A stretch of DNA of 64,000 bases from Minisyncoccota bacterium. GTDB lineage: Bacteria > Patescibacteriota > Minisyncoccia > Phycocordibacterales > UBA9973. The notes beneath the pieces were generated by a model. It did not search any database and had not been told where the DNA came from. It saw only the letters and a program-made list of their open reading frames with translations. The position numbers were made by a program, and so were the translations under genes. The DNA is taken from positions 94,866 to 158,865 of the forward strand of contig JANOFO010000009.1 in the NCBI GenBank assembly GCA_031413715.1, given 5' to 3'. Each line of letters opens with the position of its first letter. Position 1 is the stretch's first letter. This document shows positions 1 to 64,000 of this stretch, one piece after another.

Positions 1-94
1 GAAGTGAATACTCATACTGGCAAGAAAATCTGCCAAGATTTGGGTATTCCAATAATAAAGAAAAAATAGTTATGAACTCCGAAACTAGAAATTG

Positions 95-137
95 CCCCGC
101 CTGATATCGCTTGATGCCGAAAGCTATGGCGGGCAGG
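95..137. repeat. GC-rich hairpin element, copy 1. Ends are CCCCGCCTG ... GGCGGGCAGG, which can pair as a CCCGCC/GGCGGG stem.
   Basis: The same terminal motifs recur at 63333..63400, where they are inserted into a tRNA-like sequence. The element is GC-rich in an AT-rich context and lies just upstream of the first Cys-rich gene. Confidence 0.45.
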
Positions 138-147
138 CAAAATTAAA

Positions 148-1845
148 ATGAATGACCTAACAGAAAAAAGAATATGTCAGAATTGTAAGGGTGACTTTAT
201 GATCGAACCAGATGATTTTGGGTTTTATGAGAAGTTAAACGTTACTCCGCCAACACATTGTCCAGATTGCAGACGACAGCGCCGACTATCTTGGCGGAAT
301 GATTATGTGTTTTATAATCGCGAATGTGATTTATGTAGGAGAAAAATAATTTCTATTTATTCTCCAGATAACCTTCAAGTTATTTATTGCAATAAATGCT
401 GGTGGAGCGATGCGTGGGATCCAAAAGAATATGCTCAAGATTTTGACTTTAATCGTCCATTCTTTGATCAATTTAGTGAATTCCGACAAAAGATACCTAC
501 TTTAGCGCTTGTTAATGATAACGGAAGTGGTAGTGAAAATTGCGAATATGTACAAAATGTTCAATACAGCCGTAATTGCTATATGGCAATGGTGGCGTGG
601 AAGATAGAAGATTGCATGTATTTCTCATATGGGGCTGATGCCAAAGGAGCTGTTGATTGTATGGGAATATTTGGCACAAGCGATGGGATTTATGAAGCAT
701 TATATAGTGAAAAATGCTTCGGTTCCCGCTATATCCAAAATTGCACATCCCTGATTAATTGTTCTCTTTGTTACGATTGTCACGGTTGTGATAGCTGTTT
801 TATGTCAGTTGGATTACGAAATAAAAAATATTATTTTAAAAATCAGGAATATTCAAAGGAAGAATATGAGAAAATTGTAAAAGAATATAAGCTCAACACT
901 TATTCTGGCACAGAAAAAGCCCTTCTAGAATTCAATGAATTTGCCCTGACTCAACCTCATAAATACAGTTTCTTGCTTAATTGCGCTACATCTACAGGCA
1001 ACAATCTTGTGAATAGTAAAAATGCATTCTCAGTATTCCATGTCCGTCGTGCTGAAGATTGTAAATATCTTGAAAACGGAGACACGGAAAAGGATAGTCA
1101 TGATCTATGCGTTGGGGGAGAGTTAGAACAATGTTATGAAGGCCTTACTCCTGATCACTCACGAAAAGCTCTCTTTACTAATTACACCTGGAAATCATCC
1201 GATGTGTTGTATACAGATTTTTGCATGTCTTGTGCTGATTGCTTTGGATGTGTTGGACTTAAGCATGCAAAATATTCTATTTTCAATAAAGAATACTCGA
1301 AGACAGAATACCAATCTCTCAAAGAGAATATTATTGAGCACATGAAAAAAACAGGTGAGTGGTGTGAATTTTTTCCAATGAAGTATTCGCCTTTTGCATA
1401 TAATGAGTCCATGGCTGAATTATCATTTCCTTTATTAGAAGAGGAAACCAAGAAAAAAGGTTTACGTTTTCAAGAAAATATCCAGCAAACTAGAGGGAAA
1501 ACAACATTAGTTGAAATTCCTGATGCAATTGAAGATGTATCTGACTTAATTACACAAGAGATACTTGGATGTGTGGAGTGTCATAGAAATTATAAAATAA
1601 TTGTTGATGAATTAAATTTCTATAAAAAATGGCGGATACCTGTGCCACACAAATGCTTTTTTTGTCGTCTCAAACGGCGTTTTGAGTTGCGAGGTCCCTC
1701 TACACTCTGGTACCGTTCATGTATGTGTAAGCAAGAAGGGCACGATCATACTGCAGATTGCGGAAATGAATTTGAGACTCCATATGCTCCTGGTAGACCT
1801 GAGATCATTTATTGTGAGTCTTGTTATCAAAAAGAGGTAATATAA
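148..1845 (+). CDS. Cysteine-rich multi-zinc-ribbon protein of unknown function (paralog 1 of a tandem pair).
   Basis: 565-aa ORF. The N-terminal ribbon is CQNCKGDF-IEPDDFGFYEK...CPDCRRQRR and the C-terminal ribbons are C-ECHRNYKII-EL-FY-K...C-FCR and CGNEFETPYAPGRPEIIYCESC. Internal units of the form C-x2-C-x2-C-FG-VGL-x-KY-x-NK-YSK-EY are repeated. It is about 45 percent identical to the downstream ORF by eye. Confidence 0.6.
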   Translation: MNDLTEKRICQNCKGDFMIEPDDFGFYEKLNVTPPTHCPDCRRQRRLSWRNDYVFYNRECDLCRRKIISIYSPDNLQVIYCNKCWWSDAWDPKEYAQDFDFNRPFFDQFSEFRQKIPTLALVNDNGSGSENCEYVQNVQYSRNCYMAMVAWKIEDCMYFSYGADAKGAVDCMGIFGTSDGIYEALYSEKCFGSRYIQNCTSLINCSLCYDCHGCDSCFMSVGLRNKKYYFKNQEYSKEEYEKIVKEYKLNTYSGTEKALLEFNEFALTQPHKYSFLLNCATSTGNNLVNSKNAFSVFHVRRAEDCKYLENGDTEKDSHDLCVGGELEQCYEGLTPDHSRKALFTNYTWKSSDVLYTDFCMSCADCFGCVGLKHAKYSIFNKEYSKTEYQSLKENIIEHMKKTGEWCEFFPMKYSPFAYNESMAELSFPLLEEETKKKGLRFQENIQQTRGKTTLVEIPDAIEDVSDLITQEILGCVECHRNYKIIVDELNFYKKWRIPVPHKCFFCRLKRRFELRGPSTLWYRSCMCKQEGHDHTADCGNEFETPYAPGRPEIIYCESCYQKEVI

Positions 1846-1849
1846 ATAT

Positions 1850-3577
1850 ATGGAAACCCGAAACTGCCAAAATTGTAAAAAAGATTTCAACATAGAACCA
1901 GATGATTTTGGGTTTTATGAGAAAATCAGCGTACCTGCGCCGACTTTTTGCCCAGATTGTCGAAGGCAAAGACGCTGGGCATGGCGCAACAATATGTCTC
2001 TCTATTCCCGAAAGTGCGAGCAATGTGATAAATCAGTTGTTTCTCTATATTCTCCAGAATCTGATTTTACTGTCTATTGCAATAAATGTTGGTGGAAAGA
2101 TACGTGGAGTCCAATTGATGATGGAGTAGACTATGATTTTTCTAGGCCATTCTTTTCGCAATTTAGGGATTTGCTACAAAAAGTACCTCAAATAGCTGTA
2201 GTCAACGATGATGGAATCGCAAGTATCAATTGTGAGTACACTCATGACTGGTGGTTTTCAAAAGATTGCTATATGTGCTTTGTAGGTTGGCGTGCAGAAA
2301 ATGTCATGTACAGCTTCTTTGTCCTTGCTGGTAAGAATATGATGGACTGCATGAATATTCGCTCCACAAACGAATGGATGTATGAGTGTATAATGTCGAG
2401 CCAATCCTATCAGCTTAAATATTCAGAATTCTCAAAATCATGCTTGAATTCACAATTCCTGTACAATTGCGTAGGTTGCTCCGATTGCTTCATGTGCTTT
2501 GGTCTTCATAATAAGAAATATAATTTCAAGAACGAGCAGTACTCTAAAGAGGAATATGAAAAAATACTTGAGAGTTATAGACTCGATACATTTTCAGGAG
2601 TAGAGAAAGCAAATAAAGAGTTTAATTCTTTGCTTACTAAATTCCATAGAAGATTTGCTCAGATATATCATAGTACAAATTGTACTGGTGATATTATTTC
2701 TTTTTCAAAAAATGTAAAGAATTCTTTTATCATTAAAAATGGTGAAAATATTAAATATTCTGATTTTGCAGGAGGTAGTGCTGGATCGAAAGATTCTTAC
2801 GACATAACTACTTCAGGAGAAATGTCAGAATGTTATGAAACGATAGTCGCGGATCATTCGCAGCTAAATCTGTTTGGAATCTTCTCAGTCAAAAGTCAGG
2901 ATATACGTTATTCTCAACATTGCCACAATTGTAAACATGTTTTTGGTTGTGTTGGGCTTCGTAACTCTAGTTACTGCATTTTAAATAAACAGTATACAAA
3001 AGAAGAATACGAAGCATTACTTCCTAAGGTAATCGAGCATATGAATACTATGCCGTATATCGACAAAATGGGTATAGTCTATAAGTACGGAGAATTTTAT
3101 CCTATTGAGCTGTCTGTGTTTGGATATAATGAATCCCACGCACCTGAGCTAGTGCCATTTTCAAAAGAAGAAGCACAGATTCGAGGATACAATTGGCAGG
3201 ACAATGTTCAAAGAACAACAGGAAAGGAAACCATAACACCCGAAAATATCCCTGAATCTATTCACGATATCTCTGATACAATCACTGATGAAGTACTTTC
3301 TTGTATAGAGTGTAAGAGGAATTACAAAATAATTCCAAATGAACTAACTTTCTATCGCAAGATGCTGATACCTATTCCACGAAGATGCTTCTATTGTCGT
3401 CATCAGGCTCGTATTAACAAAAGGAATCCTTTCAAACTCTGGCATAGAGCTTGTATGTGTGATATGAAAGGACATGAACACGAAGGGAAGTGTGCTATTG
3501 AATTTGAGACAACTTATTCACCCGAGAGACCCGAAGCCATATACTGCGAAAAGTGCTTTCAAATAGAATTTAATTAG
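1850..3577 (+). CDS. Cysteine-rich multi-zinc-ribbon protein of unknown function (paralog 2).
   Basis: 575-aa ORF starting 5 nt after paralog 1. It has the same N-terminal CxNCKKDF-IEPDDFGFYEK...CPDCRRQRR motif, the same C-terminal CIECKRNYKII...CFYCR and GKCAIEFETTYSPERPEAIYCEKC motifs, and the same internal Cys-rich repeat units. Confidence 0.6.
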   Translation: METRNCQNCKKDFNIEPDDFGFYEKISVPAPTFCPDCRRQRRWAWRNNMSLYSRKCEQCDKSVVSLYSPESDFTVYCNKCWWKDTWSPIDDGVDYDFSRPFFSQFRDLLQKVPQIAVVNDDGIASINCEYTHDWWFSKDCYMCFVGWRAENVMYSFFVLAGKNMMDCMNIRSTNEWMYECIMSSQSYQLKYSEFSKSCLNSQFLYNCVGCSDCFMCFGLHNKKYNFKNEQYSKEEYEKILESYRLDTFSGVEKANKEFNSLLTKFHRRFAQIYHSTNCTGDIISFSKNVKNSFIIKNGENIKYSDFAGGSAGSKDSYDITTSGEMSECYETIVADHSQLNLFGIFSVKSQDIRYSQHCHNCKHVFGCVGLRNSSYCILNKQYTKEEYEALLPKVIEHMNTMPYIDKMGIVYKYGEFYPIELSVFGYNESHAPELVPFSKEEAQIRGYNWQDNVQRTTGKETITPENIPESIHDISDTITDEVLSCIECKRNYKIIPNELTFYRKMLIPIPRRCFYCRHQARINKRNPFKLWHRACMCDMKGHEHEGKCAIEFETTYSPERPEAIYCEKCFQIEFN

Positions 3578-3605
3578 TCTATCTAATCGTGTATAATATC
3601 CCTGT

Positions 3606-4187
3606 ATGACTGAAACAATAGAATTTTTCGCAAACTATAAACATATATCTGTGATTATTCACGTCTTGTCTGTGGTTGCTGGCATGGGGGCGGCACTTAT
3701 TTCGGATGTGCTATTTAATATTTATATCAAGGACAGGAAAATCCAAGCGAATGAAGATCGGACACTCGCTACGCTTTCCAATATTATATGGATTAGTCTT
3801 TTCTTTATAATTCTCAGTGGACTCGCGCTTTTTCTTTCGGAACCTCTCAAGTACGCTTATTCAGTGAAATTTTTAGTGAAAATGACGATTGTTGCGGTGA
3901 TTATCGTAAATGGCTACGCTTTCTGGAGATTGATTCACCCTGCGCTACGCAAAATGAATTTCACCGATACGAACATGCATCATAAATACGTGAAGCTTCG
4001 CAAAGTATCATTTGCCATGGGAGCGATATCGCTTGCCTCATGGCTCTCTGCATTCATACTCGGCATGCTCGGGCATATTCCGCTCACATATCTTGAAGCG
4101 ATTGCCGGCTACATGGCTATATGTTTCGGCGGCATTCTTGTCAGTCAGATCATTGAATATCGAATGACACATGGAAGAGCGGATTAA
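3606..4187 (+). CDS. Hypothetical integral membrane protein (about 4-5 TM helices).
   Basis: 193-aa ORF dominated by hydrophobic helical segments. I recognise no family. Confidence 0.5.
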   Translation: MTETIEFFANYKHISVIIHVLSVVAGMGAALISDVLFNIYIKDRKIQANEDRTLATLSNIIWISLFFIILSGLALFLSEPLKYAYSVKFLVKMTIVAVIIVNGYAFWRLIHPALRKMNFTDTNMHHKYVKLRKVSFAMGAISLASWLSAFILGMLGHIPLTYLEAIAGYMAICFGGILVSQIIEYRMTHGRAD

Positions 4188-4236
4188 CTTATACTCAATT
4201 TATACGATCGTTAGAAATGAGTATAAAGTAGTGTAG

Positions 4237-4830
4237 CTACTTGTTAGTAAACAGTCCAGATAGATATTTTTTCTTTATTCCTATAATTATAATCGTGTTG
4301 GCTATAAGCAAATAAAGCGGAAAAGCGAAATTTAAAAAATAAAAATCAGTAATAATCAAAAAAGTAACAAGCGAACTAAGGTTGCCATAAAGATATGGCC
4401 CAATGCTCTCTGTCTCACTATGCTTCCAAGCTTTTAGAATGGTTGGAAGTCCTGCAAAAAGATCGGCAAGGATTGCAAATAGTACAGAAAGATTCGCATT
4501 CTTTGTTGTGACCCAGATAATAATCGCGCTGAGAGAAAGAGCGCCACATATAATATCAAACATTGTTACTTTCCAATATGAATGTTTATTGAAAAAAGAA
4601 GCGAGGACTACGAGCAGAGGTCCAAACCCCGCCATAAACGTACTTACTAAAAGGGGAGTAGAAACTCCAGATCTGTAAAGAACATATACTCCCACGAACG
4701 GAGCAATCGTCCAAAAGATCCATGAGACGCGATTTGGCTTTGTCTTCCCTAGGAAAGTATCCTTGATGTAGAAGAAAATTCCGAGAAGACTAATAACAAT
4801 CGTAAAATAGGCGAAATATTCAGGAAGCAT
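4237..4830 (-). CDS. Hypothetical integral membrane protein.
   Basis: 197-aa ORF with multiple hydrophobic helices. I recognise no family. Confidence 0.5.
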   Translation of the reverse strand: MLPEYFAYFTIVISLLGIFFYIKDTFLGKTKPNRVSWIFWTIAPFVGVYVLYRSGVSTPLLVSTFMAGFGPLLVVLASFFNKHSYWKVTMFDIICGALSLSAIIIWVTTKNANLSVLFAILADLFAGLPTILKAWKHSETESIGPYLYGNLSSLVTFLIITDFYFLNFAFPLYLLIANTIIIIGIKKKYLSGLFTNK

Positions 4831-4940
4831 AATGTGGGAATTATAATACTTTTTTAGATATGTGTAAATGTGTCTTTTGATGAATTTACTTTATACTGAT
4901 ATAATTAGTCATTACAAGGTAACGTTTCTCATAAATAGAT

Positions 4941-5939
4941 ATGAAAACAAAACTAGAGTACGTATGGCTTGATGGTTATACTCCAGAGGCAAGTTTGCGA
5001 AGCAAGACGAAAGTTGTCGACGGTAAAATTAAAGATTTAAAAGATGTACCCGAATGGTCTTTTGACGGAAGTTCGACAAAGCAGGCTGCCGGTCACTATT
5101 CAGATTGCCTGCTTCGTCCTGTGGCAATGATCCCAGATCCAGGCCGAGCTGATGCGATGCTTGTCATGTGCGAAGTGCTTAATCCCGACGGTACTCCACA
5201 CGAGACAAATGCCCGAGCTCTTGTAAAGGACGTAGCTGATTTGTGGTTCGGTTTTGAGCAGGAGTATGTGATTATGAAAAATGGAAGGCCGGTCGGCTTT
5301 CCAGAAGATGCAGAAAAGTTTCCTGCTCCGCAAGGGCCATACTACTGCGCTATCGGGACAGAAAATATAGCTGGGCGCGATATAGTAGAGAAACACCTTG
5401 ATCTCTGCCTCTCTGCAGGCCTAGGCGTCACAGGCATCAATGCTGAAGTTCTTCTTGGGCAGTGGGAATATCAACTTTTTACAAAAGGAGCATTACTTTC
5501 TGCCGATCTGCTGTGGCTTTCCCGGTATCTACTTATTCGGACAGCCGAGGCGCATAACGTATCGATTACATTTCATCCGAAACCTCTCACTGGGGATTGG
5601 AACGGTTCCGGCATGCACACAAATTTCTCGAACGAACGCATGCGCACATCTGGCGGCAAGGACTATTTCGAATCTATTTTCAAGGCATTTGAACGCAATC
5701 ATAAGAAGCATATAGATGTCTATGGCTCGCAGAACGACAAGCGTTTGACCGGCAGCCATGAGACGCAGAGCATCAATGCGTTCAGCGTCGGAATCAGCGA
5801 CAGAGGCGCGAGCATTCGCATTCCTCAGACGACGGTTGGCCATGATTATAAAGGATATCTCGAAGACCGCCGTCCCTCAGCCCATGCCGATCCCTATAAG
5901 ATTGTCAAAGTCATAAGCGAAACCCTGGCTGAAGCTTAA
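4941..5939 (+). CDS. glnII: Glutamine synthetase type II (eukaryote-like GS-II).
   Basis: It is nearly collinear with eukaryotic/GS-II sequences. The N-terminus has EYVWLDGY and EWSFDGSSTKQAAGHYSDCLLRPVAM-PDP. The middle has GPYYCAIG and GINAEVLLGQWEYQ. The catalytic region has NWNGSGMHTNFS. The C-terminus has RIPQTTVGHDYKGYLEDRRPSAHADPY. GC is visibly higher than in flanking genes. Confidence 0.9.
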   Translation: MKTKLEYVWLDGYTPEASLRSKTKVVDGKIKDLKDVPEWSFDGSSTKQAAGHYSDCLLRPVAMIPDPGRADAMLVMCEVLNPDGTPHETNARALVKDVADLWFGFEQEYVIMKNGRPVGFPEDAEKFPAPQGPYYCAIGTENIAGRDIVEKHLDLCLSAGLGVTGINAEVLLGQWEYQLFTKGALLSADLLWLSRYLLIRTAEAHNVSITFHPKPLTGDWNGSGMHTNFSNERMRTSGGKDYFESIFKAFERNHKKHIDVYGSQNDKRLTGSHETQSINAFSVGISDRGASIRIPQTTVGHDYKGYLEDRRPSAHADPYKIVKVISETLAEA

Positions 5940-6003
5940 ATAATAATTCTCCTTTAAATTTCATTCCATAAACAAGGTTTTTGTTGTATAATAAAGCTAA
6001 TCT

Positions 6004-8124
6004 ATGGACAACAACATTCCACAAAACCGCGATATAACCTACTTTGGTCGGACCAATTTTCGCAGCACGAACAATATCTTCGGCATAAAGCGTAAAGATA
6101 GGCGTCAGCACATGTACGTCCTTGGTAAATCTGGTACTGGTAAATCTGTCCTCCTCTCAAACCTCATTGTCCAAAATATCAATAATGGCGAAGGTGTCTG
6201 TGTTGTTGATCCGCACGGCGAACTCGTCGAAGAAATCCTTCACCTCATTCCCGATCATCGTGCTAAAGATGTAATCTATTTCAATCCGGCAGATATCGAT
6301 TTCAATGTCGGGTTCAATGTTATCGCCCTCGAAGATCCAAAGTACAAACACTTGGTTGCCTCGGGGCTGATGGGAATATTTACCAAGATCTGGGCTAATG
6401 CTTGGAGCTCTCGTATGGAATATATTCTCAATAACGCTATCTTAGCGCTTCTCGATACTCCCGGCACAACCCTTCTTGGTATCCCAAGACTTCTCGTCGA
6501 CAAAGATTATCGTCAGATGATCATCGGCAATTTAAAAGATCCAGTTGTGAAAGCCTTCTGGGTGCATGAATATGAACAATGGCGTGAACAGTTTCGTAAC
6601 GAAGCCATCGCTCCGATTCAGAACAAAGTCGGACAATTCCTCTCTACCTCTATCATCCGTAATGTCGTCGGGCAATCAAAGTCTACAATCGATATCTTCA
6701 AGATCATGAACGAAGGAAAGATATTCTTGGTCAACGTGTCCAAAGGTCGTGTTGGTGAAGACAACTCAGCACTTCTTGGAGGCATGATTATTACAAAGAT
6801 TCAGCTTGCTGCTATGGAGCGTGTCCGTATCCCCGAGGATGAACGCAAGGACTTCTACTTGTATGTGGATGAGTTCCAAAACTTCGCGACTGATTCATTT
6901 GCAAATATTCTTTCAGAAGCTCGAAAATATCGTCTTAATCTTATCATTGCTCACCAATACACTGCACAACTTTCCAATGAAAATGGCACGGCTGTCCGCG
7001 ATGCAGTTTTCGGCAACGTTGGTACGATGATCATCTTTCGTGTTGGCGCTGATGATGCTGAATTCATAGAGAAAGAATTTGAACCAGAATTTACGGCTCA
7101 AGATCTGGTGAATTTGCCGAACTACCACATATATTTAAAACTCATGATTGATGGAGTTACGAGCAGGCCATTCTCGGCGAGTACGCTTCCACCAATGAAA
7201 ATTGACCTGTCTGCTGGTGTGAAAGAGAAGATTATCGAAACATCTCGCAGATTGTATGCCCGACCGCGCGAAGAAGTAGAAATGGAGATTTCCAAGTGGA
7301 GTGGTATGCTCCAAGTTGGTGATGAAGCAGCAAAATTTAAAGCTGACTGTTCGAACTGTGGCAAAGTCACTATGGTGCCTTTCGAGCCAAAAGAAGGCCG
7401 ACCCGTATATTGCAAGGACTGTATGTTCAAGATCAAAAGCGGGGAACTCAAGCCTCAAACGGGATTTGTGGCTTCGCGTTCCGCTCGCCAAGATGAGAGG
7501 ACCTCAACCCAACCCCTTGCCCTCCTTGGTATCGAATTCCAAAGTACTGGTACTAAACCGCCTGAGATAAAGCCTCGAGTATCTACTCCATCAAACTTCT
7601 CAAAATCATCTCCAAATTCAAATACAAGAGCTCCTTTTATTCCAGGGCAACGAACTGATAATAAACCGCCCGAAAGAAAGCATTCTGGCCCATCACCTCT
7701 ACTCCGAGGTTTGCTTGAAAAGATAGGTATGGAAAATAATAAACCCGTGCCACCAAAGGTAGCGTCCCAAGTGACTGAAGTTAAAACGATTCCAGTACCT
7801 CCGCCAATGTCTCTTTCGAGTTTGAAGAAACCTACCCCGAATGAAGTGGGAAAATCTTCTTCTCAAGCTACACCCCCTCTACCAATAAAGGAAGCATCAG
7901 AAGAAAAAAAAGCAACCCTCAAGGATTTGCTCGCTCGCGCCACCGCTTCAAAGCCAGAAGAGAAAAAAGAAGAAACTAGGCCAAGCCACGAATTTACTAA
8001 TTCGCCTATACCAGTTCCTCCTATTCCACAAGCCAAACAGGAAGATACAAAAACAGATACATGGCAGAAACGTACTGCTGAGAAAGAAGTTCCAGAAGAA
8101 GTTTTAAGAAAAGTATTAGAGTAA
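6004..8124 (+). CDS. VirD4/TraD-like (T4CP, FtsK-HerA superfamily) P-loop ATPase with a C-terminal zinc ribbon and a long disordered P/S/K/E-rich tail. It has no N-terminal TM segment.
   Basis: The Walker A motif is VLGKSGTGKS, followed by VCVVDPHGE and IYFNPADIDF-VGFNVI, which look like T4CP motifs. The Walker B motif is FYLYVDEFQNF, followed by LIIAHQYTAQL. The C-terminus has CSNCGKVTMVPFEPKEGRPVYCKDC and then about 250 residues of low-complexity sequence. GC is higher than the window average. Confidence 0.6.
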   Translation: MDNNIPQNRDITYFGRTNFRSTNNIFGIKRKDRRQHMYVLGKSGTGKSVLLSNLIVQNINNGEGVCVVDPHGELVEEILHLIPDHRAKDVIYFNPADIDFNVGFNVIALEDPKYKHLVASGLMGIFTKIWANAWSSRMEYILNNAILALLDTPGTTLLGIPRLLVDKDYRQMIIGNLKDPVVKAFWVHEYEQWREQFRNEAIAPIQNKVGQFLSTSIIRNVVGQSKSTIDIFKIMNEGKIFLVNVSKGRVGEDNSALLGGMIITKIQLAAMERVRIPEDERKDFYLYVDEFQNFATDSFANILSEARKYRLNLIIAHQYTAQLSNENGTAVRDAVFGNVGTMIIFRVGADDAEFIEKEFEPEFTAQDLVNLPNYHIYLKLMIDGVTSRPFSASTLPPMKIDLSAGVKEKIIETSRRLYARPREEVEMEISKWSGMLQVGDEAAKFKADCSNCGKVTMVPFEPKEGRPVYCKDCMFKIKSGELKPQTGFVASRSARQDERTSTQPLALLGIEFQSTGTKPPEIKPRVSTPSNFSKSSPNSNTRAPFIPGQRTDNKPPERKHSGPSPLLRGLLEKIGMENNKPVPPKVASQVTEVKTIPVPPPMSLSSLKKPTPNEVGKSSSQATPPLPIKEASEEKKATLKDLLARATASKPEEKKEETRPSHEFTNSPIPVPPIPQAKQEDTKTDTWQKRTAEKEVPEEVLRKVLE

Positions 8125-8164
8125 ATTTAAGATAAATTTATCAGCGTTTGTTTACGATAGATTT

Positions 8165-9565
8165 ATGATGACGAATAGAATATTTTATTTTTGCGCCACT
8201 TTTATTGTAGTGTTTTTTGCGTTTGGTCGTCTAGCTCATGCAGGATTTGAAATCAGCGAAATTATGTACGATCTCGATGGTACTGATACCAATCGTGAAT
8301 GGGTTGAAGTGGAGAATACTGGAACTGAATCGGCTGATCTTTCGAAATGGTTCTTCTTTTCTGATAATTCCAAGCATGTCCTTGTCTCACAAGGAGAGTC
8401 TATGGTACCACCTGGCGGATTTGCGGTTGTTGCTCAGAATGTAGGCCGTTTTAGGAGTGATTGGCCAAATTTCTTAGGACTTCTATTTGATAGCAGTTGG
8501 ACTGGTTTCAATAATGAAGGGGAAACGATTGCACTCAAAGATCCTGATCTAAATCTTTTGAGCAATGTAGCCTTTACCGCGACTCAAGGCGCATCCGGTG
8601 ACGGTAATTCACTTCAGAAAGTTACCAACACTTGGTTTGCCGCAGTTCCTACACCAGGTGCGACCAATCAGTCAGGCTCTTTCGATGAAGGCGTAGATAA
8701 AACGTCAAATCCTACTTCTCCATCACCTGTCAAAAAGAAAGAAATTGAAGTACCGAAAATTACTACGAATATAATTACAAAAAGCACTGTTTTTTCCGGC
8801 ATACCATTTGAAGTTGATGCGACTACGTTTGGCTATAGCAAAGAGCCTATTAAGATGGGTCGCTTTGTATGGAATTTTGGTGATGGAACAATGAAGACTG
8901 AATATGAACATGCAAAATTTGAGCATGAATACCACTATCCAGGAGAGTATGTCATCATGCTTTCTTATTATCGTGCTTGGACTGGTCCAGTCCTAGAGGC
9001 GACTGACCGTGTCGCTATCACTGTTATTCCACCCCTGTTATCTATCAGTTCGGTAGGCAAGGCCAGTGATCCATATGTGGAGATTAGTAATAAATCTACT
9101 TTAGAAGTTGATCTCTCGAGATGGATAATCCAAGGATCAATACATCCTTTCGTAATACCTGAAGGCACTATTATTTTGCCAAATCAGAAGCTCCGTTTTG
9201 GAAGCCGAGCTACAAATTTTAGCATCTATGACATGCAGTCTATAATCTTGCTCAATACCAACAAGGAATCCTTAGCCACTTATCCAGTAGGTTATAAAGG
9301 GGCATCATCTTCCCCAAAAAGTGGGTCGACTGCAGATGTTGTTTCGAATTCTAGTTCACCGTCGGTCATCAATCTAAATGATCTAGGCGCAAGTGCAAAT
9401 GATGCAAAGAGTATAAAAAGTTTACCAGGCAATATCTTTGCTTGGATGGGATCGATTGGGATAATTATCATTGGACTCGTCAGCATCATTCTTATTCATC
9501 GAAAGGGTTCAAAAGAGGCTCCTAACAAAGAATTAGAAGTTGAAGACATGAAGATCATAGAGTAG
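8165..9565 (+). CDS. Secreted or cell-surface protein with a lamin-tail domain (LTD), a PKD-like domain, a second LTD-like domain, and a C-terminal TM anchor.
   Basis: An N-terminal signal peptide is followed by an LTD signature (FEISEIMYDLDGTDTNREWVEVENTG-DLS-W...GETIALKDPD). The PKD-like motif is FVWNFGDGT...EYHYPGEYVIM. A C-terminal hydrophobic helix (IGIIIIGLVSIILI) gives the membrane anchor. Confidence 0.7.
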   Translation: MMTNRIFYFCATFIVVFFAFGRLAHAGFEISEIMYDLDGTDTNREWVEVENTGTESADLSKWFFFSDNSKHVLVSQGESMVPPGGFAVVAQNVGRFRSDWPNFLGLLFDSSWTGFNNEGETIALKDPDLNLLSNVAFTATQGASGDGNSLQKVTNTWFAAVPTPGATNQSGSFDEGVDKTSNPTSPSPVKKKEIEVPKITTNIITKSTVFSGIPFEVDATTFGYSKEPIKMGRFVWNFGDGTMKTEYEHAKFEHEYHYPGEYVIMLSYYRAWTGPVLEATDRVAITVIPPLLSISSVGKASDPYVEISNKSTLEVDLSRWIIQGSIHPFVIPEGTIILPNQKLRFGSRATNFSIYDMQSIILLNTNKESLATYPVGYKGASSSPKSGSTADVVSNSSSPSVINLNDLGASANDAKSIKSLPGNIFAWMGSIGIIIIGLVSIILIHRKGSKEAPNKELEVEDMKIIE

Positions 9566-9601
9566 CTTCGCTCCGAACTCTTTTTTTGCTAGAATGGGCA
9601 T

Positions 9602-10384
9602 ATGAAAAATACTCCGAATAAGAAGCAAGGCGATACCTCATGGAATAAAGTAGCTTCTTGGTATGATGAATTACTCAAAACAGATACCGATAGCTACCAA
9701 GCGAAAGTTATCGCTCCAAATTTGCTGCGTTTCCTAGATATTAAAAAAGGGGAACAGATATATGATTTGGCATGCGGGCAAGGGTACTTTTCAAATATCT
9801 TTCTCGAGCATGGTGCAAGCGTCGTAGGATCTGATATATCCAAAAGATTGATTGATTCTGCTATTAAAAATTCACAAAAGGGTATCAAATTCTATATATC
9901 TCCGGCTCACAAAGCAGCCTTTATTAAAAGTAACTCCCTAGATACGGTAGTTATAGTTCTTGCAATACAGAATATTGAGAATGTGGCTGAAGTCTTGGTA
10001 GAATGCAAGCGAGTATTAAAAAAGAGCGGCCACATTGTGATTGTAATCAATCATCCAAGCTTCCGTGTTCCTCAGGGAAGTGATTGGTACTTTAATGATG
10101 GCGTGCAATATCGCGCTGTAGGAAAATATCTGTCTGAATCCAAAGTCTATATTGATATGACTCCCGGAGAGAAAAACCTAAAAAAGAAAATCAAAACCGT
10201 TTCTTTCCACAGGTCTCTCCAGTACTATATGAAATTGTTCGCAAAGAATGGCTTTGCAATTACAAAACTCGAAGAGTGGATATCACACAAGCAGAGCCAG
10301 ATGGGTCCTCGACAAAAAGCCGAAGACATCGCCCGCAAGGAAATCCCTATGTTTATGTGTATTGAGGTGAAGAAATTGAGTTAA
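9602..10384 (+). CDS. Class I SAM-dependent methyltransferase.
   Basis: Motif I is IYDLACGQGYFS, and an acidic motif II region follows (VGSDIS). The protein is 260 aa. Confidence 0.75.
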   Translation: MKNTPNKKQGDTSWNKVASWYDELLKTDTDSYQAKVIAPNLLRFLDIKKGEQIYDLACGQGYFSNIFLEHGASVVGSDISKRLIDSAIKNSQKGIKFYISPAHKAAFIKSNSLDTVVIVLAIQNIENVAEVLVECKRVLKKSGHIVIVINHPSFRVPQGSDWYFNDGVQYRAVGKYLSESKVYIDMTPGEKNLKKKIKTVSFHRSLQYYMKLFAKNGFAITKLEEWISHKQSQMGPRQKAEDIARKEIPMFMCIEVKKLS

Positions 10385-10476
10385 TTCCTTCCCTCCTTAC
10401 TAAGGAGGGAATTGAAGGGAGGTTCTTAATTAGGAACCCCTCCTCAATCCTCCCCTTATCAAGGAGAGGAGGAACT
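10385..10476. repeat. Intergenic triple-hairpin repeat element, copy A.
   Basis: It starts directly after a stop codon: TTCCTTCCCTCCTTACTAAGGAGGGAATTGAAGGGAGGTTCTTAATTAGGAACCCCTCC...CCTCCCCTTATCAAGGAGAGG. A near-identical copy (B) lies at 16994..17084. The three stem-loops could act as a bidirectional terminator between convergent genes. Confidence 0.7.
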
Positions 10477-10481
10477 CAAAT

Positions 10482-11063
10482 TCAAGAATTCAGCTTCTTC
10501 AAGGCCTTTGGAATTTTCTTGAAGTCTTTCATGAGCGTCTCGCGCATCCCGCCATTGTAAAGTGCTGCGGCGGGGTGGTAGAGTGGGAGGAAGGCCTGCT
10601 TTTTTCCAAGCTCGGGAATATTTTTTATAAGAAGCTTGCCGTGGATATCAGAGATCTTTTCAGTAGGGAAGAATCGAGTCATAGAGTGTCTGCCTAGGAA
10701 AATTATGAGTTTTGGTTCTATTATTTTAAGCTCGCTTATGAGCCAATCGTTACAGGCTGCTTTCTCTTCAGGCTCTGGATCCCGATTATTTGGCGGGCGA
10801 TACTTTACAATATTTGTAATATAAATATTTTCTCGCTTCATCTTTATGCTCTCTAGCATTTCTGCCAAGAACTTGCCTCCAGCACCGACGAATGGTCGGC
10901 CCTCAATGTCCTCATTTTTCCCTGGAGCCTCGCCTATGAACACAACTTCCGCTTCAGCGTTGCCATCGCCAAATACCGCCTGAGTGGCGGTCTTCTTCAA
11001 TGGACATGTACAATGCTCTTTCCAATAAGCATTTAGTTCATCAAGCTGTTCTCGTTTTGTCAT
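10482..11063 (-). CDS. Uracil-DNA glycosylase, family 4.
   Basis: Motif A is [21 protein letters not shown] and motif B is HPAAALYN. The protein is 193 aa. Its start overlaps the murA stop by 1 nt. Confidence 0.85.
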
Positions 11064-12583
11064 TACTTTAGTATTTTAATATTTGCACCGATAGAATTCA
11101 ATCGCTCGGCTATTTCTTCATATCCACGGTTGATCATGTATACATTACGAAGTATCGATGTGCCTTCGGCTGCAAGCATGCAGATGAGTATGACCATCGA
11201 TGGGCGTAGCGCCGGCGGGCAGACCACTTGGGCTGCTGTGAGGGGTGTGCCTCCTGTGATATAAGCACGGTGAGGGTCGGCAAGGGTTACATTGGCGCCG
11301 AGGCGGTTGAGTTCTGTGAAGTAGATTGCGCGATTCTCATACACCCAGTCGTGGATCATCGTTTGACCCTTGGCCACGATAGCTGCAGGTACAAAGAAGG
11401 GAAGATTGTCCATGTTTATGCCTGGATACGGATTCGCATGGATCTTATCTGGCGGAGCAGTAAGTGTACTTTCCATGATTTCGATATCAACTAGTTTTGT
11501 GCGATTATTATACGATTCATATTTTTTTAATATTTTATACTTGAGTCCCATCTTCGCAAGCTTGTAGAGCTCAAGAGCAAGGAAGTCTATCGGAGCGCGC
11601 GTGATGGTGAGGTTTGAATTTGTGACAATTGCTGCCGAGATGAACATCATAGATTCTATCGGATCCTCGCTATTGTGATATTCGATATTCTTATTTATAT
11701 TTTTCACCCCATGTATTTTTAGAGTCGTTGTGCCAATACCGGTAATTTTTACTCCGAGCTTGCTGAGGAAAAAGCAGATCTCCTGCACCATATAGTTTGC
11801 ACTTGCAAATTGCATTGTGGTAACTTTGTCGATGCCAGCTGCCGCAGTCAATATATTCTCACAAGCAGTATCGCCAGCTTCGTACATAATAATGTTCGCA
11901 GATTTGAGCTTTCCAACTGTGATATCATATTTATCACGACTTATCTTAATTCTTACTCCTAGTTCATGAAGGGCATATCTGTGTGCAGCGATCGTACGCT
12001 TGCCTAAGTTGCATCCTTCAGCGTTAGGAAGAGAGAAGGCATCAAGGTGATGAATAAGCGGACCGATAAGCATAAGGACGGAGCGAGTTCGGATTGCAGA
12101 TTTTACGTTTATATTTTTTAAATTGAATTTCTTCGGTGGTGTAATATGGACCGAATTCTGACCTATCCATTTTACTTTCACGCCGATACTCTCGAGTATT
12201 TCAATAACGCGATACACTTCTTCTATCCGAGCAATACCGTGGAGTGTTGTGATGCCACGATTGAGAAGAGAAGCGCACAAAAGGCCGACCGATCCATTCT
12301 TGGAATAATTTGTTGTAATACTACCCTTGAGTTTACGTCCTCCCTCAATTTGAAAGTCTGGGGAATCATTGACTGATACAATTTCATGCTCAAGAACCTT
12401 GCTTATCTTTGCCAAGAGCTCAGTTGTAAAATTCTGCTCGCCTTTCTCCATGCGAGGGATTGAGCTCTGCGAAGTACCGAGTGCCTTGGCAAGGGCGCCT
12501 TGAGTCATACCCCGACGTTCGCGGAGCTTCTTGATAAAGAAGCCTATTTTTTGAGTCTCTGTTAATTTCTTCATATTTCGCAT
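11063..12583 (-). CDS. murA: UDP-N-acetylglucosamine 1-carboxyvinyltransferase (MurA) with a fused N-terminal XRE-family helix-turn-helix domain.
   Basis: Residues about 14-70 are a Cro/C1-type HTH (RGMTQGALAKALGTSQSSIPRMEKGEQNFTTELLAKISKVL). The remainder is collinear with MurA: it has GSVGLLCASLLN and the catalytic-Cys loop NAEGCNLGKRTIAAHR, and it ends RGYEEIAERLNSIGANIKILK. The protein is 506 aa, against about 420 for a canonical MurA. Confidence 0.85.
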   Translation of the reverse strand: MRNMKKLTETQKIGFFIKKLRERRGMTQGALAKALGTSQSSIPRMEKGEQNFTTELLAKISKVLEHEIVSVNDSPDFQIEGGRKLKGSITTNYSKNGSVGLLCASLLNRGITTLHGIARIEEVYRVIEILESIGVKVKWIGQNSVHITPPKKFNLKNINVKSAIRTRSVLMLIGPLIHHLDAFSLPNAEGCNLGKRTIAAHRYALHELGVRIKISRDKYDITVGKLKSANIIMYEAGDTACENILTAAAGIDKVTTMQFASANYMVQEICFFLSKLGVKITGIGTTTLKIHGVKNINKNIEYHNSEDPIESMMFISAAIVTNSNLTITRAPIDFLALELYKLAKMGLKYKILKKYESYNNRTKLVDIEIMESTLTAPPDKIHANPYPGINMDNLPFFVPAAIVAKGQTMIHDWVYENRAIYFTELNRLGANVTLADPHRAYITGGTPLTAAQVVCPPALRPSMVILICMLAAEGTSILRNVYMINRGYEEIAERLNSIGANIKILK

Positions 12584-12584
12584 T

Positions 12585-12604
12585 TTATATCATATATGAT
12601 ATAA
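12585..12604. promoter_or_regulatory. 20-bp perfect palindrome TTATATCATATATGATATAA in the 28-bp murA/murB divergent intergenic region. It is a candidate operator for the HTH of the MurA fusion and overlaps candidate -10 elements.
   Basis: I checked the reverse complement by eye and the dyad is perfect. It is centred between the divergent start codons at 12583 and 12612, and TATAAT-like hexamers lie on both strands within it. Confidence 0.55.
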
Positions 12605-12611
12605 TTGCAAG

Positions 12612-13634
12612 ATGTTAGAGATTAAAGAAAATGTGGATATCAAAGAATACTGTACACTCCGAGTTGGAGGGCAGTTCCGCTATTTTGTAGAGCTAAATGA
12701 TCCACAGGATCTACCCTTGCTTTACGAATTTGCGAAAGAGAAAAATCTGCCAGTCTTTATATTGGGTGGCGGATCCAATCTAGTCTTTCCTGACGGTATT
12801 TTAAATACTGTGGCTGCCCGCATACAGTTTTGCGGACTTGAAATTTTATCTGATACGGATACACACGTAGATCTCAGGGTTGGAGCAGGAGAATCTTGGG
12901 ACTATATTGTCGAAAATACAGTAGAAGCAAATCTCTGTGGTATTGAGGCTATGTCGGCTATCCCCGGTACTATCGGCGCTACTCCAGTGCAGAATGTGGG
13001 TGCGTACGGCCAGGAAATAAAAGATGTCCTCCAGTCTGTAGATGTATTTGATACAAGCGATAGGGCTTTTAAAACTCTTACAAATGAAGAATGTCATTTT
13101 TCATATAGAAATAGCATATTTAAAAGTGATGCAAAGGGGAGATATGTGATAGTGGCAGTTACTATCAGGCTCGAGAAGCGGGCACCCTACATACCAAACT
13201 ATCCAGGCGTTAAAAAGTATTTCCTCGAGCAAAATATCAACAATCCTACGATACAGGAAATACGTCAAGCTATTATCGAGATCCGAAAGAATAAATTGCC
13301 TGATCCAAAAGATATACCAAGCGTAGGATCATTTTTCAAGAATAGTATCGTTTCAAATGACATAGCCAAGAATTTGAAAAATGAATATCCTGAGATGGTC
13401 TTGTTCCCACTCAATGAAAAAGAAACAAAAGTCCCATCAGGATTCCTTATTGAAAAAGCTGGGCTAAAAGGGCACAATTTTGGGACTATTTCTTCCTATC
13501 CTCATAACGCCATGGTTCTCGTCAATAATGGCGGGGCGACACGGGCAGATGTAGAGAGCACTCGAGATGAAATCGTAAAGATTATCTATGAAAAATTCGG
13601 CATCACCCTCGAGACTGAACCTGAGTTTGTGTAA
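12612..13634 (+). CDS. murB: UDP-N-acetylenolpyruvoylglucosamine reductase (MurB).
   Basis: The FAD-binding PCMH domain start is YCTLRVGGQFRYFVE...LPVFILGGGSNLVF. The protein is 340 aa and is divergent from murA. Confidence 0.85.
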   Translation: MLEIKENVDIKEYCTLRVGGQFRYFVELNDPQDLPLLYEFAKEKNLPVFILGGGSNLVFPDGILNTVAARIQFCGLEILSDTDTHVDLRVGAGESWDYIVENTVEANLCGIEAMSAIPGTIGATPVQNVGAYGQEIKDVLQSVDVFDTSDRAFKTLTNEECHFSYRNSIFKSDAKGRYVIVAVTIRLEKRAPYIPNYPGVKKYFLEQNINNPTIQEIRQAIIEIRKNKLPDPKDIPSVGSFFKNSIVSNDIAKNLKNEYPEMVLFPLNEKETKVPSGFLIEKAGLKGHNFGTISSYPHNAMVLVNNGGATRADVESTRDEIVKIIYEKFGITLETEPEFV

Positions 13635-13635
13635 G

Positions 13636-14199
13636 CTATTCTTTCCAAAGATTTATTTCTTTGATAAAATTAATAACATTTTTTGATAGTCTAACAACAT
13701 ATTTTGTTTTTTCCTTATGAATGACCTTTCTTATTTGAGGTTTGTATCCTAATTTATGCAAACTTTCAAAATAGATGAATGCTAGTTTTTCAATAATCGT
13801 TGTAAAATTTATCATTAGATACCCTCGATCTTTATAAATCGAGCCGTCTGTCTGAGTTAATCCTCGAAGACATTCTTTTGTATATATCTTGTTGTTTAAA
13901 ATCCATAAAGGTATTGAAACATTCTGCCTAAATTTTGATCCACCTTTTGCTTTCCACCCAAGAAGTTCTTCAAGCATATTTGAATGAACATACACATCAA
14001 CACAGCCCTTTCTTTTTATTTCTGAAACTTTATTTTTCGGTAATAGGAGTTGCAATGATTTCTTAATGTGATCTTTCAAAATAGGATATTTATTATCACA
14101 GCTAATGCGAAGTTTAACCGCACGACCATTCGAATTCGATAGATTACCATCTCCAATTGCTACACCTACTATATATGCTAAAAGCTTCTTATTTTTCAA
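13636..14199 (-). CDS. LAGLIDADG-family homing endonuclease-like protein (two motifs, monomeric type). It may use a TTG start.
   Basis: Motif 1 is LLAYIVGVAIGDGNL and motif 2 is LRGLTQTDGSIY. The protein is 187 aa and basic or K-rich. Its 5' end lies 2 nt from the 3' end of tRNA-Leu on the same strand. Confidence 0.7.
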   Translation of the reverse strand: MKNKKLLAYIVGVAIGDGNLSNSNGRAVKLRISCDNKYPILKDHIKKSLQLLLPKNKVSEIKRKGCVDVYVHSNMLEELLGWKAKGGSKFRQNVSIPLWILNNKIYTKECLRGLTQTDGSIYKDRGYLMINFTTIIEKLAFIYFESLHKLGYKPQIRKVIHKEKTKYVVRLSKNVINFIKEINLWKE

Positions 14200-14200
14200 G

Positions 14201-14282
14201 TGCCAGGGGAGGGACTCGAACCCTCAAGTCTTGCGACGATCGATTTTGAGTCGATTACGGTTACCAATTTCGCCACCCTGGC
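14201..14282 (-). tRNA. tRNA-Leu (anticodon CAA).
   Basis: The reverse-complement is GCCAGGGTGGCGAAATTGGTAACCGTAATCGACTCAAAATCGATCGTCGCAAGACTTGAGGGTTCGAGTCCCTCCCCTGGCA. It has a 7-bp acceptor stem, anticodon loop CTCAAAA, a long variable arm and a GTTCGAGTC T-loop. Confidence 0.9.
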
Positions 14283-14334
14283 ATTTACAGGGCTAGTATA
14301 CCAAAATATACTTAAAATGCTAGAATAAGCCCGT

Positions 14335-15810
14335 ATGCCAGAACGAAAGCCAAATTTCACTCCACAACAAGACCAAACCTTTCAAAGTAAAGAAGCTATT
14401 TCCGAGAAACAGTTAGAAAATATAAAAGAAGTATTTGAATTAAATCCTGAATTAGCTGAAATCACTGAAAAAGCGTCTCGTTTATTTCTAGTAAATTCGA
14501 TTCAAAAAGAGAAATCAGAAAAGGAATTATCGTCAGATTTAAAAGAATACTACAAAAAACATTCTGAGAATAAAGAATGGTTAAATATCATATCAGTATA
14601 TCCTCAAGAATTACAAAGAAAAATTATAGAAAAAAGACCAGAGGGCACAGTAGAGAATGTTATAGAACTTCGTGAAAGGTTAAATGAAGAATGGAATCGA
14701 ATTTCTGAGTTATTCCTTAAAGGTTTTTATGAAGGACAAGGTAAGGAGCTTGAAAATGTTCTTACAGCAGGAAGATTTGGTCGTGAAAAGTTAAATTATG
14801 ATGATGAAAGAAAGATTGATGAAATAATTTCAAATATATACACTTGGTTTGACCGTTTTGCGAGTGTTTATTTGCATAAGTTTGAAATTTATCCAGATGA
14901 GAATGTTCGTCAGACTTTCGGTATGAGAAATGTTAGTCTAGATGAAGTGTCACTCAATGATGTTAGAAAAGATAAAGATTGGTACACGAAAGTTGACCTT
15001 TTTATCGAGCAATATTTTAGATTCCTTGCAGCCGGCACCAACGAAAACAAACTAGAGCTAGCAGTACATCTTTTAGATTTTGCTGAGTATTTTGGGAAAA
15101 AAAGTTCAACTGAAGAATATTTTAAGAATTTCCAATTATTACAAAATAACCTTGATCCATCAAAAACAAAAGATAAATCAAGAACATTCTCACCTTTAAA
15201 CAGAGTGGAATCAAATAATAAGACAAATATACTATGGTATTACGGAAACCAAAAAAATCTAAAGTATATGAGAATATTGCCAGACGGGTATGAAATACAG
15301 AACCATTTAAAATCTTATACGAAACCAGGCTTAGAAACATCAAACCATGCGAAAGAATTATATAAAGAGTATCTAGAATCTATTTTCCCTGAAAGTAAGG
15401 TTAAAGATGTTCTTTGGCATGGCAGTAAAGATGTAAAAAAGATTGAGGTGTTTAATAACAGATACTTCAACACAGACCTGAATACTTATGTGAATGGGGT
15501 CTATTTTTCGTTCGGTGTAGATTATGCAGATGATTATAAAAAAGGTAGAAGAGAAGGAGAAGATCTGACTCATTCGGGGACAGTTGCCGCTGTTCTTAAT
15601 GTTAGAAATCCAAAAGAAGCAATAGATGGCGCACGCATGGCTTTAATTAATGATGATGAGCTTAAGCAGCTGAAGGCTGATGGTGCGGATGCTCTTATGT
15701 ATATGAACGAAGAAATTGCAGTTTTTGATAATCAACAAATACATATACTTGGCACAGATAATGATATAGAAGAATTTAAAAAATGGGCAGAAAATCAAAA
15801 TGAAAAATAA
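14335..15810 (+). CDS. Protein with a C-terminal PARP-like (H-Y-E class) ADP-ribosyltransferase catalytic domain. The first roughly 350 N-terminal residues are K/E-rich and helical, with unknown function.
   Basis: The C-terminal region aligns to PARP catalytic signatures. VLWHGS (H362-G-S) matches PARP1 LLWHGS. NGVYFSFGVDYADDY matches the PARP/diphtheria-toxin-class GIYFA...Y. YMNEEIAVFD matches PARP1 LYNEYIVYD, with the catalytic Glu at about residue 459. The spacing between His, Tyr and Glu fits the fold. Confidence 0.6.
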   Translation: MPERKPNFTPQQDQTFQSKEAISEKQLENIKEVFELNPELAEITEKASRLFLVNSIQKEKSEKELSSDLKEYYKKHSENKEWLNIISVYPQELQRKIIEKRPEGTVENVIELRERLNEEWNRISELFLKGFYEGQGKELENVLTAGRFGREKLNYDDERKIDEIISNIYTWFDRFASVYLHKFEIYPDENVRQTFGMRNVSLDEVSLNDVRKDKDWYTKVDLFIEQYFRFLAAGTNENKLELAVHLLDFAEYFGKKSSTEEYFKNFQLLQNNLDPSKTKDKSRTFSPLNRVESNNKTNILWYYGNQKNLKYMRILPDGYEIQNHLKSYTKPGLETSNHAKELYKEYLESIFPESKVKDVLWHGSKDVKKIEVFNNRYFNTDLNTYVNGVYFSFGVDYADDYKKGRREGEDLTHSGTVAAVLNVRNPKEAIDGARMALINDDELKQLKADGADALMYMNEEIAVFDNQQIHILGTDNDIEEFKKWAENQNEK

Positions 15811-16993
15811 ATTACCTTTATCATACATTGAACTCTCAAAAAAGAACTTGATTCACAATATCAAGCAGTTTCGACGTATCGTAAAACGAGGGACAAAGAT
15901 TGCAGGAGTTGTAAAAGCCAATGCGTATGGTCATGGAGATGTAGATGTGGTGAAAATTCTGAATCCCTATGTCGATTATTTCCAAATCAATAGCGTTGAA
16001 GAACTCGAGAAGATCCGTCCTGTTACAAAAAAACCAATCCTTTTACTTGGATATGTCGGTAAAAATGATATCACTCGCGCAATAAAGCTCGGATGCATAC
16101 TCCCAGTATTTGATCTACATCACGCTCTTCTTGTAAACGAATCTGCTCGTAAACTCGGAGTAAAGCCCACCAGACCGAACGGTCATTCGGGCAGGCAGAA
16201 AGTTCATATTGCGATTGATTCACATTTAGGAAGGGAAGGCATATTGCCATCACAAGTCCCAGGGTTTCTTACTGAGATTAAGAAAATGAAACATCTTGCT
16301 GTTGATGGTATATATGCGCACTTTGCAAATATTGAGGATATCAGCCTGGATGAATCGTTCGGACGGGCAACTAACTTTTCTCATGCAAATAAACAAATAA
16401 AAGATTTTGAAGAGGCAGTAAAGCTTTTTAAGGAAGGAGAATATAAAAACATTAAAACCCATATCTCTGCAACATCAGGAGTCCTCGCCTATGAAAAGTG
16501 GCGGGGTTTGCATTCTATCGTACGCGTAGGCGTAGGTCTCTATGGTATGTGGCCAAGCGTGGAATTACAAAAAGTTTGGCAAAAGAAAATTGAGCTTAAG
16601 CCTGTGATGCGCTTCATCACGCATGTTGCCCAAGTAAAAGTTTTACCAATTGGCGAGTCTATCGGCTATGGTCTCTCGTACATTACAAAAAAGAAGACCC
16701 TGATCGCTGTCATACCCCAAGGCTATTCGAACGGCATTAGTCGCTTATCATCAGGGAATGGCGAGGTTCTTATTAGAGGCGAGAGAGCACCTATTTTAGG
16801 CCGTATAGCTATGAATATGTTTGTCGTTGATATTAGCAATATCAAAGGAGTGAAGCCTGAAGATGAGGTTATTATTCTCGGAAGCCAAAAAGGGGAGACA
16901 ATATCGGCTGAAGATCTAGCCTCTCAAACCAAGACCATTAATTACGAGGTCACGACCCGAATCAGCCCCCTTTTGCCTAGAATCTCGGTGTAA
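15800..16993 (+). CDS. alr: Alanine racemase.
   Basis: The PLP-binding signature is VVKANAYGHG. The protein is 397 aa with a conserved C-terminal beta-domain. The start overlaps the upstream gene by 11 nt. Confidence 0.85.
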   Translation: MKNKLPLSYIELSKKNLIHNIKQFRRIVKRGTKIAGVVKANAYGHGDVDVVKILNPYVDYFQINSVEELEKIRPVTKKPILLLGYVGKNDITRAIKLGCILPVFDLHHALLVNESARKLGVKPTRPNGHSGRQKVHIAIDSHLGREGILPSQVPGFLTEIKKMKHLAVDGIYAHFANIEDISLDESFGRATNFSHANKQIKDFEEAVKLFKEGEYKNIKTHISATSGVLAYEKWRGLHSIVRVGVGLYGMWPSVELQKVWQKKIELKPVMRFITHVAQVKVLPIGESIGYGLSYITKKKTLIAVIPQGYSNGISRLSSGNGEVLIRGERAPILGRIAMNMFVVDISNIKGVKPEDEVIILGSQKGETISAEDLASQTKTINYEVTTRISPLLPRISV

Positions 16994-17084
16994 TTCCTTC
17001 CCTCCTTACTAAGGAGGGAACTGAAGGGAGGTTCCTAATTAAGAACCTCTCCCAACCCTCTCCTTGTAAAGGAGAGGGAAACCC
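16994..17084. repeat. Intergenic triple-hairpin repeat element, copy B.
   Basis: It is near-identical to copy A (10385..10476) and again begins at a stop codon. Stem 3 carries a compensatory substitution (CCTCTCCTT/AAGGAGAGG). Confidence 0.7.
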
Positions 17085-17123
17085 ATTGCATTTTCTGATG
17101 TTCTATAGTATCCTATACCCACT

Positions 17124-17288
17124 ATGTCACAAGATAGACTTTTAAAGCTTAAATGCACTGTCTGCAAGAACGGCAATTACTTTACTAGCAAGAACAAAAA
17201 GCTTGTCACAAAAAAGCTTGAATTAAAGAAATTCTGCAAAACTTGCAAGAAAAATACAAAGCACAAAGAAGCTAAACTAACTGGATAA
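17124..17288 (+). CDS. rpmG: 50S ribosomal protein L33.
   Basis: The 54-aa ORF is [54 protein letters not shown]. Its C4 zinc ribbon and length match L33. It is absent from the supplied ORF track (below 60 aa). Confidence 0.8.
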
Positions 17289-17370
17289 ATTAGCCTTATT
17301 TTGCTACAATCTATCCGCATCTGCGGATTTTGTTGTGCTATATGTATCGGCTTGCCGGTTTCTATAATTA

Positions 17371-17441
17371 GGGCGATTAGTTTAGTGGTAGAACAACGGT
17401 CTCCAAAACCGTTGGCGGAAGTTCGATTCTTCCATCGCCCG
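17371..17441 (+). tRNA. tRNA-Trp (anticodon CCA).
   Basis: The sequence is GGGCGATTAGTTTAGTGGTAGAACAACGGTCTCCAAAACCGTTGGCGGAAGTTCGATTCTTCCATCGCCCG. The anticodon stem is ACGGT/ACCGT and the loop is CTCCAAA. Confidence 0.9.
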
Positions 17442-17579
17442 CATCTTTTTTGAGCTATAATTTATAATACTAAATTTTTCCTCCTCAATGGAGGAATGGA
17501 ACTCTATAATTGTAATGTATTAAAAAAAGAGGCAAGTTAAATGAATAACTTCCTCTTCGCGTAATTTTTTTAAGCACAC

Positions 17580-18008
17580 CTAACTTTTTTGAAGCCAATA
17601 GACTCCCGCAACAATTATAATTATACTCATAATTTTCTGTGAATTAATTTGCTCACCTAAAATCATCCAAGCAAATAATGTTGTTCCTACTGGCATTAAA
17701 CAGCTAATCATAACTACATACTTGGATATATCAAACCCAGAGTTTGAAGCTAATAATGAGCTGTATGCAATCATACCTACACCATTTATTATTCCAGCCA
17801 GTACAATAATAGCTACTCCTTTTGTAGTCGAGCCATTAGATAACTGAATATCATTCTTTAGATACATATATATTACTGCTGTTAAGGCTGTAACAACACA
17901 TACAAAGAAAGTAATGGTTGAGGTAGGTAATTTGCTTACTTTCGCAAGAGAAGGCCATAAAGACCAAACTATTACGCATATCAATGTTAAACCGAGTGGA
18001 TTTTGCAT
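17580..18008 (-). CDS. Small multi-TM membrane protein (EamA/SMR-like, 4 TM).
   Basis: 142-aa ORF with four hydrophobic helices. A hairpin plus T-tract lies downstream at about 17527..17575. Confidence 0.5.
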   Translation of the reverse strand: MQNPLGLTLICVIVWSLWPSLAKVSKLPTSTITFFVCVVTALTAVIYMYLKNDIQLSNGSTTKGVAIIVLAGIINGVGMIAYSSLLASNSGFDISKYVVMISCLMPVGTTLFAWMILGEQINSQKIMSIIIIVAGVYWLQKS

Positions 18009-18237
18009 ATCTTTAATTTTTTTGGTTCAAGAAATTGCATTCAATCTACATCTATTTTTATGTTTTGTCAAATCATTGTAGTAATTTCGCGTGTCTATTG
18101 ACTTATATATATTTTATGTTACCATAAAGGTAAATTTAAACTTTGTAATAATGGAGGTTGTTGGATGATCTAAGTTTCTTATTTTTTTTGAGATATTTAG
18201 ACCATCCAATTTAATCACCAATAGTAAACTTGAAAAA

Positions 18238-18510
18238 ATGAAGAAATTAACTCAATTTACAGAAGAAAATGCAATGTATATTGCAAAGTTATTAAACGAA
18301 GAATATGACAGATTCTATGTCTGGGAAGATAAAGTAATGATAGGTTTGAAGGAAAAAAATGGCAAAGAACAAAGTGTTTATATCTATCCAACTGGTCAGG
18401 TTTCTTTTCTTTATAATGACGGTGAACCAGGTGGTTCAGGTTATAAAGATATAAATACACTTCCTATTACTGATTATCTGCGCAAACAGGGTTTTGAATT
18501 TAAATACTAA
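18238..18510 (+). CDS. Hypothetical small protein.
   Basis: 90-aa ORF followed by a 10-bp stem terminator (CACCCTGCAA...TTGCAGGGTG plus a T-run) at about 18550..18586. Confidence 0.45.
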   Translation: MKKLTQFTEENAMYIAKLLNEEYDRFYVWEDKVMIGLKEKNGKEQSVYIYPTGQVSFLYNDGEPGGSGYKDINTLPITDYLRKQGFEFKY

Positions 18511-18817
18511 AGGATACCCGCTTCTACAAAGAATTAGAGATTATATCCCCACCCTGCAAGTAAAATTGCAGGGTGTCTTTTATTTTCTCATTATACATCA
18601 TTAGATGTTGACATTAGTTTTAATAAATATAATATAAAAAGTAATGAACGGGTACTTGGTCTGTATCTGCCTCCGTTTACGGAACATTTAAGGACTAGTA
18701 AGTGCTCATGCGGATTGGCATTTATTTAAGTTAATACATCGCAGCCAATAAGACACTTTAAGCCTGGGTTCTATAACCTGGGCTACTTTTTATTGTATTT
18801 TGAAAGCCCGTACTTTC

Positions 18818-19030
18818 TCATGATATTGAAACAAGCTTTGAAGGCGAGTGATGGCCATTTATTATGCGGATATTTTGGGTTTTGAAATGCATTCGCAATA
18901 TCTCAACAATACGATTGTTTGCTGCATTATGCTCGGCTTTCTCTCTTACCGATATAGCAAAGTACCCTGGTTTTATTTCCTCGATTGATTCTTGCTTTGC
19001 TCCCGGAATTGCTTTTACATGTATGTACAT
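18818..19030 (-). CDS. DUF167 / YggU-family protein.
   Basis: The match is IHVKAIPGAKQ-IEEI...NAANNRIVEILRMHF...IRIINGHHSPSKLVSI, which fits the DUF167 consensus (VKP-AK...A-NG-AN-L...I-I-G-S-K-V-I). It lies downstream of miaA. Confidence 0.6.
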   Translation of the reverse strand: MYIHVKAIPGAKQESIEEIKPGYFAISVREKAEHNAANNRIVEILRMHFKTQNIRIINGHHSPSKLVSIS

Positions 19031-19046
19031 ATACTAGGACATTATA

Positions 19047-19955
19047 CTATGCGAGGAATTTTTCTATCGTCTTTAAGATTTTCCTCCCCTCGTTTCCATT
19101 CGTTGGATCAATCCACATAATTTTTTTATCTCTTTTAAACCATGTCTTTTGTCGTTTGGCATAGTGCCAGATCTCGATATTTAATTTCTCGATCATTTCT
19201 TGTTTTGTAAGTTTGCCTTGTAGATATAGGGCACCATATCGATATTCAAGACCCAGATCATTCATCCGCTTCCATGACATACCTTGTTCATGTAACTTTT
19301 GTATTTCACGGAGCATGCCCTTCTTGACCCGAGCAAGAAGGCGAGCGTGGATCCTTTCTTTCAGTATCTGATCTGGAAAAACAAGGCCTATTTTTAAGGG
19401 ATACCACACAGAATGATCCTGTGTGGTAAGTTTTGGTACAGAGCCAAGGGCTTTTGCAATTTCAATCGCACGGACAAGTCGAACTTTATTATTCTTATCT
19501 ATAGTTTTGGCTCTTTTCGGGTCTAGTTTTTTCATATACTCAAATAACACGATCGTAGAAAATGAGTATAACTTTTTCCTTAATTTTAAATTGGGTGGAA
19601 CTTCAGGAAGAATTATTCCGTTTACTACAGAGTCAATATAAAATCCTGTACCACCACAAAGTATCGGGACTTTACCTCGAGCAATAATTTCTTTTATTTT
19701 TATATCAGCGAGTTTTTTGAAATCACTAACCGAAAATACTTTCTTGGGATTGGCTACATCGAGCAAATGGTGGGGGACACCCCCCATCTCCTTCTTTGTA
19801 ATTTTGCCTGTACCTAGGTCCATACCCTTATAAACTTGCCGTGAATCAGCGGAAATAATTTCCCCGCCTATTTTCTTTGCAATATCCACTGCGAAATCAC
19901 TCTTGCCGGTGGCAGTTTGACCGAGGATTACAATGATTTTAGGTTTGTTTTTCAT
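19047..19955 (-). CDS. miaA: tRNA dimethylallyltransferase.
   Basis: The P-loop is IVILGQTATGKS and the SADSRQVYKGMDLGTGK motif is present. The protein is 302 aa. Confidence 0.9.
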   Translation of the reverse strand: MKNKPKIIVILGQTATGKSDFAVDIAKKIGGEIISADSRQVYKGMDLGTGKITKKEMGGVPHHLLDVANPKKVFSVSDFKKLADIKIKEIIARGKVPILCGGTGFYIDSVVNGIILPEVPPNLKLRKKLYSFSTIVLFEYMKKLDPKRAKTIDKNNKVRLVRAIEIAKALGSVPKLTTQDHSVWYPLKIGLVFPDQILKERIHARLLARVKKGMLREIQKLHEQGMSWKRMNDLGLEYRYGALYLQGKLTKQEMIEKLNIEIWHYAKRQKTWFKRDKKIMWIDPTNGNEGRKILKTIEKFLA

Positions 19956-20004
19956 CCTACTGCATATACTCGCATATAAAAGGGTTTTTTGCTATAATTC
20001 ACTC

Positions 20005-20235
20005 ATGTCAATCAAAAGTTTTATAACTGAAAAGCTTATTCGAGCGAAAATGAAGCACTTGCCTAAAGTTCAACAGGATATGTTCATCAAGCTTATAAAT
20101 GAAAATCCAGAGCTCTTCAAGCAGATCGCCGATGATACAAAAGTACTTACAAAGGGTGGTATGAGCGAAATGGCTGCGACCATGCAGGTCATGCGCAAGC
20201 ATCAGGCTGAAATCCAGAAGGCAATGATGGGATAA
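20005..20235 (+). CDS. Hypothetical small helical protein. The start is chosen at MSIKSF because the longer frame overlaps the miaA start.
   Basis: The ORF is 100 aa from 19933. The internal Met at 20005 avoids overlap with the divergent miaA. Confidence 0.4.
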   Translation: MSIKSFITEKLIRAKMKHLPKVQQDMFIKLINENPELFKQIADDTKVLTKGGMSEMAATMQVMRKHQAEIQKAMMG

Positions 20236-20446
20236 CTAATCCATATTATTAAATTAAACACTCCAGACTACAAAAATACTGCGAAATTATACATTGACTA
20301 GCAGTTTTTTTGTGTTAGTATATTGGCAATAATGGATCTTTGAAAATACTGTTTTAGTCTTGTATTTATTGGGTTATCTTTGCCCCTCTTTTAAAGAAGT
20401 GGGGTTAAGATAACCCAATAAAATCAAAAACCTAAAACAATTAACC

Positions 20447-23400
20447 ATGGAAGTAAAAAACATCGAAGCATTCACAGTGGATCATATGACCCACATGTGC
20501 AATCTCATCCATGGTTCACAGAACTATGGATACCAAACACCCAAAGAAGGCAATGTTCAGGATCTTGTAAGAGAACTTTTGAATGATACTTTGCCGATTG
20601 AGCATGCCATTCATGCTCCATTACTAAAATACAATAATGTGAGAGTAGCTTTTGTTGAAAATTTAAAAAAAGCGCTCAAACCTTACTTGCTTGGTATGGG
20701 TATCAAATGGAGAAAGAGCCAAGATGAATGTATCGAAGCGATTCTTAAATCAATGGATCGAGGATATGTCAGACTTGTAAATGAATTACCAACAGGCGTT
20801 GGTAAATCATTAATCGAAGGTGCTCTTGTAAAAGCAGCGCTTAACACAATGAAACAGTTTGGCCTTGATTACGAAATTCACATTATCACTTCCCGAGTTG
20901 CAATTGCCGGGCAGTTAATCTATGAAGAACTGCCTGATGATGAAAAGGATGATGAACCTCTCGAAATGGGAAAACCAGGCGATGTGAGAATCTGGTGCCC
21001 AGAACTTCACGATGATCAGATCCGTATCCTTGCTGGAAAAAGCGGTAGTAGTAAAAAGGAACTCCAAAAGGATTCTGTCCTTACTGTTAGCACTTATCAA
21101 GGATTGCGTGTCGGTAGAATTGTTGAGCATTTCCGAAAACCAGTGTTTATGATTATCTGTGATGAATCTCACCATACAACTGAGAGAGTCACAATGCATC
21201 TTGAGCAGATGAAATCGTCTTTTGCTTTTGCCTTTAGTGCAACAGTGCTTGGGCCAAATAGGGATCCGTTTATATACTTTGAGCGTGTCGAAAGACCCGA
21301 AATTATCAAAGAAAAGAAAACCTACATGGACTACTTGTGCTATTACAAAAGTATGGGCGAATCTGTTTATGACAAGGAGCTAAAACCAATACGTTGGATT
21401 GATGGAAAAGTTAAGATTAACGTTTCAGACGTCAAAACTCGTCCAGGAATGGGAGTCTATGATATTTTCAACAATGAGTCTGTGGCGCAAGCCATCGCTC
21501 AAAATGCCGATCTCGCTGTGCAGATAATTGAAGAAGCTTTTTTGACAGAGCATGTAGGATTAGAGCTCTCTAATTCAATGCCTATTTGGAGACGAAGTGG
21601 TCTTGTAGCTGTTGAAAGAGTGAACTTCGCAATTGACTGCGTAGAACTTTGCAATAAAATTCTGCCAGAAAAGCTAAAGAAAAAGTACGGTGAAGATGCT
21701 TATTTCAGAGCGGGGTATGTAGATGGAAAAATGACAAAAGATGAGTATAAAAAGGCTATCAAAGACTTTAAGGCAGGACGGATAACACTTCTATTCTCTG
21801 TAAAAAAAATAGGGGAGGGTGTTAATCTACTCTGTGCAAATTTACTCATCTTACTCAAAGCTTTCGGACTTGGATCAATGTGGGAACTCAAGCAATGGCT
21901 TGGACGTCCTGCTAGGGTAGATCCTGATAACCCTCTAGGAGATATGGTTGTGCTTGACTCGGTCTATCAAAGTGACAAACACTTGCTTGCAAGCATCTTT
22001 GGTATTTTTGGTCAATCAACATCACTCTCTGGAGGATTAGTGGCTGGTTGGGGTAACTCTTATGAACTTGAAAAAAAGATCATCGGGCTACTTCGTACCT
22101 GTAAAACCATTACAGAGCTTTGGAATATGTTGTCAGTTCAAGAGCAAGACCTTTTTCCTTTTTTACGGGACAAGGTGATTGAAGATCAGTTGAAGTCCGA
22201 GCGAAGTGAAGAATCTCATCCTCACCTGTACAAAAGTGGACGGGTGTTTGATCTTAAAAGTGTCCATTTTGTAGAACGTGACGATATCCAATTTTCGATG
22301 TCATTGGGCAATCCTGAAGCAATGGCTAAATATGCACTTGAAACATTAATTGATCAGGGATTTAACACAGCCGAGAGGTTGAGAGCGGTGAGAGATCACT
22401 CACTTCTTTTATGGTCTCGCCGACGTTTAGGAGCATTCCGTGACGGTCTTACGATGGTCAATTTAGTGCTAGGGATGAATGAAAAGGCTTTAATAGTTCC
22501 TCACATGACATCATTTATCGAACTCATGAAGAAAATTGGTCTTCCAATAGGGAGGATACTTGTCAGAAGAGAAATTGAACCCGTTGTGGAAAATAGGGCA
22601 AAAACCACTACTACTAATGGGGTGTCTGGTCGCCAAAAAGCTGAACACCTTAATACCAAAAAAAAGGAAATACGATCAGGTGTATTTACCAAGTTGCTCA
22701 AAGTACAGGGAAAAGATGGTTCTGTTGAATCGCTCTATGAACTATGTCGGGATCTATTTGGCATAGAGCCAGTAATCACAGTTATTACAAAAGATTTCTA
22801 TACTAAAACTAATCTACATCGAGCCCAGGCGGTAATTATATTACCTGACGGGCATAAGTATTCTAGTACAGTAAGGGAGTCACATAATGAAGAAACTGCG
22901 AAGCATTCCTGTGCAGCAGAACTCGAACAATCGATACATGATCTTTTTAGGAAGAAAGAGATAAAATTATACAAGGGAAGTCCTTTGTTCATGACCTATC
23001 TTAAACTTCTAAGGATTATTATATGTGAGTATGGATTTGGAGAAATTGATTACACGCCTATTATAGAAGCGAATGGAGTGAAATCAATACAGGCAAGCGT
23101 GGCAAATAAGAAGGGAAGAATACCAGGAGGTATTGTATCCCATCGTGAGATTGAAATTGCAAAACAACACGCCGATATAACGCTGTGCTTCGAGTTATTA
23201 AAATTGTTCCCTGGTTTTTATCAGGATGAACCTTTCATGGAAACTCATCATAAGAATGATTTAGATATCTTGTGTCGAAAAATGAATCTAACTTTTAAAA
23301 AAGAGTATGTCAAAATTAGATCAAATGGTTATGATCTCCATAAGGCAACTATTACTTGTACGATCTATAAGAAAGTTGGTTTTGGCATTAATCAAATAGG

Positions 23401-23458
23401 AGCGATGGAAAAAGCATCGGCCGGAATGATTTATGAATTAAAAAAGTTCGATAACTAA
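20447..23458 (+). CDS. Large DExH-box SF2 helicase with an unknown central region and three C-terminal dsRBD-like modules.
   Basis: Motif I is LPTGVGKS, motif II is ICDESHH, motif III is FSAT, motif V is LLFSVKKIGEGVNL and motif VI is QWLGRPAR. C-terminal modules carry dsRBD-like alpha-2 signatures: EETAKHSCAAELEQ, REIEIAKQHADITLCFELL and GAMEKASAGMIYEL. The protein is 1003 aa. A structured 5' leader lies upstream (see finding at 20367..20420). Confidence 0.65.
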   Translation: MEVKNIEAFTVDHMTHMCNLIHGSQNYGYQTPKEGNVQDLVRELLNDTLPIEHAIHAPLLKYNNVRVAFVENLKKALKPYLLGMGIKWRKSQDECIEAILKSMDRGYVRLVNELPTGVGKSLIEGALVKAALNTMKQFGLDYEIHIITSRVAIAGQLIYEELPDDEKDDEPLEMGKPGDVRIWCPELHDDQIRILAGKSGSSKKELQKDSVLTVSTYQGLRVGRIVEHFRKPVFMIICDESHHTTERVTMHLEQMKSSFAFAFSATVLGPNRDPFIYFERVERPEIIKEKKTYMDYLCYYKSMGESVYDKELKPIRWIDGKVKINVSDVKTRPGMGVYDIFNNESVAQAIAQNADLAVQIIEEAFLTEHVGLELSNSMPIWRRSGLVAVERVNFAIDCVELCNKILPEKLKKKYGEDAYFRAGYVDGKMTKDEYKKAIKDFKAGRITLLFSVKKIGEGVNLLCANLLILLKAFGLGSMWELKQWLGRPARVDPDNPLGDMVVLDSVYQSDKHLLASIFGIFGQSTSLSGGLVAGWGNSYELEKKIIGLLRTCKTITELWNMLSVQEQDLFPFLRDKVIEDQLKSERSEESHPHLYKSGRVFDLKSVHFVERDDIQFSMSLGNPEAMAKYALETLIDQGFNTAERLRAVRDHSLLLWSRRRLGAFRDGLTMVNLVLGMNEKALIVPHMTSFIELMKKIGLPIGRILVRREIEPVVENRAKTTTTNGVSGRQKAEHLNTKKKEIRSGVFTKLLKVQGKDGSVESLYELCRDLFGIEPVITVITKDFYTKTNLHRAQAVIILPDGHKYSSTVRESHNEETAKHSCAAELEQSIHDLFRKKEIKLYKGSPLFMTYLKLLRIIICEYGFGEIDYTPIIEANGVKSIQASVANKKGRIPGGIVSHREIEIAKQHADITLCFELLKLFPGFYQDEPFMETHHKNDLDILCRKMNLTFKKEYVKIRSNGYDLHKATITCTIYKKVGFGINQIGAMEKASAGMIYELKKFDN

Positions 23459-23584
23459 TTGGCAAAAGTGCTAGTCATTCAAAATTCATAGACCTTGCTG
23501 TTCTCAGCAAGGTCTATTTTTATATATAAAAAAGCCGATGAGTTAACATCGGCTTTTCGAGCATACAATATAATATTTCTATGC

Positions 23585-25075
23585 TTATTTTGATAACAAC
23601 AATGCCTGCATCAAGGATCCTGCAAAAACTGGCCCTCGCTCCTTTACTATTTCTGTAAGCAGAGCATCTGAAATTTCAAGCTTCAGCCCCCTCTTTTTGA
23701 ATTCAATAAGGATTTCATCATCAGAGGTGGGCTTTTTCAGATTACGTTTAGTGAATTCATCGGTAATAACATCATTTGAAATCAGGGTAATCAAACCTCT
23801 GTTTTCAAATGCCGTTATTAAATGATTATCGGGGATCTGACTCAATACAGACAATAATGGCATTTGGGTAGCGATAGTGACAAGCTGTTCTTTTTTATCA
23901 ATCACTTGTTCTTCCGTTTTTTCTGCCTTGATCTTTTTTTCTATTACAATTACAGGCGCAGTGCTTACTTTACCGATGAGTGAAAATTTTAGCCATTTAC
24001 TATCATCTCGGCTTTTTTCTACTAACCATTCTGGTTTTAATTCCCTTGCTTTAGTAATTAAGGCATCACGATCTCCAGAAATACCAACACGGTACACATA
24101 AGGGACTTTCTCATTCAAACCGTCTGTTTCATCGCCTATTTTTCTTATGAAATCCCGGACTTGTTTGTAGAAGGTTCCCTTTGAAACATCCTCTTGGGTT
24201 GGTTGAGACGATCCTGTTGTTTCGGTAGATATCTTTTTGTAGCAGGATTTGATGTCCTCGAATGTGAATGGGTAATCTTGTGTGCGCTTGAATATTAGGG
24301 TTTGATTATTTTGAGTACAATCAAGCCCGTATTCAACACAAAGCAAGCCGGCCCTCTCTGCTATTTCTTTTGATTCAAAACCGATGATGAGTTCGTGTGT
24401 TTCACTATAGCCGCTCGTATGAATCATAATACCGAAGGCTTCGGTGATTACTTTTCTGAGATAGTCTTCGTTCGGATCAGGTTGATTTTGCAAATCATCA
24501 TTAGCGCTTGGTGAACCATGCGCCTGTCCGTTCGTCGGTGTTATTACTGAAGAAAGACGTATAAAGATATCTTCGCCATGACGTTCAAATTTGAACTGTT
24601 TAAGGTTTAGATGGGTGCTTAGGAATGTAGTTACTGTCCCAGCCATTTGAGTGGTTTGAACTCTGATAAAGTCAGGACCTTGGCAAATTCTATTACTAAG
24701 GTTTCTACCTTGTAAAAACTTTTTAATTTCAAGAAAGATCAAGCCGACGGCATCTTTTTCTGGTTTTTTACCTGGAACTTCTGTTTTTAGATTTGTCACA
24801 GGGGTTAAATTGTTTACATCATCAAAAATAATGAATGTTGTCCTCTCATCTTTTATTACTGGAAAATTGAAGAGGCTTAATCTCTTCATCCAGTCAGCTC
24901 TTTCATTAGGATGATAGAAATCAATAACTGGGCATAAGAACTTACCCATGTTCCTGTTCGTGAATTTGTGGCTATTTTTTCCTTCAAGAGCTAAAAAAGC
25001 TTTGAGTTCAGTAATGGTGATTTCAGAAATGCGGTTATAGTCATCTATGGACTGTAAGGGTTTGAGTTGTGGCAT
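23585..25075 (-). CDS. Hypothetical 496-aa protein, convergent with the helicase.
   Basis: It is a long ORF with a good coding look. I recognise no motifs. Confidence 0.55.
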   Translation of the reverse strand: MPQLKPLQSIDDYNRISEITITELKAFLALEGKNSHKFTNRNMGKFLCPVIDFYHPNERADWMKRLSLFNFPVIKDERTTFIIFDDVNNLTPVTNLKTEVPGKKPEKDAVGLIFLEIKKFLQGRNLSNRICQGPDFIRVQTTQMAGTVTTFLSTHLNLKQFKFERHGEDIFIRLSSVITPTNGQAHGSPSANDDLQNQPDPNEDYLRKVITEAFGIMIHTSGYSETHELIIGFESKEIAERAGLLCVEYGLDCTQNNQTLIFKRTQDYPFTFEDIKSCYKKISTETTGSSQPTQEDVSKGTFYKQVRDFIRKIGDETDGLNEKVPYVYRVGISGDRDALITKARELKPEWLVEKSRDDSKWLKFSLIGKVSTAPVIVIEKKIKAEKTEEQVIDKKEQLVTIATQMPLLSVLSQIPDNHLITAFENRGLITLISNDVITDEFTKRNLKKPTSDDEILIEFKKRGLKLEISDALLTEIVKERGPVFAGSLMQALLLSK

Positions 25076-25284
25076 GTTTTTTATTTTAATGGATTAATTG
25101 GTTTGTTGTTTATTTTAAAATCCTGATAGATCCTAAAATAAACAACAAACCAAGTCCGACAGAATTTATTACATTATATAACATTTCCTCAATAAGTCAA
25201 TCTATTCTTACTAGCTAAAATTTTTTGAAAATTATTTCATATAAGTTTGAAAATAAGCATATTTCTGGTATATTCATTCTATAT

Positions 25285-26400
25285 ATGAGTCTTTCAATTG
25301 GAATTGTAGGTTTGCCGAACGTGGGTAAGTCCACGCTTTTTAATGCGCTGACTAAAAAGGGTGTACCTGCCGAGAATTATCCATTCTGCACTATTGATCC
25401 ATCGGTAGGTATTGTGCCTGTGCCTGATGACCGGCTCTGGAAGCTATCAGAATTCTCTAAGTCTGCGAAGACCATTCCTGCTGTAATTGAGTTCGTAGAT
25501 ATCGCTGGCCTTGTAAAAGGGGCCTCGAAAGGTGAAGGTTTGGGGAATAAATTTCTAGCCAACATTCGCGAGGTTGATGCGATTTTTGAAATGGTACGTA
25601 TCTTTCCGCTCAAGAATGAAAAAGGTGGCAATGAAATTATCCACGTGTACGGTGATATTGATCCGCTTCGCGATATTGAAGTTATAAATCTTGAGCTTAT
25701 ATTGGCTGACTTTGAAACAGTTTCTAAGCGAAGAAATAATCTTGTTCGTGAAATTAAAAAAGGGGACAAAGAAGCAGTTATAGAAGATGGCGCACTGCTT
25801 AAACTCGAGCAGGCTTTCGAGAAAGGCCAGCTCGCCAATACTGTCTCGTTTGATGAGAAAGAAAAGGAAAAAATAAAAATGCTGAATCTCTTGACCCTGA
25901 AGCCATTTATTTACGGACTGAATAAAAAAGGTGGAGCGAAAAATCTAGATGAAACAAATCCAGAGATATTCAAGGAACTCACAGACTATATAGAAAAATC
26001 TGGTTCTAGATATGTAGTCCTCGATGCTAAAATTGAAGAAGAACTCAAAGATTTTGAAGGTGATGAGAAAGAAACTTTCCGTAGGGAATTAGGCGGAGAA
26101 AACGATGGGATTAATAATTTGATAAGCGAAGGTTACAAACTGCTTGGTCTCGATACCTACTTTACAACGGGCGAAGATGAAACTCGTGCCTGGACTATCG
26201 CCCATGGTTCTACTGCTCCGATTGCGGGTACGGCGATCCATACTGACTTTAAGGATAAATTTATCCGTGCAGAGGTTGTCTTTTGGAAAGACCTCCTTGA
26301 TGCAGGAAGTTACGGTGAAGCCCGTTCTAAGGGCAAAGTGCGAACAGAAGGGAAGGAGTATATTGTAAAGGATGGAGATGTAGTAGAGTTTAGAATATAA
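25285..26400 (+). CDS. ychF: Ribosome-binding ATPase YchF (Obg-family GTPase/ATPase).
   Basis: The G1 motif is MSLSIGIVGLPNVGKSTLFNALT, and a C-terminal TGS domain is present. The true start is probably the Met at 25285, not the track start at 25225. Confidence 0.9.
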   Translation: MSLSIGIVGLPNVGKSTLFNALTKKGVPAENYPFCTIDPSVGIVPVPDDRLWKLSEFSKSAKTIPAVIEFVDIAGLVKGASKGEGLGNKFLANIREVDAIFEMVRIFPLKNEKGGNEIIHVYGDIDPLRDIEVINLELILADFETVSKRRNNLVREIKKGDKEAVIEDGALLKLEQAFEKGQLANTVSFDEKEKEKIKMLNLLTLKPFIYGLNKKGGAKNLDETNPEIFKELTDYIEKSGSRYVVLDAKIEEELKDFEGDEKETFRRELGGENDGINNLISEGYKLLGLDTYFTTGEDETRAWTIAHGSTAPIAGTAIHTDFKDKFIRAEVVFWKDLLDAGSYGEARSKGKVRTEGKEYIVKDGDVVEFRI

Positions 26401-26403
26401 AAA

Positions 26404-26427
26404 GGTGATCCCTTGGATCACCTTTTT
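26404..26427. terminator. Bidirectional rho-independent terminator.
   Basis: The sequence is AAA GGTGATCC CTT GGATCACC TTTTT, a perfect 8-bp stem flanked by an A-run and a T-run. Confidence 0.7.
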
Positions 26428-26686
26428 AGAGGATTGATTTTACAGACTCGCATTAAGCCATATTGCGAGTCCAAGGACAAGCGTTGCCAAAGCAAGAAAA
26501 CGCATGTCAATAAGTCTCCTCCACTCTCCCCATGTCATTTTCGTAAACGAAGCCTTGTTTTTCATACACGAACAATTTAGGTTTTATAATTTCACATTCT
26601 CACTTTTACCATACTCTTCTGTATCCGTCTAGTCAAGCAAGATTTAGAATTGAAAAATATGTATCAGAAAATGCTATAATAGCAGT

Positions 26687-27016
26687 ATGGATCTAACGCA
26701 ACAAAAATGCATAGCGTGTGAAGGGGGTGATATTGTTCCATATGATAAAGAAGAGGCAGAAGTATTGTTAAAGCAAATACCTGACTGGGAACTTTCTGAT
26801 GATGTAAAAACTATTAGTAAAAAATATGTATTTGCTGATTTTAAAGAAGCACTTTCCTTTGTTGACAAGATAGGTAAAATTGCCGAGAGTGAAGGACATC
26901 ATCCGGATATCCATCTTACCGGCTTTAAAAATGTAGAAATCGATCTTTCTACGCATGCCATCGATGGTCTTTCCCAGAACGATTTTATTGTTGCAGCTAA
27001 GATTGATGAGAAATAA
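26687..27016 (+). CDS. Pterin-4-alpha-carbinolamine dehydratase (PCD/DCoH).
   Basis: The signature is EGHHPDI. The protein is 109 aa. A TGcTATAAT extended -10 lies at 26672..26680. Confidence 0.8.
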   Translation: MDLTQQKCIACEGGDIVPYDKEEAEVLLKQIPDWELSDDVKTISKKYVFADFKEALSFVDKIGKIAESEGHHPDIHLTGFKNVEIDLSTHAIDGLSQNDFIVAAKIDEK

Positions 27017-27589
27017 ATGAGCAATAATTGGAATCAGGTTGCAAGTATTATAAAGAAAAGTGGGGTGACAATTATTCCGACCGATACACTCTATGGTATT
27101 GTCGCTAGTGCATTTTCTAAAAAAGCAGTTGCAAGAATCTATATGCTCAAAGGCAGAGACAAAAGCAAGCCATGCATTGTTCTCATATCTTCCATAAGTG
27201 ATTTAAATAAATTTGGTGTTGCTGTCACTCAAGAGCAAAAAAAATTTCTCGCGAGTGTCTGGCCTGGTAAGGTGAGCGTTATCTTGCCATGTCCGAGTAA
27301 TAGATTTAAATATTTACATCGAGGAACCAAGACGATCGCGTTCCGGATGATCGGATCTCGAAATGGAAATTTATACGGTCTCTTGAAGAAAGTTGGCCCT
27401 TTGGTTGCACCAAGTGCCAACCCACAAGGACGTCTACCTACAAAGAGTATGTGGGAAGCCAAGGAATATTTCGGTGACAAAGTAGACATATACGCATGCG
27501 GGCACACAAAAGCTTCCAAGCCGTCAACCCTTATAGAATATAAAAAGGGAAAGTGGAATGTTCTCAGGCAAGGTGTCGTCCAGATTTAG
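27017..27589 (+). CDS. tsaC: L-threonylcarbamoyladenylate synthase (TsaC / YrdC family).
   Basis: The motif is IIPTDTLYGIVAS. The protein is 190 aa and abuts the PCD stop. Confidence 0.8.
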   Translation: MSNNWNQVASIIKKSGVTIIPTDTLYGIVASAFSKKAVARIYMLKGRDKSKPCIVLISSISDLNKFGVAVTQEQKKFLASVWPGKVSVILPCPSNRFKYLHRGTKTIAFRMIGSRNGNLYGLLKKVGPLVAPSANPQGRLPTKSMWEAKEYFGDKVDIYACGHTKASKPSTLIEYKKGKWNVLRQGVVQI

Positions 27590-27622
27590 ATTTATCGGGC
27601 ATTTTTGATATACTCTATATAT

Positions 27623-28180
27623 ATGGATACACTAACACAAACATCTCATGTGCCTGAAAAAAGACCTTTTAAATTTGTCCACATCGCGATCATTGTAGCG
27701 ATTGTCATTGTCCTTAATTTGTTCTCTAACTACGCAGTTTCGCTCATTTACAAAGAACCGACATATGATACGTATGTAAAGCCTGCCCAAGTAGTAGAAG
27801 AGATCACTACTAAAGACAAATGCCTTTCCGTAGGCGGCCAATGGAGCGAGAATGCCTACCCAGTGGTAAAAGGCCAGCCGAAAGTCGAAGGGTACTGCAA
27901 TCCAAATTATACGAAGGATCAAAACTACCAGGATGCTCGGGCTTCGTATGAGAAAAAAGTTTTCATTACTCTTATTGTTTTCGGAGTACTTCTTTTGGTC
28001 CTTGCTGGATTTGTAGCGGTTCAAATCCTCTCAATCTCTTTCGCTTGGGGCGGAGTCCTGTCTCTTATCATTGCTTCGATCTGGTATTGGTCTTTAGCAG
28101 ATCGTGTTTCAAAAGTAGTAATCCTGGCTCTTGCCTTGGCGCTTCTTATCTGGCTTGCAGTGAAAAAGTTTAATAAATAA
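27623..28180 (+). CDS. Hypothetical membrane protein with 2-3 TM helices and a Cys-containing exposed loop.
   Basis: The ORF runs from 27605, and the likely start is MDTLTQ. I recognise no family. Confidence 0.45.
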   Translation: MDTLTQTSHVPEKRPFKFVHIAIIVAIVIVLNLFSNYAVSLIYKEPTYDTYVKPAQVVEEITTKDKCLSVGGQWSENAYPVVKGQPKVEGYCNPNYTKDQNYQDARASYEKKVFITLIVFGVLLLVLAGFVAVQILSISFAWGGVLSLIIASIWYWSLADRVSKVVILALALALLIWLAVKKFNK

Positions 28181-28200
28181 TTTAAGAGTAAAATTGGGTA

Positions 28201-31200
28201 ATGGGAATGAAAAAATACGATCATACAAAAATCGAAAAGAAGTGGCAAAAGGAATGGGACAAAGAAAAGCTTTACAAAGTTGAAGATAGTGTTACAGGCA
28301 AAGAGAATTTCTATCAGCTTGTTGAATTCACGTATCCATCTGGCAATCTCCACGTAGGGCACTGGTACGCTTTTGCAGTTCCAGATATTTTTGCTCGTTA
28401 TAAACGCATGCAAGGGTTCAACGTACTTTACCCGATGGGCTTTGACGCATTTGGATTACCTGCTGAAAATGCAGCTATTAAAGAGAACGCAGATCCGAAA
28501 GTTTGGACTTATGAAAAAATGAATGCGATGCGGATCCAGCTTAAATCAATGGGTGCGATATTTGATTGGGATCGTGAGATCGTGTCATGCGATCCACAAT
28601 ACTACAAATGGACGCAATGGATGTTCAATAAATTTTTAGAGCATGATTTAGTTTACCGTGATATTACAAAAGTAAACTGGTGTCCCAAAGACCAGACTAT
28701 TCTTGCCAACGAACAAGTTGTCGATGGGCATTGTGAACGCTGCGGTGCGGAAGTAGAGCAAAGGAATCAAGAGCAATGGATGCTCCGCATTACCAAATAT
28801 GCCGACCGGCTTATCGATGACCTCGATGCACTAAATTGGCCAGAAGAAATCAAAGCGGCTCAAAAAAACTGGATTGGCAGAAGCGAAGGAAGCGAAATTG
28901 AATTTCATATACGACAGAGCCCATCCCCGACCCTTCCCAAAGGGAAGGGAGAAATACCTGGTTATATGACTTCAAATGATGAAATTTATGAAACTGTTCA
29001 AGAGAGAGCAGTAGAAATGCGAAAAGCTCCGACTAAAGCAGAGGAAATTTTGTGGGATTCATTAAGAGGGAACAAAATTGGTTATCACATAAGGAGACAG
29101 CATGTAATCGATAGATTTGTTGTGGACTTTGCTTGCTTAAAAGAAAATCTTGTTATTGAGATAGATGGTGATATTCACGACTTACAGAAAGAAAAAGACG
29201 AGGAAAGAACAAATATTCTTAAAAACCTAGGGTTTAGGGTTATTCGGTTTAAAAATGACGAAGTAATAAAAAATTTAGATGGAGTAATAAATAAAATCTT
29301 AAATGAGTTAAAGAACCCTTCCCTTGGGGAAGGGCAGGGATGGGCTTCATCTGAAATAATAAAAGTATTTACGACGCGAGCGGATACTCTATTTGGTGTG
29401 ACATATATTGTCCTTGCTCCAGAACATGAGCTAGTAGAAAGTTTAAAATCTAAAGTCGAAAGTGAAGAAAATAGAAAACAAATTGAAAAATATATTTCAG
29501 ATACGAAGAAAAAATCCGAACTTGACCGCAAGCAGCAGAAAGAAAAAACTGGGGTAGAACTCAAAGGAGTAAAGGCGGTAAATCCTGCAAATGGTGAAGA
29601 AGTGCCGATCTGGGTGGCGGACTACGTGCTTGCAGGTTACGGAACAGGAGCGATCATGGCTGTACCGGCTCATGACGAGCGGGATTTTGAATTTGCTAAG
29701 AAATACAATTTGCCGATCAAGAGAGTTGTGGAGCAAAAATTCATAGCGACTGATAGTCCTATGCATTCTGAACTTGAAATTCCCGCTACATATAGAAATG
29801 CCATTTGTGCAATAATTCGTAATCCCAAAGATGATACATATCTCTGCAGCGTCTGGAAAGATATTCATTGCCACGGATTGATAACAGGCGGAGTGGAAGA
29901 GGATGAAGATATTGTTGAAGGAGCCTTGCGTGAGATATATGAAGAAACTGGATATAAAAATTTAAAATTTATAAGGAATCCTGATATAGCAATTCATACT
30001 TTTTTTTATCATCGTAAAAAAGAAGTAAATAGATGGGCCCGATTTCAATATCTCTTTTTTGATCTGATAGACGAAGTTCAGGACTCTATCGACGAGAATG
30101 AATTCGCAATACATGATGTTGTATGGAAATCTAAAGACGAACTCAATGATTTCTTTTCTGTTGTAGAAGGAGAGTTTTCTCTTACATTAATAGAAAATAA
30201 TGGAGACTATGTATATACAGGTGAAGGTATTCTCGGGAATTCTGGGAGATTTAATGGCATGGATTCAGAAGAAGCCCGCACAAAGATTACCGAAGCAGTC
30301 GGAGGGAAAATGGTAAAAACATATAGATTGCGCGATTGGGGGATTTCGCGCCAGCGGTATTGGGGTACGCCGATCCCTATCGTCTATGATCCCCAAGGGA
30401 AAGCCCATCCTGTGCCGGACGAGCATTTGCCGTGGATTTTACCTGATGATGTTGATCACAAGCCGTCAGGTGTGGCACCGCTTGCTAAAAGCAAGGAACT
30501 CTTTATGCGAACCGAGAAAATTTTTGGTGAAGGTTGGAAGCCAGAAGTGGAGACGATGGATACGTTTGTGGATTCTTCATGGTATTTCTACAGATATCTT
30601 GATAATAAAAATAGTAAAACATTTGCTGATAAAAAACACCGAGACGCATGGATGCCGATTGATCTTTATATGGGTGGTGCTGAGCATACTACTATGCATT
30701 TACTGTATTCACGTTTTTGGGTGAAAGCCATGCATGATCTAGAAATGGTGAAAGAAATAGAAAGCTATAAAGTGCGTCGCAATCGTGGGCTTATCTTGGG
30801 ACCTGACGGCAATAAAATGTCGAAATCCAAAGGCAATGTTGTTAATCCAGATGAGATTGTCGAGAGGTTAGGCGCTGACACTGTGCGTATGTATCTGGCT
30901 TTCATGGGGCCATACGGAGTTACGGTCAATTATCCATGGGATCCAAATGGAGTGGTGGGCGTACGACGGTTTCTTGAGCGGGTCTGGAAGTTGAAAGACA
31001 AGTTGAAAGAGAATAAAGAAGGCACTTCTTTCTTTATTGAGAAATCCACTCATCTGGCAATAAAAAATATAACTGAATATATGGAAAGTTATAAGTTTAA
31101 TACAGCAGTCTCGCAAATGATGATTCTTTTAAATTATTTAGAAAAACAAGATGTTACTATCGAGATTTATAAAACATTGTTGCAGCTTCTTTCGCCATTT

Positions 31201-31488
31201 GCTCCGCACATGACCGAAGAGCTCTGGCGAGATCTTGGTGAAAAGAAATCTATACACCTAACACCATGGCCGACATGGGATAAAGATAAGATTATTGATA
31301 CTGTGTTTAAAATCGTAGTCCAAGTGAATGGTAAGGTCCGCACCCAATTTGAAGTAGAAAGCAGTATGAGCGAAGAAGATATCAAGATTAAAGTCTTGGC
31401 AGATCAAGCCATACGATCATGGACAGAAGGCAAGGAAATAAAACGCGTCATATATGTAAAAGATAGACTTGTTAACATTGTCGTCTAG
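28201..31488 (+). CDS. leuS: Leucyl-tRNA synthetase carrying two inserted accessory domains, DUF559 (Vsr-like endonuclease fold) and NUDIX.
   Basis: The HIGH motif is HVGH and the KMSKS motif is KMSKSKGN. LeuS-specific segments include YPMGFDAFGLPAEN, AVPAHDERDFEFAKKYNLPI and YRLRDWGISRQRYWGTPIP. The protein is 1095 aa against about 860 typical. Insert 1 (about residues 243-380) matches DUF559 (T-AEEILWDSLRG...RRQ...DFAC...IEIDGDIH...DEERT..L...GFRVIRF-NDEV). Insert 2 (about residues 520-665) has a full Nudix box, GGVEEDEDIVEGALREIYEETGY. Confidence 0.9.
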   Translation: MGMKKYDHTKIEKKWQKEWDKEKLYKVEDSVTGKENFYQLVEFTYPSGNLHVGHWYAFAVPDIFARYKRMQGFNVLYPMGFDAFGLPAENAAIKENADPKVWTYEKMNAMRIQLKSMGAIFDWDREIVSCDPQYYKWTQWMFNKFLEHDLVYRDITKVNWCPKDQTILANEQVVDGHCERCGAEVEQRNQEQWMLRITKYADRLIDDLDALNWPEEIKAAQKNWIGRSEGSEIEFHIRQSPSPTLPKGKGEIPGYMTSNDEIYETVQERAVEMRKAPTKAEEILWDSLRGNKIGYHIRRQHVIDRFVVDFACLKENLVIEIDGDIHDLQKEKDEERTNILKNLGFRVIRFKNDEVIKNLDGVINKILNELKNPSLGEGQGWASSEIIKVFTTRADTLFGVTYIVLAPEHELVESLKSKVESEENRKQIEKYISDTKKKSELDRKQQKEKTGVELKGVKAVNPANGEEVPIWVADYVLAGYGTGAIMAVPAHDERDFEFAKKYNLPIKRVVEQKFIATDSPMHSELEIPATYRNAICAIIRNPKDDTYLCSVWKDIHCHGLITGGVEEDEDIVEGALREIYEETGYKNLKFIRNPDIAIHTFFYHRKKEVNRWARFQYLFFDLIDEVQDSIDENEFAIHDVVWKSKDELNDFFSVVEGEFSLTLIENNGDYVYTGEGILGNSGRFNGMDSEEARTKITEAVGGKMVKTYRLRDWGISRQRYWGTPIPIVYDPQGKAHPVPDEHLPWILPDDVDHKPSGVAPLAKSKELFMRTEKIFGEGWKPEVETMDTFVDSSWYFYRYLDNKNSKTFADKKHRDAWMPIDLYMGGAEHTTMHLLYSRFWVKAMHDLEMVKEIESYKVRRNRGLILGPDGNKMSKSKGNVVNPDEIVERLGADTVRMYLAFMGPYGVTVNYPWDPNGVVGVRRFLERVWKLKDKLKENKEGTSFFIEKSTHLAIKNITEYMESYKFNTAVSQMMILLNYLEKQDVTIEIYKTLLQLLSPFAPHMTEELWRDLGEKKSIHLTPWPTWDKDKIIDTVFKIVVQVNGKVRTQFEVESSMSEEDIKIKVLADQAIRSWTEGKEIKRVIYVKDRLVNIVV

Positions 31489-31546
31489 TATTATCTGCTT
31501 TTATTAGGTATAATTAAGCATTATTATTCGTCTAAACTCAAAAACG

Positions 31547-33898
31547 ATGGAATCAAAAAGAGTTGAATTTTTTAATAAGTTATCTTTTATTACTCTCTTA
31601 GTTACTCTGTTCCTTTCTCTATTCTTCTTCATACCGTATGTACCAGTAACTCTTGAAGCAAGCAAGGGCTTTTTGCTGTCGATAGGCATGACCCTAGCGC
31701 TTTTCTTCTGGCTGATTGCGCGGCTCGGCGAGGGTAAGTTCTCAATTCCAAAAGATCGGCTCATACTTTATGCTGGCGCTATACCGGTTATCTTTTTGAT
31801 TTCATCGTTTTTCTCATCATCAAAATATATTTCATTCTTTGGCGGCGGATTTGAGATGGGAACATTTGGTTCCATGCTTATTCTCTTTATTCTATTTTTC
31901 TTATCGTCAATTTACTTTCAAACAGAAAGAAGACTTTGGTATTTCTACCGTGCGCTATTCATAGGCGCGAGCATACTTGCTGTTTTTGAGTTTGTCCATA
32001 TTTTCGTAGGTGTTGGCCGCTTTGCGCCAAACCTTTTGAAAGGGATTTCATCGGGTAATCTAGTGGGTACATGGAACGATTTTGCCTTGCTTTTTGGTCT
32101 CGTTGTTATTCTCGTACTCTTTACCATCGAATTTCTAAGAATAAAGGGCCTTTTCTTGGTCATGCAATACTTTTTGCTTGCTAGCGGTCTATTTTTTCTG
32201 ATCATCATCAATCTTCCACTGGTCTGGATTCTTGTTGGAATCTTTTCCATAATCCTCTTTGTTTATAGTATATCTATTCAACAAGCCGGAGTAAGAATTA
32301 TCCATGGAGGGGGTGATAAGAAGAAGTTCCCATTCACGACTCTTGTCGTTGTCTTTATATGTTTGATTTTTGTGGTAGGAAGTAATTCACTTGGTGGTCT
32401 AGTTGCCAAATATGTTAATGTGCCTAACACAACTGTCCGGCCGCTCATTACCACAACAGGTCAGATCGCTCTTAAAGCAATAAAACACAATCCGCTTTTT
32501 GGCACTGGTCCTAATACCTTCGCACTTGATTGGGCTCTTTGGCAACCAAAGCAAATTGCACAGTCTATATTCTGGAATGTAGATTTTACCAATGGATATA
32601 GCTCTCTCGCTACGTTCGTCGTTACAACGGGCCTGCTTGGTCTGGTAGCATGGTTGCTTTTCCTTGTTACATTCTTTGCTCGGTGTGTTCGATCATTGCG
32701 TAAAATTTTACGGAATCCACTTTCAAATTACTTTACAATGACCACATTGGCCGTATCTATATACTCGTGGGTTACATTACTCTTCTATACTCCAAATGTT
32801 ATTATGTTTGCCATGGCCTTTGTTTCAAGCGGAATGCTTGTCGGCATACTTGTCTACAACGAAGGTTTACCGGTAAATCATTTTTCCTTCCTAAAAGATC
32901 CTCGACATAGCTTTTTCTCAATTCTCGGATTGATGGCTCTTATGATTCTTACTCTCTCTATGACGTATATATACGCTGAGAAATTCGCATCCATCATTTA
33001 CTTTTCCAAGGGTTCTACTACAAGCGCAAATACGCTAGAAGCTCTTTCTAAATCAGAGAAGATGATCGCAAATGCACTTATGCTCGACCATAATGACATC
33101 TATTATCGAACACAATCTCAGATTTATATAAGTGAAATTAGTGTCTTGCTTAACGACAAGACCATCTCAACGGATGCCCTCAAGTCTGATATACAAAAGC
33201 TCGTAAATCTTGCTGAGACTTCTGCTCAGGCAGCGGTGAGTCAAAATCCAAAGCAATATCAGAATTATATAAACCTTGCCAATGTCTATGGCTCCCTGGT
33301 TCCGCTTGTAGTTTCCAATAGTTATGAAAGTGCTGTTGGTGCCTATGACAGGGCTCTTGTTCTTGCTCCGAATAACCCTTCTATTCCACTTGGCCGTGCA
33401 TCTCTTGAGATGGTCAATAAGAACAATGCAAATGCACGTAAATATATCAACCAAGCTTTGGCAATCAAAGCTGACTATACCGATGCAATATTTCTCTTGG
33501 CGCAGATCGAAACCAACGAAGGTAACTTGAGTGAAGCTATCAAACAGGCCGAGCGGGCTGCCCAGGTTTCTCCAAATGACCCAACAGTATTCTTCAGGTT
33601 AGGGCTTCTCCGTTATAATAATTCCGACTACTCTGGCGCAGTCGGTGCATTCGAACAAGCTGTCATACTTGACCGCAATTATTTAAATGCTCGCTTCTTC
33701 CTTGGTCGATCATATCAAAAGGTAGGACGTAAAGATGATGCCCTTGTGCAGTTTGATTTACTATTAGAAGCGTTGCCAAATAATCAGGATGTCAAAGATG
33801 CGATAAGTTCACTATCGGGTAATGCTCCATCTGTGCCGGATGTTAAAACAGCCGCTCCAACAACAACTTCTAAGCCACCATTACCAGGACAACGCTAA
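31547..33898 (+). CDS. Polytopic membrane protein of the O-antigen ligase (Wzy_C)-like family with C-terminal TPR repeats.
   Basis: About 10 or more TM helices are followed by a soluble C-terminal domain with TPR-like repeats (AYDRALVLAPNNP..., AIKADYTDAIFLLAQIE..., AAQVSPNDP...). The protein is 783 aa. Confidence 0.55.
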   Translation: MESKRVEFFNKLSFITLLVTLFLSLFFFIPYVPVTLEASKGFLLSIGMTLALFFWLIARLGEGKFSIPKDRLILYAGAIPVIFLISSFFSSSKYISFFGGGFEMGTFGSMLILFILFFLSSIYFQTERRLWYFYRALFIGASILAVFEFVHIFVGVGRFAPNLLKGISSGNLVGTWNDFALLFGLVVILVLFTIEFLRIKGLFLVMQYFLLASGLFFLIIINLPLVWILVGIFSIILFVYSISIQQAGVRIIHGGGDKKKFPFTTLVVVFICLIFVVGSNSLGGLVAKYVNVPNTTVRPLITTTGQIALKAIKHNPLFGTGPNTFALDWALWQPKQIAQSIFWNVDFTNGYSSLATFVVTTGLLGLVAWLLFLVTFFARCVRSLRKILRNPLSNYFTMTTLAVSIYSWVTLLFYTPNVIMFAMAFVSSGMLVGILVYNEGLPVNHFSFLKDPRHSFFSILGLMALMILTLSMTYIYAEKFASIIYFSKGSTTSANTLEALSKSEKMIANALMLDHNDIYYRTQSQIYISEISVLLNDKTISTDALKSDIQKLVNLAETSAQAAVSQNPKQYQNYINLANVYGSLVPLVVSNSYESAVGAYDRALVLAPNNPSIPLGRASLEMVNKNNANARKYINQALAIKADYTDAIFLLAQIETNEGNLSEAIKQAERAAQVSPNDPTVFFRLGLLRYNNSDYSGAVGAFEQAVILDRNYLNARFFLGRSYQKVGRKDDALVQFDLLLEALPNNQDVKDAISSLSGNAPSVPDVKTAAPTTTSKPPLPGQR

Positions 33899-33909
33899 GA
33901 GAATAAGCT

Positions 33910-35598
33910 ATGGTTAAGCGTATTCTCACATTTCTCAATAAAGAGTTCCATGGAGTAAACGAAGCCGCCTTATTGCTTGGCGGATTTGCTTTTCTTTCTC
34001 AGTTGTTAGGCCTTGTTCGGGATAGAATGCTCGCTTATATGGTAGGAGCGGGACCGACACTCGATGTATATTATGCTGCTTTTCGTATTCCGGATTTTCT
34101 ATACATATCTATCGCTTCACTTGCATCGATTACCGTTCTTTTGCCTTTTCTAATTGAGAAGTTAAATGGAGATACGAATGGCAGAGAACGAGCCAGCAAG
34201 TTCCTCAACAATGTCTTTAGTGCATATATGCTCTTTATGGTCGGTATCAGTATTGTGGTCGCTATTCTTATGCCTTATATTGCGCACTCCATCGCTCCAG
34301 GCTTTACAGAAGAGCAGATCCGTTCGCTTGTTATGACAAGTCGCATTATGCTCTTCTCTCCGATCTTCATAGGGCTGTCGAATCTCATTGGTACTATCAC
34401 ACAGCTCTTCAAGAATTTCTTCGTATTTTCTTTGTCGCCAATATTTTACAACATTGGTATTTTAATGGGAATATTTTTCTTCTATCCGTTGTTTGGGGTC
34501 TATGGCCTTGCAATCGGTGTCGTTATTGGCGCAATGATGCATCTTCTCGTGCAAGTTCCTACAGTCATACGGCATGGATTTTTCCCGAAATTTATTTCTC
34601 AAATCTCATGGAAAGAAATTTTTCAGGTTGTAAAGCTCTCAGCACCGAGAACCTTTACGCTCTCCTGTAATAGCCTAGCTTTTGTGGTGCTTATTGCCAT
34701 GGCTTCTACTCTTGCGCCCGGATCTATATCACTCTTTACCTTTTCATACAATTTACAGTCTGTGCCTGTAGGCATCATCGGAATATCCTATTCCGTCGCC
34801 GCATTTCCAATCCTCGTTAAATCATTCTCCATGAAAGATATGGAAAGCTTTATTAATCAAATCACAGGAGCGGCGCGCCAGATTATATTTTGGTCACTGC
34901 CGGTCATTACCCTTATGATTGTGCTTCGAGCACAAATTGTGCGTGTTGTCTTGGGGTCAGATACATTCTCATGGTCTGATACTCGTCTGACCGCCGCCGC
35001 CGCCGCGCTCTTTGTTGTTTCCCTCGCATCTCAGAGCCTTGTGCTATTATTTGTCCGTGGCTATTATGCTGCTTCAAATACTCGGAAGCCCCTATTCATC
35101 AATGTATTCTCTTCTGTAATGATGATCGTTCTTGCATATACATTCATACATGTGTTTCGTTCGTACCCGCATATATTATCAAATCTGGAATCTCTTTTGC
35201 GTGTCAAGGGTGTACCTGGGACTATTATGCTCGCATTGCCACTCGCATACGCTACCGGCTCACTCCTGAACTTTTTTCTTATATGGATTTTATTCAAGAA
35301 AGAATTTTTGAAAGGGCGTTCTTCGAAACTTTGGACAACATTTATTCAAAGTGTCGTCGGATCACTTGTGATGGGTGTTATGGCGTACATCGCTCTCTCA
35401 ATATTTGACGACATCTTTGGTCTTACTACTGGCCGAGGAATTTTTCTGCAAGGATTTGTTTCCGGTATTGTCGGTATTAGCTTTGGAGTTTGCGCGCTCG
35501 CGCTTATGAAGAATAGGGAACTTGCCGATCTTGCTCGCGCCCTTAGTCATAAATTCTGGCGCGGCCGCGTCGTCGCTCCTGAACAAGGAGAACTATAA
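33910..35598 (+). CDS. murJ: Lipid II flippase MurJ (MviN).
   Basis: The N-terminal motif is LLGLVRDRMLAYMVGAGPTLDVYYAAFRIPDFLY. There are about 14 TM helices in 562 aa. Confidence 0.85.
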   Translation: MVKRILTFLNKEFHGVNEAALLLGGFAFLSQLLGLVRDRMLAYMVGAGPTLDVYYAAFRIPDFLYISIASLASITVLLPFLIEKLNGDTNGRERASKFLNNVFSAYMLFMVGISIVVAILMPYIAHSIAPGFTEEQIRSLVMTSRIMLFSPIFIGLSNLIGTITQLFKNFFVFSLSPIFYNIGILMGIFFFYPLFGVYGLAIGVVIGAMMHLLVQVPTVIRHGFFPKFISQISWKEIFQVVKLSAPRTFTLSCNSLAFVVLIAMASTLAPGSISLFTFSYNLQSVPVGIIGISYSVAAFPILVKSFSMKDMESFINQITGAARQIIFWSLPVITLMIVLRAQIVRVVLGSDTFSWSDTRLTAAAAALFVVSLASQSLVLLFVRGYYAASNTRKPLFINVFSSVMMIVLAYTFIHVFRSYPHILSNLESLLRVKGVPGTIMLALPLAYATGSLLNFFLIWILFKKEFLKGRSSKLWTTFIQSVVGSLVMGVMAYIALSIFDDIFGLTTGRGIFLQGFVSGIVGISFGVCALALMKNRELADLARALSHKFWRGRVVAPEQGEL

Positions 35599-35652
35599 TA
35601 ACCTTTGATTTTCAATGCTTTTCTGGTAATATAGGATAATACCTATATTACT

Positions 35653-37437
35653 ATGCCTAATAAAAAGCCATCTACATTGAAACGCATAGCATTCTATCTA
35701 AAGGAATATAAAAAAACTCTTGTTTTTTTACTTATTCTTATTATATTTTCTCAGGCAGCTAGTATTGTGGTACCTTTCATCTCCAAGACGCTGATCGATT
35801 CTTTAACAGGATTTATTAAAAATGGAGGGGTCTTACCGTGGATTACTTTGATTTATTGTGCAATAGGAATTCTTGTAATGACCCTCATTAGCAGTATTTT
35901 ACAATCTTTTTATAATTACAATCTTTTCCAGATGGTAACAAAAGCAGAAGATAAAATTAGGAATTTAGCCTTCAAAAAATATCTACAGTTACACTCACTT
36001 TTTCATCATGGGGCTTCTAGTGGACAGATTATCGGTCGTATTGACCGAGGTGCAACGTCTTTTTATACTATCGTCAATGATATAGTAGGACAAAAAATTG
36101 TTCCACCCCTAATAATATTTTTAGGAGCTTTTAGTGCTCTTTTGTATGAAAATATCTGGATTGCATTAGTCGTCCTTGTACCATTTCCTATATATATATT
36201 TGCTACTCGGAAAATTGCAAACAAGATTTATCTCATTGAACAAGAATCAAATGATGCTTTTGAAGGAGTGTCAAAGGAAATGTATGACGTAGCGGGAAAT
36301 GTGCTTACTGTTAAAAAATTCTCTCAAGAAGAAATAGAAACATCTAACAATAGAAAGTTTCTTGCAGATGCACGCAAGATTCAATATAGTGCAGAGCGTT
36401 TATGGCAACGTATTGAAAACATCCAAGCCATTATATCTACAATGGGGCGAATCCTCGTGCTTGCTCTCTCGGCCTTTTTTGTTTTAAAAGGTATGGCAAG
36501 TATTGGTCAGTTTGTTCTCTATATCACCCTTCAAGATATGGCATATAAACCTTTAGCAGAATTAGGATCTCTCTTTACTCGTATTAGGAGAAATGTAACG
36601 AGAGTGGAAAGGTTATTTAGTATTTTAGATGAGCCACTCCATGTAACTGATGTCCATAATGCTGTTTCGTTACCTCTTCTTACAAAAGAAATAGAATTTA
36701 AAAATATTTCTTTTTCGTATCACAATGACAATCAATGGGCAATTAAAGACTTAAACATTATTATTCCTGCAGGAACCACGTGTGCTCTTGTAGGAAGATC
36801 TGGAAGCGGAAAGACTACATTCATTAATTTATTGCTTAGGTCATATGATCCCCAACAAGGAGAAATATTGATTGATGGAATAGATATTAAGATAGCGACC
36901 CAAGCTAGTTTGCGTAACCAAATTGCAGTTGTGCCTCAAGAAGTGGATCTGTTCTCACGATCGGTATTTGAAAATATTGCATATGGGAAAGGAGAAATTC
37001 CACAAGAACAAGTTGAAAATGCTGCCAAAACTGCGCTGGCTCATGATTTTATTCTAAAATTAGATGATGGATACAATACTATTGTAGGTGAAAGAGGTAT
37101 TAAGCTCTCTGGCGGTGAGCGTCAAAGAGTGGGTATCGCTCGCGCAGTATTACGTGATCCAAAAATTTTGATTCTCGATGAAGCTACAAGCCATCTTGAT
37201 ACAGAAAGTGAACAGTTGATAACTCGTGCTACCGATGCATTGGTTAAAAATCGAACTTCACTTATAATAGCCCATAGACTTTCAACCGTTATTCATGCCG
37301 ATAAAATTTTAGTATTCAAGGATGGGGAAATAGAAGCAAGCGGTACACATGCAGAGTTGCTAAATTCTAGTTCGACATATGCGAAACTCCACTCACTTCA
37401 ATTTGAAGATGAAGGCGAAGAAGATGACGATCAATAA
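35653..37437 (+). CDS. ABC transporter with fused permease and ATPase (MsbA-like exporter).
   Basis: Six N-terminal TM helices are followed by Walker A GRSGSGKTT, the ABC signature LSGGERQRVGIARAVL, and Walker B ILILDEATS. Confidence 0.9.
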   Translation: MPNKKPSTLKRIAFYLKEYKKTLVFLLILIIFSQAASIVVPFISKTLIDSLTGFIKNGGVLPWITLIYCAIGILVMTLISSILQSFYNYNLFQMVTKAEDKIRNLAFKKYLQLHSLFHHGASSGQIIGRIDRGATSFYTIVNDIVGQKIVPPLIIFLGAFSALLYENIWIALVVLVPFPIYIFATRKIANKIYLIEQESNDAFEGVSKEMYDVAGNVLTVKKFSQEEIETSNNRKFLADARKIQYSAERLWQRIENIQAIISTMGRILVLALSAFFVLKGMASIGQFVLYITLQDMAYKPLAELGSLFTRIRRNVTRVERLFSILDEPLHVTDVHNAVSLPLLTKEIEFKNISFSYHNDNQWAIKDLNIIIPAGTTCALVGRSGSGKTTFINLLLRSYDPQQGEILIDGIDIKIATQASLRNQIAVVPQEVDLFSRSVFENIAYGKGEIPQEQVENAAKTALAHDFILKLDDGYNTIVGERGIKLSGGERQRVGIARAVLRDPKILILDEATSHLDTESEQLITRATDALVKNRTSLIIAHRLSTVIHADKILVFKDGEIEASGTHAELLNSSSTYAKLHSLQFEDEGEEDDDQ

Positions 37438-39262
37438 TTATATGGATATAAAACAAATTAGAAATTTCTCAATAATTGCACACATTGACCACGGTAAGAG
37501 CACCTTGGCTGATCGGATGCTTGAGGTCACAGGTACGATCGAGAAACGCAAGATGAAAGAACAGGTTCTTGATTCTATGGAGCTTGAACGTGAGCGCGGT
37601 ATTACCATCAAAATGCAGCCAGTCCGAATGCGATATATATTGCCATCCGATGAATATAACCTAGAACCTAAAACCTATACCCTAAATTTGATCGATACGC
37701 CCGGGCATATAGATTTCTCTTACGAAGTATCCCGAGCACTCAAGGCTGTAGAAGGATCAATACTACTCGTAGACTGCACGCAGGGCGTACAAGCACAAAC
37801 CCTTACTACCCTCGGCATGGCGCGTGAGAGTGGCCTCGTCATAATTCCTGTGTTATCAAAAGTAGATTCACCTCTAGCTCGCGTGGACGAAGTAAAAATG
37901 GAGCTCGCACTGCTACTAAATATTGATCCAGATACAATTCTAGAGGTCTCGGGTAAAACAGGCCAAGGAGTAGATCAACTTCTTACAGAAATAGTAAAAA
38001 GAGTCCCACCTCCGAAGATAGAAGGGCAAACTTCATCTGGAAGAGCACTTGTATTTGACTTCAAATACGATAACCACCGTGGAGTTATAGTCTATGTACG
38101 TGTCATAGGTGGGAGTTTCAAAAAAGGCGAGTCACTCCTGTTTGCTATTTCTGATGAGAAGTTCATATCACTTGAAGTTGGTACTTTTTCTCCAGAAGAA
38201 TTTCCAAGAGATACTATAAGTGCTGGAGAGATCGGGTATATTGTCACAGGTATCAAGAAGCCCGGCATTGCTTCTGTAGGAGACACTATTACTTATGCCA
38301 AGCGTCCATTGCCTGCACTACCTGGCTATATGAACCCACGGCCTGTCGTATGGGCATCAGTATATCCTGAATCAGCAGATGAATTTCCAGAACTCAAAGC
38401 AGCGCTCTCTAGACTAAAGCTTTCTGACTCCTCCTTTTCATACGAAGAAGAATCTTCTGGTAGTTTGGGGAGGGGATTTAGGTGTGGATTCTTGGGAATG
38501 CTTCATTTGGAAATTGTTACTGAGAGGCTTAATCGTGAGTTTGATCTAGATCTTGTTGTGACTATGCCTTCTATTACTTACAAAGTATTGTTGCGCAACG
38601 GCAAAGAAGAAATCATCTATTCACCGCACCTTTTCCCTGATGATGGTAATGTACAGAAAGTTTTTGAACCATGGGTCGATGTAAAGATCATAATCCCTTC
38701 TAAGTATATTAGTGTATTGATGCCATTCCTATATGACCATGAAGGAAATGTAAAGATGACTGACAACTTTGGTGACAACCGCTCATCAATAGATCTAGAG
38801 ATGCCACTTCGTGAGCTAATGCGTGATTTCTTTGATGAACTCAAAAGTTTAACTTCTGGCTATGCTTCAATCTCATACGAAATCGGCGAATATAAAGAGG
38901 CAGATGTCGTCCGCTTGGATATCCTAGTAGCAGATGAGCCTATGGTTGCTTTTACAAGAGTAGTTTCTCGTAGAAGGGTAGAAGAAGACGCAAAGAGTCA
39001 AGTTGAAAAACTCAAGAAGGTTATACCTCGTCAGCAGTTTGCCTTCAAAATCCAAGGCAAAGCACTTGGCAGGATAATCTCCTCTGAGTCCGTCAGTGCA
39101 TTTATGAAGGATGTTACTCAGCACATGTACGGAGGGGACATTACTCGTAAAATGAAGCTCAGAGAAAAGCAGAAGAAAGGCAAGAAAAAGATGGCTGGCC
39201 GAGGCAAAATAAACATCTCACACGAGGTGTTCTTGAAGATGATGAGAAGTGGCGATAATTAG
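37424..39262 (+). CDS. lepA: Translation elongation factor 4 (LepA).
   Basis: The G1 motif is IRNFSIIAHIDHGKSTLADR, and the remainder is collinear with EF4. Possible starts are 37424 or 37442. The track start at 37379 would overlap the ABC gene by 59 nt. Confidence 0.9.
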   Translation: MTINNYMDIKQIRNFSIIAHIDHGKSTLADRMLEVTGTIEKRKMKEQVLDSMELERERGITIKMQPVRMRYILPSDEYNLEPKTYTLNLIDTPGHIDFSYEVSRALKAVEGSILLVDCTQGVQAQTLTTLGMARESGLVIIPVLSKVDSPLARVDEVKMELALLLNIDPDTILEVSGKTGQGVDQLLTEIVKRVPPPKIEGQTSSGRALVFDFKYDNHRGVIVYVRVIGGSFKKGESLLFAISDEKFISLEVGTFSPEEFPRDTISAGEIGYIVTGIKKPGIASVGDTITYAKRPLPALPGYMNPRPVVWASVYPESADEFPELKAALSRLKLSDSSFSYEEESSGSLGRGFRCGFLGMLHLEIVTERLNREFDLDLVVTMPSITYKVLLRNGKEEIIYSPHLFPDDGNVQKVFEPWVDVKIIIPSKYISVLMPFLYDHEGNVKMTDNFGDNRSSIDLEMPLRELMRDFFDELKSLTSGYASISYEIGEYKEADVVRLDILVADEPMVAFTRVVSRRRVEEDAKSQVEKLKKVIPRQQFAFKIQGKALGRIISSESVSAFMKDVTQHMYGGDITRKMKLREKQKKGKKKMAGRGKINISHEVFLKMMRSGDN

Positions 39263-39402
39263 TTGCTGCTATTGAAAGAGAGCCGGCACGGAGTAGAGCA
39301 GGATCATACTGAGAATGACAATAATAGAGATCACCGCGAACATTTTCTCTACTCTTCGTCTCTTTTTGGGATGTAAAACCATGCTATAATTATACATATT
39401 TT

Positions 39403-39801
39403 ATGGCAGAATTCAACACAAAGTTCAATAGGAAAAAGAAATATAATTTCTGGCATTCGCCTCTTGTCCTCCTCATTCTTTTTGGTATTGTGGTTCTTTT
39501 TGCCTATAATATGGTTGGACTTGTAAAAAAACAGAGAGAAACTAGTAAAAATAAAACCTCAGAGCAGAGTAAGATAGATGATCTGCGTAAACGTGATGGG
39601 GAACTAACACAAGAAATCGAGAAGTTAAATACTGACAAGGGAGTCGAGGAGTCCATTCGCGACAAGTTTCAAGTTGTCAAACCAGGCGAGAAAATGGTGG
39701 TTATCGTCGATAGTGAAGATAAACAAGCCCTCTCTGATGAAGCTCCTCGAGATCATAGTTTTTTGGGTTTTATAAAAAGGATGTTTAAATCCAGTAAGTA
39801 A
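39403..39801 (+). CDS. Septum formation initiator family protein (FtsB/DivIC-like).
   Basis: An N-terminal TM helix is followed by a coiled coil and the conserved VVKPGEKMVVIV. The protein is 132 aa. A TATAAT sits 11 nt upstream. Confidence 0.6.
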   Translation: MAEFNTKFNRKKKYNFWHSPLVLLILFGIVVLFAYNMVGLVKKQRETSKNKTSEQSKIDDLRKRDGELTQEIEKLNTDKGVEESIRDKFQVVKPGEKMVVIVDSEDKQALSDEAPRDHSFLGFIKRMFKSSK

Positions 39802-39804
39802 TTT

Positions 39805-39875
39805 GCGGAATTAGTTTAGTGGCAGAACTGGTGCTTCCCAAGCATCAGGCGGGAGTTCGATTCTCCCATTCCGCA
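39805..39875 (+). tRNA. tRNA-Gly (anticodon CCC).
   Basis: The sequence is GCGGAATTAGTTTAGTGGCAGAACTGGTGCTTCCCAAGCATCAGGCGGGAGTTCGATTCTCCCATTCCGCA. The anticodon loop is TTCCCAA. Confidence 0.9.
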
Positions 39876-39885
39876 CAAATGAAAA

Positions 39886-39925
39886 CAATCCCGACTTTTA
39901 AAATCGGGATTGCGAATGTTTTTTC
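39886..39925. terminator. Bidirectional rho-independent terminator.
   Basis: The stem is AATCCCGA...TCGGGATT, followed by a T-run. It lies between tRNA-Gly and a convergent gene. Confidence 0.65.
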
Positions 39926-39932
39926 TTCTTGG

Positions 39933-40298
39933 TTACGAAGCAATAAGTTCATTTATTTCCTTGAAGTCTTCGATATGACCAGCTACAAACTGATAGGTAC
40001 GGTAGGGCTTTTTTCTATAAGTGTAGATTTTACACGGCATATCTAATTCCCCAATTGTTTTGAATGCTACTTCAATAACACTGTTCATTTTTTCTGGCCA
40101 ATTGTCTATCTCGCCATTTACACATATCAATACGGGGCGATTTTCCCGAATGCTTTTAACAAGGTGCTCATGGTTTGGATTTTGACTTAAAAGGAAACCA
40201 TACGATGCAATGTTTTCTACATTAACATTGGCAGATGCTAATTCGTTACTTATTTTGTTGTCACTACTGCCAAAGGTGATAAAAAGAAGTGTATTCAT
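39933..40298 (-). CDS. Hypothetical protein.
   Basis: 121-aa ORF. I recognise no family. Confidence 0.45.
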   Translation of the reverse strand: MNTLLFITFGSSDNKISNELASANVNVENIASYGFLLSQNPNHEHLVKSIRENRPVLICVNGEIDNWPEKMNSVIEVAFKTIGELDMPCKIYTYRKKPYRTYQFVAGHIEDFKEINELIAS

Positions 40299-40441
40299 AT
40301 TAATTGATTTTGATTTTACATTAACATTTTTTACTTTATTGTCAATATACGTATTTTATAATAAAAATATTTCTCATATTTTTATTTATGTTATAATGAG
40401 TATACATTATTATATATTCGCCTTAATACGGCTCAAACATC

Positions 40442-40681
40442 ATGAACAAAGTTACTATTTACAGCACTCCATCCTGTCACTTCTGCCATATGGCCAAGGA
40501 ATTCTTTACCGAGAAGAATGTTGCATTTGAAGATTTTAATGTAGCAGGGGATCAGGAAAAACGCAAAGAAATGATCACTAAAAGCGGCCAAATGGGGGTA
40601 CCGGTCATCGTCATCGGCAATACCATAGTTGTTGGCTTTAACAAGCCAAAAATCGTGGAACTCTTAGGTATTACAGAGTAG
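40442..40681 (+). CDS. Glutaredoxin-like protein (NrdH/YruB-like).
   Basis: The active-site CxxC is TPSCHFCHMAK. The protein has a thioredoxin-fold length of 79 aa, and the conserved GVP is present. Confidence 0.75.
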   Translation: MNKVTIYSTPSCHFCHMAKEFFTEKNVAFEDFNVAGDQEKRKEMITKSGQMGVPVIVIGNTIVVGFNKPKIVELLGITE

Positions 40682-40688
40682 CTATTTG

Positions 40689-40760
40689 TGTCCTTGGCAG
40701 GAATCGAACCTGCATCTATTCCTTAGGACGGAACTGTTCTATCCATTGAACTACAAGGAC
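40689..40760 (-). tRNA. tRNA-Arg (anticodon CCT).
   Basis: The reverse-complement is GTCCTTGTAGTTCAATGGATAGAACAGTTCCGTCCTAAGGAATAGATGCAGGTTCGATTCCTGCCAAGGACA. I checked the acceptor, D, anticodon and T stems by hand. Confidence 0.85.
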
Positions 40761-40841
40761 ATATTTGCATATTTATAATACGTCATAATTGGGTATAATG
40801 CCATCTTTTATTTTTAATCCATATATGCTATTGTTTCATCA

Positions 40842-41120
40842 ATGGATGATGAAACAAAGGAGCTTTTGAAGCAAAATCTGGAGTTATCTCAAAAAAATAA
40901 CGAGATGCTTTCAAAGCTTATCAGAGTTCAAAAGTTTACGACGATTTATCGTATTGTCTATTGGGCGATCATTATCTTTTCAACTTTGGGACTCTTTTAT
41001 TTTATAAAGCCACTCATAGGAAATTTATTCAATGCCTATGGAGTGTCGGATGTAGATAGCTTCGGTAGTTTTGGTAGCAACAAGCAACAGATTCAGGATT
41101 TCATAGATTCAATGAAATAA
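40842..41120 (+). CDS. Hypothetical small protein with a coiled-coil N-terminus and one TM helix.
   Basis: 92-aa ORF. Confidence 0.4.
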   Translation: MDDETKELLKQNLELSQKNNEMLSKLIRVQKFTTIYRIVYWAIIIFSTLGLFYFIKPLIGNLFNAYGVSDVDSFGSFGSNKQQIQDFIDSMK

Positions 41121-41168
41121 TTTTTTTTTGCAAAAATCTTTATTTTTAGTATTATAGGGAAGTAAATT

Positions 41169-41241
41169 GCTTGGGTAGCTCAGTTGGTAGAGCGCTCCCC
41201 TGAAGAGGGAGATGTCACCAGTTCAACTCTGGTCCCAAGCA
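41169..41241 (+). tRNA. tRNA-Phe (anticodon GAA).
   Basis: The sequence is GCTTGGGTAGCTCAGTTGGTAGAGCGCTCCCCTGAAGAGGGAGATGTCACCAGTTCAACTCTGGTCCCAAGCA. Confidence 0.9.
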
Positions 41242-41364
41242 CTGTTATATGTCGTGTTATGTCTATATGATTAAAAGTCTTATTGGTAAACATTATTATG
41301 TTGGTATTTCTGAAAACGTAGCTTGTCGCCTCGAACGACATAATATTGAATATAAAAATAAAGA

Positions 41365-42264
41365 TTAGCCTGCTACTAAAAGTATTCCCATAGCAAGAGT
41401 GGTGAAAAATACGAACTTCTTGATTGTGTACTTTCTCTCTTTTCTTTCATTGAATGTATTCTTAAATCTTTTTCCTAAAAGTTTTGCGTAAAAAAGTACA
41501 AAAAATGGAGTAAAAATCGTGATACTTTTTACCAAGCTTACCGGTGCAATTTTTAGAGCATAGCTTTCTGATAAAAATGCGAGGAATGTAGCAAGTTCTT
41601 CAACGAAGAAGAGATGGATCTTGTTCCAAAAGAGTGGCACTCCATCTCGAATCTCTCTTCGAAGCGGTCGGAATAGGGGAAGGAGCATGGCTAAAATAAA
41701 TGCAACGATCAACTCTCCGCTGACTGCGGTTGTAACCGATATTCCTTTAGTATAGAGATATTTGAATAAGACCCCTTCAAATGATGTTATGAATGCAGCA
41801 AGGGCGATAAATTTAAGAGCTTTGCTAAATCTGACTCCACCTGGAATTTTCTCTACACTTAAAAAAATAACACTCGAGACTACAAGAACAATCCCGACAT
41901 ATTTGTAAAAAGAAAGAGTTTCGCCCACAATGATGAAAGCGAGTATCGGGATGATAATTCTTCCTAATCCAAAAAATGAAACTACGGTAGAAGTGTCGTC
42001 GCTCTGAAGGCCTTTATAATATGGGTAGAGATATGATACGTTTATGAGTCCCAAAAGGAGAAAGATCGGCCATGCTATTGATATCTCAGAAAGAGTCGGT
42101 AGTGTCCCGATAATCCAGAGGAAGGGAATGAAAATAAGATTAAATAAAGACGTGAAAAAGACCAGAACGAACGGATTCTTAAAATTCTTGGTAACAAGAA
42201 TAGTGTCAAAAATATTCGATACGCCATAAAACGCTGGAGCAAGGAGGGCAATAAATATCCACAT
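41365..42264 (-). CDS. EamA/DMT-family transporter (10 TM).
   Basis: 299-aa ORF with two 5-TM halves. Confidence 0.6.
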   Translation of the reverse strand: MWIFIALLAPAFYGVSNIFDTILVTKNFKNPFVLVFFTSLFNLIFIPFLWIIGTLPTLSEISIAWPIFLLLGLINVSYLYPYYKGLQSDDTSTVVSFFGLGRIIIPILAFIIVGETLSFYKYVGIVLVVSSVIFLSVEKIPGGVRFSKALKFIALAAFITSFEGVLFKYLYTKGISVTTAVSGELIVAFILAMLLPLFRPLRREIRDGVPLFWNKIHLFFVEELATFLAFLSESYALKIAPVSLVKSITIFTPFFVLFYAKLLGKRFKNTFNERKERKYTIKKFVFFTTLAMGILLVAG

Positions 42265-42268
42265 GGAT

Positions 42269-42769
42269 TTAGATCGACTTTACCTTCAGTGTCGTCTTCT
42301 TTTCTTTATTTATTTTTGGAAGCTTGATGATGAGGAGTCCATGTTTTTCTACAGCCTCAGCTTCTTCAGGATCCACTTCTTCTGGTAGGGAAATTGTTCT
42401 AGAAAATGCTCCCCAATATAGTTCTTGGACAAAATAGTTTTCATTATTGATTGAGTGGTTCTCTTCACGCTTGCCGTGAATCGTGATCATGTCGCGTGTG
42501 ATAGTTATGGAGAGATTGTCAGGTACGACACCAGCGATCATAGTCTGTACTATGATGTCAGTTGCTGTTTGATAAAGGTCGACAGTGAGCTGAGCTTCTT
42601 CCTCTTCTTCCCATTTTGATTCTTTCTTTCCATTTTTATCCTTTAATTCAGATCCACCTTTATCTCCAAAAGTAAGTTTTTTACTCTCTAAAGATATTTC
42701 TTCTTCAGCTTCATCTTCAAACCGCATACCACCTGTGATTCTTTGTAAAAATGTTCGTTTTTTTAGCAT
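42269..42769 (-). CDS. Hsp20/alpha-crystallin family small heat-shock protein.
   Basis: The alpha-crystallin domain region is VDLYQTATDIIVQTMIAGVVPDNLSITITRDMITIHGKR...AFSRTISLPEEVDPEEAEAVEKHGLLIIKLPK. Confidence 0.75.
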   Translation of the reverse strand: MLKKRTFLQRITGGMRFEDEAEEEISLESKKLTFGDKGGSELKDKNGKKESKWEEEEEAQLTVDLYQTATDIIVQTMIAGVVPDNLSITITRDMITIHGKREENHSINNENYFVQELYWGAFSRTISLPEEVDPEEAEAVEKHGLLIIKLPKINKEKKTTLKVKSI

Positions 42770-42785
42770 ATATAATTCTCAAGCA

Positions 42786-43496
42786 TTAGATCTTTTGAAT
42801 ATAATTCCCCATACGCTTCAACTTTTCAAAAATAAGTATATTAATAATTGTGACGACCCACAATGATCCAAAGACACTCAAAAAGTTCGCACCGCCTTCC
42901 TTCATTATAAAAAAATTAAAGATACTATGCAACACTATTGCAGAGAGTATTCCGATAAAAAGGTAGGTCGCCCTGTATTCCTTTATATAAAATGATAAAC
43001 CGAGAGCGCTGCCGATCATGCCGCTTGCAACAGCGTGAAGGAGCGTAGATCCGAGAAAGCGCAGATTACCCGTAAGCAGACCAACTACTGTTCCGCTTGC
43101 ATCGAGCGGATGCAAGAGGTACAGGATATTTTCAAGCGCAGCGAACCCAAGAGCCGTAGCTATGAAATACATAGGGTAATCAATCGGCTTTCGTATGATG
43201 CGGCTACTCAAAAGGATAATAGCTACTCCTGCAACCTTGAGTAACTCCTCAATCGTTGCCCAAGCGATCACTTGCAGTTCTGCATTCTTTATAAAATTGA
43301 GCGAATATTTCTCCATCCAAATGGCGATTATAACCATGATCCCTCCAAGGATGAACGAAAGTACTATTAATCCTTTTGGTTCCGGTTCTTCGGAATCTTC
43401 CTCATGAAGCCAGAACCAGAGCCATAGTATGGCTGGAAGCGCTCCGCCCAAAATAGCAAAGAGAAGAGTTTTAGGATTTTGGAACAATTCAGTCAT
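42786..43496 (-). CDS. PrsW-family intramembrane metalloprotease-like protein.
   Basis: The ordered motifs are EELLK, FAALEN and HAVASG/HSIFN, on a protein with about 7 TM helices. Confidence 0.5.
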   Translation of the reverse strand: MTELFQNPKTLLFAILGGALPAILWLWFWLHEEDSEEPEPKGLIVLSFILGGIMVIIAIWMEKYSLNFIKNAELQVIAWATIEELLKVAGVAIILLSSRIIRKPIDYPMYFIATALGFAALENILYLLHPLDASGTVVGLLTGNLRFLGSTLLHAVASGMIGSALGLSFYIKEYRATYLFIGILSAIVLHSIFNFFIMKEGGANFLSVFGSLWVVTIINILIFEKLKRMGNYIQKI

Positions 43497-43497
43497 A

Positions 43498-45690
43498 CTA
43501 TAAATTTTTTATGGGCCATGGTGCGACCATTAATAAATTTTTATCCTGATCTTTATTTTTGGCAGAAAGCAATGACCAGATCTCTTCGGTTACAAATGGC
43601 ATGAATGGATGGAGGATTTTTACGATTTTTTCTAATGTAGAAAGCAAGAATTGTTTTCTAGAAATCTTTTCGGTATTACTTCCTTCTAGGAATATTGCCT
43701 TACTTTCTTCCAAGATTATATCAGCAAAAGAGTGCCAACTATAGTGATATGCTTTCTCTGCTACTATATAAAATTTAAACTCATCCATTTCTTTTGTAAT
43801 TTCACTAATAAAATCACCCCGCTCTTTTATCAGTGCTAAATCTCTTTCGGTATATTTAGTAAACTTGCTATCATATTGTTCACCTTCACAAACAGATAAA
43901 ACAAATCTAGTTATATTCCAGAGTTTGTTAGCAAAATTTTTATATGAGCGAATTTTATCTTCTGAGAGTGCAAGTGATGTGCCTGGCGTGTTACCAACAA
44001 TAAGTCCTATTCTAAATGCATCCGTTCCGTATTTGCTTGTAAGATCTAGTGGATTTATAACATTTCCCTTACTTTTGCTCATTTTTTGGCCCTTTGCGTC
44101 AAGTACGAGTCCGTGCAAGTAGACTGTTTTGAACGGTACTTCTCCTGTAACATAAAGTCCGAGCATAATCATTCGAGATACCCAGAAGAATATTATCTCT
44201 CCTGCAGTTTCCATGACATCCGTTGGGTAGTAATTCTTAAAATCAGGATTAGCTGGGAAGCCTAATGTTGCAAATGGCCACTGACTTGAAGAGAACCATG
44301 TATCAAATGTATCCATATCTTGTCTTAGTTTTTGATCACATTTTTTGCAATTGTTTATTTGATTTTCCAAATCTACATATCCTTCATCGCAAGAATCGCA
44401 TATTTTTGCTGGTATAGGTATACCCCAAACAATTTGCCGAGAGATATTCCAGTCCCTTATGTTTTCTAACCAGTAGGTACTTATTTTTTTATAATGTTCT
44501 GGAATATACTCGATGCTACTGTTTTCTATTTTCTCAAGGGCTTTCAGTGCTAAAGGTTTCATTTTTATGAACCACTGGCTCTTTATTTGTGGCTCAATAA
44601 TAGTTCCACATTTATAACATGTATGCACTACATGTTTGTAATTTTCTTCAATTTTATCTACTAAACCTTTTTTCTGCATTTTTTCGATTATTAATGGTCT
44701 TGCTTTGCTGATATGCAGTCCTGCGAATTCACCTGCGATGGGGAGGAGTTTACCTTGCTCGTTTATAATCTGTTCTTTGTCTAGATTGTGCCTCTCTGCA
44801 ATTTCAAAGTCAGTCATATCATGCCAAGGGGTTATCGTCATGACACCTGTTCCAAATTCCATGTCAACACTCTCATCCTTTATGATTGTTGCAGTGATGG
44901 GTCCATTAATCCACTCCAAATCTATTTTCTGGCCGTTTTCATATTCTTTATATCTGTCATCATTAGGATGCATAACCACATATTTATCGCCAAACTTTGT
45001 TTCGGGTCTTGCGGTACCTATGACAAATGGACCATATTTTAAATAATAGAATTTATCTGTACGTTCTTCGTCAGCTATCTCAAGATCAGAAAATGAAGTT
45101 TGGTGCTTAGAACACCAACTTACAATTCTTTTACCGCGGTATAGTAGGCGATCTTTTTCAAGTTTCGCGAAAGTTTTATAAACAACATTTACAATATCAG
45201 GATCGAGTGTAAACTTTTCTCGTGACCAATCACATGACGAACCCATACTTCTAACCTGAGATTTTATACTCGAAGAATTTGTTAGAGTAAAATCAAGAAT
45301 TTCTTTATATAATTCTTCTCTGTTCATTCCGAATCGGGAACGGCCTTCTTTTTCTAGTTTTTTCTCATACACAACTTGAGTTTCAAATCCTGCATGGTCT
45401 AGTCCGGGTAGCCATAATGTTTTGTATCCACGCATTCTCTTGTAACGAGTCATTATATCTTCTATTGTCATTACAAGTCCGTGACCTGCGTGTAATGATC
45501 CATTTGCGTTTGTAGGAGGCATCATTATCGTAAAAGGCTCTGCATCAGGCTTTGTTATTCCTTTTTCGATACATATATCAGGGTTAAAAAAACCACTCTC
45601 TTCCCAGAGCTTGTAGATACGATCTTCAGTTTGAGCCGGATCATAAGGCGCAAGTAGCTTAGGGTCAATGTCAGGGAAGTCTTTATCCAT
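43498..45690 (-). CDS. valS: Valyl-tRNA synthetase (compact form).
   Basis: The HIGH region is PPTNANGSLHAGHG. WLPGLDHAG and DTFDTWFSSSQWP are present. The KMSKS motif is KMSKSKGN. The protein is 730 aa. Confidence 0.8.
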   Translation of the reverse strand: MDKDFPDIDPKLLAPYDPAQTEDRIYKLWEESGFFNPDICIEKGITKPDAEPFTIMMPPTNANGSLHAGHGLVMTIEDIMTRYKRMRGYKTLWLPGLDHAGFETQVVYEKKLEKEGRSRFGMNREELYKEILDFTLTNSSSIKSQVRSMGSSCDWSREKFTLDPDIVNVVYKTFAKLEKDRLLYRGKRIVSWCSKHQTSFSDLEIADEERTDKFYYLKYGPFVIGTARPETKFGDKYVVMHPNDDRYKEYENGQKIDLEWINGPITATIIKDESVDMEFGTGVMTITPWHDMTDFEIAERHNLDKEQIINEQGKLLPIAGEFAGLHISKARPLIIEKMQKKGLVDKIEENYKHVVHTCYKCGTIIEPQIKSQWFIKMKPLALKALEKIENSSIEYIPEHYKKISTYWLENIRDWNISRQIVWGIPIPAKICDSCDEGYVDLENQINNCKKCDQKLRQDMDTFDTWFSSSQWPFATLGFPANPDFKNYYPTDVMETAGEIIFFWVSRMIMLGLYVTGEVPFKTVYLHGLVLDAKGQKMSKSKGNVINPLDLTSKYGTDAFRIGLIVGNTPGTSLALSEDKIRSYKNFANKLWNITRFVLSVCEGEQYDSKFTKYTERDLALIKERGDFISEITKEMDEFKFYIVAEKAYHYSWHSFADIILEESKAIFLEGSNTEKISRKQFLLSTLEKIVKILHPFMPFVTEEIWSLLSAKNKDQDKNLLMVAPWPIKNL

Positions 45691-45727
45691 ATATAAAATA
45701 TAGCATTTTGAGGCTATTTTTCCAATA

Positions 45728-46867
45728 TTATAACGCTAGATTGCCTGCGGCCTTTAACTTTTTTGGTGGTTTCTTTTTTTGATATTGGAAATATCCAGCA
45801 ATTGCGATCATGAGAGCATTATCGGTACTCAATTCTTTGGCAGGGAAGTGAATAGACGTTTTTAGGGATTTTGTAAGAGTTTTCTTTAAGTGAGCATTGG
45901 CTGATACACCACCTCCGATAATAAGCATTTTTATTTTATATTCTAGAACAGCTCGCAGAGTTTTTGCTACAAGTACATCAACTACTGCATCTTCAAATTC
46001 TTTTGCGATTTTCGGCTTCATCTCTTCTGTCAGTGGTCCGTTATCGCGAATATAATATAGAACTGCAGTTTTTAATCCTGAGAATGAGAAGTCATAATCT
46101 TTGGAGTAAATCATTGGACGAGGGAGAGCTACGCTGCCGACTTCGCTTGAAATAGTGCTTCCGGAGGTGCGGATATTTTTCTGCTGAAAAATTCCTCGAG
46201 ATCGCGCCGTCGCGCTCTCTAGTCTTCCAATCTTACCATTTCTTCGCTCCTTATTCGCCAACCTTGAAATCTCTGGTCCGCCTGGATATGGTAGCCCGAG
46301 CATGCGGGCGACTTTATCAAACGCTTCACCGGCGGCATCATCGCGAGTAGATCCTATAACTATGTATTTGCCAAATTCTTTCACAAGCACAAGCTCTGTG
46401 TGTCCGCCGGAAACTAAAAGGGAAAGCATTGGGAACTTGAGCGTATCTTTTTTAAACGTAAATGTTTTGCTCTTCTGTACTAGTACAGATAGAAGGTGCC
46501 CCTCCATATGATTGACTGGGATTATCGGTACGCCAAGCTTTTTGGATAATTCTTCAGCAAATGTAATTCCTACCCATAATGCTGGCTCAAGCCCGGGTCC
46601 GACAGTTACAGCAATAGCATCAATTTTAGGATTCTTTGCTGTCTTCATTGCAAGCTCAAATAATGGTCCAATGTTTTTCGCATGCTCACGCTTTGCCATC
46701 ATAGGGAAAATACCCCCATACTCTGTATGTATACCTATCTGCGAATGAACTTTATTTGCCAGTATTTTGAATTTAGTAGAGCTCTTGCCTTTTGTTGCCT
46801 CTAGTATAGCTATACCTGTGTCGTCGGCAGAAGTTTCTATTGCCAAGAGTGTCAGTCTTTTTTGCAT
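45728..46867 (-). CDS. tsaD: tRNA N6-adenosine threonylcarbamoyltransferase TsaD (Kae1/Gcp family).
   Basis: The N-terminus has LLAIETSADDTGIAIL and the LVSGGHTEL motif is present. The protein is 379 aa and has a low-complexity insertion. Confidence 0.85.
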   Translation of the reverse strand: MQKRLTLLAIETSADDTGIAILEATKGKSSTKFKILANKVHSQIGIHTEYGGIFPMMAKREHAKNIGPLFELAMKTAKNPKIDAIAVTVGPGLEPALWVGITFAEELSKKLGVPIIPVNHMEGHLLSVLVQKSKTFTFKKDTLKFPMLSLLVSGGHTELVLVKEFGKYIVIGSTRDDAAGEAFDKVARMLGLPYPGGPEISRLANKERRNGKIGRLESATARSRGIFQQKNIRTSGSTISSEVGSVALPRPMIYSKDYDFSFSGLKTAVLYYIRDNGPLTEEMKPKIAKEFEDAVVDVLVAKTLRAVLEYKIKMLIIGGGVSANAHLKKTLTKSLKTSIHFPAKELSTDNALMIAIAGYFQYQKKKPPKKLKAAGNLAL

Positions 46868-46923
46868 AAAAGCACTATAGCATAAGGGTTTTTATTTGAC
46901 CATTTTTATGATAGATTGGATAG

Positions 46924-47535
46924 ATGAAGAAAAAACGACTTGGATTCAATCTTGCACTTATGGGCATGATAGCTTCTGGCAAAGAAACTCAAATGGAAAT
47001 TCTAAAGAAGAAGTACTCACTTCAGCCTGTTGAAACAGGTGTTTTCACAAGAAAGTTATTGAAAGCAAAAACAAAGGATGGTGAATGGGCAAGGCGTACT
47101 GCAGGAAAAGGCCAACCCCTTCCTACTTTATTAATGCAGAGATTTCTTCTTTCGCAGATAAATAAAAAACCAAAAAGCAAAGATTTAATTTTTAATGGTG
47201 GTCCACGTCTTAAACCTGAAGCTCAATTAACAAAAAAAATACTTCATCAGAAAGGTCAAAATCTTTTTGTTATTTATATATCTCTTCCTGACAAAGAAGT
47301 GTACAAAAGATCACTTAAACGTAAAACAGGAGATATGAAAGATCTTTATAAAGTTTTTGATACAAAAAAAATAATAGAAAAACGAATTAAATGGCATAAG
47401 GATCAAGTATCAAAAACTGTAGCCTATTTTGATAGTCTCGGTAAACTCAAAAAGATCAAGGGCAATCAATCTATAGAGAAAGTACGCCAAGATATAGAAA
47501 AAGCTATAGAAAGTTTTCAGAAGAGAGCCAAGTAA
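46924..47535 (+). CDS. Adenylate/NMP kinase-family protein with a divergent P-loop.
   Basis: LALMGMIASGKETQ is adk-like (GAPGAGKGTQ) with the glycine after the lysine replaced by glutamate. The NMP-binding region is LIFNGGPRLKPEAQ. Confidence 0.55.
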   Translation: MKKKRLGFNLALMGMIASGKETQMEILKKKYSLQPVETGVFTRKLLKAKTKDGEWARRTAGKGQPLPTLLMQRFLLSQINKKPKSKDLIFNGGPRLKPEAQLTKKILHQKGQNLFVIYISLPDKEVYKRSLKRKTGDMKDLYKVFDTKKIIEKRIKWHKDQVSKTVAYFDSLGKLKKIKGNQSIEKVRQDIEKAIESFQKRAK

Positions 47536-47536
47536 A

Positions 47537-48721
47537 ATGAATAAATTTTTACAAAAGATAAAACTAAGAAGAAGATGGACTGCTTTTATGGCGGCTAATC
47601 ATTTTTACGGCAATCCGTCTAAAAAAATAAAAATTATCGGAGTCACTGGCACCAATGGCAAAACTACTACTGCGACACTTCTCCATCAGCTTTTCCGAAA
47701 TCTCGGATACAAAGCAGGTCTTATCGGCACAGTGGTCAATAAAATCAACGATGAATCTATTGAAACAAAGAATACAACACCAGGACCAATAGTACTCCAT
47801 GATCTACTGAATGAAATGATAAAAGCAGGGTGCGAGTATTGCTTCATGGAAGTTTCTTCTCATGCCATGGATCAAGCGAGAGTTGCAGGCATTACATTTG
47901 CTGGAGGAATCTTTACAAATCTGACACACGACCATCTAGACTATCATAAAAATTTCGAGAATTATTTTCGAGCAAAGAAGAAATTCTTCCAGATGTTACC
48001 AAGCAATGCTTTCGTGCTCTCAAATATTGACGATCCGTATGGTCACAAAATAATAGAAGGAATAAAAGCAAAGAAGTATTCGTATTCACTTAAAAGTGTG
48101 GCCGATTTCACTGAGCGGTTGGAAACCAAACTTATAGGAGAGTTTAATTCATACAATGTGCTTGCTATTTATGCTACTGCAGTACTACTCGACCAAGATA
48201 AAGAGAAAATCAAAGAGGAAATCAAAAAGCTCGACCCAGCACCAGGGCGATTTGTTTCACTCACTGGCCGGACTGGTGTGGTGGGAATCGTGGACTATGC
48301 ACATACACCCGATGCGCTTGAGAATGTTTTGAAAACGGTAAATGGAATGAAAAAAAGTGGCAAAATTATATCTCTATTTGGTTGCGGAGGAGATCGCGAT
48401 AGAACCAAGCGTCCTATCATGGCAAAAATCGGCTATGATATGAGCGATATAATAATCCTTACTTCTGATAACCCAAGGACTGAGAAGCCAGAAGATATTT
48501 TGAATGATATGAAAAAAGGCCTGCCCCGTGAAGCTTTTAGCGAAGTGGGGAAAATACATATCATTCTTGACCGACATCTCGCAATTGAAAAAGCATGTGC
48601 CCTTGCCAAAGCAGGTGACTATATACTAATTGCCGGCAAGGGGCATGAGAACTACCAAGAAATGAATGGAATCAAAAATCATTTTGATGATATGGAGGAA
48701 TTAAATAAATATTTAAAATAA
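47537..48721 (+). CDS. murE: UDP-N-acetylmuramoyl-tripeptide synthetase MurE (short form lacking the N-terminal domain).
   Basis: The P-loop is IGVTGTNGKTTT, and the Mur-ligase C-terminal motif DYAHTPDALENVL is present. Confidence 0.8.
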   Translation: MNKFLQKIKLRRRWTAFMAANHFYGNPSKKIKIIGVTGTNGKTTTATLLHQLFRNLGYKAGLIGTVVNKINDESIETKNTTPGPIVLHDLLNEMIKAGCEYCFMEVSSHAMDQARVAGITFAGGIFTNLTHDHLDYHKNFENYFRAKKKFFQMLPSNAFVLSNIDDPYGHKIIEGIKAKKYSYSLKSVADFTERLETKLIGEFNSYNVLAIYATAVLLDQDKEKIKEEIKKLDPAPGRFVSLTGRTGVVGIVDYAHTPDALENVLKTVNGMKKSGKIISLFGCGGDRDRTKRPIMAKIGYDMSDIIILTSDNPRTEKPEDILNDMKKGLPREAFSEVGKIHIILDRHLAIEKACALAKAGDYILIAGKGHENYQEMNGIKNHFDDMEELNKYLK

Positions 48722-50056
48722 ATGACTGATCACAAAAAACATTTTAAAAATAAGAGAATCACTGTCATCGGCCTCGGGTTGCTTGGAGGTGCGTTAAATG
48801 ATGTTATATATCTGGCAAAACAAGGTGCAGATATTGTTGTAACTGATCTCAAAACTACCAGAGAATTAAAATCATCTCTCGATAAACTCGAAAAATATAA
48901 AAATATTACATTTGTACTGGGAGGCCATAATCTAAAAGATTTTAAAAATCGAGATATGATCCTACAGCCTGGCAATGTGCCGATTGATTCAATATATCTA
49001 AAAGAAGCAAAGAAGAACAATATTCCTATCTTTGTAAGTGAATCTCTTTTTGCTAAATACGCACCCGAAGTAACTATTGTCGGAGTGACAGGGACTCGTG
49101 GTAAATCTATGACGATAGCACTTATCTATGAAATTCTCTTGCAAAACATAAAAGGTAAAAAAGTTTATCTAGGAGGAAATGTCAGAAGTGTCTCAACTTT
49201 GGCTCTTCTTAGTAAAGTTAAACCTGGCGATATTGTAGTGATGGAGCTTGATTCATGGGCACTTCATGGGATGGGAGATATAAGAGTGAGCCCGCATATA
49301 GCAGTGTTTACTACATTTATGCCAGACCACATGAATTACTATAAGAACAGTATGGAAAAGTACTTTGCCGACAAGGCGAATATCTTCAAGTATCAGAAGA
49401 AGAATGATGTGCTTGTGATTCGACCACCAATGAAGAAGCTCATTCCGAAAAATATAAAGAGCACACTAGTCATTGCTGACAAAAAGAATGTTGCGAGCTG
49501 GCCGTTCATTGTCCCTGGCGATCATCAGCGCGAAAATCTTGCTTGTGCGGTAGAAGTAGGGAAACAATTCAATATTCCTATTTCTAGAATAAAGACAGTC
49601 GTAAAAAATTTTAAAGGCATAGAAGGAAGACTTGAGCATGTAAAAACAGTAAGCAATGTGAAGATATATAATGATAACAATGCGACTACAATCCATGCAA
49701 CCATGGCAGGGCTCGAAGCTCTTGGTAGTAAAAAGAAGAATATTATTTTGATAGCTGGAGGTACAGATAAGATTGAGAGTATGGATCTTAAGCCATTTGT
49801 AAATGTTATCGATAAATACTGTAAAGATGTTGTTTTCTTAGATGGATCAGGCACGCAAAGGCTAGTCAGGGACTACAAACTAAAGACTCCATATCGCGTA
49901 GTATATAGCTTGAAGGAAGCAGCGGAGCTTGCTTCGGGACTCTCAAAGAGGGGAGACATCGTACTATTTTCTCCAGCATTTGCTTCATTCGGGATGTTTA
50001 CTAATGAATATCATAGAAATGATGAGTTTATGAAGATAGTAAAAAAACTAAAATAA
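48722..50056 (+). CDS. murD: UDP-N-acetylmuramoylalanine--D-glutamate ligase MurD.
   Basis: The N-terminal Rossmann motif is ITVIGLGLLGGA and the central P-loop is VGVTGTRGKSMT. Confidence 0.8.
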   Translation: MTDHKKHFKNKRITVIGLGLLGGALNDVIYLAKQGADIVVTDLKTTRELKSSLDKLEKYKNITFVLGGHNLKDFKNRDMILQPGNVPIDSIYLKEAKKNNIPIFVSESLFAKYAPEVTIVGVTGTRGKSMTIALIYEILLQNIKGKKVYLGGNVRSVSTLALLSKVKPGDIVVMELDSWALHGMGDIRVSPHIAVFTTFMPDHMNYYKNSMEKYFADKANIFKYQKKNDVLVIRPPMKKLIPKNIKSTLVIADKKNVASWPFIVPGDHQRENLACAVEVGKQFNIPISRIKTVVKNFKGIEGRLEHVKTVSNVKIYNDNNATTIHATMAGLEALGSKKKNIILIAGGTDKIESMDLKPFVNVIDKYCKDVVFLDGSGTQRLVRDYKLKTPYRVVYSLKEAAELASGLSKRGDIVLFSPAFASFGMFTNEYHRNDEFMKIVKKLK

Positions 50057-50752
50057 ATGGAAAAAGAACAGATCACAGTTGAATTTAGAGGACACAATCT
50101 TATCGGAGATATCATTCCAAAGAGCTCGCAGCCCGATATGCTTTTTCTCCATGGGGCTGGGATGTCAAATAGAAATATTTTTGATACATTTCGAGAGTTA
50201 TTAGCTGAGAGAGGAATTGCTTCGTGCGCTTTTGATTTTATTGGCTATGGTGAGACTATTGGTTTAGTCGAAGAATCAAACTTAGAGGATCGGACCAATC
50301 AAGCACAAAAAATAATAGAGGTTTCAAATATTAAAAAACCTCTTATTATAGTAGCTGGTAGTATGGCAGGGTACAGTGCTATCAAATTGACGGAGATCTT
50401 TCCTGTTCAAACACTCATACTTTCTGCTCCAGCAGTCTATGATAAAGATGCTTACAAAGTAAATTTTGGTAATGCTTTTTCTGAAATTATAAGAAAGCCA
50501 GAAAGCTGGCGCAATACTGATGCCTGGGATATATTGAAAGAATACAAAGGGAATTTATTGATACTTTCAGCTGGGAAGGATACGATTATACCTCCGGAAA
50601 TCATAGATATGATATATCAGAGTAGTGTGAACGCTTCCTCTCGGGAGATTATGCATATTATCAATGCTCCCCATAAGCTCGCGAGTTATTTGCAAGAAAA
50701 TCCAGACAAACTTGAATTAGTTGTTGATAAAGTAGTTAGTTTATTGAAATGA
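50057..50752 (+). CDS. Alpha/beta-hydrolase-fold protein.
   Basis: The oxyanion region is LFLHGAGMS and the nucleophile-elbow-like region is VAGSMAGYSA. The protein is 231 aa. Confidence 0.5.
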   Translation: MEKEQITVEFRGHNLIGDIIPKSSQPDMLFLHGAGMSNRNIFDTFRELLAERGIASCAFDFIGYGETIGLVEESNLEDRTNQAQKIIEVSNIKKPLIIVAGSMAGYSAIKLTEIFPVQTLILSAPAVYDKDAYKVNFGNAFSEIIRKPESWRNTDAWDILKEYKGNLLILSAGKDTIIPPEIIDMIYQSSVNASSREIMHIINAPHKLASYLQENPDKLELVVDKVVSLLK

Positions 50753-50755
50753 AAT

Positions 50756-52099
50756 ATGAATCTAGACTTATCAAAAATCAAACATGTTCATTTTATCGGG
50801 ATCGGCGGGATCGGGATTTCGGCGATTGCACGAATGATGCTTGAGGCCAGCCCGAATGCCGAAGGTGGGCAGGGGAAGTCGGTGAGCGGGCAGGATATGC
50901 AGGACTCGGAAATCATAGAAGAGCTTAGGAAAGCTGGCGCGCAAATTTCTATCGGTCAATCAATTGAAGCTATCCCGCCTGATACGGACTTGATAATCTA
51001 CACTATCGCTATCATCACTCATGCGCCGGAGCTGTATGCAAAGATTGCTGAGCAAGACATACCATTTTATTCGTATCCAGAAATGCTCTCAGTTGTAACA
51101 GAAGATAAATACACTATTGCTATAGCAGGCACACATGGCAAGACGACGACGACAGGCATGATAACCCAGATTCTTCGTGATGCAAAAAAAGATCCGACAG
51201 TTATCATTGGCAGTTTACTGGTAGGAGAGAAGACGAATTTTATTGCGGGGAAGAGTAATATCTTTGTAGTAGAAGCGTGTGAATACCGAAGATCATTTCT
51301 AAATATTAGTCCTAAGATTCTTGTCATTACGAATATCGATGAAGACCATCTTGATTACTATAAAGATATCGAAGATATAAAAAGTGCCTTTCGAGAGCTT
51401 GCGATTAAGGTACCTAGTGATGGTTTTGTAGTTTGCAGCAGGGAAGATGACAATATTTCCGACGTTATAGAAGGTATCAAAGCAAAAATTATAAATTATA
51501 ATGAATTTTTTAATCCTGATATAAAACTAAAAGTTCCAGGACTTCACAATAAGAAAAATGCCGCAGCCGCGTTCGCTGTTGCTTCGATTCTTTCTGTTTC
51601 ATACACAGAGGCAAATACTTCATTATCGGAGTTTCCTGGAACATGGCGTAGGTTTGAATGGAAAAGCAAACTCAAAAATGACGCACTTTTATACGATGAC
51701 TACGCGCATCATCCAAAAGAGATAGTAGCGACTCTACAAGGATTCCGAGAGTTATATCCGCGAGAGGATGACTGGCAGATAACAATTGTGTTTCAACCAC
51801 ATCTATTTAGTCGGACAAAATTATTACTCGATGATTTTGCAAAAAGCTTTGCTGACGCTGACAGCGTGATCGTCCTGCCTATTTACTCAGCGCGTGAAGA
51901 AGATGATGGTACTATCTCCTCGGCTATATTAGCAGAGAAAATAAGTAAGAATAATACACAAGCGCAGGCCTTTAATGACTTTGAAAGTGCAGAAGATTAT
52001 TTGAAAGTAAAATTATCTGGCATGACTGGTAAAGATATAATTGTAACCATGGGTGCTGGCGAGGCTTTCAAAGTAGGGGATAATTTATTAAAAGAATAA
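50756..52099 (+). CDS. murC: UDP-N-acetylmuramate--L-alanine ligase MurC.
   Basis: The N-terminus has HVHFIGIGGIGISAIARMMLE and the P-loop is IAGTHGKTTTT. A GC-rich 11-aa insertion (ASPNAEGGQGK) lies in the N-terminal domain. Confidence 0.85.
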   Translation: MNLDLSKIKHVHFIGIGGIGISAIARMMLEASPNAEGGQGKSVSGQDMQDSEIIEELRKAGAQISIGQSIEAIPPDTDLIIYTIAIITHAPELYAKIAEQDIPFYSYPEMLSVVTEDKYTIAIAGTHGKTTTTGMITQILRDAKKDPTVIIGSLLVGEKTNFIAGKSNIFVVEACEYRRSFLNISPKILVITNIDEDHLDYYKDIEDIKSAFRELAIKVPSDGFVVCSREDDNISDVIEGIKAKIINYNEFFNPDIKLKVPGLHNKKNAAAAFAVASILSVSYTEANTSLSEFPGTWRRFEWKSKLKNDALLYDDYAHHPKEIVATLQGFRELYPREDDWQITIVFQPHLFSRTKLLLDDFAKSFADADSVIVLPIYSAREEDDGTISSAILAEKISKNNTQAQAFNDFESAEDYLKVKLSGMTGKDIIVTMGAGEAFKVGDNLLKE

Positions 52100-52122
52100 T
52101 CGATATGTGATAGAATGTTTAT

Positions 52123-52851
52123 ATGGAAAATAATAATAAATCTAATTGGGGGAATGCTGGGCTTTTAGTGGGAATAGCGCTTATTCTTAGTACTCTTATT
52201 GGGGCATATACTTTCTATCAAATAAGATCTTTTGATAATACTTTGACCGTTACAGGCTCGGCTAGCAAGGCTGTTACTGCTGATCATGTAAAATGGGTAG
52301 GCTCTATAAACCGCGTAGTTAAAGTGACGGGATTAAAAGCTGGATATGCAGAGCTTGCAAGTGATCTTGTAAGCGTAAAGACTTTCTTAAAAAATAACCA
52401 GATCACAGATAACCAGATAGTTATATCTCCAGTATTTATGGATCAGAATTATGATCAGCCTCAAGGAGCAGAACGAAGTTATACGCTCAGGCAAACTATA
52501 GAAATCAATTCTGACAATGTGAATGCTATTGCAGAAGTTGCAAAGAATATCAATCCACTTATAGAAAAGGGAGTAATATTCTCGACTCAATCAGTTGAAT
52601 ACACTTACTCCAAGCTTCCAGAAGAGCGAGTAGCCCTTCTTACCGATGCCATTATTGATGCGAAAGCTCGAGCATCAAAGCTTGCACAATCAAGTGGCAA
52701 GAAAGTTGGCCAACTCAAGAGCGCCTCATCAGGTGTAGTTCAGGTTCTATCTGCAAATTCTCTTGATGTTTCTGATTACGGCTCATACGATACATCTAAA
52801 GTTGAAAAGAATATAATGCTGACAGTCAAAGCTTCGTTTACTCTCAAATAA
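52123..52851 (+). CDS. SIMPL/DUF541-like secreted protein.
   Basis: An N-terminal TM/signal anchor is followed by composition typical of SIMPL-domain proteins. The protein is 242 aa. Confidence 0.45.
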   Translation: MENNNKSNWGNAGLLVGIALILSTLIGAYTFYQIRSFDNTLTVTGSASKAVTADHVKWVGSINRVVKVTGLKAGYAELASDLVSVKTFLKNNQITDNQIVISPVFMDQNYDQPQGAERSYTLRQTIEINSDNVNAIAEVAKNINPLIEKGVIFSTQSVEYTYSKLPEERVALLTDAIIDAKARASKLAQSSGKKVGQLKSASSGVVQVLSANSLDVSDYGSYDTSKVEKNIMLTVKASFTLK

Positions 52852-52854
52852 TAT

Positions 52855-53244
52855 ATGATCAAGTATTTTCTATTCTCACTAATTCTAACTGGTGCTGTTT
52901 TTGCGCCTAGAGTCTTTGGAGCTACTGATACTATACTCTCTAGCGTAGATAAATCGGCGTCCAATATTTTTGCAGTCATTGAGAAGTTCCGAATAGACAC
53001 TCATGAACAAATTACAACCGCGAGGCAAGACACAAAAAAATATCTTGATACATTAGAAAAATCCTCAAATTCTGCAGACGGCAAACCTCTCGATGCAACT
53101 GAAAAGCCTATAACCTATATTAAATTTTTCCTGCTTGCTTTGGCTCTCTTTATCTTTAGTACCCAGATAGTTTTTTACGCAGCCCTACTGCTTCTCTTGT
53201 TTCTAATCCTCCGCTTCATCTATCGTAAAATACGCAATAGATAA
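52855..53244 (+). CDS. Hypothetical secreted/membrane protein.
   Basis: 129-aa ORF with a signal peptide and a C-terminal TM helix. Confidence 0.4.
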   Translation: MIKYFLFSLILTGAVFAPRVFGATDTILSSVDKSASNIFAVIEKFRIDTHEQITTARQDTKKYLDTLEKSSNSADGKPLDATEKPITYIKFFLLALALFIFSTQIVFYAALLLLLFLILRFIYRKIRNR

Positions 53245-53286
53245 AATAGTTTGTCAAACAGACAGCTCTTTTAGTATAATACTCTC

Positions 53287-53556
53287 ATGAAGAGAGTTAT
53301 TTTTGATATTATCCTGATCCTTTCTGTATTTATTATGCCTTGGTGGGTAAGCGCTCTCTTGGCATTGGGAGGGATATTTGTATTCAAACAGTTCTATGAA
53401 TTCATAATCGCAGGAATTATAATGTATTCTCTCTATGCAATACCAGAGGGAAATCGGATGTCATCGCCATTTTGGTTTTCGCTATCGATAAGCTTAATAT
53501 ATATAATAGTTCAATTTTCAAAACGTCACATAATATTATATAAAAATGAAATTTAA
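53287..53556 (+). CDS. Hypothetical small membrane protein.
   Basis: 89-aa ORF with 2-3 TM helices, immediately upstream of the PBP2 gene. Confidence 0.4.
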   Translation: MKRVIFDIILILSVFIMPWWVSALLALGGIFVFKQFYEFIIAGIIMYSLYAIPEGNRMSSPFWFSLSISLIYIIVQFSKRHIILYKNEI

Positions 53557-55243
53557 CTTACGTAAAAAATATAGAATAGATATTGCTCCGGATGAGATAT
53601 TCCTCGATTCAAAGAATTTGCCGAATTTTAATACTCAGCAATTCGAAGGTCGTTTAGAAAGACCGATTCCGAAGCGCTCCATCTTTTTCTTGGGACTATT
53701 TTTTATTTTCACTGCATGTGTATTTACCTGGCAGCTTGGAAGTCTTCAAATTGTCAAAGGTGAAGCATATTATCAGAAAAGCGAAAACAATACGCTCAAC
53801 AAGCAGCCAATATTCGCTGACCGTGGCCTTGTCTATGATCGCAATGATACGTTGCTTGTCTGGAATACGTGGGATAAAAGCGATACCAATAGATTCTCAT
53901 CACCAGAGAGATCATATACGACTCTGCCAGGATTCGGCCTTCTTTTAGGATATGTAAGTCCTCCGACAAAAGATTCATCGGGTAACTATTGGCAAGATAC
54001 GTTTATTGGCAAGGACGGAGTAGAGAAAACTTACAATGATGTGCTTACTGGAGAAAACGGAGTTCGTATTACCGAAACTGATGTTAAGGGCGCAATCCAA
54101 TCCGAGAATACTGTATCTCTACCGAAGGCTGGAGATAATCTCAAGCTTTCTGTCGATGCACGCATCCAGAAAAAAATGTACGAGTCCATATCAAACATGG
54201 CTAAATCTGTATCATTTACTGGTGGGGCTGGAGTGATCATGGATATCAAGACAGGAGAACTCCTTGCTTTGGCAAATTACCCAGAATACAATCCGAACAT
54301 ACTATCGAAAGGAGATGATAAAGAAACCATCAATGGCTATCTCTCCGACAAGCGTAAGGTATTTCTCAATAGGGCCGTTTCCGGCCTCTATACGCCTGGC
54401 TCGATTGTGAAGCCGTTCATCGCGTATGCGGCATTAGTAGAAAATGTAATTTCTCCACTTAAACAAATTCTTGCAAACGGCTCAATCTCTATTCCAAATC
54501 CGTATTTCCCAGATAAGAAATCCATTTTCAAAGATCACGGTTCATTTGGCTATGTAGATATGCGGAAAGCGATCGCTGTCTCATCCGATGTCTATTTTTA
54601 TGAAATCAGTGGAGGTTTCCAGGATCAGAAAGGGCTTGGGATAGTAAATATTGATAAATATTCGAAGCTTTTTGGTATCGCACAAAAGACTGGGATCGAC
54701 CTAGGGGGCGAGAAAGTAGGAACAATTCCGACTCCAGAATGGAAAGCAAAAACATTCAACGGTGATATTTGGCGCGTGGGTGATACTTATAACACGTCTA
54801 TCGGCCAATACGGCTTTCAAACTACACCACTTCAGATGGCTCGTGCTATTGCCGGTATTGCAAATAACGGTTCGCTTCCGACTCCGCATGTGAAACTCGC
54901 TGACAAAGTATTTGCTACTAAAGTGACAACTATTCCTGGTATTAATACAGAGAACATGAATGTTGTCCGTGGTGGTATGCGAGCTGCGGTAACAGAAGGA
55001 ACAGCAACTGCACTTAATTTGCCGCAAGTTGCAGTGGCTGCCAAATCCGGTACTGCGCAAGTGGGAGTCGGGAATACGAATACAAACTCTTGGATTATCG
55101 GTTTCTTTCCTTATGAGAATCCTAAGTACTCATTCGCAGTTCTTATGGAGCGCGGACCGAAAGCTGCCTCTGGTAACGCTACGCAGGTCATGAGTGAAGT
55201 AGTGGACTACATGAGCGTCTATACACCAGAATATCTAAAATAG
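53546..55243 (+). CDS. mrdA: Penicillin-binding protein 2-like D,D-transpeptidase.
   Basis: The SxxK motif is GSIVKP, the SxN motif is SSD and the KTG-like motif is KSGTA. An N-terminal TM anchor and a dimerisation domain are present. Confidence 0.8.
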   Translation: MKFNLRKKYRIDIAPDEIFLDSKNLPNFNTQQFEGRLERPIPKRSIFFLGLFFIFTACVFTWQLGSLQIVKGEAYYQKSENNTLNKQPIFADRGLVYDRNDTLLVWNTWDKSDTNRFSSPERSYTTLPGFGLLLGYVSPPTKDSSGNYWQDTFIGKDGVEKTYNDVLTGENGVRITETDVKGAIQSENTVSLPKAGDNLKLSVDARIQKKMYESISNMAKSVSFTGGAGVIMDIKTGELLALANYPEYNPNILSKGDDKETINGYLSDKRKVFLNRAVSGLYTPGSIVKPFIAYAALVENVISPLKQILANGSISIPNPYFPDKKSIFKDHGSFGYVDMRKAIAVSSDVYFYEISGGFQDQKGLGIVNIDKYSKLFGIAQKTGIDLGGEKVGTIPTPEWKAKTFNGDIWRVGDTYNTSIGQYGFQTTPLQMARAIAGIANNGSLPTPHVKLADKVFATKVTTIPGINTENMNVVRGGMRAAVTEGTATALNLPQVAVAAKSGTAQVGVGNTNTNSWIIGFFPYENPKYSFAVLMERGPKAASGNATQVMSEVVDYMSVYTPEYLK

Positions 55244-55299
55244 TTCTCCTTGATTTTAATTTTTTATGTGTTATGGTTCATATATAAAGCTCTTTATAT

Positions 55300-55875
55300 A
55301 TGAAGATAATCGATCATTACATTTTGAAGAAATTTCAAAAAGTATCGGATTGGTTCCAGTTAACTTTCGGAATAAACAATTTTACCATTGTACGGATTTT
55401 TGTTGTTTTGTTTGCTGCAAGCGGAGTCATTGCTACTGTAATAAAATATGAAGTTAGTTCTCTAAAGGGCATAGATCCTAGCTTTATTTTATTTTTGGTA
55501 GCATATTCATCTGTATTTTTTATTGCATCAGTAATTTTTGAGAAAGTATGTTTAAAAAACCCACAATTTGCTAATCCGCTTAAAGGAATTATGGAGGATT
55601 TAAGATTGTTGAGTTTGGGAATAACATTGTTTGGCCTTGTTGTTACAATAGTATTTTCTATCTTAGTGCCTACAAATGAGGCAAAAACTACGAATGAAAA
55701 CACTACTAACTTTCCAAGTGCTTACAATTTTTATTTCTGGCTCATTATTATTTCTTGGTTTGTAATAATATACTTGATCTCATGCACGCCTAAGCCTCCG
55801 TCCAAAAGTAAATTTAAAAAGTTGTTAGAGGGTCTTCAAGATCTTTCTACGAAAAAGGAATTAGTAAAAATTTAG
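55300..55875 (+). CDS. Hypothetical membrane protein (4 TM).
   Basis: 191-aa ORF. Confidence 0.45.
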   Translation: MKIIDHYILKKFQKVSDWFQLTFGINNFTIVRIFVVLFAASGVIATVIKYEVSSLKGIDPSFILFLVAYSSVFFIASVIFEKVCLKNPQFANPLKGIMEDLRLLSLGITLFGLVVTIVFSILVPTNEAKTTNENTTNFPSAYNFYFWLIIISWFVIIYLISCTPKPPSKSKFKKLLEGLQDLSTKKELVKI

Positions 55876-55957
55876 CTGGAATCTCACGCCCTGCAACAGC
55901 GGGGCGTTTGTTTTTCTCTAAATAGGCTTTGACAAATAGGTTAAAAATCTATATACT

Positions 55958-56431
55958 ATGCCGATTATGGATGAAATACATTATATTACAGAAGAGAAAA
56001 AGCAGTCTTTAATCGAGGAATTGAATAATTTAAAGAATATAAAGCGCAAGGAAATTCTTGAAGCCCTAGATGCTGCAAAAGCTCTTGGCGACCTTTCAGA
56101 GAACGCAGAATACCACCAAGCCCGCGAGGATCAGGGCAAAACCGAGGATCGCATTAATCAGATTGAATACATGCTTCAAGCTGCTGTCGTTGTAAAGAAA
56201 CATCACAGTACAAAAGTAGAAATAGGAACAACTGTAAACGTAAAGAAAGAAGACGGCAAGGAAGTCATCACATACAGCATTGTAGGATCTGAAGAAGCTG
56301 ATATGGCCGTCGGTAAAATTTCCAATAAATCACCACTCGGGGAAGCTCTATTTGGTAAATCAAAAGGAGACAGCGTATCAATAACTACTCCAAAGGGTCT
56401 AGTCAAATACACCATAGTTGAGATACAATAA
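55958..56431 (+). CDS. greA: Transcription elongation factor GreA.
   Basis: An N-terminal coiled coil with the acidic tip (SENAEYHQAREDQ) is followed by a C-terminal FKBP-like domain. The protein is 157 aa. Confidence 0.85.
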   Translation: MPIMDEIHYITEEKKQSLIEELNNLKNIKRKEILEALDAAKALGDLSENAEYHQAREDQGKTEDRINQIEYMLQAAVVVKKHHSTKVEIGTTVNVKKEDGKEVITYSIVGSEEADMAVGKISNKSPLGEALFGKSKGDSVSITTPKGLVKYTIVEIQ

Positions 56432-56436
56432 GGTCT

Positions 56437-57924
56437 ATGGCTTCAATTGAAGAACTCAGATCTGCTCGGATTGCAAAAATAGAAAAGTTGGAAGCATCTG
56501 GTATGAATCCATATCCGGCTTCTTTGTCGCGTACTCATTCAATCGAACAGGTGAAAGACTTGTTTGGTATACTTGCTTCTACTTCTGATATCGAACCTAT
56601 CTCTATAGTCGGTCGTGTCATGATTGTACGTGGCCAAGGCAAGATCTTATTCATCGTTATCCAAGACGGCAAGGATCGCTTGCAGGCAGTGCTCAAGAAA
56701 GACGTACTTTCCGATGAGGTTTTTTCTCTTTTTGTTGATACGGTAGATAATGGAGATTTCATTTCTGTTACTGGATCGCTCTTTGTCACTGACCGCGGAG
56801 AACAAAGCATATTGATCAAAGAATGGCAGATGGGAACCAAAGCACTTCTTCCACTTCCTGACAAATGGCATGGCCTTCAAGATATAGAGGAAACATATCG
56901 AAAAAGGTATTTGGACATAGTCATGGATCACGAGGTTTATGATAGGTTTAGAGTTCGCTCCAATGTCATTAAAGGCATCCGTGCTTTTCTCGACACTAAA
57001 AACTTTTTAGAAATAGAAACACCAATGCTTCAGAATCAGGCTGGGGGCGCGATGGCGAAAGTTTTTGAAACATACCACAACGATTATGATATGCCAATGG
57101 TGCTCCGTATTGCTGTAGAGCTTGACCACAAAATGATTATGGTAGGCGGCTATGAGCGTATTTATGAAATAGGTAAAATGTTCCGTAATGAAGGCTCTGA
57201 TCCGACTCATATACAAGAGTTTACGATGATAGAGTGGTATGCAGCGTACCAGACACTCGAGACCAATATGGCCTGGACAGAAGATATGCTCAAACACATT
57301 GCCCGCGATATAGTCGGTAAAATGACTTTTACAGTTTATGACAAAGAAGGTCAAAGCCAAGATGTCGATTTCGACGGTGTATGGCCGCATGTTTCTTTCG
57401 GACAATTGCTTTCCCAAGATGCTGGCATAGATATAGCTACGATAACTCTTGAGGATGCACGGACACATGCAATAAAGTGGGGGATGCTTGAAGAAGAAGC
57501 AAAAATTACCGGCCGCGGCAATCTTCTTGATTATATATACAAAAAGTCTTCTCGCTCAAAAATTATCGACCCTACATTCGTGACAAACTTCCCAGGTGAT
57601 TTGAAGCCTCTTGCCCAACAAAATCCTGATGGTACTGCACAAGTTGCTCAGCTTATCATTGCCGGAGCAGAAATTACGAATCAGTATGCGGAACTAGTAG
57701 ACCCGACTGTTCAGCGAGCACTTCTTTCTGCTCAATCGAAAGCAAAAGAAGGTGGAGATATTGAGGCGATGGAAATCGACGAGCGTTTTTTAACTGCAAT
57801 GGAACACGGAATGCCACCGATGACAGGATTTGGTATGGGAATTGATCGACTCGTAGCAATACTTACGAATCAAAAAAATTGCAGAGATGTAATCTTCTTC
57901 CCGATAATGAAGCCAAGAGAATAA
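56437..57924 (+). CDS. lysS: Lysyl-tRNA synthetase (class II).
   Basis: The N-terminus is an OB-fold. Class II motif 2 is FRNEGSDPTHIQEFTMIEWY and motif 3 is GFGMGIDRLVAILT. Confidence 0.9.
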   Translation: MASIEELRSARIAKIEKLEASGMNPYPASLSRTHSIEQVKDLFGILASTSDIEPISIVGRVMIVRGQGKILFIVIQDGKDRLQAVLKKDVLSDEVFSLFVDTVDNGDFISVTGSLFVTDRGEQSILIKEWQMGTKALLPLPDKWHGLQDIEETYRKRYLDIVMDHEVYDRFRVRSNVIKGIRAFLDTKNFLEIETPMLQNQAGGAMAKVFETYHNDYDMPMVLRIAVELDHKMIMVGGYERIYEIGKMFRNEGSDPTHIQEFTMIEWYAAYQTLETNMAWTEDMLKHIARDIVGKMTFTVYDKEGQSQDVDFDGVWPHVSFGQLLSQDAGIDIATITLEDARTHAIKWGMLEEEAKITGRGNLLDYIYKKSSRSKIIDPTFVTNFPGDLKPLAQQNPDGTAQVAQLIIAGAEITNQYAELVDPTVQRALLSAQSKAKEGGDIEAMEIDERFLTAMEHGMPPMTGFGMGIDRLVAILTNQKNCRDVIFFPIMKPRE

Positions 57925-57939
57925 TCTTGTAAATAAAAA

Positions 57940-57975
57940 ACCGCCAACATTGAAAAGATCGTATGGCGGTTTTGC
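57940..57975 (+). terminator. Rho-independent terminator after lysS.
   Basis: The sequence is AAAAAACCGCCA...TGGCGGTTTTG. Confidence 0.7.
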
Positions 57976-58102
57976 TCTTCCTAAAAGGGTCCCATAGGTA
58001 TCCTTTTTCTCACTTAATTCTAAAGAGCACTCATTGTTTAAAATTATATAATATTTTATTAAAAAGTCAAATATCTCTATTTTTTTGTTATCCACAGTTT
58101 GG

Positions 58103-58168
58103 GTGGGGAAGGGTGTTTGTGTTGTGGGATAAAGTGGTTTATAATTAACTGAAGTGGGATGAAGTGGG
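58103..58168 (+). promoter_or_regulatory. MraZ operator-like array of GTGGG direct repeats at 10-bp periodicity, upstream of mraZ. A TATAAT-like hexamer is embedded.
   Basis: GTGGG begins at 58103, 58124, 58134 (GTGG), 58154 and 58164, each with a 5-nt spacer. This matches the described MraZ binding-site architecture (TGGGN repeats). Confidence 0.6.
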
Positions 58169-58272
58169 TGGCATATTTTTAAGGAGAAAACGACTATAAA
58201 AATAGCCAGGCAGATGTATTCATCTGCAGCCAAGAAGATATTAATTTCTCTCACTAAAATAAGAAATAATTT

Positions 58273-58707
58273 ATGTTGATCGGAGAATATACACATACAC
58301 TCGACGACAAGAATCGCATGTCACTGCCAGTAAAATTCCGAAAAGAAATGGGGAAGAGTGTTGTTGTTGCTCCGGGGTTGGATAAGTGTCTTTCTATATT
58401 CACCGTAAAAGAATGGGAGAAGATATCAAGCAAGCTTTCTGACTCATCCATGATCGCAAGTGACAACAGAAGTTTCTCGAGATTTATATTTGGTCAGGCT
58501 GTCGCACTCGATGTGGACACCCAAGGCCGAATACTGATCCCGGAGAATTTGAAAAATCGTTCAGGATTATCTACAAAAGTGATAGTCATCGGAGTGCAGA
58601 ACAGAGCAGAAATCTGGAACGAGAAAACATGGAATGACTACAAGAAGATGGTAGACACACAGGCAGACGCCCTCGCAGATAAATTGGGGCAGATAGGAGT
58701 TCTTTAA
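58273..58707 (+). CDS. mraZ: Transcriptional regulator MraZ.
   Basis: The N-terminus is MLIGEYTHTLDDKNRMSLPVKFR. A second DxxxR module is present. Confidence 0.9.
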   Translation: MLIGEYTHTLDDKNRMSLPVKFRKEMGKSVVVAPGLDKCLSIFTVKEWEKISSKLSDSSMIASDNRSFSRFIFGQAVALDVDTQGRILIPENLKNRSGLSTKVIVIGVQNRAEIWNEKTWNDYKKMVDTQADALADKLGQIGVL

Positions 58708-58715
58708 TAAATAAT

Positions 58716-59606
58716 ATGCATATTTCTGTATTACGCGATGAATCAATAGACGGACTTATGATCCGATCAGGCGATATCATCGTCGACGGTACGCTCGGTG
58801 GCGGAGGTCACACATTTGAGATATTGAGACGTTTTGGTTCGGGCGTGAAGCTCATCTGTCTTGATCTTGATAAAGATGCTATTGATCGCGCAAAAGTTTT
58901 GATTGGGGAACTTCCTCATGATGCAAGCTTTCACACGATCGGCTTCCAAGATTTAGACAAAGTCTTGGCCGAGCTCAATATTCCTCATGTTGATCGGATA
59001 CTGCTTGATCTTGGAATAAGTTCATTCCAACTTGAAGAAGCAGGTAGAGGATTCTCATTCTTAAAAGATGAACCGCTTCTGATGACGATGAAAAAGAACC
59101 CGAGTGCAAGCGATCTGACAGCAGTCGACATTGTGAATACTTGGGATGAGAAGACACTCGCCGATATAATCTACGGTTTTGGTGAAGAGAAATACTCTCG
59201 CAAGATCGCCAAAGCAATCATCTTGGCACGAAAAGAAAAAAAGATAGAGACTACATTCGACTTGGTGAGCATTATCGATAACGCAGTAGGGAAGTCTTAC
59301 CGAGGAATGAAAATTCACCCCAGCACTCGCACCTTCCAAGCTCTTCGTATAGCGACTAACAGTGAACTTACTAATCTAGAGGCTGTTATAGAAAAGGGTT
59401 TTAGTAAACTTTCAATAAACGGCAGGATGGCCATCATCACATTCCATAGTCTAGAAGACCGGATAGTCAAAAGAGCCTTTGTTGCTCTTAAACAAAAAGG
59501 ATATGCAAAAATTATTACCAAAAAACCAATAATACCCGCGAGTGACGAAATCCGATCCAATCCACGAGCTCGCTCAAGCAAATTGAGAATAATAGAAAAA
59601 ATATAA
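58716..59606 (+). CDS. rsmH: 16S rRNA (cytosine1402-N4)-methyltransferase RsmH.
   Basis: The SAM-binding motif is IVDGTLGGGGHT. The protein is 296 aa. Confidence 0.9.
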   Translation: MHISVLRDESIDGLMIRSGDIIVDGTLGGGGHTFEILRRFGSGVKLICLDLDKDAIDRAKVLIGELPHDASFHTIGFQDLDKVLAELNIPHVDRILLDLGISSFQLEEAGRGFSFLKDEPLLMTMKKNPSASDLTAVDIVNTWDEKTLADIIYGFGEEKYSRKIAKAIILARKEKKIETTFDLVSIIDNAVGKSYRGMKIHPSTRTFQALRIATNSELTNLEAVIEKGFSKLSINGRMAIITFHSLEDRIVKRAFVALKQKGYAKIITKKPIIPASDEIRSNPRARSSKLRIIEKI

Positions 59607-59608
59607 AT

Positions 59609-59935
59609 ATGACCAAAGCAAAAGCAATAACCAAAGATATAGTAGAAAACCAAAATACCCAGCGTATTATATTTCGAGTGCTTATCGGCTCGCTTATTAT
59701 GCTCTCTGTGGCGTATGTATATTTAATAGGCTCTATTACATTTAATGTGCTTGCTCGCAAATCCCTAGAAACAAATGCTCGTGAGCTTGGCAGCCGCATC
59801 GGTACCCTCGAGCTTACCTATCTTGCTCGAGCTAACCAAATTGATAAAAACCACGCTACTTTCCTCGGATTTGTCGAGATACATAATAATATCTTTGCTA
59901 CACGAGGTGATTCTACTCGTGTCGCTATCAGATAA
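59609..59935 (+). CDS. ftsL: FtsL-like small bitopic membrane protein (cell division).
   Basis: It is 108 aa with a single TM helix plus a coiled coil, positioned between rsmH and ftsI. Confidence 0.5.
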   Translation: MTKAKAITKDIVENQNTQRIIFRVLIGSLIMLSVAYVYLIGSITFNVLARKSLETNARELGSRIGTLELTYLARANQIDKNHATFLGFVEIHNNIFATRGDSTRVAIR

Positions 59936-61647
59936 TGAAGTCCGGAGCGTTTACATCACGCATTCGAGTCGTCTACACCCTCGTCTCATTTCTTGCCCTC
60001 ATTCTTATCGCGAAGCTTTTTTACGTCCAGGTCTTACATAAAAATCTCTATCTAGAAAGAGCAGACAAGCAGTATGCCACACCCGCTGGTGATATTTTTA
60101 AGCGTGGCTCTATTTTCTTTACAAAGAAAGATGGCTCTTTAGTCGCAGCCGGTACTGTCTCAACAGGATTTAAAGTTGCCCTTAATACTAAAAATATTAC
60201 CGATGCTGAAGCTACGTATCTAGCTCTCAAGCCGTATATCAGTATGGATCACGATACATTCATAACTCATGCTTCTAAGAAAAATGACCCGTACGAAGAA
60301 ATACAACTCCATCTTTCCAAACAACAAGCGGATAAAATCAATACTCTCGATATTGCAGGAGTTGCTATATACAAAGACAATTGGCGTTTCTATCCTGGAG
60401 GTTCACTTGCATCGCAAACACTCGGGTTCCTAGCTTACAAGAACAACGATAGAGTGGGTCAATATGGACTTGAGCGTTTTTATAACGCAACACTTTCTAA
60501 ATCGAAAGATGAAGCCTATGTTAATTTCTTTGCCGAAGTTTTTTCTAATATTCGCGATTCGGTTTCTGGAGCAGGCAGCCAAGGAGATATTGTCACGACG
60601 ATAGAGCCTTCAACTCAACATACACTCGAAGGGGAGCTGTCCTCCGCCTTCACCACTTGGCATGCTGATCAGGCTGGCGGTCTAATCATCAATCCACAGA
60701 CTGGCGAGATATATGCCATCGCAGGATTTCCAAATTTTGATGTGAATGATTTTGGCAGTGTGTCCAATATCGATGTATACCGGAATCCAATCGTAGAGAA
60801 TGTATTTGAATTCGGGTCTGTTATCAAGCCGCTCGTTATGGCCGCAGCGCTTGACATAGGAGCGGTGACTCCTGAGACGACATACGTTGACCATGGATCG
60901 ATAACAGTAAACAAGCACGATATTTACAACTTTGATAAAAAAGCCCGAGGACTTTCTACGATGCAGACAGTTCTCGACCAGTCGCTTAACACAGGTATGG
61001 TCTTCGTCGAAAATAAAATGGGACATGACAATATGCGATCATACATGAAAGCTTACGGCATCGGCGAGAAGACCGGCATAGATCTGCCAAATGAAACTTC
61101 TGGCCTCATAAAGAACCTAGAGAGTCCGCGCGATATAGAATACGCCAACGCTGCTTTCGGACAAGGTATAGCGATGACACCGATCGAAGCAGCGCGCGCA
61201 TTTTCAGCTATTGCAAACGGTGGCAAGCTCATCACCCCGTACTTGGTCAAGCAGATCAGATATGATGATGGACTTTCGAAGGTGGTTAAAGAACCGGTGA
61301 TAACTCGAGAAGACATTATAAAGCCAGAGACATCTAACACAATTTCTCGCATGCTCGTGCATGTATTTGAGGCATATGATAATGGAAAGCATAAATTTGA
61401 GCATTATAGCGTAGCTTCAAAAACGGGAACGGCACAGGTGGCAATGGATAATGGAAAAGGGTATTATGAAGATCGGCACATGCATTCATTCTTTGGATAC
61501 TTCCCGGCATATGATCCAAAGTTTTTGGTTTTCCTTTTTATTAAAAACCCAAAAGGAGCTCAGTATGCTTCTCAAACTTTGATACCTCCGTTTATGAATA
61601 TAACGAAGTTTCTTATGAATTATTATGATGTTCCACCTGATCGCTAG
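59935..61647 (+). CDS. ftsI: Peptidoglycan D,D-transpeptidase FtsI (PBP3-like).
   Basis: The SxxK motif is GSVIKP, the SxN motif is SLNTG and the KTG motif is KTGTAQ. It sits in the dcw position. Confidence 0.85.
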   Translation: MKSGAFTSRIRVVYTLVSFLALILIAKLFYVQVLHKNLYLERADKQYATPAGDIFKRGSIFFTKKDGSLVAAGTVSTGFKVALNTKNITDAEATYLALKPYISMDHDTFITHASKKNDPYEEIQLHLSKQQADKINTLDIAGVAIYKDNWRFYPGGSLASQTLGFLAYKNNDRVGQYGLERFYNATLSKSKDEAYVNFFAEVFSNIRDSVSGAGSQGDIVTTIEPSTQHTLEGELSSAFTTWHADQAGGLIINPQTGEIYAIAGFPNFDVNDFGSVSNIDVYRNPIVENVFEFGSVIKPLVMAAALDIGAVTPETTYVDHGSITVNKHDIYNFDKKARGLSTMQTVLDQSLNTGMVFVENKMGHDNMRSYMKAYGIGEKTGIDLPNETSGLIKNLESPRDIEYANAAFGQGIAMTPIEAARAFSAIANGGKLITPYLVKQIRYDDGLSKVVKEPVITREDIIKPETSNTISRMLVHVFEAYDNGKHKFEHYSVASKTGTAQVAMDNGKGYYEDRHMHSFFGYFPAYDPKFLVFLFIKNPKGAQYASQTLIPPFMNITKFLMNYYDVPPDR

Positions 61648-61650
61648 TCT

Positions 61651-62952
61651 ATGAATAGAAAAAAAATAATTAAAAAAATAATCTACAGCATTCTCATATG
61701 GGAATCAAGGATGGTTCTCTTGCGTCATAAACCAAAGATCATAGCTATTACTGGGTCGGTCGGGAAAACATCTACCAAGGATGCTATCTTTACTGTCCTT
61801 TCTAAATTTAAAAAAGTTCGTAAAAGCGACAAGAGCTATAACAGCATACCTGGTATTCCACTTACCATCCTAGGCATTCCAAATGCTTGGAGTAACAATT
61901 GGCTCTGGATTGAAAATATTATACGCGGATTTATTCTTATGTTTTGGGCAAAAGAATATCCAGAATGGCTTATACTTGAAGTAGGAGCGGGTAAACCAAA
62001 CGACATCAAGGGTATAACTTCGTGGCTATCTCCAGATATTGTCGTTATAACTCGTTTTCCAGACAAGCCAGTACATATCGAATTCTTTGATAATGTGGAT
62101 AGTATTATAGAAGAGAAAAGCGCTCTTGCGCTTGCACTCAAAGCAAACGGTGTCCTTATTCTAAACCACGACGATGAGAAAGTTTATGCTCTACATGGTA
62201 AAGCCAATAGACGCACTGTGTCATATGGCTTCCATGAAAATTCTACATATCACGCTACATACCCATCATATTTGTATGAGAGTAGTCATGACAGCGTGCC
62301 AGTAGGAATCAGTTTTAAGCTTGAACATAGTGGAAACACTTTCCCAGTCATGCTTTCTAATGTTATCGGCATGCATTATGTCGGTTCTTCTCTAGCAGCT
62401 CTTGCAGTTGCTCACGAAGTTGGCTGTGATTTACTTCAATCCATAAATGCAATTGCAGAGTATACGACACCGCCCGGCAGGCTCTCATTGATCGAAGGCA
62501 TCAATAGCTCAATTCTTATAGATGATACTTACAATGCCTCACCAGTAGCAATGGAAGCTGCAATAGTAGTACTCTCTGAAATAAAAGCAAAGCGTAAGAT
62601 TGCAGTTCTTGGCGATATGCTAGAGCTTGGTAGAATGACAGAGGAAACCCATCGTGAAATAGGTGAGAAAGTAACTACGGTTACTGATATTCTTGTGACT
62701 GTGGGGCCTCGCGCGAAATTCATTGCAGATGGGGCCATAGATCAAGGATTCTCCAAAAGTAAAATTCAAATGTTTGACACTGCAGTTCAAGCGTCAGAAT
62801 ATTTGAAGGGAATAGTAAAGAAAGGGGATCTGGTGCTACTTAAAGGTTCTCAAGGTATAAGGCTAGAGCGTGCTGTAGAAGCGATAATGGCGCACCCTGA
62901 GCTCCGCACTAAGATCCTCGCCCGTCAGGAAAAAGAGTGGAAAAATAGGTAG
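61651..62952 (+). CDS. murF: UDP-N-acetylmuramoyl-tripeptide--D-alanyl-D-alanine ligase MurF.
   Basis: The P-loop is IIAITGSVGKTSTK. The DDTYNASP motif is present. Confidence 0.85.
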   Translation: MNRKKIIKKIIYSILIWESRMVLLRHKPKIIAITGSVGKTSTKDAIFTVLSKFKKVRKSDKSYNSIPGIPLTILGIPNAWSNNWLWIENIIRGFILMFWAKEYPEWLILEVGAGKPNDIKGITSWLSPDIVVITRFPDKPVHIEFFDNVDSIIEEKSALALALKANGVLILNHDDEKVYALHGKANRRTVSYGFHENSTYHATYPSYLYESSHDSVPVGISFKLEHSGNTFPVMLSNVIGMHYVGSSLAALAVAHEVGCDLLQSINAIAEYTTPPGRLSLIEGINSSILIDDTYNASPVAMEAAIVVLSEIKAKRKIAVLGDMLELGRMTEETHREIGEKVTTVTDILVTVGPRAKFIADGAIDQGFSKSKIQMFDTAVQASEYLKGIVKKGDLVLLKGSQGIRLERAVEAIMAHPELRTKILARQEKEWKNR

Positions 62953-62963
62953 GAATTGATTGA

Positions 62964-62991
62964 TTGACATATTCTACTGATTCTATATAAT
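62964..62991 (+). promoter_or_regulatory. Sigma-70-like promoter (TTGACA, 16-nt spacer, TATAAT) upstream of a small ORF.
   Basis: The sequence is TTGACATATTCTACTGATTCTATATAAT, with consensus hexamers. Confidence 0.5.
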
Positions 62992-63045
62992 ATCAAAATA
63001 TTTGACCTTTTTATTTCATTCATCTTTTAATTAAAAGCAACAATT

Positions 63046-63225
63046 ATGAGAAGTGATCCCACACAAACAGGTACAAGGAAACTAAATCCTAAAACCGTGC
63101 TCAAAATTTTAAAAGGTAAGAATTTTGATGAGCAATCCGATCTCCTTTATGAAAATGGAGCTCATCTTAATCCTTACCAATTAGAAAAAGCACAAGCAAT
63201 GCTTTCGAAAAAGAATCGAACCTAA
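63046..63225 (+). CDS. Hypothetical small protein (59 aa).
   Basis: It has a consensus promoter upstream and a hairpin terminator (GGCGCC...GGCGC) downstream. Confidence 0.35.
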   Translation: MRSDPTQTGTRKLNPKTVLKILKGKNFDEQSDLLYENGAHLNPYQLEKAQAMLSKKNRT

Positions 63226-63320
63226 AACCCAAAAAAAGATTACAGGCGCCCTACAAGGCGCTTTCGTTTTTGATTTTTTACCCAAAAATGCTATATTTCC
63301 ATTGTTAATTTAATAAACTT

Positions 63321-63421
63321 GGCCCCATCGTCCCCGCCTGCTCCCGACCTTGCCAGCTAACTCAGAATGAGGGCAGGCTGGGTACGCGAGGGCGGGCAGG
63401 TAACGGTTAGGACATCGCCTT
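63321..63421 (+). pseudogene. Disrupted duplicate of the tRNA-Glu 5' portion, with a 68-nt GC-rich hairpin element inserted in the D-arm.
   Basis: 63321..63332 equals tRNA-Glu nt 1-12 and 63401..63421 equals tRNA-Glu nt 13-33. The sequence then diverges, and no T-arm or acceptor 3' strand follows. The insert at 63333..63400 has the same termini (CCCCGCCTG...GGCGGGCAGG) as the element at 95..137. Confidence 0.6.
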
Positions 63422-63521
63422 TGAGAGGTTGAAATTTGGGAAGGTGAAGTTGGGGAGGGTCCCAACTGCAAGGCCGGAGTGCGACGGCACGAATCGAACT
63501 TTTAAATTTAATAGGCAACTT

Positions 63522-63593
63522 GGCCCCATCGTCTAACGGTTAGGACATCGCCTTCTCAAGGCGGTAATCAGAGTTCGATTCTCTGTGGGGTCA
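63522..63593 (+). tRNA. tRNA-Glu (anticodon CTC).
   Basis: The sequence is GGCCCCATCGTCTAACGGTTAGGACATCGCCTTCTCAAGGCGGTAATCAGAGTTCGATTCTCTGTGGGGTCA. Confidence 0.85.
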
Positions 63594-63642
63594 CACATAC
63601 TTAAAAAGACTAGACTGCTCTAGTCTTTTTAAGTATGTGTGA
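63591..63642. repeat. 24-bp perfect inverted repeat with a 4-nt loop, overlapping the last 3 nt of tRNA-Glu.
   Basis: The sequence is TCACACATACTTAAAAAGACTAGA CTGC TCTAGTCTTTTTAAGTATGTGTGA. Confidence 0.7.
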
Positions 63643-64000
63643 AAGCGCAGGTATAGTGCAAAGCACTACCGAGCTGGGGTCGCGAGTACTTATGTAGAAT
63701 TTGAGCGTAGCGATAAATTATACTTAGTAACTTGTGATCACTTAAAATTAGAATGCGAAGCATACAACAATTAGTTTATCAAATCCATGCTATCTATTTG
63801 CATCTTATGGATTAATTCTTCTTATAGGGCAAGTTATTTCTTAGTATCAAAAAAATTAATTTATACATCAGTATAGCGATGGACTTATAGACAGGCTTAT
63901 CGCAAACTTTAAAAAAGAGCATGACCTAGATATATCTAGGGAGACTGCGAATGAATATTTAGATTCCTTTGCAGGACTCTTCTTAGCTTTTGCAACGAAC

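Follow-up and report, generated by a model that had tools for sequence, protein, structure and literature searches.

Coupling proteins (T4CPs) such as TrwB, VirD4 and TraD are substrate receptors. TraD of the F plasmid binds TraM through its C-terminal tail, and Legionella DotL, a membrane-anchored part of a secretion system, is a coupling protein that works with adaptor subunits, among them DotN, which binds zinc. In Patescibacteria, 5,713 orphan VirD4-like T4CPs were described in 2,918 genomes, about 2 per genome; only 148 of the 5,713 lie near virB4, they may be 'exapted for other functions', and t4cp is dispensable for epibiotic growth of S. epibionticum (PMC12102498). This account names neither a partner nor a ribbon, tail motif or context for the orphan T4CPs. 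Separately, the CxxC-x17-CxxC domain (TIGR04272/PF23477) was found to bind zinc in small archaeal proteins, e.g. in Methanosarcina mazei (PMC12704099). Both threads meet in the stretch of 64,000 nucleotides analysed here (the window), in which every open reading frame of an earlier sequence-only reading was recovered with identical coordinates. The genes concerned are:

148..1845, + strand: CysA, 565 aa, member of a Patescibacteria Cys-rich family
1850..3577, + strand: CysB, 575 aa, ancient paralog of CysA with the same architecture
3606..4187, + strand: TM1, small membrane protein, 193 aa
4237..4830, - strand: TM2, small multi-pass membrane protein, 197 aa, no Pfam match
4941..5939, + strand: GS-II, GlnII-type glutamine synthetase, probable recent insertion
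6004..7323, + strand: ATPase core, T4CP-like (aa 1-440), with Walker A at aa 41-48 (GKSGTGKS) and Walker B YVDEFQ
7336..7431, + strand: C-terminal ribbon of the ATPase (aa 445-476), CSNC-x17-CKDC, bona fide PF23477/TIGR04272 domain
7432..8082, + strand: basic, disordered ATPase tether, pI 9.7, 55% P/S/T/K/E
8083..8121, + strand: conserved C-terminal peptide of the ATPase, KEVPEEVLRKVLE-COOH, candidate docking motif
8165..9565, + strand: LTD + PKD protein with hydrophobic segments at its termini

The ATPase had been recognised as VirD4/TraD-like, and its nucleotide-binding domain is indeed homologous to that of the TrwB/VirD4/TraD proteins: the TrwB_AAD_bind, T4SS-DNA_transf and TraG-D_C models (PF10412, PF02534, PF12696) score above their Pfam thresholds, TrwB is matched in the PDB (E = 4e-8), and the Walker A, Walker B and IIAHQ motifs can be aligned. 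NCBIfam T4CP equivalog models all score far under cutoff (50 vs 366). The long C-terminal extension with a conserved peptide at its end is a further likeness to the known coupling proteins, from which the ATPase differs by its lack of an N-terminal transmembrane domain, the absence of T4SS or relaxase genes nearby (the 64 kb window holds no T4SS gene), a chromosomal housekeeping context, the C-terminal CxxC-x17-CxxC ribbon and its duplication into long and short forms. The polypeptide itself does lack a membrane anchor, as had been read (maximum Kyte-Doolittle(19) of 1.23, with Walker A already at residue 41), and relatives have an N-terminal partner domain, either fused or separate. The anticipated disordered tail of roughly 250 residues measures 230 aa after the ribbon, and tether length ranges from 180 to 390 aa across orthologs. 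The ATPase is a conjugation-type motor whose secretion-system context has been lost; it belongs with the orphan T4CPs, to whose frequency of about 2 per genome the pair of long and short forms conforms.

CysA and CysB, whose genes are 4 bp apart, share 46% identity from end to end and are members of a large, uncharacterised family of Patescibacteria (4,824 representatives, with a median of 35 Cys per protein). The true start of CysA is at 148; its database entry (548 aa) begins at M18, thereby losing the first CxxC. Cys-rich genes stand in tandem arrays of 1-11 ancient paralogs each, and given that array neighbours are only ~40% identical, that the closest relative sits in another genome for 178 of 191 members and that the order of paralogs by position is conserved, the paralogs are old and non-redundant. 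Throughout the family, two beta-solenoids with a 12-residue period are framed by ribbon pairs, which in CysA gives the order U1-U2, M1, M2, a conserved X domain and U3-U4:

160..303, + strand: unit 1 (aa 5-52), zf_Tbcl-like treble clef with CxxC-x24-CxxC and then basic CRRQRR
310..423, + strand: unit 2 (aa 55-92), exact CxxC-x17-CxxC ribbon
499..897, + strand: M1 (aa 118-250), beta-solenoid, period 12 residues
949..1353, + strand: M2 (aa 268-402), second solenoid domain, homologous to M1
1354..1554, + strand: X region (aa 403-469), acidic and strongly conserved (GEFFP...SPFxYNExxA...W..Q.T.GK), with no known relative
1555..1842, + strand: units 3 and 4 (aa 470-565), duplicate of the N-terminal ribbon pair

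The paralogs had been described as built from Zn-ribbon-like units. Four Cys4 units do recur across the family at (nearly) invariant positions (C10/13/38/41, C60/63/81/84, C475/478/503/506 and C525/538/556/559), but ribbon makes up only ~30% of each paralog, and the middle consists of two homologous beta-solenoid domains (M1 vs M2 by hhalign: 99.9%, E = 2e-37). The recurrence of the N-terminal ribbon near the C-terminus was upheld, both for unit 1 against unit 3 (99.4%) and for the two pairs as a whole (99.7%), with the first knuckle of unit 4 interrupted by a variable insertion (C525...C538-x17-C556-x2-C559). Unit 1 scores 17.6 bits with PF13451 and units 3-4 score 19.3 bits with PF23477, both under cutoff, while the structure model of unit 1 finds zinc ribbons in BFVD at an rmsd of 0.6-0.9. 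In the model, the solenoid strands recur at 12-residue intervals, and the sequence is autocorrelated at lag 12 (M1, r = 0.46, z = 4.9; M2, r = 0.41, z = 4.6); M1 ends in a Cys cluster (C211-x2-C214-x2-C217) and a helix (NKxYSKEEY). The protein core has no match in Pfam or the PDB, and the fold searches gave no hint of function: Foldseek returned nothing significant (best E = 0.16, TM <= 0.19), although all its weak matches were beta-helix proteins. Left-handed beta-helix enzymes and pentapeptide-repeat proteins likewise have a regular repeat of short stacked strands, but the repeat here is of 12 rather than 18 or 20 residues, and the solenoids match no hexapeptide or pentapeptide Pfam model. 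Coils of 12 residues, which these solenoids may resemble, are found in insect antifreeze protein.

The ATPase ribbon scores 51.2 bits with PF23477 (cutoff 27) and 53.3 with TIGR04272 (cutoff 36), so that what had been called an unusual ribbon is an already curated domain and no new motif. It is the domain of the archaeal proteins, with identical spacing in unit 2; those proteins are small and stand-alone, whereas here it forms an extension of an ATPase and occurs twice inside a 565-aa protein, where its copies, unlike the ATPase copy, fall under the Pfam cutoff. The resemblance proposed between the terminal paralog unit and the ATPase ribbon was borne out by hhalign (unit 4, 94.6%, E = 7e-8), as was a match overlooked at the time, that of unit 2 (96.5%, E = 8e-10), which by profile comparison is the closest relative of the ATPase ribbon; middle-region controls all remained below 1%. 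A suggested profile-HMM search was then used to ask whether the motif is generic. Across 2.27 Mb of Patescibacteria DNA (23,881 ORFs) it is not, with matches confined to these two families and six small ORFs. Since the ribbon is present in 63 of 89 ATPase ORFs, its fusion to the ATPase is older and wider than the gene linkage to Cys-rich arrays.

To assess this linkage, 80 GTDB loci around Cys-rich genes were surveyed. Thirty of them hold an ATPase homolog within 10 kb, compared with ~4% by chance (a rough estimate assuming a ~1 Mb genome with 2 ATPase genes), and in 22 the homolog is directly adjacent (<500 bp), with a gap of at most 77 bp in 20 of these 22. The closest relatives share a canonical locus consisting of a short ATPase, 3-7 Cys-rich genes and a long ATPase. 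The idea of one functional module thereby gains support, but in the reverse direction a Cys-rich gene was nearby in only 10 of 80 loci centred on the ATPase. Loci with an ATPase 50-63% identical to the window's had none and carried fam2-fam1-ATPase instead; array-ATPase linkage is restricted to certain lineages. Within the clade that has linked arrays the C-terminal peptide is near-invariant, and Cys-rich genes accompany the long tether with terminal peptide EVPEDVLRKILE (6/7 loci vs 2/54; Fisher p = 3e-6), ATPase duplication (p = 0.002) and loss of the ancestral partner fam1 (present in 1/10 loci with arrays vs 40/70 others; p = 0.006), in tests that ignore phylogeny and draw much of their signal from one large clade. 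The published account of orphan T4CPs (PMC12102498) describes no link with Cys-rich arrays, fam1/fam2 or the Hsp70 operon.

Our preferred reading, to which we give a probability of about 0.4, is a coupled module of an ATPase with its clients or adaptors. The window region would be a reduced copy of a chromosomal module of Paceibacteria-type Patescibacteria, comprising a tandem, co-oriented set of genes for cytoplasmic multi-zinc proteins, all ancient paralogs with a ribbon pair (types T1 + T2) at each end of two rod-like beta-solenoids, and a non-conjugative T4CP (TrwB/VirD4) ATPase with the same T2 ribbon, a 200-400-aa disordered basic tether and the C-terminal peptide. The ATPase may assemble the ring motor typical of its superfamily, with the paralogs as clients or specificity adaptors recruited via the tether peptide and/or the shared ribbon, the latter by ribbon-to-ribbon contact or through a common ligand bound by both. 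In the window's clade they would have replaced the ancestral N-terminal partner domain. The module is presumably cytoplasmic and co-expressed with the Hsp70 system, and its substrate could be a polymer, either nucleic acid or unfolded polypeptide. This scheme is reminiscent of DotL, whose C-terminal extension also recruits several adaptor or accessory proteins, one of them zinc-binding, as a likeness of theme; the partners proposed here are large solenoid proteins with many paralogs. Ribbon sharing and adjacency provide a first testable clue to the role of the orphan ATPases.

Alternatively, there might be no functional coupling, with one or a few ancestral rearrangements inherited within housekeeping blocks and the ribbon a promiscuous structural zinc module acquired independently. 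This is a doubtful but serious alternative: linkage is largely limited to loci in which the ATPase shares at least 65% identity with that of the window, many arrays lack an ATPase (14 loci despite at least 5 kb on both flanks, and one clade with a single Cys-rich copy inside a ScpAB/MraY-like GT4/FtsW/MurG cluster), both families lie among ribosomal protein, dcw and Sec genes, PF23477 occurs in unrelated archaeal small proteins, and in the window the two are already separated. However, the adjacent pairs show six junction arrangements with operon-like gaps and involve all three ATPase forms (e.g. 19 bp in Peribacterales, and 0 bp in Staskawiczbacteria, interleaved as A-C-A-C-A-C), linkage extends to Peribacterales, Gracilibacteria, Falkowbacteria and Staskawiczbacteria, where the ATPase is of another form, and both the near-exclusive ribbon and the co-occurrence of arrays with tail motif, ATPase duplication and fam1 loss argue for a connection.

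A role in proteostasis, with the Cys-rich proteins acting as holdases or co-chaperones dependent on zinc or redox state, like Hsp33 or the zinc centre of DnaJ, and the ATPases as unfoldase or disaggregase partners of DnaK/DnaJ/GrpE, would account for the ~35 Cys per protein, with four Cys4 sites among them, and for one clade in which arrays and ATPases lie within grpE-dnaK-dnaJ in the recurrent order GrpE-[array]-PaaX-like regulator-DnaK-ATPase-[array]-ATPase-DnaJ; DnaK is the third commonest neighbour family (16/80 Cys-rich-centred loci). We consider it unlikely, as this context is essentially that of one clade and is missing from the window, Peribacterales and Gracilibacteria loci, the Cys-rich proteins have no detectable homology to Hsp33 or DnaJ, and no chaperone role is known for T4CP-family ATPases. 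More improbable still are effectors that the ATPase would recognise and pass to a Patescibacteria type IV secretion system for delivery into host cells. T4SS genes are widespread in Paceibacteria, multi-paralog arrays beside a coupling protein, itself a substrate receptor, look like effector loci, and unit 4, by its C-terminal position, could serve as a translocation signal; yet the very high conservation and ancient orthogroups are unlike fast-evolving effectors, four structural zinc sites plus solenoids would resist unfolding, and the absence of both a transmembrane segment and local T4SS genes, together with the rarity of virB4 neighbours and the dispensability of t4cp noted above, argues against export.

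In the window, 2.4 kb separates the ATPase from the Cys-rich genes; this interval contains a gene on the opposite strand, the GS-II insertion and a promoter-like pair. GS-II stands where close relatives carry a third Cys-rich gene, has the highest GC among 37 genes, is absent from 80/80 related loci and has its nearest homologs in four close relatives and, below them, in other phyla; it is a recent, probably horizontal insertion, is unrelated to the module and parts the ATPase from the paralogs in this one genome. The sequence-only reading had suggested horizontal acquisition of the whole 4900-8100 region, and its higher GC was reproduced (0.44-0.48 over 4.9-8.1 kb vs 0.39 for the window). By tetranucleotide composition, 4801-8000 deviates most (z = 2.25), but 17601-20800 does so equally (z = 2.23). 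A single GC-rich islet of GS-II and ATPase is scarcely credible, as ATPase GC reaches only z = 1.3, like UDG and MurA, and related genomes keep ATPase orthologs in the same position with LTD and MT next. Given these syntenic orthologs of 78-96% identity, the ATPase is vertically inherited; conserved synteny rules out the islet for it, and the acquisition claim survives for GS-II only. As for the small membrane proteins, TM1 also occurs within the array of a close relative (L006), and TM2 (family 26) recurs by ATPase/DnaJ genes of relatives. The LTD + PKD gene lies directly 3' of the long ATPase, an arrangement conserved in the window's clade.

Two paralogous cysteine-rich proteins, CysA and CysB, open the window and are followed by a T4CP-like ATPase of the VirD4/TrwB superfamily.

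Genes at the start of the window (coordinates, strand where assigned, product)
148-1845, +, CysA, 565 aa, first ORF of the window
1850-3577, +, CysB, 575 aa, 4 bp from CysA and co-directional with it
3606-4187, +, small membrane protein
4237-4830, -, small multi-pass membrane protein of 197 aa, no Pfam match
4941-5939, GlnII-type glutamine synthetase (GS-II)
6004-8124, ATPase, 706 aa
8165-9565, +, lamin-tail-domain (LTD)/PKD protein, with a methyltransferase, UDG and MurA downstream

CysA and CysB are 46% identical from end to end. The public CysA entry (P0001, 548 aa) begins at Met18, so that the first invariant CxxC knuckle is missing (window 148-198); the ATG at 148 is backed as the start by our alignments of the Cys-rich family, which comprised 38 members, then 113, then 216. 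Promoter and terminator scans of the window gave counts no higher than the shuffled expectation, at which level a divergent promoter-like pair at 4840-4905 is weak evidence. Directly upstream of CysA, before window position 1 on the source contig (L081 359-841), lies a HicB-like (UPF0150)/HicA toxin-antitoxin pair, at the site where close relatives carry further Cys-rich genes and a short ATPase. The 197-aa membrane protein (family 26) also adjoins DnaJ and a short ATPase, or sits within arrays of tandem Cys-rich genes, in four related loci (L024, L030, L074 and L010).

Four Cys4 units are conserved across the Cys-rich family alignment, two at the N-terminus (U1 and U2) and two at the C-terminus (U3 and U4). 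Residues 445-476 of the ATPase form a CxxC-x17-CxxC domain (PF23477, 51.2 bits against a cutoff of 27; TIGR04272, 53.3 against 36), for which zinc binding has been demonstrated in small proteins of Methanosarcina (M. mazei) (PMC12704099). When profiles were compared locally with hhalign, this ribbon matched U2 at 96.5% (E = 8e-10) and U4 at 94.6% (E = 7e-8); U1 matched U3 at 99.4%, U2 matched U4 at 98%, and the N-terminal ribbon pair as a whole matched the C-terminal pair at 99.7%, with the middle region, used as the control, below 1%. Given these scores, the ribbon pattern that a sequence-only reading had seen in the last unit of the paralogs and in the ATPase is real, and the closest relative of the ATPase ribbon is U2, which that reading had overlooked. 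The exact CxxC-x17-CxxC spacing is found in the ATPase ribbon and in U2 of both CysA and CysB, and U4 retains C-x17-CxxC with a split first knuckle.

The paralog units do not reach the PF23477 cutoff of 27 (CysA U4, 19.3 bits; CysB U2, 13.1 bits), and 11 of the 38 Cys-rich members have sub-threshold matches to this family in U2/U4. Likewise, PF13451 (zf_Tbcl) scores 17.6 bits on U1/U3 against a cutoff of 24, with sub-threshold matches in 15/38 members. U2 and U4 are divergent members of PF23477, and U1 and U3 may be divergent members of PF13451; as PF23477 is a curated family, the earlier description of the ribbon as unusual largely falls away. Phage proteins named 'putative zinc-ribbon domain' match the U1/U3-type ribbon locally in structure (probability 1.0, rmsd 0.6-0.9, ~40 residues). 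A motif common on unrelated proteins would, by the sequence-only reading's own criterion, have refuted its claim, and HMMs of the ribbon units were run to see whether this is so. In 2.27 Mb of Patescibacteria DNA (23,881 ORFs), a sample made up of the neighbourhoods of these genes, the only matches outside the Cys-rich and ATPase families were six small ORFs. Cross-matches between the two families went both ways, and no other protein of the window was found to carry such a ribbon.

The Cys-rich proteins are more than strings of ribbons. CysA residues 118-250 and 268-402 are two copies of one segment (hhalign 99.9%, E = 2e-37), and an AlphaFold model built on 113 sequences (pLDDT 86.7, pTM 0.85) folds both segments into short strands every 12 residues. 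Independently of any model, the autocorrelation of hydrophobicity at lag 12 reaches 0.46 (z = 4.9) and 0.41 (z = 4.6) in the two solenoids of the 216-sequence alignment, with no such periodicity at the termini. At the end of each solenoid stand conserved clustered cysteines and a helix, and the region that follows them (403-469) is acidic and highly conserved. The proteins contain a median of 35 cysteines, and neither a signal peptide nor a transmembrane segment was found in them. Duplicated ribbon pairs around two solenoids of 12-residue period, without detectable relative in the PDB, make for a structural oddity. The 113-sequence model had no significant match in PDB or BFVD, its Foldseek searches returning weak beta-helix matches (best E = 0.16, TM <= 0.19) and local zinc-ribbon matches in phage proteins. 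A 38-sequence model had been set aside, its middle being too weak (pLDDT about 55) and Foldseek against PDB giving no match. We also rejected a left-handed beta-helix of hexapeptide repeats, since the period is 12, not 18, and neither a Pfam match nor a significant fold match was obtained.

The sole match in sequence and profile searches of the PDB was a compositional one to LIM (E about 0.01). Pfam placed the core in no family in any of the 38 alignment members, and the core has no relative in Pfam, NCBIfam, PADLOC or PDB; PADLOC, searched for anti-phage defence, gave no match to the Cys-rich proteins, and relatives of the family were absent from the viral contigs searched. The first solenoid (CysA aa 129-231, nt 532-840) weakly matches phage family phrog_15341, of no assigned function (E = 0.002). 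The family itself is very large, with >5,290 clusters at 90% identity, the named matches all being Patescibacteria 'hypothetical proteins', and 4,824 representatives at 50% identity; among the top 150 of these, full-length matches of roughly 520-600 aa predominate. No description of the family or of the module was found in the searchable literature, and the Pfam/TIGRFAM names also gave nothing relevant.

Across 80 GTDB loci centred on Cys-rich genes there are 243 members, in tandem copies of 1 to 11 per locus. Neighbouring copies are about 40% identical (range 28-63%), the nearest relative sits in another genome for 178 of 191 members, and, as far as can be resolved, orthogroups keep their order from locus to locus. 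The array members are ancient paralogs conserved one by one, rather than products of a recent expansion. Up to about 20 kb of some ~1 Mb genomes is given to them, and so large an outlay implies an important function. One orthogroup occurs as a lone gene flanked by ScpA-ScpB/VanY and MraY-like GT4, FtsW and MurG, without a nearby ATPase (L013, L019, L022, L023, L069, L071, L011 and L005); because of this setting, at least one paralog may have a division- or cell-wall-linked role.

The ATPase scores above the Pfam cutoffs for PF10412 (TrwB_AAD_bind, 52.1 bits, cutoff 20.5), PF02534 (T4SS-DNA_transf, 34.2, cutoff 20.1), PF12696 (TraG-D_C, 33.7, cutoff 22) and DUF87, and it matches TrwB (1e9r/1gl6) in the PDB at E = 3.7e-8, with the Walker A, Walker B and IIAHQ regions aligned. 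It has no N-terminal transmembrane domain (Walker A starts from residue 41; maximum KD(19) 1.23, no segment at 1.6), no virB4/T4SS or relaxase genes occur in the 64 kb window or among the recurrent neighbours in 160 loci, and its best scores against curated T4CP equivalog/subfamily models lie below their cutoffs (TIGR03743, 50.4 vs 366; NF045973, 46.4 vs 250). The protein is a T4CP by its domains, and not by membrane anchor, T4SS context or equivalog. Of the orphan VirD4-like T4CP homologues, to which it belongs, 5,713 have been counted in 2,918 genomes of Patescibacteria (148 near virB4), a group that accounts for much of bacterial diversity. There are about two per genome, apparently unconnected with secretion, and the authors wrote that exaptation 'cannot be ruled out' (PMC12102498). 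PADLOC returned only generic HerA/mad8 P-loop matches and no defence assignment, and in PHROGs the ATPase matches phage family phrog_5156, of no assigned function.

Past the ribbon, the last 230 residues of the ATPase are basic (pI 9.7) and of low complexity, and they end in the C-terminal peptide KEVPEEVLRKVLE. Throughout the array-linked clade the long form of the ATPase, which has the ribbon and a tail, carries a tether that ranges in length over 180-390 aa and whose last residues, (K/R)E[VI]PE[DE][VI]LRK[IV]LE-COOH, are near-invariant, and the ATPases of other lineages have short tails with different endings. Two other C-terminal motifs recur outside this clade (L102-L160), '...(I/L)xPG(E/D)x(I/V)xF' and '...(V/I)(N/D)LxELKxxLxxxL'. 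The conservation of these endings suggests lineage-specific docking peptides on ATPase tails.

In the loci centred on Cys-rich genes, no family other than the ATPase recurs: it lies within 10 kb in 30 of the 80 loci and adjoins at <500 bp in 22, mostly on the same strand with gaps of <=77 bp; only 14 of the 50 loci without it extend >=5 kb on both flanks. Three forms of ATPase are found there, namely the long form, a short form (about 490 aa, without ribbon) and one of 740-914 aa with an extra N-terminal domain. The junctions between Cys-rich (C) and ATPase (A) genes comprise six arrangements, among them bracketing (A, seven C genes, A in L046), interleaving (A-C-A-C-A-C in L041) and a 19-bp gap in Peribacterales. 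The closest relatives of the window, with ATPases 94-96% identical, have a short ATPase, 3-5 Cys-rich genes, the long ATPase, LTD and methyltransferase genes in this order, with a Cys-rich gene 20-23 bp 5' of the long ATPase, the place held by GS-II in the window. Across the window's clade (L006, L007, L010, L046 and L062), the gene immediately 3' of the long ATPase is that for the LTD and PKD protein, which has hydrophobic segments at its N- and C-terminus. One large clade is ordered S13-S11-S4-RpoA-L17-L13-S9, GrpE, [array], PaaX-like regulator, DnaK, long ATPase, [array], short ATPase, DnaJ, from which it follows that the module there is inserted in the Hsp70 operon.

Centred on the ATPase, 80 metagenomic loci contained a Cys-rich gene in only 10, all with an ATPase >=65% identical to that of the window (0 in the 50-63% class). 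Within this unbiased set, and with kinship ignored in all p values, Cys-rich genes occur in 6 of 7 loci whose ATPase has the terminal motif and in 2 of 54 whose ATPase lacks it (p = 3e-6), with median tails of 228 aa versus 90 aa, and ATPase duplication goes with arrays (p = 0.002). The earlier proposal of one functional module is supported within a clade; among ATPase loci at large the linkage is narrower (10/80).

In most other Patescibacteria lineages, ATPase-centred loci (L089, L097, L098 and L103-L160) share the order SecD-SecF, a Sigma70_r4 + HARE-HTH protein (342 aa), fam1, ATPase, PGK, DHH, RNase H, MurJ and DivIC. Fam1, an unannotated protein of 449 aa, lies directly 5' of the ATPase in 41/80 loci, and its absence goes with arrays (present in 1/10 loci with arrays vs 40/70 without; p = 0.006, kinship ignored). 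The fused N-terminal part of long ATPases lacking the ribbon is the soluble domain of fam1 (hhalign 100%, E = 3.5e-43). A hydrophobic N-terminal segment is present in 29/41 separate fam1 copies and in 0 fused forms, and membrane anchoring of the fused ATPases was ruled out, as they have no TM-like segment. Fam1, joined to the ATPase in some lineages, agrees in architecture with phrog_5156. Homology of fam1 to the Cys-rich family was rejected (hhalign probability <1%). Of 89 ATPase ORFs, 63 carry the ribbon, array-free lineages among them, and the ribbon is therefore older than the linkage.

The claim that GS-II and the ATPase form an acquired islet found little support. GS-II has the highest GC of the 37 window genes (0.483, z = 2.6), is found in 0 of 80 related loci, and has four relatives at 70-84% identity, the next matches (60-66%) coming from Bacteroidota, Pirellulales, cyanobacteria and Rhodothermales. 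On these three grounds, a recent horizontal insertion of GS-II is plausible. By contrast, the ATPase has syntenic orthologs and is no such insertion; its GC ranks third (0.441, z = 1.3), near UDG and MurA, and in tetranucleotide composition 4801-8000 (z = 2.25) deviates no more than 17601-20800 does (z = 2.23). GS-II scores 412.6 bits across the full length of the GlnII model NF041605 (cutoff 500); both Gln-synt N and C Pfam domains are above cutoff, and its 60-66% homologs, spread over many phyla, bear the name glutamine synthetase. The module is eroded in this genome: only two paralogs are present, the 64 kb contain no short ATPase, HicAB lies upstream and GS-II fills the ATPase-adjoining slot.

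Our preferred reading, a tentative one with a probability of about 40%, is a coupled module in which the Cys-rich paralogs would act as clients or adaptors of an ATPase ring; we infer the interaction, the assembly of the ring and its substrate. The paralogs would be brought to the ATPase by the tether peptide, by the ribbon that both share, or by both, and in the window's clade they would take the place of the ancestral partner domain. The main rival, somewhat unlikely, is that there is no coupling, only inherited synteny and a promiscuous zinc module.

A role in Hsp70-linked proteostasis is improbable. That the Cys-rich proteins are T4SS effectors is most improbable. A bolder reading, which we consider unlikely, is a Patescibacteria-specific unrecognised machine, an exapted T4CP ring of long and short subunits working with distinct zinc-capped beta-solenoid proteins, as many as about eleven in an ordered set, and co-regulated with Hsp70; the matching ribbon pairs at both protein ends and on the motor would permit docking or head-to-tail assembly. 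If true, minimal-genome organisms would possess an ATP-driven cytoplasmic system of a new class, one that handles nucleic acid or polypeptide.

The observation of the sequence-only reading is confirmed, and the finding goes beyond it, placing the paralogs in a very large undescribed family of distinctive architecture that offers a concrete starting point for understanding the orphan coupling-protein ATPases in Patescibacteria. These gain candidate partners in an unannotated family of about 4,800 clusters and in an N-terminal partner domain that is ancestral, as well as a docking-type peptide at the C-terminus and an Hsp70 operon link.

Elsewhere in the window, a leucyl-tRNA synthetase of 1,095 aa (28201-31488, +) has, beyond its editing domain, two further insertions: aa 266-370 are a DUF559/REase-like endonuclease domain (113 bits) and aa 531-648 a NUDIX domain (49 bits).

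What the first reader, a model, noticed from the sequence alone, without database searches (positions are those of the whole stretch)
11063..12612. XRE-HTH fused to MurA, with a 20-bp perfect palindromic operator in the murA/murB divergent promoter
MurA normally has no DNA-binding domain. Here a Cro/C1-type HTH of about 70 aa is fused to its N-terminus. The 28-bp intergenic region shared with the divergent murB is almost entirely one perfect palindrome (TTATATCATATATGATATAA, 12585..12604) that overlaps candidate -10 hexamers on both strands. That is the classic arrangement for an autoregulatory repressor site. It suggests direct transcriptional feedback from the first committed peptidoglycan enzyme onto murA/murB, or a moonlighting regulator.
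Basis: partly seen in the sequence, partly recalled or inferred. Interest (0 to 1): 0.6.

Follow-up and report, generated by a model that had tools for sequence, protein, structure and literature searches.

The report
MurA enzyme fused to its repressor
The first enzyme of bacterial cell-wall precursor synthesis (MurA) carries a built-in DNA-binding domain whose conserved palindromic target sits in the shared murA/murB promoter, so it very probably switches off its own gene and its neighbour's, which has not been described for MurA.

Summary
ORF 11063..12583(-) encodes an XRE-type HTH (aa 17-64), a flexible linker and a complete MurA with all catalytic residues. The perfect 20-bp palindrome at 12585..12604 lies between the -35 and -10 boxes of two fully overlapping divergent promoters, murA and murB. 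Both mRNAs are predicted to be leaderless, and the true murA start is probably 12574.

Alone, the palindrome is only mildly improbable. The comparative evidence is strong:
- The fusion occurs in at least 591 species-level Patescibacteria genomes.
- All 70 assessable fused loci carry TAT[A/C]TCATATATGA[T/G]ATA at the head of the transcription unit, with or without a divergent murB.
- Nine close unfused orthologues lack it.
- The same operator precedes fusions of 30-51% identity, including one in 70%-GC Nonomuraea.
- It also precedes small XRE antitoxin genes with a similar recognition helix.

Distant fused paralogues have lost the catalytic residues. Three of the four whose gene neighbourhood was read sit next to a canonical murA, so their MurA-like domain probably acts as a sensor.

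Best reading: an autorepressing enzyme/repressor ("trigger enzyme") for early peptidoglycan genes. DNA binding, the effector and enzyme activity are untested. I found no paper describing it.

The parts
11063..12574 (-). HTH-MurA coding sequence, probable true extent (503 aa, starting MKKLTE, stop TAA at 11063..11065). The mechanical ORF reaches the upstream ATG at 12583.
   Evidence: ORF list. Orthologues mostly align from residue 4 and are mostly 502-504 aa. The gap from the -10 box to the ATG is 6-8 nt in 39 of 64 loci, which fits the ATG at 12574.
12392..12535 (-). XRE/Cro-C1 type helix-turn-helix domain (ORF aa 17-64). The recognition helix lies in TSQSSIPRMEKGEQN.
   Evidence: Pfam HTH_3, 47.3 bits, E 2e-12. 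The AlphaFold model has helices at 6-20, 25-32, 38-43 and 51-60 with pLDDT around 90. The closest solved domains are R-M controller proteins and HipB.
12359..12391 (-). Flexible linker between the HTH and the MurA domain (about ORF aa 65-75).
   Evidence: This is the lowest-confidence stretch of the model, with pLDDT below 50 at model residues 67-69.
11072..12358 (-). MurA (UDP-GlcNAc 1-carboxyvinyltransferase) domain, ORF aa 76-504. The catalytic Cys191 codon is at 12011..12013.
   Evidence: NCBIfam PRK09369, 311 bits against a cut-off of 297. The equivalents of E. coli K22, N23, R91, C115, R120, D305, R331, R371 and R397 are all present. Foldseek matches solved MurA structures with target-normalised TM 0.92-0.93.
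12585..12604 (.). Operator: perfect 20-bp palindrome TTATATCATATATGATATAA. The family consensus is TAT[A/C]TCATATATGA[T/G]ATA.
   Evidence: A position-weight-matrix scan scores it 31.9 bits; the next best site in the 64 kb scores -1.1 and the best in shuffles 8.9. It is conserved in 70 of 70 assessable fused loci and absent from 9 unfused loci.
12582..12610 (-). Predicted murA promoter: -35 TTGCAA (12610..12605), 17-nt spacer made of the operator, -10 TAAAAT (12587..12582). The ATG lies 7 nt after the -10 box, so the mRNA is probably leaderless.
   Evidence: Promoter scan. Across 64 loci the -35 is TTGCAA in 30, and the -10 is TATAAT, TATACT or TAAAAT in 50.
12577..12605 (+). Predicted murB promoter: -35 TTCGCA (12577..12582), 17-nt spacer, extended -10 TGaTATAAT (12597..12605). 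The murB ATG at 12612 lies 6 nt after the -10 box, so this mRNA is probably leaderless too.
   Evidence: Promoter scan, 10 of 12 matches with the TG motif. The gap from -10 to ATG is conserved at 6-8 nt in 31 of 34 murB-divergent loci, after correcting a 2-nt register offset in the table.
12612..13634 (+). murB (UDP-N-acetylenolpyruvoylglucosamine reductase), the second pathway step. It is divergently transcribed and is the probable co-regulated target.
   Evidence: Pfam MurB_C plus FAD_binding_4. NCBIfam PRK00046 scores 342 against a cut-off of 277. murB is divergent with the same geometry in 36 of 64 operator-bearing loci.
12632..12640 (-). DnaA-box-like element aTATCCACA, 32 nt upstream of the operator core on the murA strand and inside murB codons 7-10. 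It is a possible second regulatory input and is not proven to belong to the system.
   Evidence: TTATCCACA with up to 1 mismatch, in a fixed orientation, occurs within 70 nt in 43 of 69 operator-bearing loci. The background rate is 0.024 per 70 nt.
10482..11063 (-). Uracil-DNA-glycosylase-family gene. Its ATG overlaps the murA stop codon (TAATG), so it is probably co-transcribed with HTH-murA.
   Evidence: Pfam UDG, E 1e-33. The overlap is read directly from the sequence.

Best explanation
The gene encodes a bifunctional 'trigger enzyme': a catalytically competent MurA with an XRE-type HTH tethered to its N-terminus by a flexible linker.

Proposed mechanism. Two HTH domains, probably as a dimer, bind the two half-sites of the palindrome (ATATCA and TGATAT, centres 10 bp apart). 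The palindrome fills the 17-bp spacer of two completely overlapping divergent promoters. Occupancy excludes RNA polymerase from both, so the protein represses its own operon (HTH-murA-udg) and murB. This keeps the first two committed steps of UDP-MurNAc synthesis under negative feedback. Both mRNAs are probably leaderless.

Shown in silico: the domain architecture, intact catalytic residues, the operator's position, its phylogenetic coupling to the HTH, and its uniqueness in the window.

Inferred: DNA binding, dimerisation, the sign of regulation (repression), and enzyme activity.

More speculative: the ligand state of the MurA domain (open versus closed; UDP-GlcNAc, or the UDP-MurNAc/PEP-adduct 'dormant' complex known for MurA) may tune DNA affinity. 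The catalytically dead HTH-MurA paralogues that flank canonical murA-murB operons suggest this.
For: Architecture:
- HTH_3 plus MurA in one continuous frame.
- The model has mean pLDDT 93.4: an independent four-helix HTH, a disordered linker, then a MurA fold with target-normalised TM 0.92-0.93 to solved MurA structures.
- The equivalents of E. coli K22, N23, R91, C115, R120, D305, R331, R371 and R397 are all kept.

Conservation:
- All 120 best hits are fused.
- The HTH is as conserved as the enzyme domain, 82% against 81%.

Coupling of operator and HTH:
- 70 of 70 assessable fused loci carry the operator at the head of the transcription unit. These include 28 loci with no divergent murB and 4 where extra genes sit between the operator and HTH-murA.
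- 0 of 9 unfused orthologues (74-78% identity) carry it. These are nested at about 6 places in the fused clade of a neighbour-joining tree.
- The operator is also present upstream of fusions of 30-51% identity (L081, L084, L085, L087, L208, L209, L210). One is ATCTCATATGTGAGAT, 11 nt from the ATG, in a 70%-GC Nonomuraea genome.

Specificity:
- Loci with two C-type half-sites are 9 of 9 helix type SQSS[IV]PR. Loci with no C-type half-site are 28 of 29 helix type SQSA[V/I][A/V]R.

Search from the DNA side:
- Of 80 metagenomic occurrences of the 18-mer, 33 have an ORF matching this HTH within 900 nt. 18 are HTH-MurA fusions and 15 are small XRE genes, several of them the second gene of a Gp49 toxin / XRE antitoxin pair. 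The background rate is 0.006 per 1.8 kb.

Position and uniqueness:
- The operator lies in the spacer between the -35 and -10 boxes of both promoters.
- It is the only site in the 64 kb.

Known behaviour of the family:
- XRE regulators are typically dimeric autoregulators that bind palindromes (PMC12565409).
Against: - No experiment supports it. Promoters and transcription starts are consensus predictions, and a sigma-70-like consensus is assumed for Patescibacteria.
- The outer bases of each palindrome arm double as -10 elements, so part of the symmetry in murB-divergent loci could be promoter-driven.
- A 10-arm AT-rich palindrome is not rare by chance: 0.12 per shuffled window.
- MurA is classically a monomer, and the model shows only four helices in the HTH, so the dimerisation surface is unknown.
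- The helix/operator covariation is confounded by phylogeny. The window itself is the exception (SIP helix with A-type half-sites), and SAVN-type helices occur with C-type sites in high-GC genomes.
- The MurA domain falls below the strict TIGR01072 equivalog cut-off, 299.5 against 392.7.
- Whether this is the genome's only MurA is unknown. None other lies in the window or within 3 kb of the gene in the 71 fused related loci.
Confidence: 0.78

Rival explanations
1. The palindrome is only a by-product of two overlapping divergent leaderless promoters. Each arm would supply a TGnTATAAT-like extended -10 box for one gene, and nothing would bind it apart from RNA polymerase.
For: - The arm ends coincide with the -10 hexamers on both strands.
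- The sequence is AT-rich, and a palindrome of this length arises 0.12 times per shuffled window.
Against: - The full palindrome, including the left arm and the central TCATATATGA that no promoter element needs, is conserved in 28 loci with no divergent gene.
- It is conserved in operon-head positions.
- It is conserved in a 70%-GC genome.
- It is absent in every case where the HTH is absent.
- The same 18-mer precedes unrelated XRE genes.
Confidence: 0.05
2. The operator is real but is bound by a different, separately encoded XRE protein, for example an antitoxin with the same recognition helix. The HTH on MurA would then have another role, such as a protein contact or nucleoid tethering.
For: Small stand-alone XRE proteins with an identical or similar recognition helix (for example TSQSAVARMESG) sit next to the same palindrome elsewhere.
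Against: - Presence and absence of the operator track the fused HTH exactly across 79 loci, with repeated independent losses.
- A position-weight-matrix scan finds no second operator site in the 64 kb, so no second operator-linked XRE gene of the kind seen in the metagenomic loci lies there. XRE genes without an operator were not searched for.
Confidence: 0.05
3. In this genome the fusion protein is only a regulator, a MurA-derived sensor, and a separate canonical MurA elsewhere does the catalysis.
For: - Distant fused paralogues (P0128, P0130, P0137, P0138, P0142, P0197, P0216) have lost C115 and several of R91, R120, R371 and R397. P0128, P0130 and P0142 lie beside a canonical murA.
- The window protein scores below the TIGR01072 equivalog cut-off.
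Against: - All nine key residues examined are intact.
- Orthologues of 74-78% identity without an HTH are nested in the same clade. The only plausible role for them is enzymatic.
- No second EPSP-synthase-fold gene lies in the window or within 3 kb of the gene in the 71 fused related loci.
Confidence: 0.1
4. The fusion is an artefact: a mis-called start, a frameshift or an assembly join between a small XRE gene and murA.
For: None, beyond the ambiguity between the ATG at 12583 and the ATG at 12574.
Against: - One uninterrupted frame.
- The same architecture appears in thousands of independent assemblies and in cultured Nonomuraea RefSeq proteins.
Confidence: 0.01

Closest known systems
Trigger enzymes, meaning enzyme-repressor fusions such as BirA (biotin ligase with an N-terminal winged HTH), PutA (ribbon-helix-helix plus proline dehydrogenase) and NadR (HTH plus NMN adenylyltransferase). 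This comparison rests on my own knowledge; the concept is reviewed in PMC6524683.
   Same: One polypeptide carries an N-terminal DNA-binding domain and a metabolic enzyme. The operator lies in the promoter of the enzyme's own pathway genes. Negative feedback is linked to pathway state.
   Different: The domain families differ: an XRE HTH and an enolpyruvyl-transferase fold. The pathway differs: peptidoglycan precursor synthesis. No effector or DNA binding has been demonstrated. The operator serves two overlapping divergent promoters whose mRNAs are probably leaderless.
XRE-family autorepressors with palindromic operators: R-M controller proteins (C.Esp1396I, PDB 3clc), HipB, and HigA-type antitoxins of Gp49/HigB modules.
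   Same: They are the closest solved HTH domains. They share the HTH_3 fold and a palindrome in the promoter of their own gene. The very same 18-bp palindrome occurs in the promoters of Gp49 toxin / XRE antitoxin pairs.
   Different: Those proteins are 70-150 aa stand-alone regulators of toxin, restriction or phage genes. Here the HTH is fused to a 430-aa housekeeping enzyme and controls cell-wall genes.
Canonical MurA (E. coli or E. cloacae MurA; PDB 1uae, 3swd).
   Same: Same fold, target-normalised TM 0.92-0.93. All key catalytic, PEP-binding and UDP-GlcNAc-binding residues examined are kept. The gene is adjacent to murB.
   Different: Only 26-28% identity. It has an extra N-terminal HTH and linker. 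Known MurA control is post-translational: UDP-MurNAc feedback, as in the 3swd and 3su9 complexes listed, and ClpCP proteolysis in Firmicutes (own knowledge). It is not transcriptional control by the enzyme itself.
Enzyme-fold effector domains fused to an HTH, such as MocR (GntR HTH plus an aminotransferase fold) and the ROK repressors NagC and Mlc (own knowledge).
   Same: The catalytically dead HTH-MurA paralogues (P0128, P0130, P0142 and others) look like this kind: an enzyme fold kept as a sensor for a transcription factor that regulates the pathway genes next to it.
   Different: The window protein still has an intact active site. The MurA fold has not been reported as a transcription-factor effector domain in the literature searched.

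Membership tests
MurA (UDP-N-acetylglucosamine 1-carboxyvinyltransferase, EC 2.5.1.7) | Enolpyruvyl-transferase (EPSP_synthase) two-domain fold | tested here: met
   Pfam PF00275, E 2e-38, covering the full profile length. The AlphaFold model matches solved MurA structures with target-normalised TM 0.92-0.93.
MurA (UDP-N-acetylglucosamine 1-carboxyvinyltransferase, EC 2.5.1.7) | Curated family score thresholds | tested here: inconclusive
   It passes the subfamily model PRK09369 (311 against 297). It fails the equivalog model TIGR01072 (299.5 against 392.7).
MurA (UDP-N-acetylglucosamine 1-carboxyvinyltransferase, EC 2.5.1.7) | Catalytic and substrate-binding residues (E. coli K22, N23, R91, C115, R120, D305, R331, R371, R397) | tested here: met
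   All nine are conserved, as ORF residues K95, N96, R167, C191, R196, D392, R418, R460 and R486.
MurA (UDP-N-acetylglucosamine 1-carboxyvinyltransferase, EC 2.5.1.7) | Enolpyruvyl transfer from PEP to UDP-GlcNAc | not testable with these tools
   This needs an enzyme assay or complementation of a murA-depleted strain.
XRE / Cro-C1 HTH transcription regulators (PF01381) | HTH_3 profile match above the gathering score | tested here: met
   47.3 bits against a cut-off of 23, at aa 17-64.
XRE / Cro-C1 HTH transcription regulators (PF01381) | Compact all-helical domain with a helix-turn-helix | tested here: met
   The model shows four helices (6-20, 25-32, 38-43, 51-60) at pLDDT around 90. The usual fifth helix is not seen.
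XRE / Cro-C1 HTH transcription regulators (PF01381) | Palindromic operator in or near the regulator's own promoter (autoregulation) | tested here: met
   A 20-bp palindrome lies in the -35/-10 spacer. It is conserved with the HTH and lost with it.
XRE / Cro-C1 HTH transcription regulators (PF01381) | Sequence-specific DNA binding as a dimer | not testable with these tools
   Only indirect support is available: half-site spacing of 10 bp and helix/operator covariation.
Trigger enzyme (bifunctional enzyme and transcription regulator) | Both activities in one protein, with regulation responsive to the enzyme's ligand state | not testable with these tools
   Both domains look intact. Ligand coupling is inferred only from the dead-paralogue series.

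The most novel reading that the evidence does not exclude
HTH-MurA may be a metabolite-gated transcription factor. The open/closed state of the MurA domain (UDP-GlcNAc bound, or the UDP-MurNAc/PEP-adduct dormant complex) would set operator affinity. Flux through the first committed step of peptidoglycan synthesis would then directly set transcription of murA and murB.

The family would also record an enzyme-to-sensor transition. At one end is the bifunctional, probably sole MurA of the window's clade. At the other are catalytically dead MurA-fold regulators that control a neighbouring canonical murA-murB / mur-ligase / ddl cluster.

The promoter-operator-HTH cassette may have been captured from a Gp49/HigB-HigA-type toxin-antitoxin module.
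Probability: 0.4. Interest if true: 0.8.

Novelty: new variant of a known kind. Interest (0 to 1): 0.68.

Why it matters
Transcriptional control of the committed step of peptidoglycan synthesis is poorly understood. Known MurA control is post-translational.

- **A direct sensor.** A MurA that reads its own promoter would be a new and very direct feedback design.
- **Regulation in minimal genomes.** It would be a rare defined regulator-operator pair in Patescibacteria, which have small genomes and are largely uncultured.
- **A test case for enzyme-to-regulator evolution.** The family contains active fusions, repeated losses of the HTH, and dead-enzyme paralogues next to a canonical murA.
- **It can be tested now.** The same fusion and operator exist in cultured Nonomuraea (for example WP_214634277.1), so the hypothesis can be tested without culturing a Patescibacterium.
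- **Annotation.** These proteins are currently labelled only 'MurA' or 'HTH domain-containing protein', and some of them are probably not enzymes.

Tried and rejected
- **RNA element.** The Rfam scan of 10000..15000 at E up to 0.1 found only tRNA-Leu and weak hairpin hits elsewhere, and nothing in the intergenic region. Both predicted transcription starts lie outside the palindrome, so it would not be transcribed.
- **Further operator sites (a regulon) in the window.** The position-weight-matrix scan found none.
- **Exclusivity of the palindrome to HTH-MurA.** Rejected. The metagenome scan shows it also precedes small XRE genes, several of them in Gp49 toxin / XRE antitoxin pairs, and occurs in AT-rich simple repeats. 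47 of 80 hits have no detectable HTH nearby.
- **Strict helix/operator covariation.** There is only a tendency, with exceptions that include the window itself.
- **Literature.** Six full-text searches found no paper on the fusion. Apparent hits were false: 'Murarka' in PMC12565409, and reference-list matches in the Lipocone preprint.
- **L086 (P0138).** The contig is too short upstream to judge whether the operator is present.


Full report
**What is in the window**

The minus-strand ORF 11063..12583 (506 aa) has two clear parts. The first is a Cro/C1 (XRE) helix-turn-helix: Pfam HTH_3 at aa 17-64, 47.3 bits against a cut-off of 23. The second is a full-length enolpyruvyl-transferase domain: Pfam EPSP_synthase at aa 80-495. 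NCBIfam identifies this domain as MurA: PRK09369 scores 311 against a cut-off of 297, though it falls below the strict TIGR01072 equivalog cut-off, 299.5 against 392.7.

The divergent gene 12612..13634 is murB. A uracil-DNA-glycosylase-family gene follows murA, with its start overlapping the murA stop as TAATG.

The palindrome TTATATCATATATGATATAA is exactly at 12585..12604 and is perfect. It is unique in the window at up to 3 mismatches and is the longest perfect palindrome there. In this AT-rich DNA, a palindrome with 10-nt arms arises 0.12 times per shuffled window. On its own it is therefore only mildly unusual.

**Promoter anatomy**

A consensus scan places two promoters on the palindrome.
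- For murB: TTCGCA, 17 nt, TGaTATAAT, ending at 12605, 6 nt before the ATG.
- For murA: TTGCAA (12610..12605), 17 nt, TAAAAT (12587..12582).

I aligned 64 orthologous regions on the palindrome.
- The murA-side -35 is TTGCAA in 30 loci.
- The -10 is TATAAT, TATACT or TAAAAT in 50 loci.
- The distance from the -10 box to the first in-frame ATG is 6-8 nt in 39 loci.
- The murB side shows the same 6-8 nt, after correcting a 2-nt register offset in the table.

No Shine-Dalgarno sequence is visible. Both mRNAs are therefore predicted to be leaderless. The real murA start is most likely the second ATG, at 12574 (MKKLTE, 503 aa), because the first ATG overlaps the -10 box. The operator fills the spacer of both promoters, which overlap completely. 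The two start codons are 38 bp apart. A protein bound there would block both promoters.

**The fusion is real and common**

- All 120 best hits in the 5.8-billion-protein database are 501-521 aa and carry both domains. They are annotated as MurA from Paceibacterota, Nomurabacteria or Patescibacteria.
- The HTH is as conserved as the enzyme domain, 82% against 81% mean pairwise identity.
- AlphaFold gives a confident model, with mean pLDDT 93.4. It shows a four-helix HTH, a disordered linker, then a MurA fold that superposes on solved MurA structures with target-normalised TM 0.92-0.93. None of those structures has an HTH.
- The equivalents of E. coli K22, N23, R91, C115, R120, D305, R331, R371 and R397 are all present.
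- No other MurA-like gene lies in the window or within 3 kb of the gene in the 71 fused related loci.

**Co-occurrence test**

Of 72 fused loci, counting the window, two have no upstream DNA. The other 70 all carry TAT[A/C]TCATATATGA[T/G]ATA at the head of the transcription unit.
- In 65 loci it lies within 200 nt of the ATG.
- One locus, L037, has a single-mismatch variant.
- In four loci it lies in front of one or two extra genes inserted between the promoter and HTH-murA.

28 of these loci have no divergent murB; the upstream neighbour is often a tRNA. Symmetry forced by two back-to-back -10 boxes therefore cannot explain the palindrome.

Nine close orthologues (74-78% identity) lack the HTH. 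In them murA starts a few bases after a tRNA-Leu, and none has the motif anywhere in about 7 kb. In a neighbour-joining tree these nine fall at about six places inside the fused clade. This suggests repeated deletions that removed promoter, operator and HTH together.

**Deep conservation**

Clustered representatives show fused proteins down to about 30% identity. Their loci carry the same operator just upstream.
- L081: TTGACAATATATCATATATGATATTAAATA.
- L085: TTGCAATATATCATATAGGATATATAAT, at the head of a NUDIX / NTP-transferase / HTH-MurA operon.
- L087, L208 and L210: the same core.
- L209: a degenerate variant.
- Nonomuraea: a 51%-identical fusion from this cultured actinomycete genus (70% GC; a 246-member cluster that includes WP_214634277.1) has ATCTCATATGTGAGAT 11 nt before its ATG.

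**Evidence that this HTH reads this site**

Helix type tracks operator position 4.
- Operators with two C-type half-sites (TATCTCATA) go with SQSS[IV]PR in 9 of 9 loci.
- Operators with none go with SQSA[V/I][A/V]R in 28 of 29 loci.

This is confounded by phylogeny. The window is the exception, and high-GC fusions pair an SAVN helix with C-type sites.

I also searched from the DNA side. Eighty metagenomic occurrences of the 18-mer were sampled.
- 33 have an ORF matching this HTH profile within 900 nt. The background rate is 0.006 per 1.8 kb.
- 18 of the 33 are HTH-MurA fusions, with 49-81% identity and GC of 0.33-0.64.
- 15 are small XRE genes. Several of these are the second gene of a Gp49 (RelE/HigB-like) toxin / XRE antitoxin pair, and some have an identical or similar recognition helix.

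The palindrome is thus the operator of a clade of XRE domains, and the promoter-operator-HTH cassette of HTH-MurA may derive from such a module. The remaining 47 hits are simple repeats or have no recognisable partner. The palindrome is therefore not exclusive to this system.

**Catalytically dead paralogues**

Seven distant fused clusters have lost C115 and various of R91, R120, R371 and R397: P0128, P0130, P0137, P0138, P0142, P0197 and P0216.

Four of them sit in peptidoglycan gene clusters.
- P0128, P0130 and P0142 are divergent from a canonical murA-led operon. In L081 and L209 that operon carries murB; in L208 it carries a Mur ligase. Each fused gene is followed by ddl or a Mur ligase.
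- P0216 lies downstream of murB and a relA/spoT gene.

The other three do not. P0137 follows NUDIX and NTP-transferase genes in one operon, the contig of P0138 is too short to judge, and P0197 has no peptidoglycan gene nearby. All but P0138 keep the operator.

These look like pure regulators that use a MurA fold as sensor. This is the main reason to think the MurA domain of the active fusions may also modulate DNA binding. PDB entries of MurA locked with UDP-MurNAc and a Cys-PEP adduct (3swd, 3su9, listed) show that the enzyme has a product-bound closed state that could serve as such a signal. That link is speculation.

**Comparison with what is known**

The HTH is a member of the XRE family. 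Its closest solved relatives are R-M controller proteins and HipB, both dimeric autorepressors on palindromes. XRE regulators in general behave this way (PMC12565409).

The enzyme part meets most MurA criteria. As a system it works like the trigger enzymes BirA, PutA and NadR (own knowledge; the concept is reviewed in PMC6524683). The dead paralogues resemble MocR- or ROK-type regulators.

Six full-text searches found no description of an HTH-MurA fusion or of a MurA-encoded regulator. Databases label these proteins only 'MurA' or 'HTH domain-containing protein'.

**Verdict**

- I rate it a new variant of a known kind (enzyme-repressor fusions), with interest about 0.68.
- Confidence that the protein binds this palindrome and represses murA and murB is about 0.78.
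- Confidence that its ligand state gates binding is about 0.4.

Noticed in passing
window 12632..12640 (- strand), and L002-L071 upstream of the operator: A DnaA-box-like 9-mer (TTATCCACA with up to 1 mismatch), always in the murA orientation, lies 10-33 nt upstream of the operator core in most of the 43 of 69 operator-bearing loci that carry it within 70 nt. The background rate is 0.024 per 70 nt. In murB-divergent loci it sits at a fixed 31-32 nt, inside murB codons 7-10. In the other loci it is in non-coding DNA. The window has no cluster of such boxes, so this is not an oriC. It may be a second regulatory input, for example from DnaA.
   Followed up: partly
L081 124-3003; L208 95-5003; L209 1504-5530; L210 1388-5467: Distant HTH-MurA paralogues (30-41% identity) have lost the catalytic Cys loop and several Arg residues. 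Three are encoded divergently from a canonical murA-led operon, and all four sit next to murB, Mur ligase, ddl or relA genes. The same operator lies between or upstream. They are probably pseudo-enzyme regulators that are currently annotated as MurA.
   Followed up: partly
L084 2972-4530 (Nonomuraea sp. NEAU-A123, JAHFZZ010000002.1): A cultured actinomycete genus with 70% GC carries a 51%-identical HTH-MurA (a 246-member cluster). The AT-rich palindrome ATCTCATATGTGAGAT lies 11 nt upstream of its ATG. A phage-type integrase and a small XRE gene lie just downstream, which hints at horizontal transfer.
   Followed up: partly
L116, L117, L122, L146, L148, L159, L161 (metagenome loci): The identical 18-bp palindrome lies in the promoter (for example TTGACAaTATATCATATATGATATAtaat in L116) of two-gene Gp49 (RelE/HigB-like) toxin / XRE antitoxin modules. 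The promoter-operator-HTH cassette of HTH-MurA may have come from such a module.
   Followed up: partly
L070, L072, L073, L075-L080: In the unfused orthologues murA starts 2-20 nt after a tRNA-Leu gene and has no promoter of its own. It is apparently co-transcribed with the tRNA. These loci fall at several places in the tree, which implies repeated single deletions of box, promoter, operator and HTH together.
   Followed up: partly
L044 1630-1703; also L028, L029, L003, L009, L034: In some loci the operator sits at the centre of a much longer imperfect palindrome. In L044 the arms are 37 nt and 78% complementary, including ACGGGACAAGTATTG / CAAATACTTGTCCCGT. In these loci the murA start is 110-154 nt from the operator and murB is also displaced. 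The function is unknown.
   Followed up: partly
L165 2169-2186: One metagenomic copy of the palindrome lies 9 nt upstream of a glmS-like gene (glutamine-fructose-6-phosphate aminotransferase, the first step towards UDP-GlcNAc). This could be a further regulon member or could be chance.
   Followed up: no
window 13636..14282 (- strand): tRNA-Leu(CAA) at 14200..14282 is followed immediately by a 187-aa LAGLIDADG-type ORF (13636..14199) on the same strand. This may be a homing-endonuclease remnant beside a tRNA gene.
   Followed up: no
window 10374..10483: A hairpin of about 100 nt lies between the convergent methyltransferase (9602..10384) and UDG (10482..11063) genes. It gives weak sub-threshold matches to plant microRNA precursor models. 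It is most simply a bidirectional terminator or stem-loop.
   Followed up: no
window 11061..11065: The murA stop codon and the start codon of the uracil-DNA-glycosylase-family gene overlap as TAATG. A DNA-repair gene is therefore apparently in the same operon as HTH-murA.
   Followed up: no

Follow-up and report, generated by a model that had tools for sequence, protein, structure and literature searches.

A gene of a Minisyncoccota bacterium, lying between murB and alr in the 64,000-nucleotide stretch of contig analysed here (the window), is best explained as encoding an NAD+-dependent ADP-ribosyltransferase (ART) of the ART-PolyVal/Tox-ART-HYD2 family, H-Y-[EDQ] clade, and we put the probability of this explanation as a whole, including the mechanistic steps set out below, at about 62%. 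The family is already known and large, having been described in 2017, and the gene is here moved from the category of rare bacterial PARP-like toxins to that of ART-PolyVal members; it does not amount to the discovery of a rare bacterial PARP. What is new is the architecture of the protein, in which the ART module is split by a helical segment of ~290 residues, the precise mapping of the cargo slot in which the gene resides, and the wide occurrence of the module as solo genes, the named sources of which are CPR bacteria and a DPANN archaeon. The locus is a handy test case, not a new principle. The open reading frame and the three motifs quoted for it in an initial annotation are all present, its length of 491 residues is confirmed, and a protein identical to it (P0001) was found in public assemblies. 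Coordinates of the gene, its parts and its surroundings are collected in Table 1.

Table 1. Features of the locus, with positions in the window; residue counts refer to 130 aligned domain instances of the family.
Feature	Position	Strand	Basis or remark
murB	12612..13634	+	
LAGLIDADG homing-endonuclease gene	13636..14199	-	Pfam LAGLIDADG_3, E 7.8e-9
tRNA-Leu(caa), conserved landmark of the variable slot	14200..14282	-	Kept between murB and alr in 5/5 syntenic relatives
Promoter-like block TTTACA-17-TATACT, then TGCTAGAAT	14284..14334	+	Best promoter-like site in the region, 10/12 matches
ART-PolyVal-type ADP-ribosyltransferase gene (predicted) with internal helical insertion, 491 aa	14335..15810	+	ORF list, domain searches
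First 11 ART codons (MPERKPNFTPQ)	14335..14367	+	DNA-level match to the 252-aa cargo gene of L094
N-terminal element of the ART module, residues ~12-46, including VFELNPELAEI	14368..14472	+	Solo-family HMM
Helical insertion of ~290 residues, residues 47-338	14473..15348	+	No family assignment
ART catalytic core, residues 339-491	15349..15807	+	beta1 LWHGS, beta2 VYFS, beta5 EIAV, beta6 IHI, C-terminal helix
H362 codon, predicted NAD-binding His, beta1	15418..15420	+	His in 123/130; aligns with PARP1 H862
G363			Gly in 107/130
Y390 codon, beta2 aromatic	15502..15504	+	Y70, F39, W8, H5 of 130; aligns with PARP1 Y896
F391			Phe in 117/130
Y401			Y68, F16, W6 of 130
D452			Asp in 120/130
E459			Variable: D29, N24, E13 of 130
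E460 codon, predicted catalytic acid, start of beta5	15712..15714	+	E76, Q19 of 130
H470			His in 122/130
D477			Asp in 130/130
alr (alanine racemase)	15800..16993	+	Start overlaps the ART stop by 11 nt

Searches with the full-length protein against Pfam, NCBIfam, PADLOC and PHROGs returned no significant family, and PF18760 (ART-PolyVal) did not match it at full length, but the isolated C-terminus matches PF18760 at 23.2-24 bits (E 7.5e-5 to 1.3e-4). This score lies below the Pfam gathering threshold of 31.2 bits, which, for the window protein taken alone, counts against the best explanation. P0002, which is 48% identical to the window protein over its full length, reaches 37-41 bits and passes the cutoff. 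When 1.84 billion representatives at 50% identity were searched exhaustively with HMMER, a profile built from the window protein and P0002 recovered 934 proteins at the level of E<=1e-3, of which 322 had E<=1e-10, with matches restricted to profile positions ~335-499 in all but four sequences. PF18760 was matched by 43 of 50 short relatives and the Pfam PARP profile, weakly, by four. From a collection of 5.8 billion sequences, a profile search drew at least 1,198 proteins (90% clusters) at E<=1e-5, and nearly all of the 120 matches listed carry PF18760, while the window protein itself scores 137 bits (E 2e-43) against a profile of short solo relatives. When only the C-terminus was used as query, a word-indexed search for homologs came back empty, a null result that reflects the limited sensitivity of that method, as the exhaustive HMMER search later showed. 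Through homology to bona fide PF18760 proteins, the predicted protein belongs to ART-PolyVal/Tox-ART-HYD2.

Iyer et al. (2017) introduced the family as an H-Y-D type of ART carried by polyvalent proteins, within a Tox-ART-HYD2 clade related to PARPs, Gig2 and the diphtheria/cholix toxins (PMC5512222), and it is among the commonest predicted macromolecule-modifying domains of phage polyvalent proteins; the literature searched contains no experimentally characterised ART-PolyVal member. The initial annotation had called the protein a PARP-like H-Y-E ART, and of this the ART fold and the H-Y-[EDQ] clade stand, whereas the family is ART-PolyVal and the protein has no Pfam PARP match. For this family, its premise of rarity among bacteria is contradicted by the numbers given above, to which IMG/VR adds 267 viral-contig loci encoding relatives. 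Its exclusion of a Tpt1/KptA-like enzyme agrees with our results, in that the combination of an H-H-h active site with a PTS_2-RNA match was not found.

The C-terminus is confidently modelled, with AlphaFold2 giving a pLDDT of 88.8 and a pTM of 0.82 for residues 329-491 from a 50-sequence alignment, and the model has the split beta-sheet of the ART fold. A structure search of this region had been proposed earlier as a check, and Foldseek indeed returned the ART fold, the top neighbours being the catalytic domains of tankyrase and PARP1. The best matches in BFVD, which holds viral predicted structures, score higher than these PARP neighbours, with E values down to 2e-6 and annotations as PolyVal ADP-ribosyltransferase, ART-PolyVal-like, MuF fusion and N4-like virion RNAP. 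In the model H362, Y390 and E460 fall on strands beta1, beta2 and beta5, and all 16 family positions conserved at >=90% are retained in the window protein. Aligned with hhalign to the PARP1 catalytic region, the family profile gives an E value of 2e-4 and pairs H362 with H862, G388-V-Y390-F with G894-I-Y896-F, and Y401 with Y907. By eye, E460-IAVFD can be laid without gaps on what we take to be E988-YIVYD of PARP1, and by this match E460 is likely to be the catalytic acid. It is unchanged in the three insert-bearing homologs that still have the ART. The catalytic glutamate had earlier been placed at E459, which is variable among the 130 relatives; E460 is the likelier of the two, and an E459A mutant, as then suggested, would probably miss the catalytic residue. 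The predicted constellation of H362, Y390 (with Y401) and E460 is intact and reproduces the H-Y-E triad of PARPs, E460 being placed by strand and family conservation. The beta5 acid is Glu in the window protein and in 76 of the 130 relatives, as against Asp in the original family description, and this departure from H-Y-D is a point against the best explanation.

It is clear that the ART module of this protein is not contiguous. Two collinear parts of the window protein are recognised by a 216-position HMM built from short solo relatives: residues 12-46 by HMM positions 9-42 (18.4 bits) and residues 339-490 by positions 41-192 (137 bits). Of 45 long matches in proteins of >=600 residues, 29 have the N-terminal element (consensus GVDEVFEQNPELAKIGT) ahead of the core, and in giant proteins element and core also occur together thousands of residues from the N-terminus. 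Because the element is kept with the core in the giants it belongs to the module, and residues ~47-338 therefore constitute a true insertion. The same occurrences rule out VFExNPEL as an N-terminal tag specific to solo proteins. The region had been described as 350 N-terminal helical residues without a recognisable family, and it is predicted to be helical and has no family assignment, but it is an insertion inside the ART module and not an N-terminal domain. The insertion is predicted to be all-helical with low-to-moderate confidence; the full-length AlphaFold2 model, made with four sequences, has a pLDDT of 46 and was not used for the fold searches. Sub-threshold matches of the helical region to Pox_polyA_pol_N (E 0.0056) and of P0004 to AAA_14 were judged compositional or coiled-coil noise, as were those to the prolyl-4-hydroxylase N-terminal domain (PDB, E 0.006; Pfam P4Ha_N in P0003, E 0.015).

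Exhaustive profile searching found relatives of the insertion in only four other protein clusters, represented by P0002, from a Ca. Nomurabacteria MAG, P0005, from a Saccharibacteria MAG, and P0003 and P0004, from short metagenome contigs. Within this clade of five proteins the ART appears unstable, being dispensable or decaying in three: P0003 has lost the core by a clean in-frame deletion, P0004 carries an unrelated tail of ~70 residues in its place, and in P0005 Lys stands in place of H362 and Pfam gives no ART match. P0002 has Phe for Y390, and this substitution and the state of the ART in the three other proteins both speak against the best explanation. The HGS/Y/E positions, whose conservation in homologs had been named earlier as a point to examine, are thus well kept across the wider family, whereas in the insertion clade the His survives in only two of the five proteins. 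Identity among the insertion-bearing homologs is 45-53% for the insertion and 41-42% for the ART: in this small clade, conservation is stronger in the segment that splits the module than in the enzyme. Intact, H-to-K, core-deleted and replaced forms all occur naturally and could serve as ready controls.

The arrangement of the locus is as first described, with the gene following tRNA-Leu and a LAGLIDADG reading frame between murB and alr, and the suggestion that it might be an acquired islet is borne out by relatives with an empty site and by a dip in base composition (GC of 0.40-0.46 in the flanks falls to 0.31-0.35 over 13.5-15.9 kb). With Alr as query, five syntenic relatives were identified in metagenomes, in which the order is UDG, HTH-MurA, MurB, tRNA-Leu(caa), Alr; homologs and synteny point to a CPR bacterium as the probable source of the window. 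In these relatives murB and alr lie 165-915 bp apart, as against 2,165 bp in the window, and neither the ART gene nor the LAGLIDADG gene is present in any of the five. The promoter block is conserved in L094, L101, L129 and L131. In the last three, the block, GGCTAGTATACCAAAA..AAAATGCTAGAATAA..ATG, leads directly into alr, while in the window the conserved block (14291-14337) ends in the start codon of the ART gene and alr restarts at 15800, within the last ART codons. The empty-site relatives, together with a promoter block that runs into alr, show that the ART gene is cargo in a variable slot and is wired to the alr promoter. It is horizontally acquired cargo, placed exactly between the alr promoter and start codon and alr itself, beside tRNA-Leu(caa), and the mapped empty site documents, for a reduced genome, fine-scale turnover of cargo at a promoter next to a tRNA. 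The LAGLIDADG gene was inserted independently, its place being bounded by the murB stop on one side and the 3' end of tRNA-Leu on the other. Given the shared promoter block and the 11-nt overlap of the two genes, ART and alr are likely to be co-transcribed.

In L094 (Alr 77% and MurB 75% identical) the slot is filled by an unrelated 252-residue gene with no Pfam match. Besides the promoter block, the L094 and window DNA have in common the stretch through codon 11, at ~90% identity, which collapses at about window position 14370. A regular expression for the short N-terminal peptide, run over ~9,300 ORF starts in all the DNA retrieved, found only the proteins from which it had been derived, and the notion that this peptide is a general export or cassette tag stays speculative. 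A wider scenario, to which we give little credence, would make the slot a cassette-exchange hot spot of this Patescibacteria lineage, in which unrelated cargo bodies replace one another while promoter and 11-codon head stay fixed. In it the ART with its helical insertion would be lineage-specific and encoded by the cell, derived from phage polyvalent-protein ARTs but now serving as an effector or regulator between symbiont and host. The insertion would be a new target-recognition module, and the ART would be acquired, lose its activity or disappear depending on the partner.

As for the wider neighbourhood, no macrodomain, ARH or recognisable immunity gene was found in ~10 kb upstream of the gene or in the annotated ~12 kb that starts ~1.7 kb downstream, and in the gap before the latter the ORF list holds only alr, tRNA-Trp and short unannotated ORFs; the earlier observation that no DarG-like macro-domain partner is adjacent holds for the flanks examined. 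PADLOC reported no defence system, an Rfam scan of the window gave nothing besides tRNAs, and the window contains neither paralogs of the ART nor homologs of the Nomurabacteria cluster genes. A gene for a VirD4/TraG-type coupling ATPase lies ~6 kb upstream, with five unrelated genes in between. The window protein has no signal peptide or transmembrane segment (maximum Kyte-Doolittle 19-mer value 0.37).

In the mechanism that we favour, the alr promoter would drive the ART gene as the first cistron of an ART-alr transcript. In the enzyme, H362-G363-S364 together with Y390 and Y401 would bind NAD+ and stack on its nicotinamide, and E460 would activate the ribose, so that a single ADP-ribose could be moved to a macromolecular target, most likely a protein. 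Protein has been argued to be the probable target of the Tox-ART-HYD2 clade (PMC5512222). The helical insertion may provide target recognition, oligomerisation or regulation. As no immunity gene was recognised, the enzyme would presumably not be strongly toxic to its own cell. We infer transferase as opposed to NADase activity, mono- as opposed to poly-transfer and the class of target alike. A compact and apparently non-toxic copy with a housekeeping promoter and a predicted intact site offers a convenient entry point to the targets of the family.

Among the other explanations, the one that carries most weight, although we consider it unlikely, is that the helical insertion has the conserved function, as a scaffold, adaptor or coiled-coil, and that the ART core is a relic with little or no role even in the window copy. 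The higher identity of the insertion among homologs is consistent with this, as are the core deletion in P0003, the unrelated tail of P0004 and the Lys that replaces H362 in P0005. The window copy, however, retains every position conserved at >=90%, H362, D452, H470 and D477 among them, and Y390 and E460 as well, and its 137 bits against the solo-family profile are unlike what a decaying domain would give. Next in our weighting, and somewhat less probable, comes a delivered effector, by which the episymbiont would export the ART into a host bacterium or a competitor and ADP-ribosylate a target there. Such a role would have a precedent in the family, whose delivery with DNA by virions or a conjugative T4SS was itself inferred (PMC5512222); a coupling ATPase is encoded upstream, the absence of an adjacent immunity gene would fit a target missing from the producer, and those homologs whose assemblies are named belong to CPR MAGs, the CPR having been described as episymbiotic or parasitic. 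Yet the VirD4-like gene is five unrelated genes away, the ART gene itself shows no link to secretion genes, sitting between murB and alr, and its relatives sit amid housekeeping genes, and the N-terminal peptide common to the cargo genes occurs nowhere else among the ORF starts searched. With no signal peptide or transmembrane segment in the protein, the host-targeting effector of the initial annotation finds no direct support.

A toxin of a toxin-antitoxin, abortive-infection or anti-phage system (DarT-, RES- or CmdT-like), which would ADP-ribosylate DNA, RNA or protein or degrade NAD+ upon infection, ranks lower again and seems improbable. DarT would be expected to have an adjacent DarG macrodomain and to be the closest neighbour in fold, a combination not found for the window gene; the structural scores against diphtheria toxin/exotoxin A and the RES toxins ParT and MbcT are lower than those against PARPs or PolyVal ARTs, and in contrast to these toxins the window protein is without translocation or receptor domains and without a cognate antitoxin. 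Last in order, and to our minds very improbable indeed, is a genuine bacterial PARP-family (PF00644) enzyme with poly(ADP-ribosyl)ation, as the wording of the initial annotation implied. An H-Y-E triad with Glu, tankyrase and PARP1 as the top structural neighbours, and the four of 50 relatives that match Pfam PARP (best E 4.2e-5) are what it has to offer, but PF00644 gives no match at E<=1 for the full-length protein or at E<=10 for the isolated C-terminus, and no Pfam match to PARP_reg (PF02877) occurs in the helical upstream region. Identity to PARP and tankyrase catalytic domains is 12-18%, and the window protein differs from these in lacking the regulatory helical domain, in its minimal core of ~150 residues with a helix between beta3 and beta4, and in having nothing that points to poly(ADP-ribose) synthesis.

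With ART-PolyVal as the preferred assignment, the closest comparisons are to other members of that family. The window protein is like the PolyVal ARTs (PMC5512222) in family, in fold and in its beta1 His, beta2 aromatic and beta5 acid. It differs from them in its beta5 Glu, in its score below the Pfam cutoff, in the insertion, found in no family member outside the five-sequence clade, and in its setting, PolyVal ARTs being modules of the giant proteins of phages and conjugative elements while this is a 491-residue chromosomal protein outside any phage or conjugation locus. Since many family members are solo, residence in polyvalent proteins is a contextual feature and not a requirement of PF18760. 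The short solo ARTs, of which the uncharacterised MCX6757707.1 of Candidatus Nomurabacteria is an example, have ~180-260 residues and no insertion, and their core identity to the window protein is only 28-39%. They resemble it in the N-terminal element VFExNPEL and in the motifs Y..YL.TIFPESK.KD(I/V)V(Y/W)HG(T/S) and (V/I)VF.P.QIHILGS..DI..FK, and, like the window gene, their genes are chromosomal singletons with no conserved partner genes. Their named sources are MAGs of Patescibacteria, Nomurabacteria and Pacearchaeota, with contigs of up to 488 kb. The three solo loci examined are singletons amid housekeeping genes, with no conserved partner of the kind that had been suggested as worth looking for in orthologs, such as macro-domain or immunity genes.

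The link to phages is seen only through uncultivated viral contigs and structure matches. Isolate phages and plasmids, searched by tblastn with the C-terminus, yielded no match at E<=1e-3, and the family profile had none at E<=1 among PDB sequences. Also among the nearest comparisons is the cyanophage A4 pre-ejectosome 'tail protein' (PDB 9k3a chain B), a structural ejection protein of 1,071 residues, for which its description mentions no ART domain or activity (PMC12002296). In 29 of the 37 viral-contig loci examined, the ART lies inside ORFs of 1,500 to over 4,000 residues, and the giant relatives pair ART-PolyVal with LPD23, a metallopeptidase-like domain, DUF3990 and DUF7831.

The murB–alr interval may be a site at which genes are exchanged, and one indication comes from L094, the metagenome locus that is the closest syntenic relative of the window. 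There the slot of the ADP-ribosyltransferase (ART) gene is occupied by a different gene, whose product has no match in Pfam, and yet the two genes have in common a promoter block and their first 11 codons (MPEPKPNFNPQ in L094 versus MPERKPNFTPQ in the window ART). This combination of a fixed 5' end and a different body suggests that the cargo body has been replaced behind it. In one syntenic relative (L096) tRNA-Leu(caa) is inverted, which further supports recombinational activity at the intergenic site. On the other side of the tRNA, the free-standing LAGLIDADG gene of the window is fitted between its neighbors with a spacer of one base toward murB and of zero toward tRNA-Leu. None of the five syntenic relatives carries it, and in them the gap between murB and the tRNA ranges from a few to a few dozen bases; the gene seems to have been inserted recently and independently.

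Positions and context of features in the window and related loci
Feature	Position	Strand	Context
Different 252-aa gene in ART slot	L094 4241-4999	+	Syntenic with window 14335-15799
Inverted tRNA-Leu(caa)	L096 4917-4999	+	Between murB and alr; abuts alr start
LAGLIDADG homing-endonuclease gene	Window 13636-14199	-	Between murB stop (13634) and tRNA-Leu 3' end (14200)
Tight four-gene cluster with P0002	L001 1545-4865		Ca. Nomurabacteria MAG, CALRAL010000005.1
XRE-type HTH gene	L009 72-284		Ca. Saccharibacteria MAG, CAYYYT010000088.1; HTH_3, E 9e-19
706-aa VirD4/TraG/TrwB-type coupling ATPase, then 466-aa LTD/PKD-domain protein	Window ~6004-9565	+	
MurA (EPSP_synthase fold) with N-terminal HTH_3 DNA-binding domain	Window 11063-12583	-	
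Second low-GC patch (GC 0.29-0.30)	Window 17700-18600		Downstream of tRNA-Trp
Very long class-I aminoacyl-tRNA synthetase (>1,095 aa)	Window ~28200 to beyond 29955; L134 1-1755	+	

The L001 cluster around P0002, an insertion-bearing homolog of the window ART, encodes products of 186, 328, 470 (P0002 itself) and 118 aa, none with a Pfam family. The 186-aa protein and P0002 have their first ~32 residues (MAFDKPPQN...NPDF) in common and differ in their bodies, and the 118-aa gene, whose product looks membrane-embedded, overlaps the stop of the ART gene. P0005, the homolog with an H-to-K change in the ART, lies 4 nt 3' of the HTH gene in L009, a layout that resembles a toxin–antitoxin or regulator pairing and has no counterpart in the window.

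Upstream in the window, five unrelated genes stand between the ART gene and the coupling ATPase and LTD/PKD genes, which lie about 5-8 kb from it, and the HTH_3-MurA fusion is kept in the syntenic relatives at ~75-77% identity. Downstream, an EamA-family half-transporter is encoded in the low-GC patch, along with a 90-aa ORF that has no family. Besides its synthetase domains, the long class-I synthetase has precomputed matches to DUF559, MTES_1575 and NUDIX, which suggest inserted endonuclease-like or NUDIX modules.
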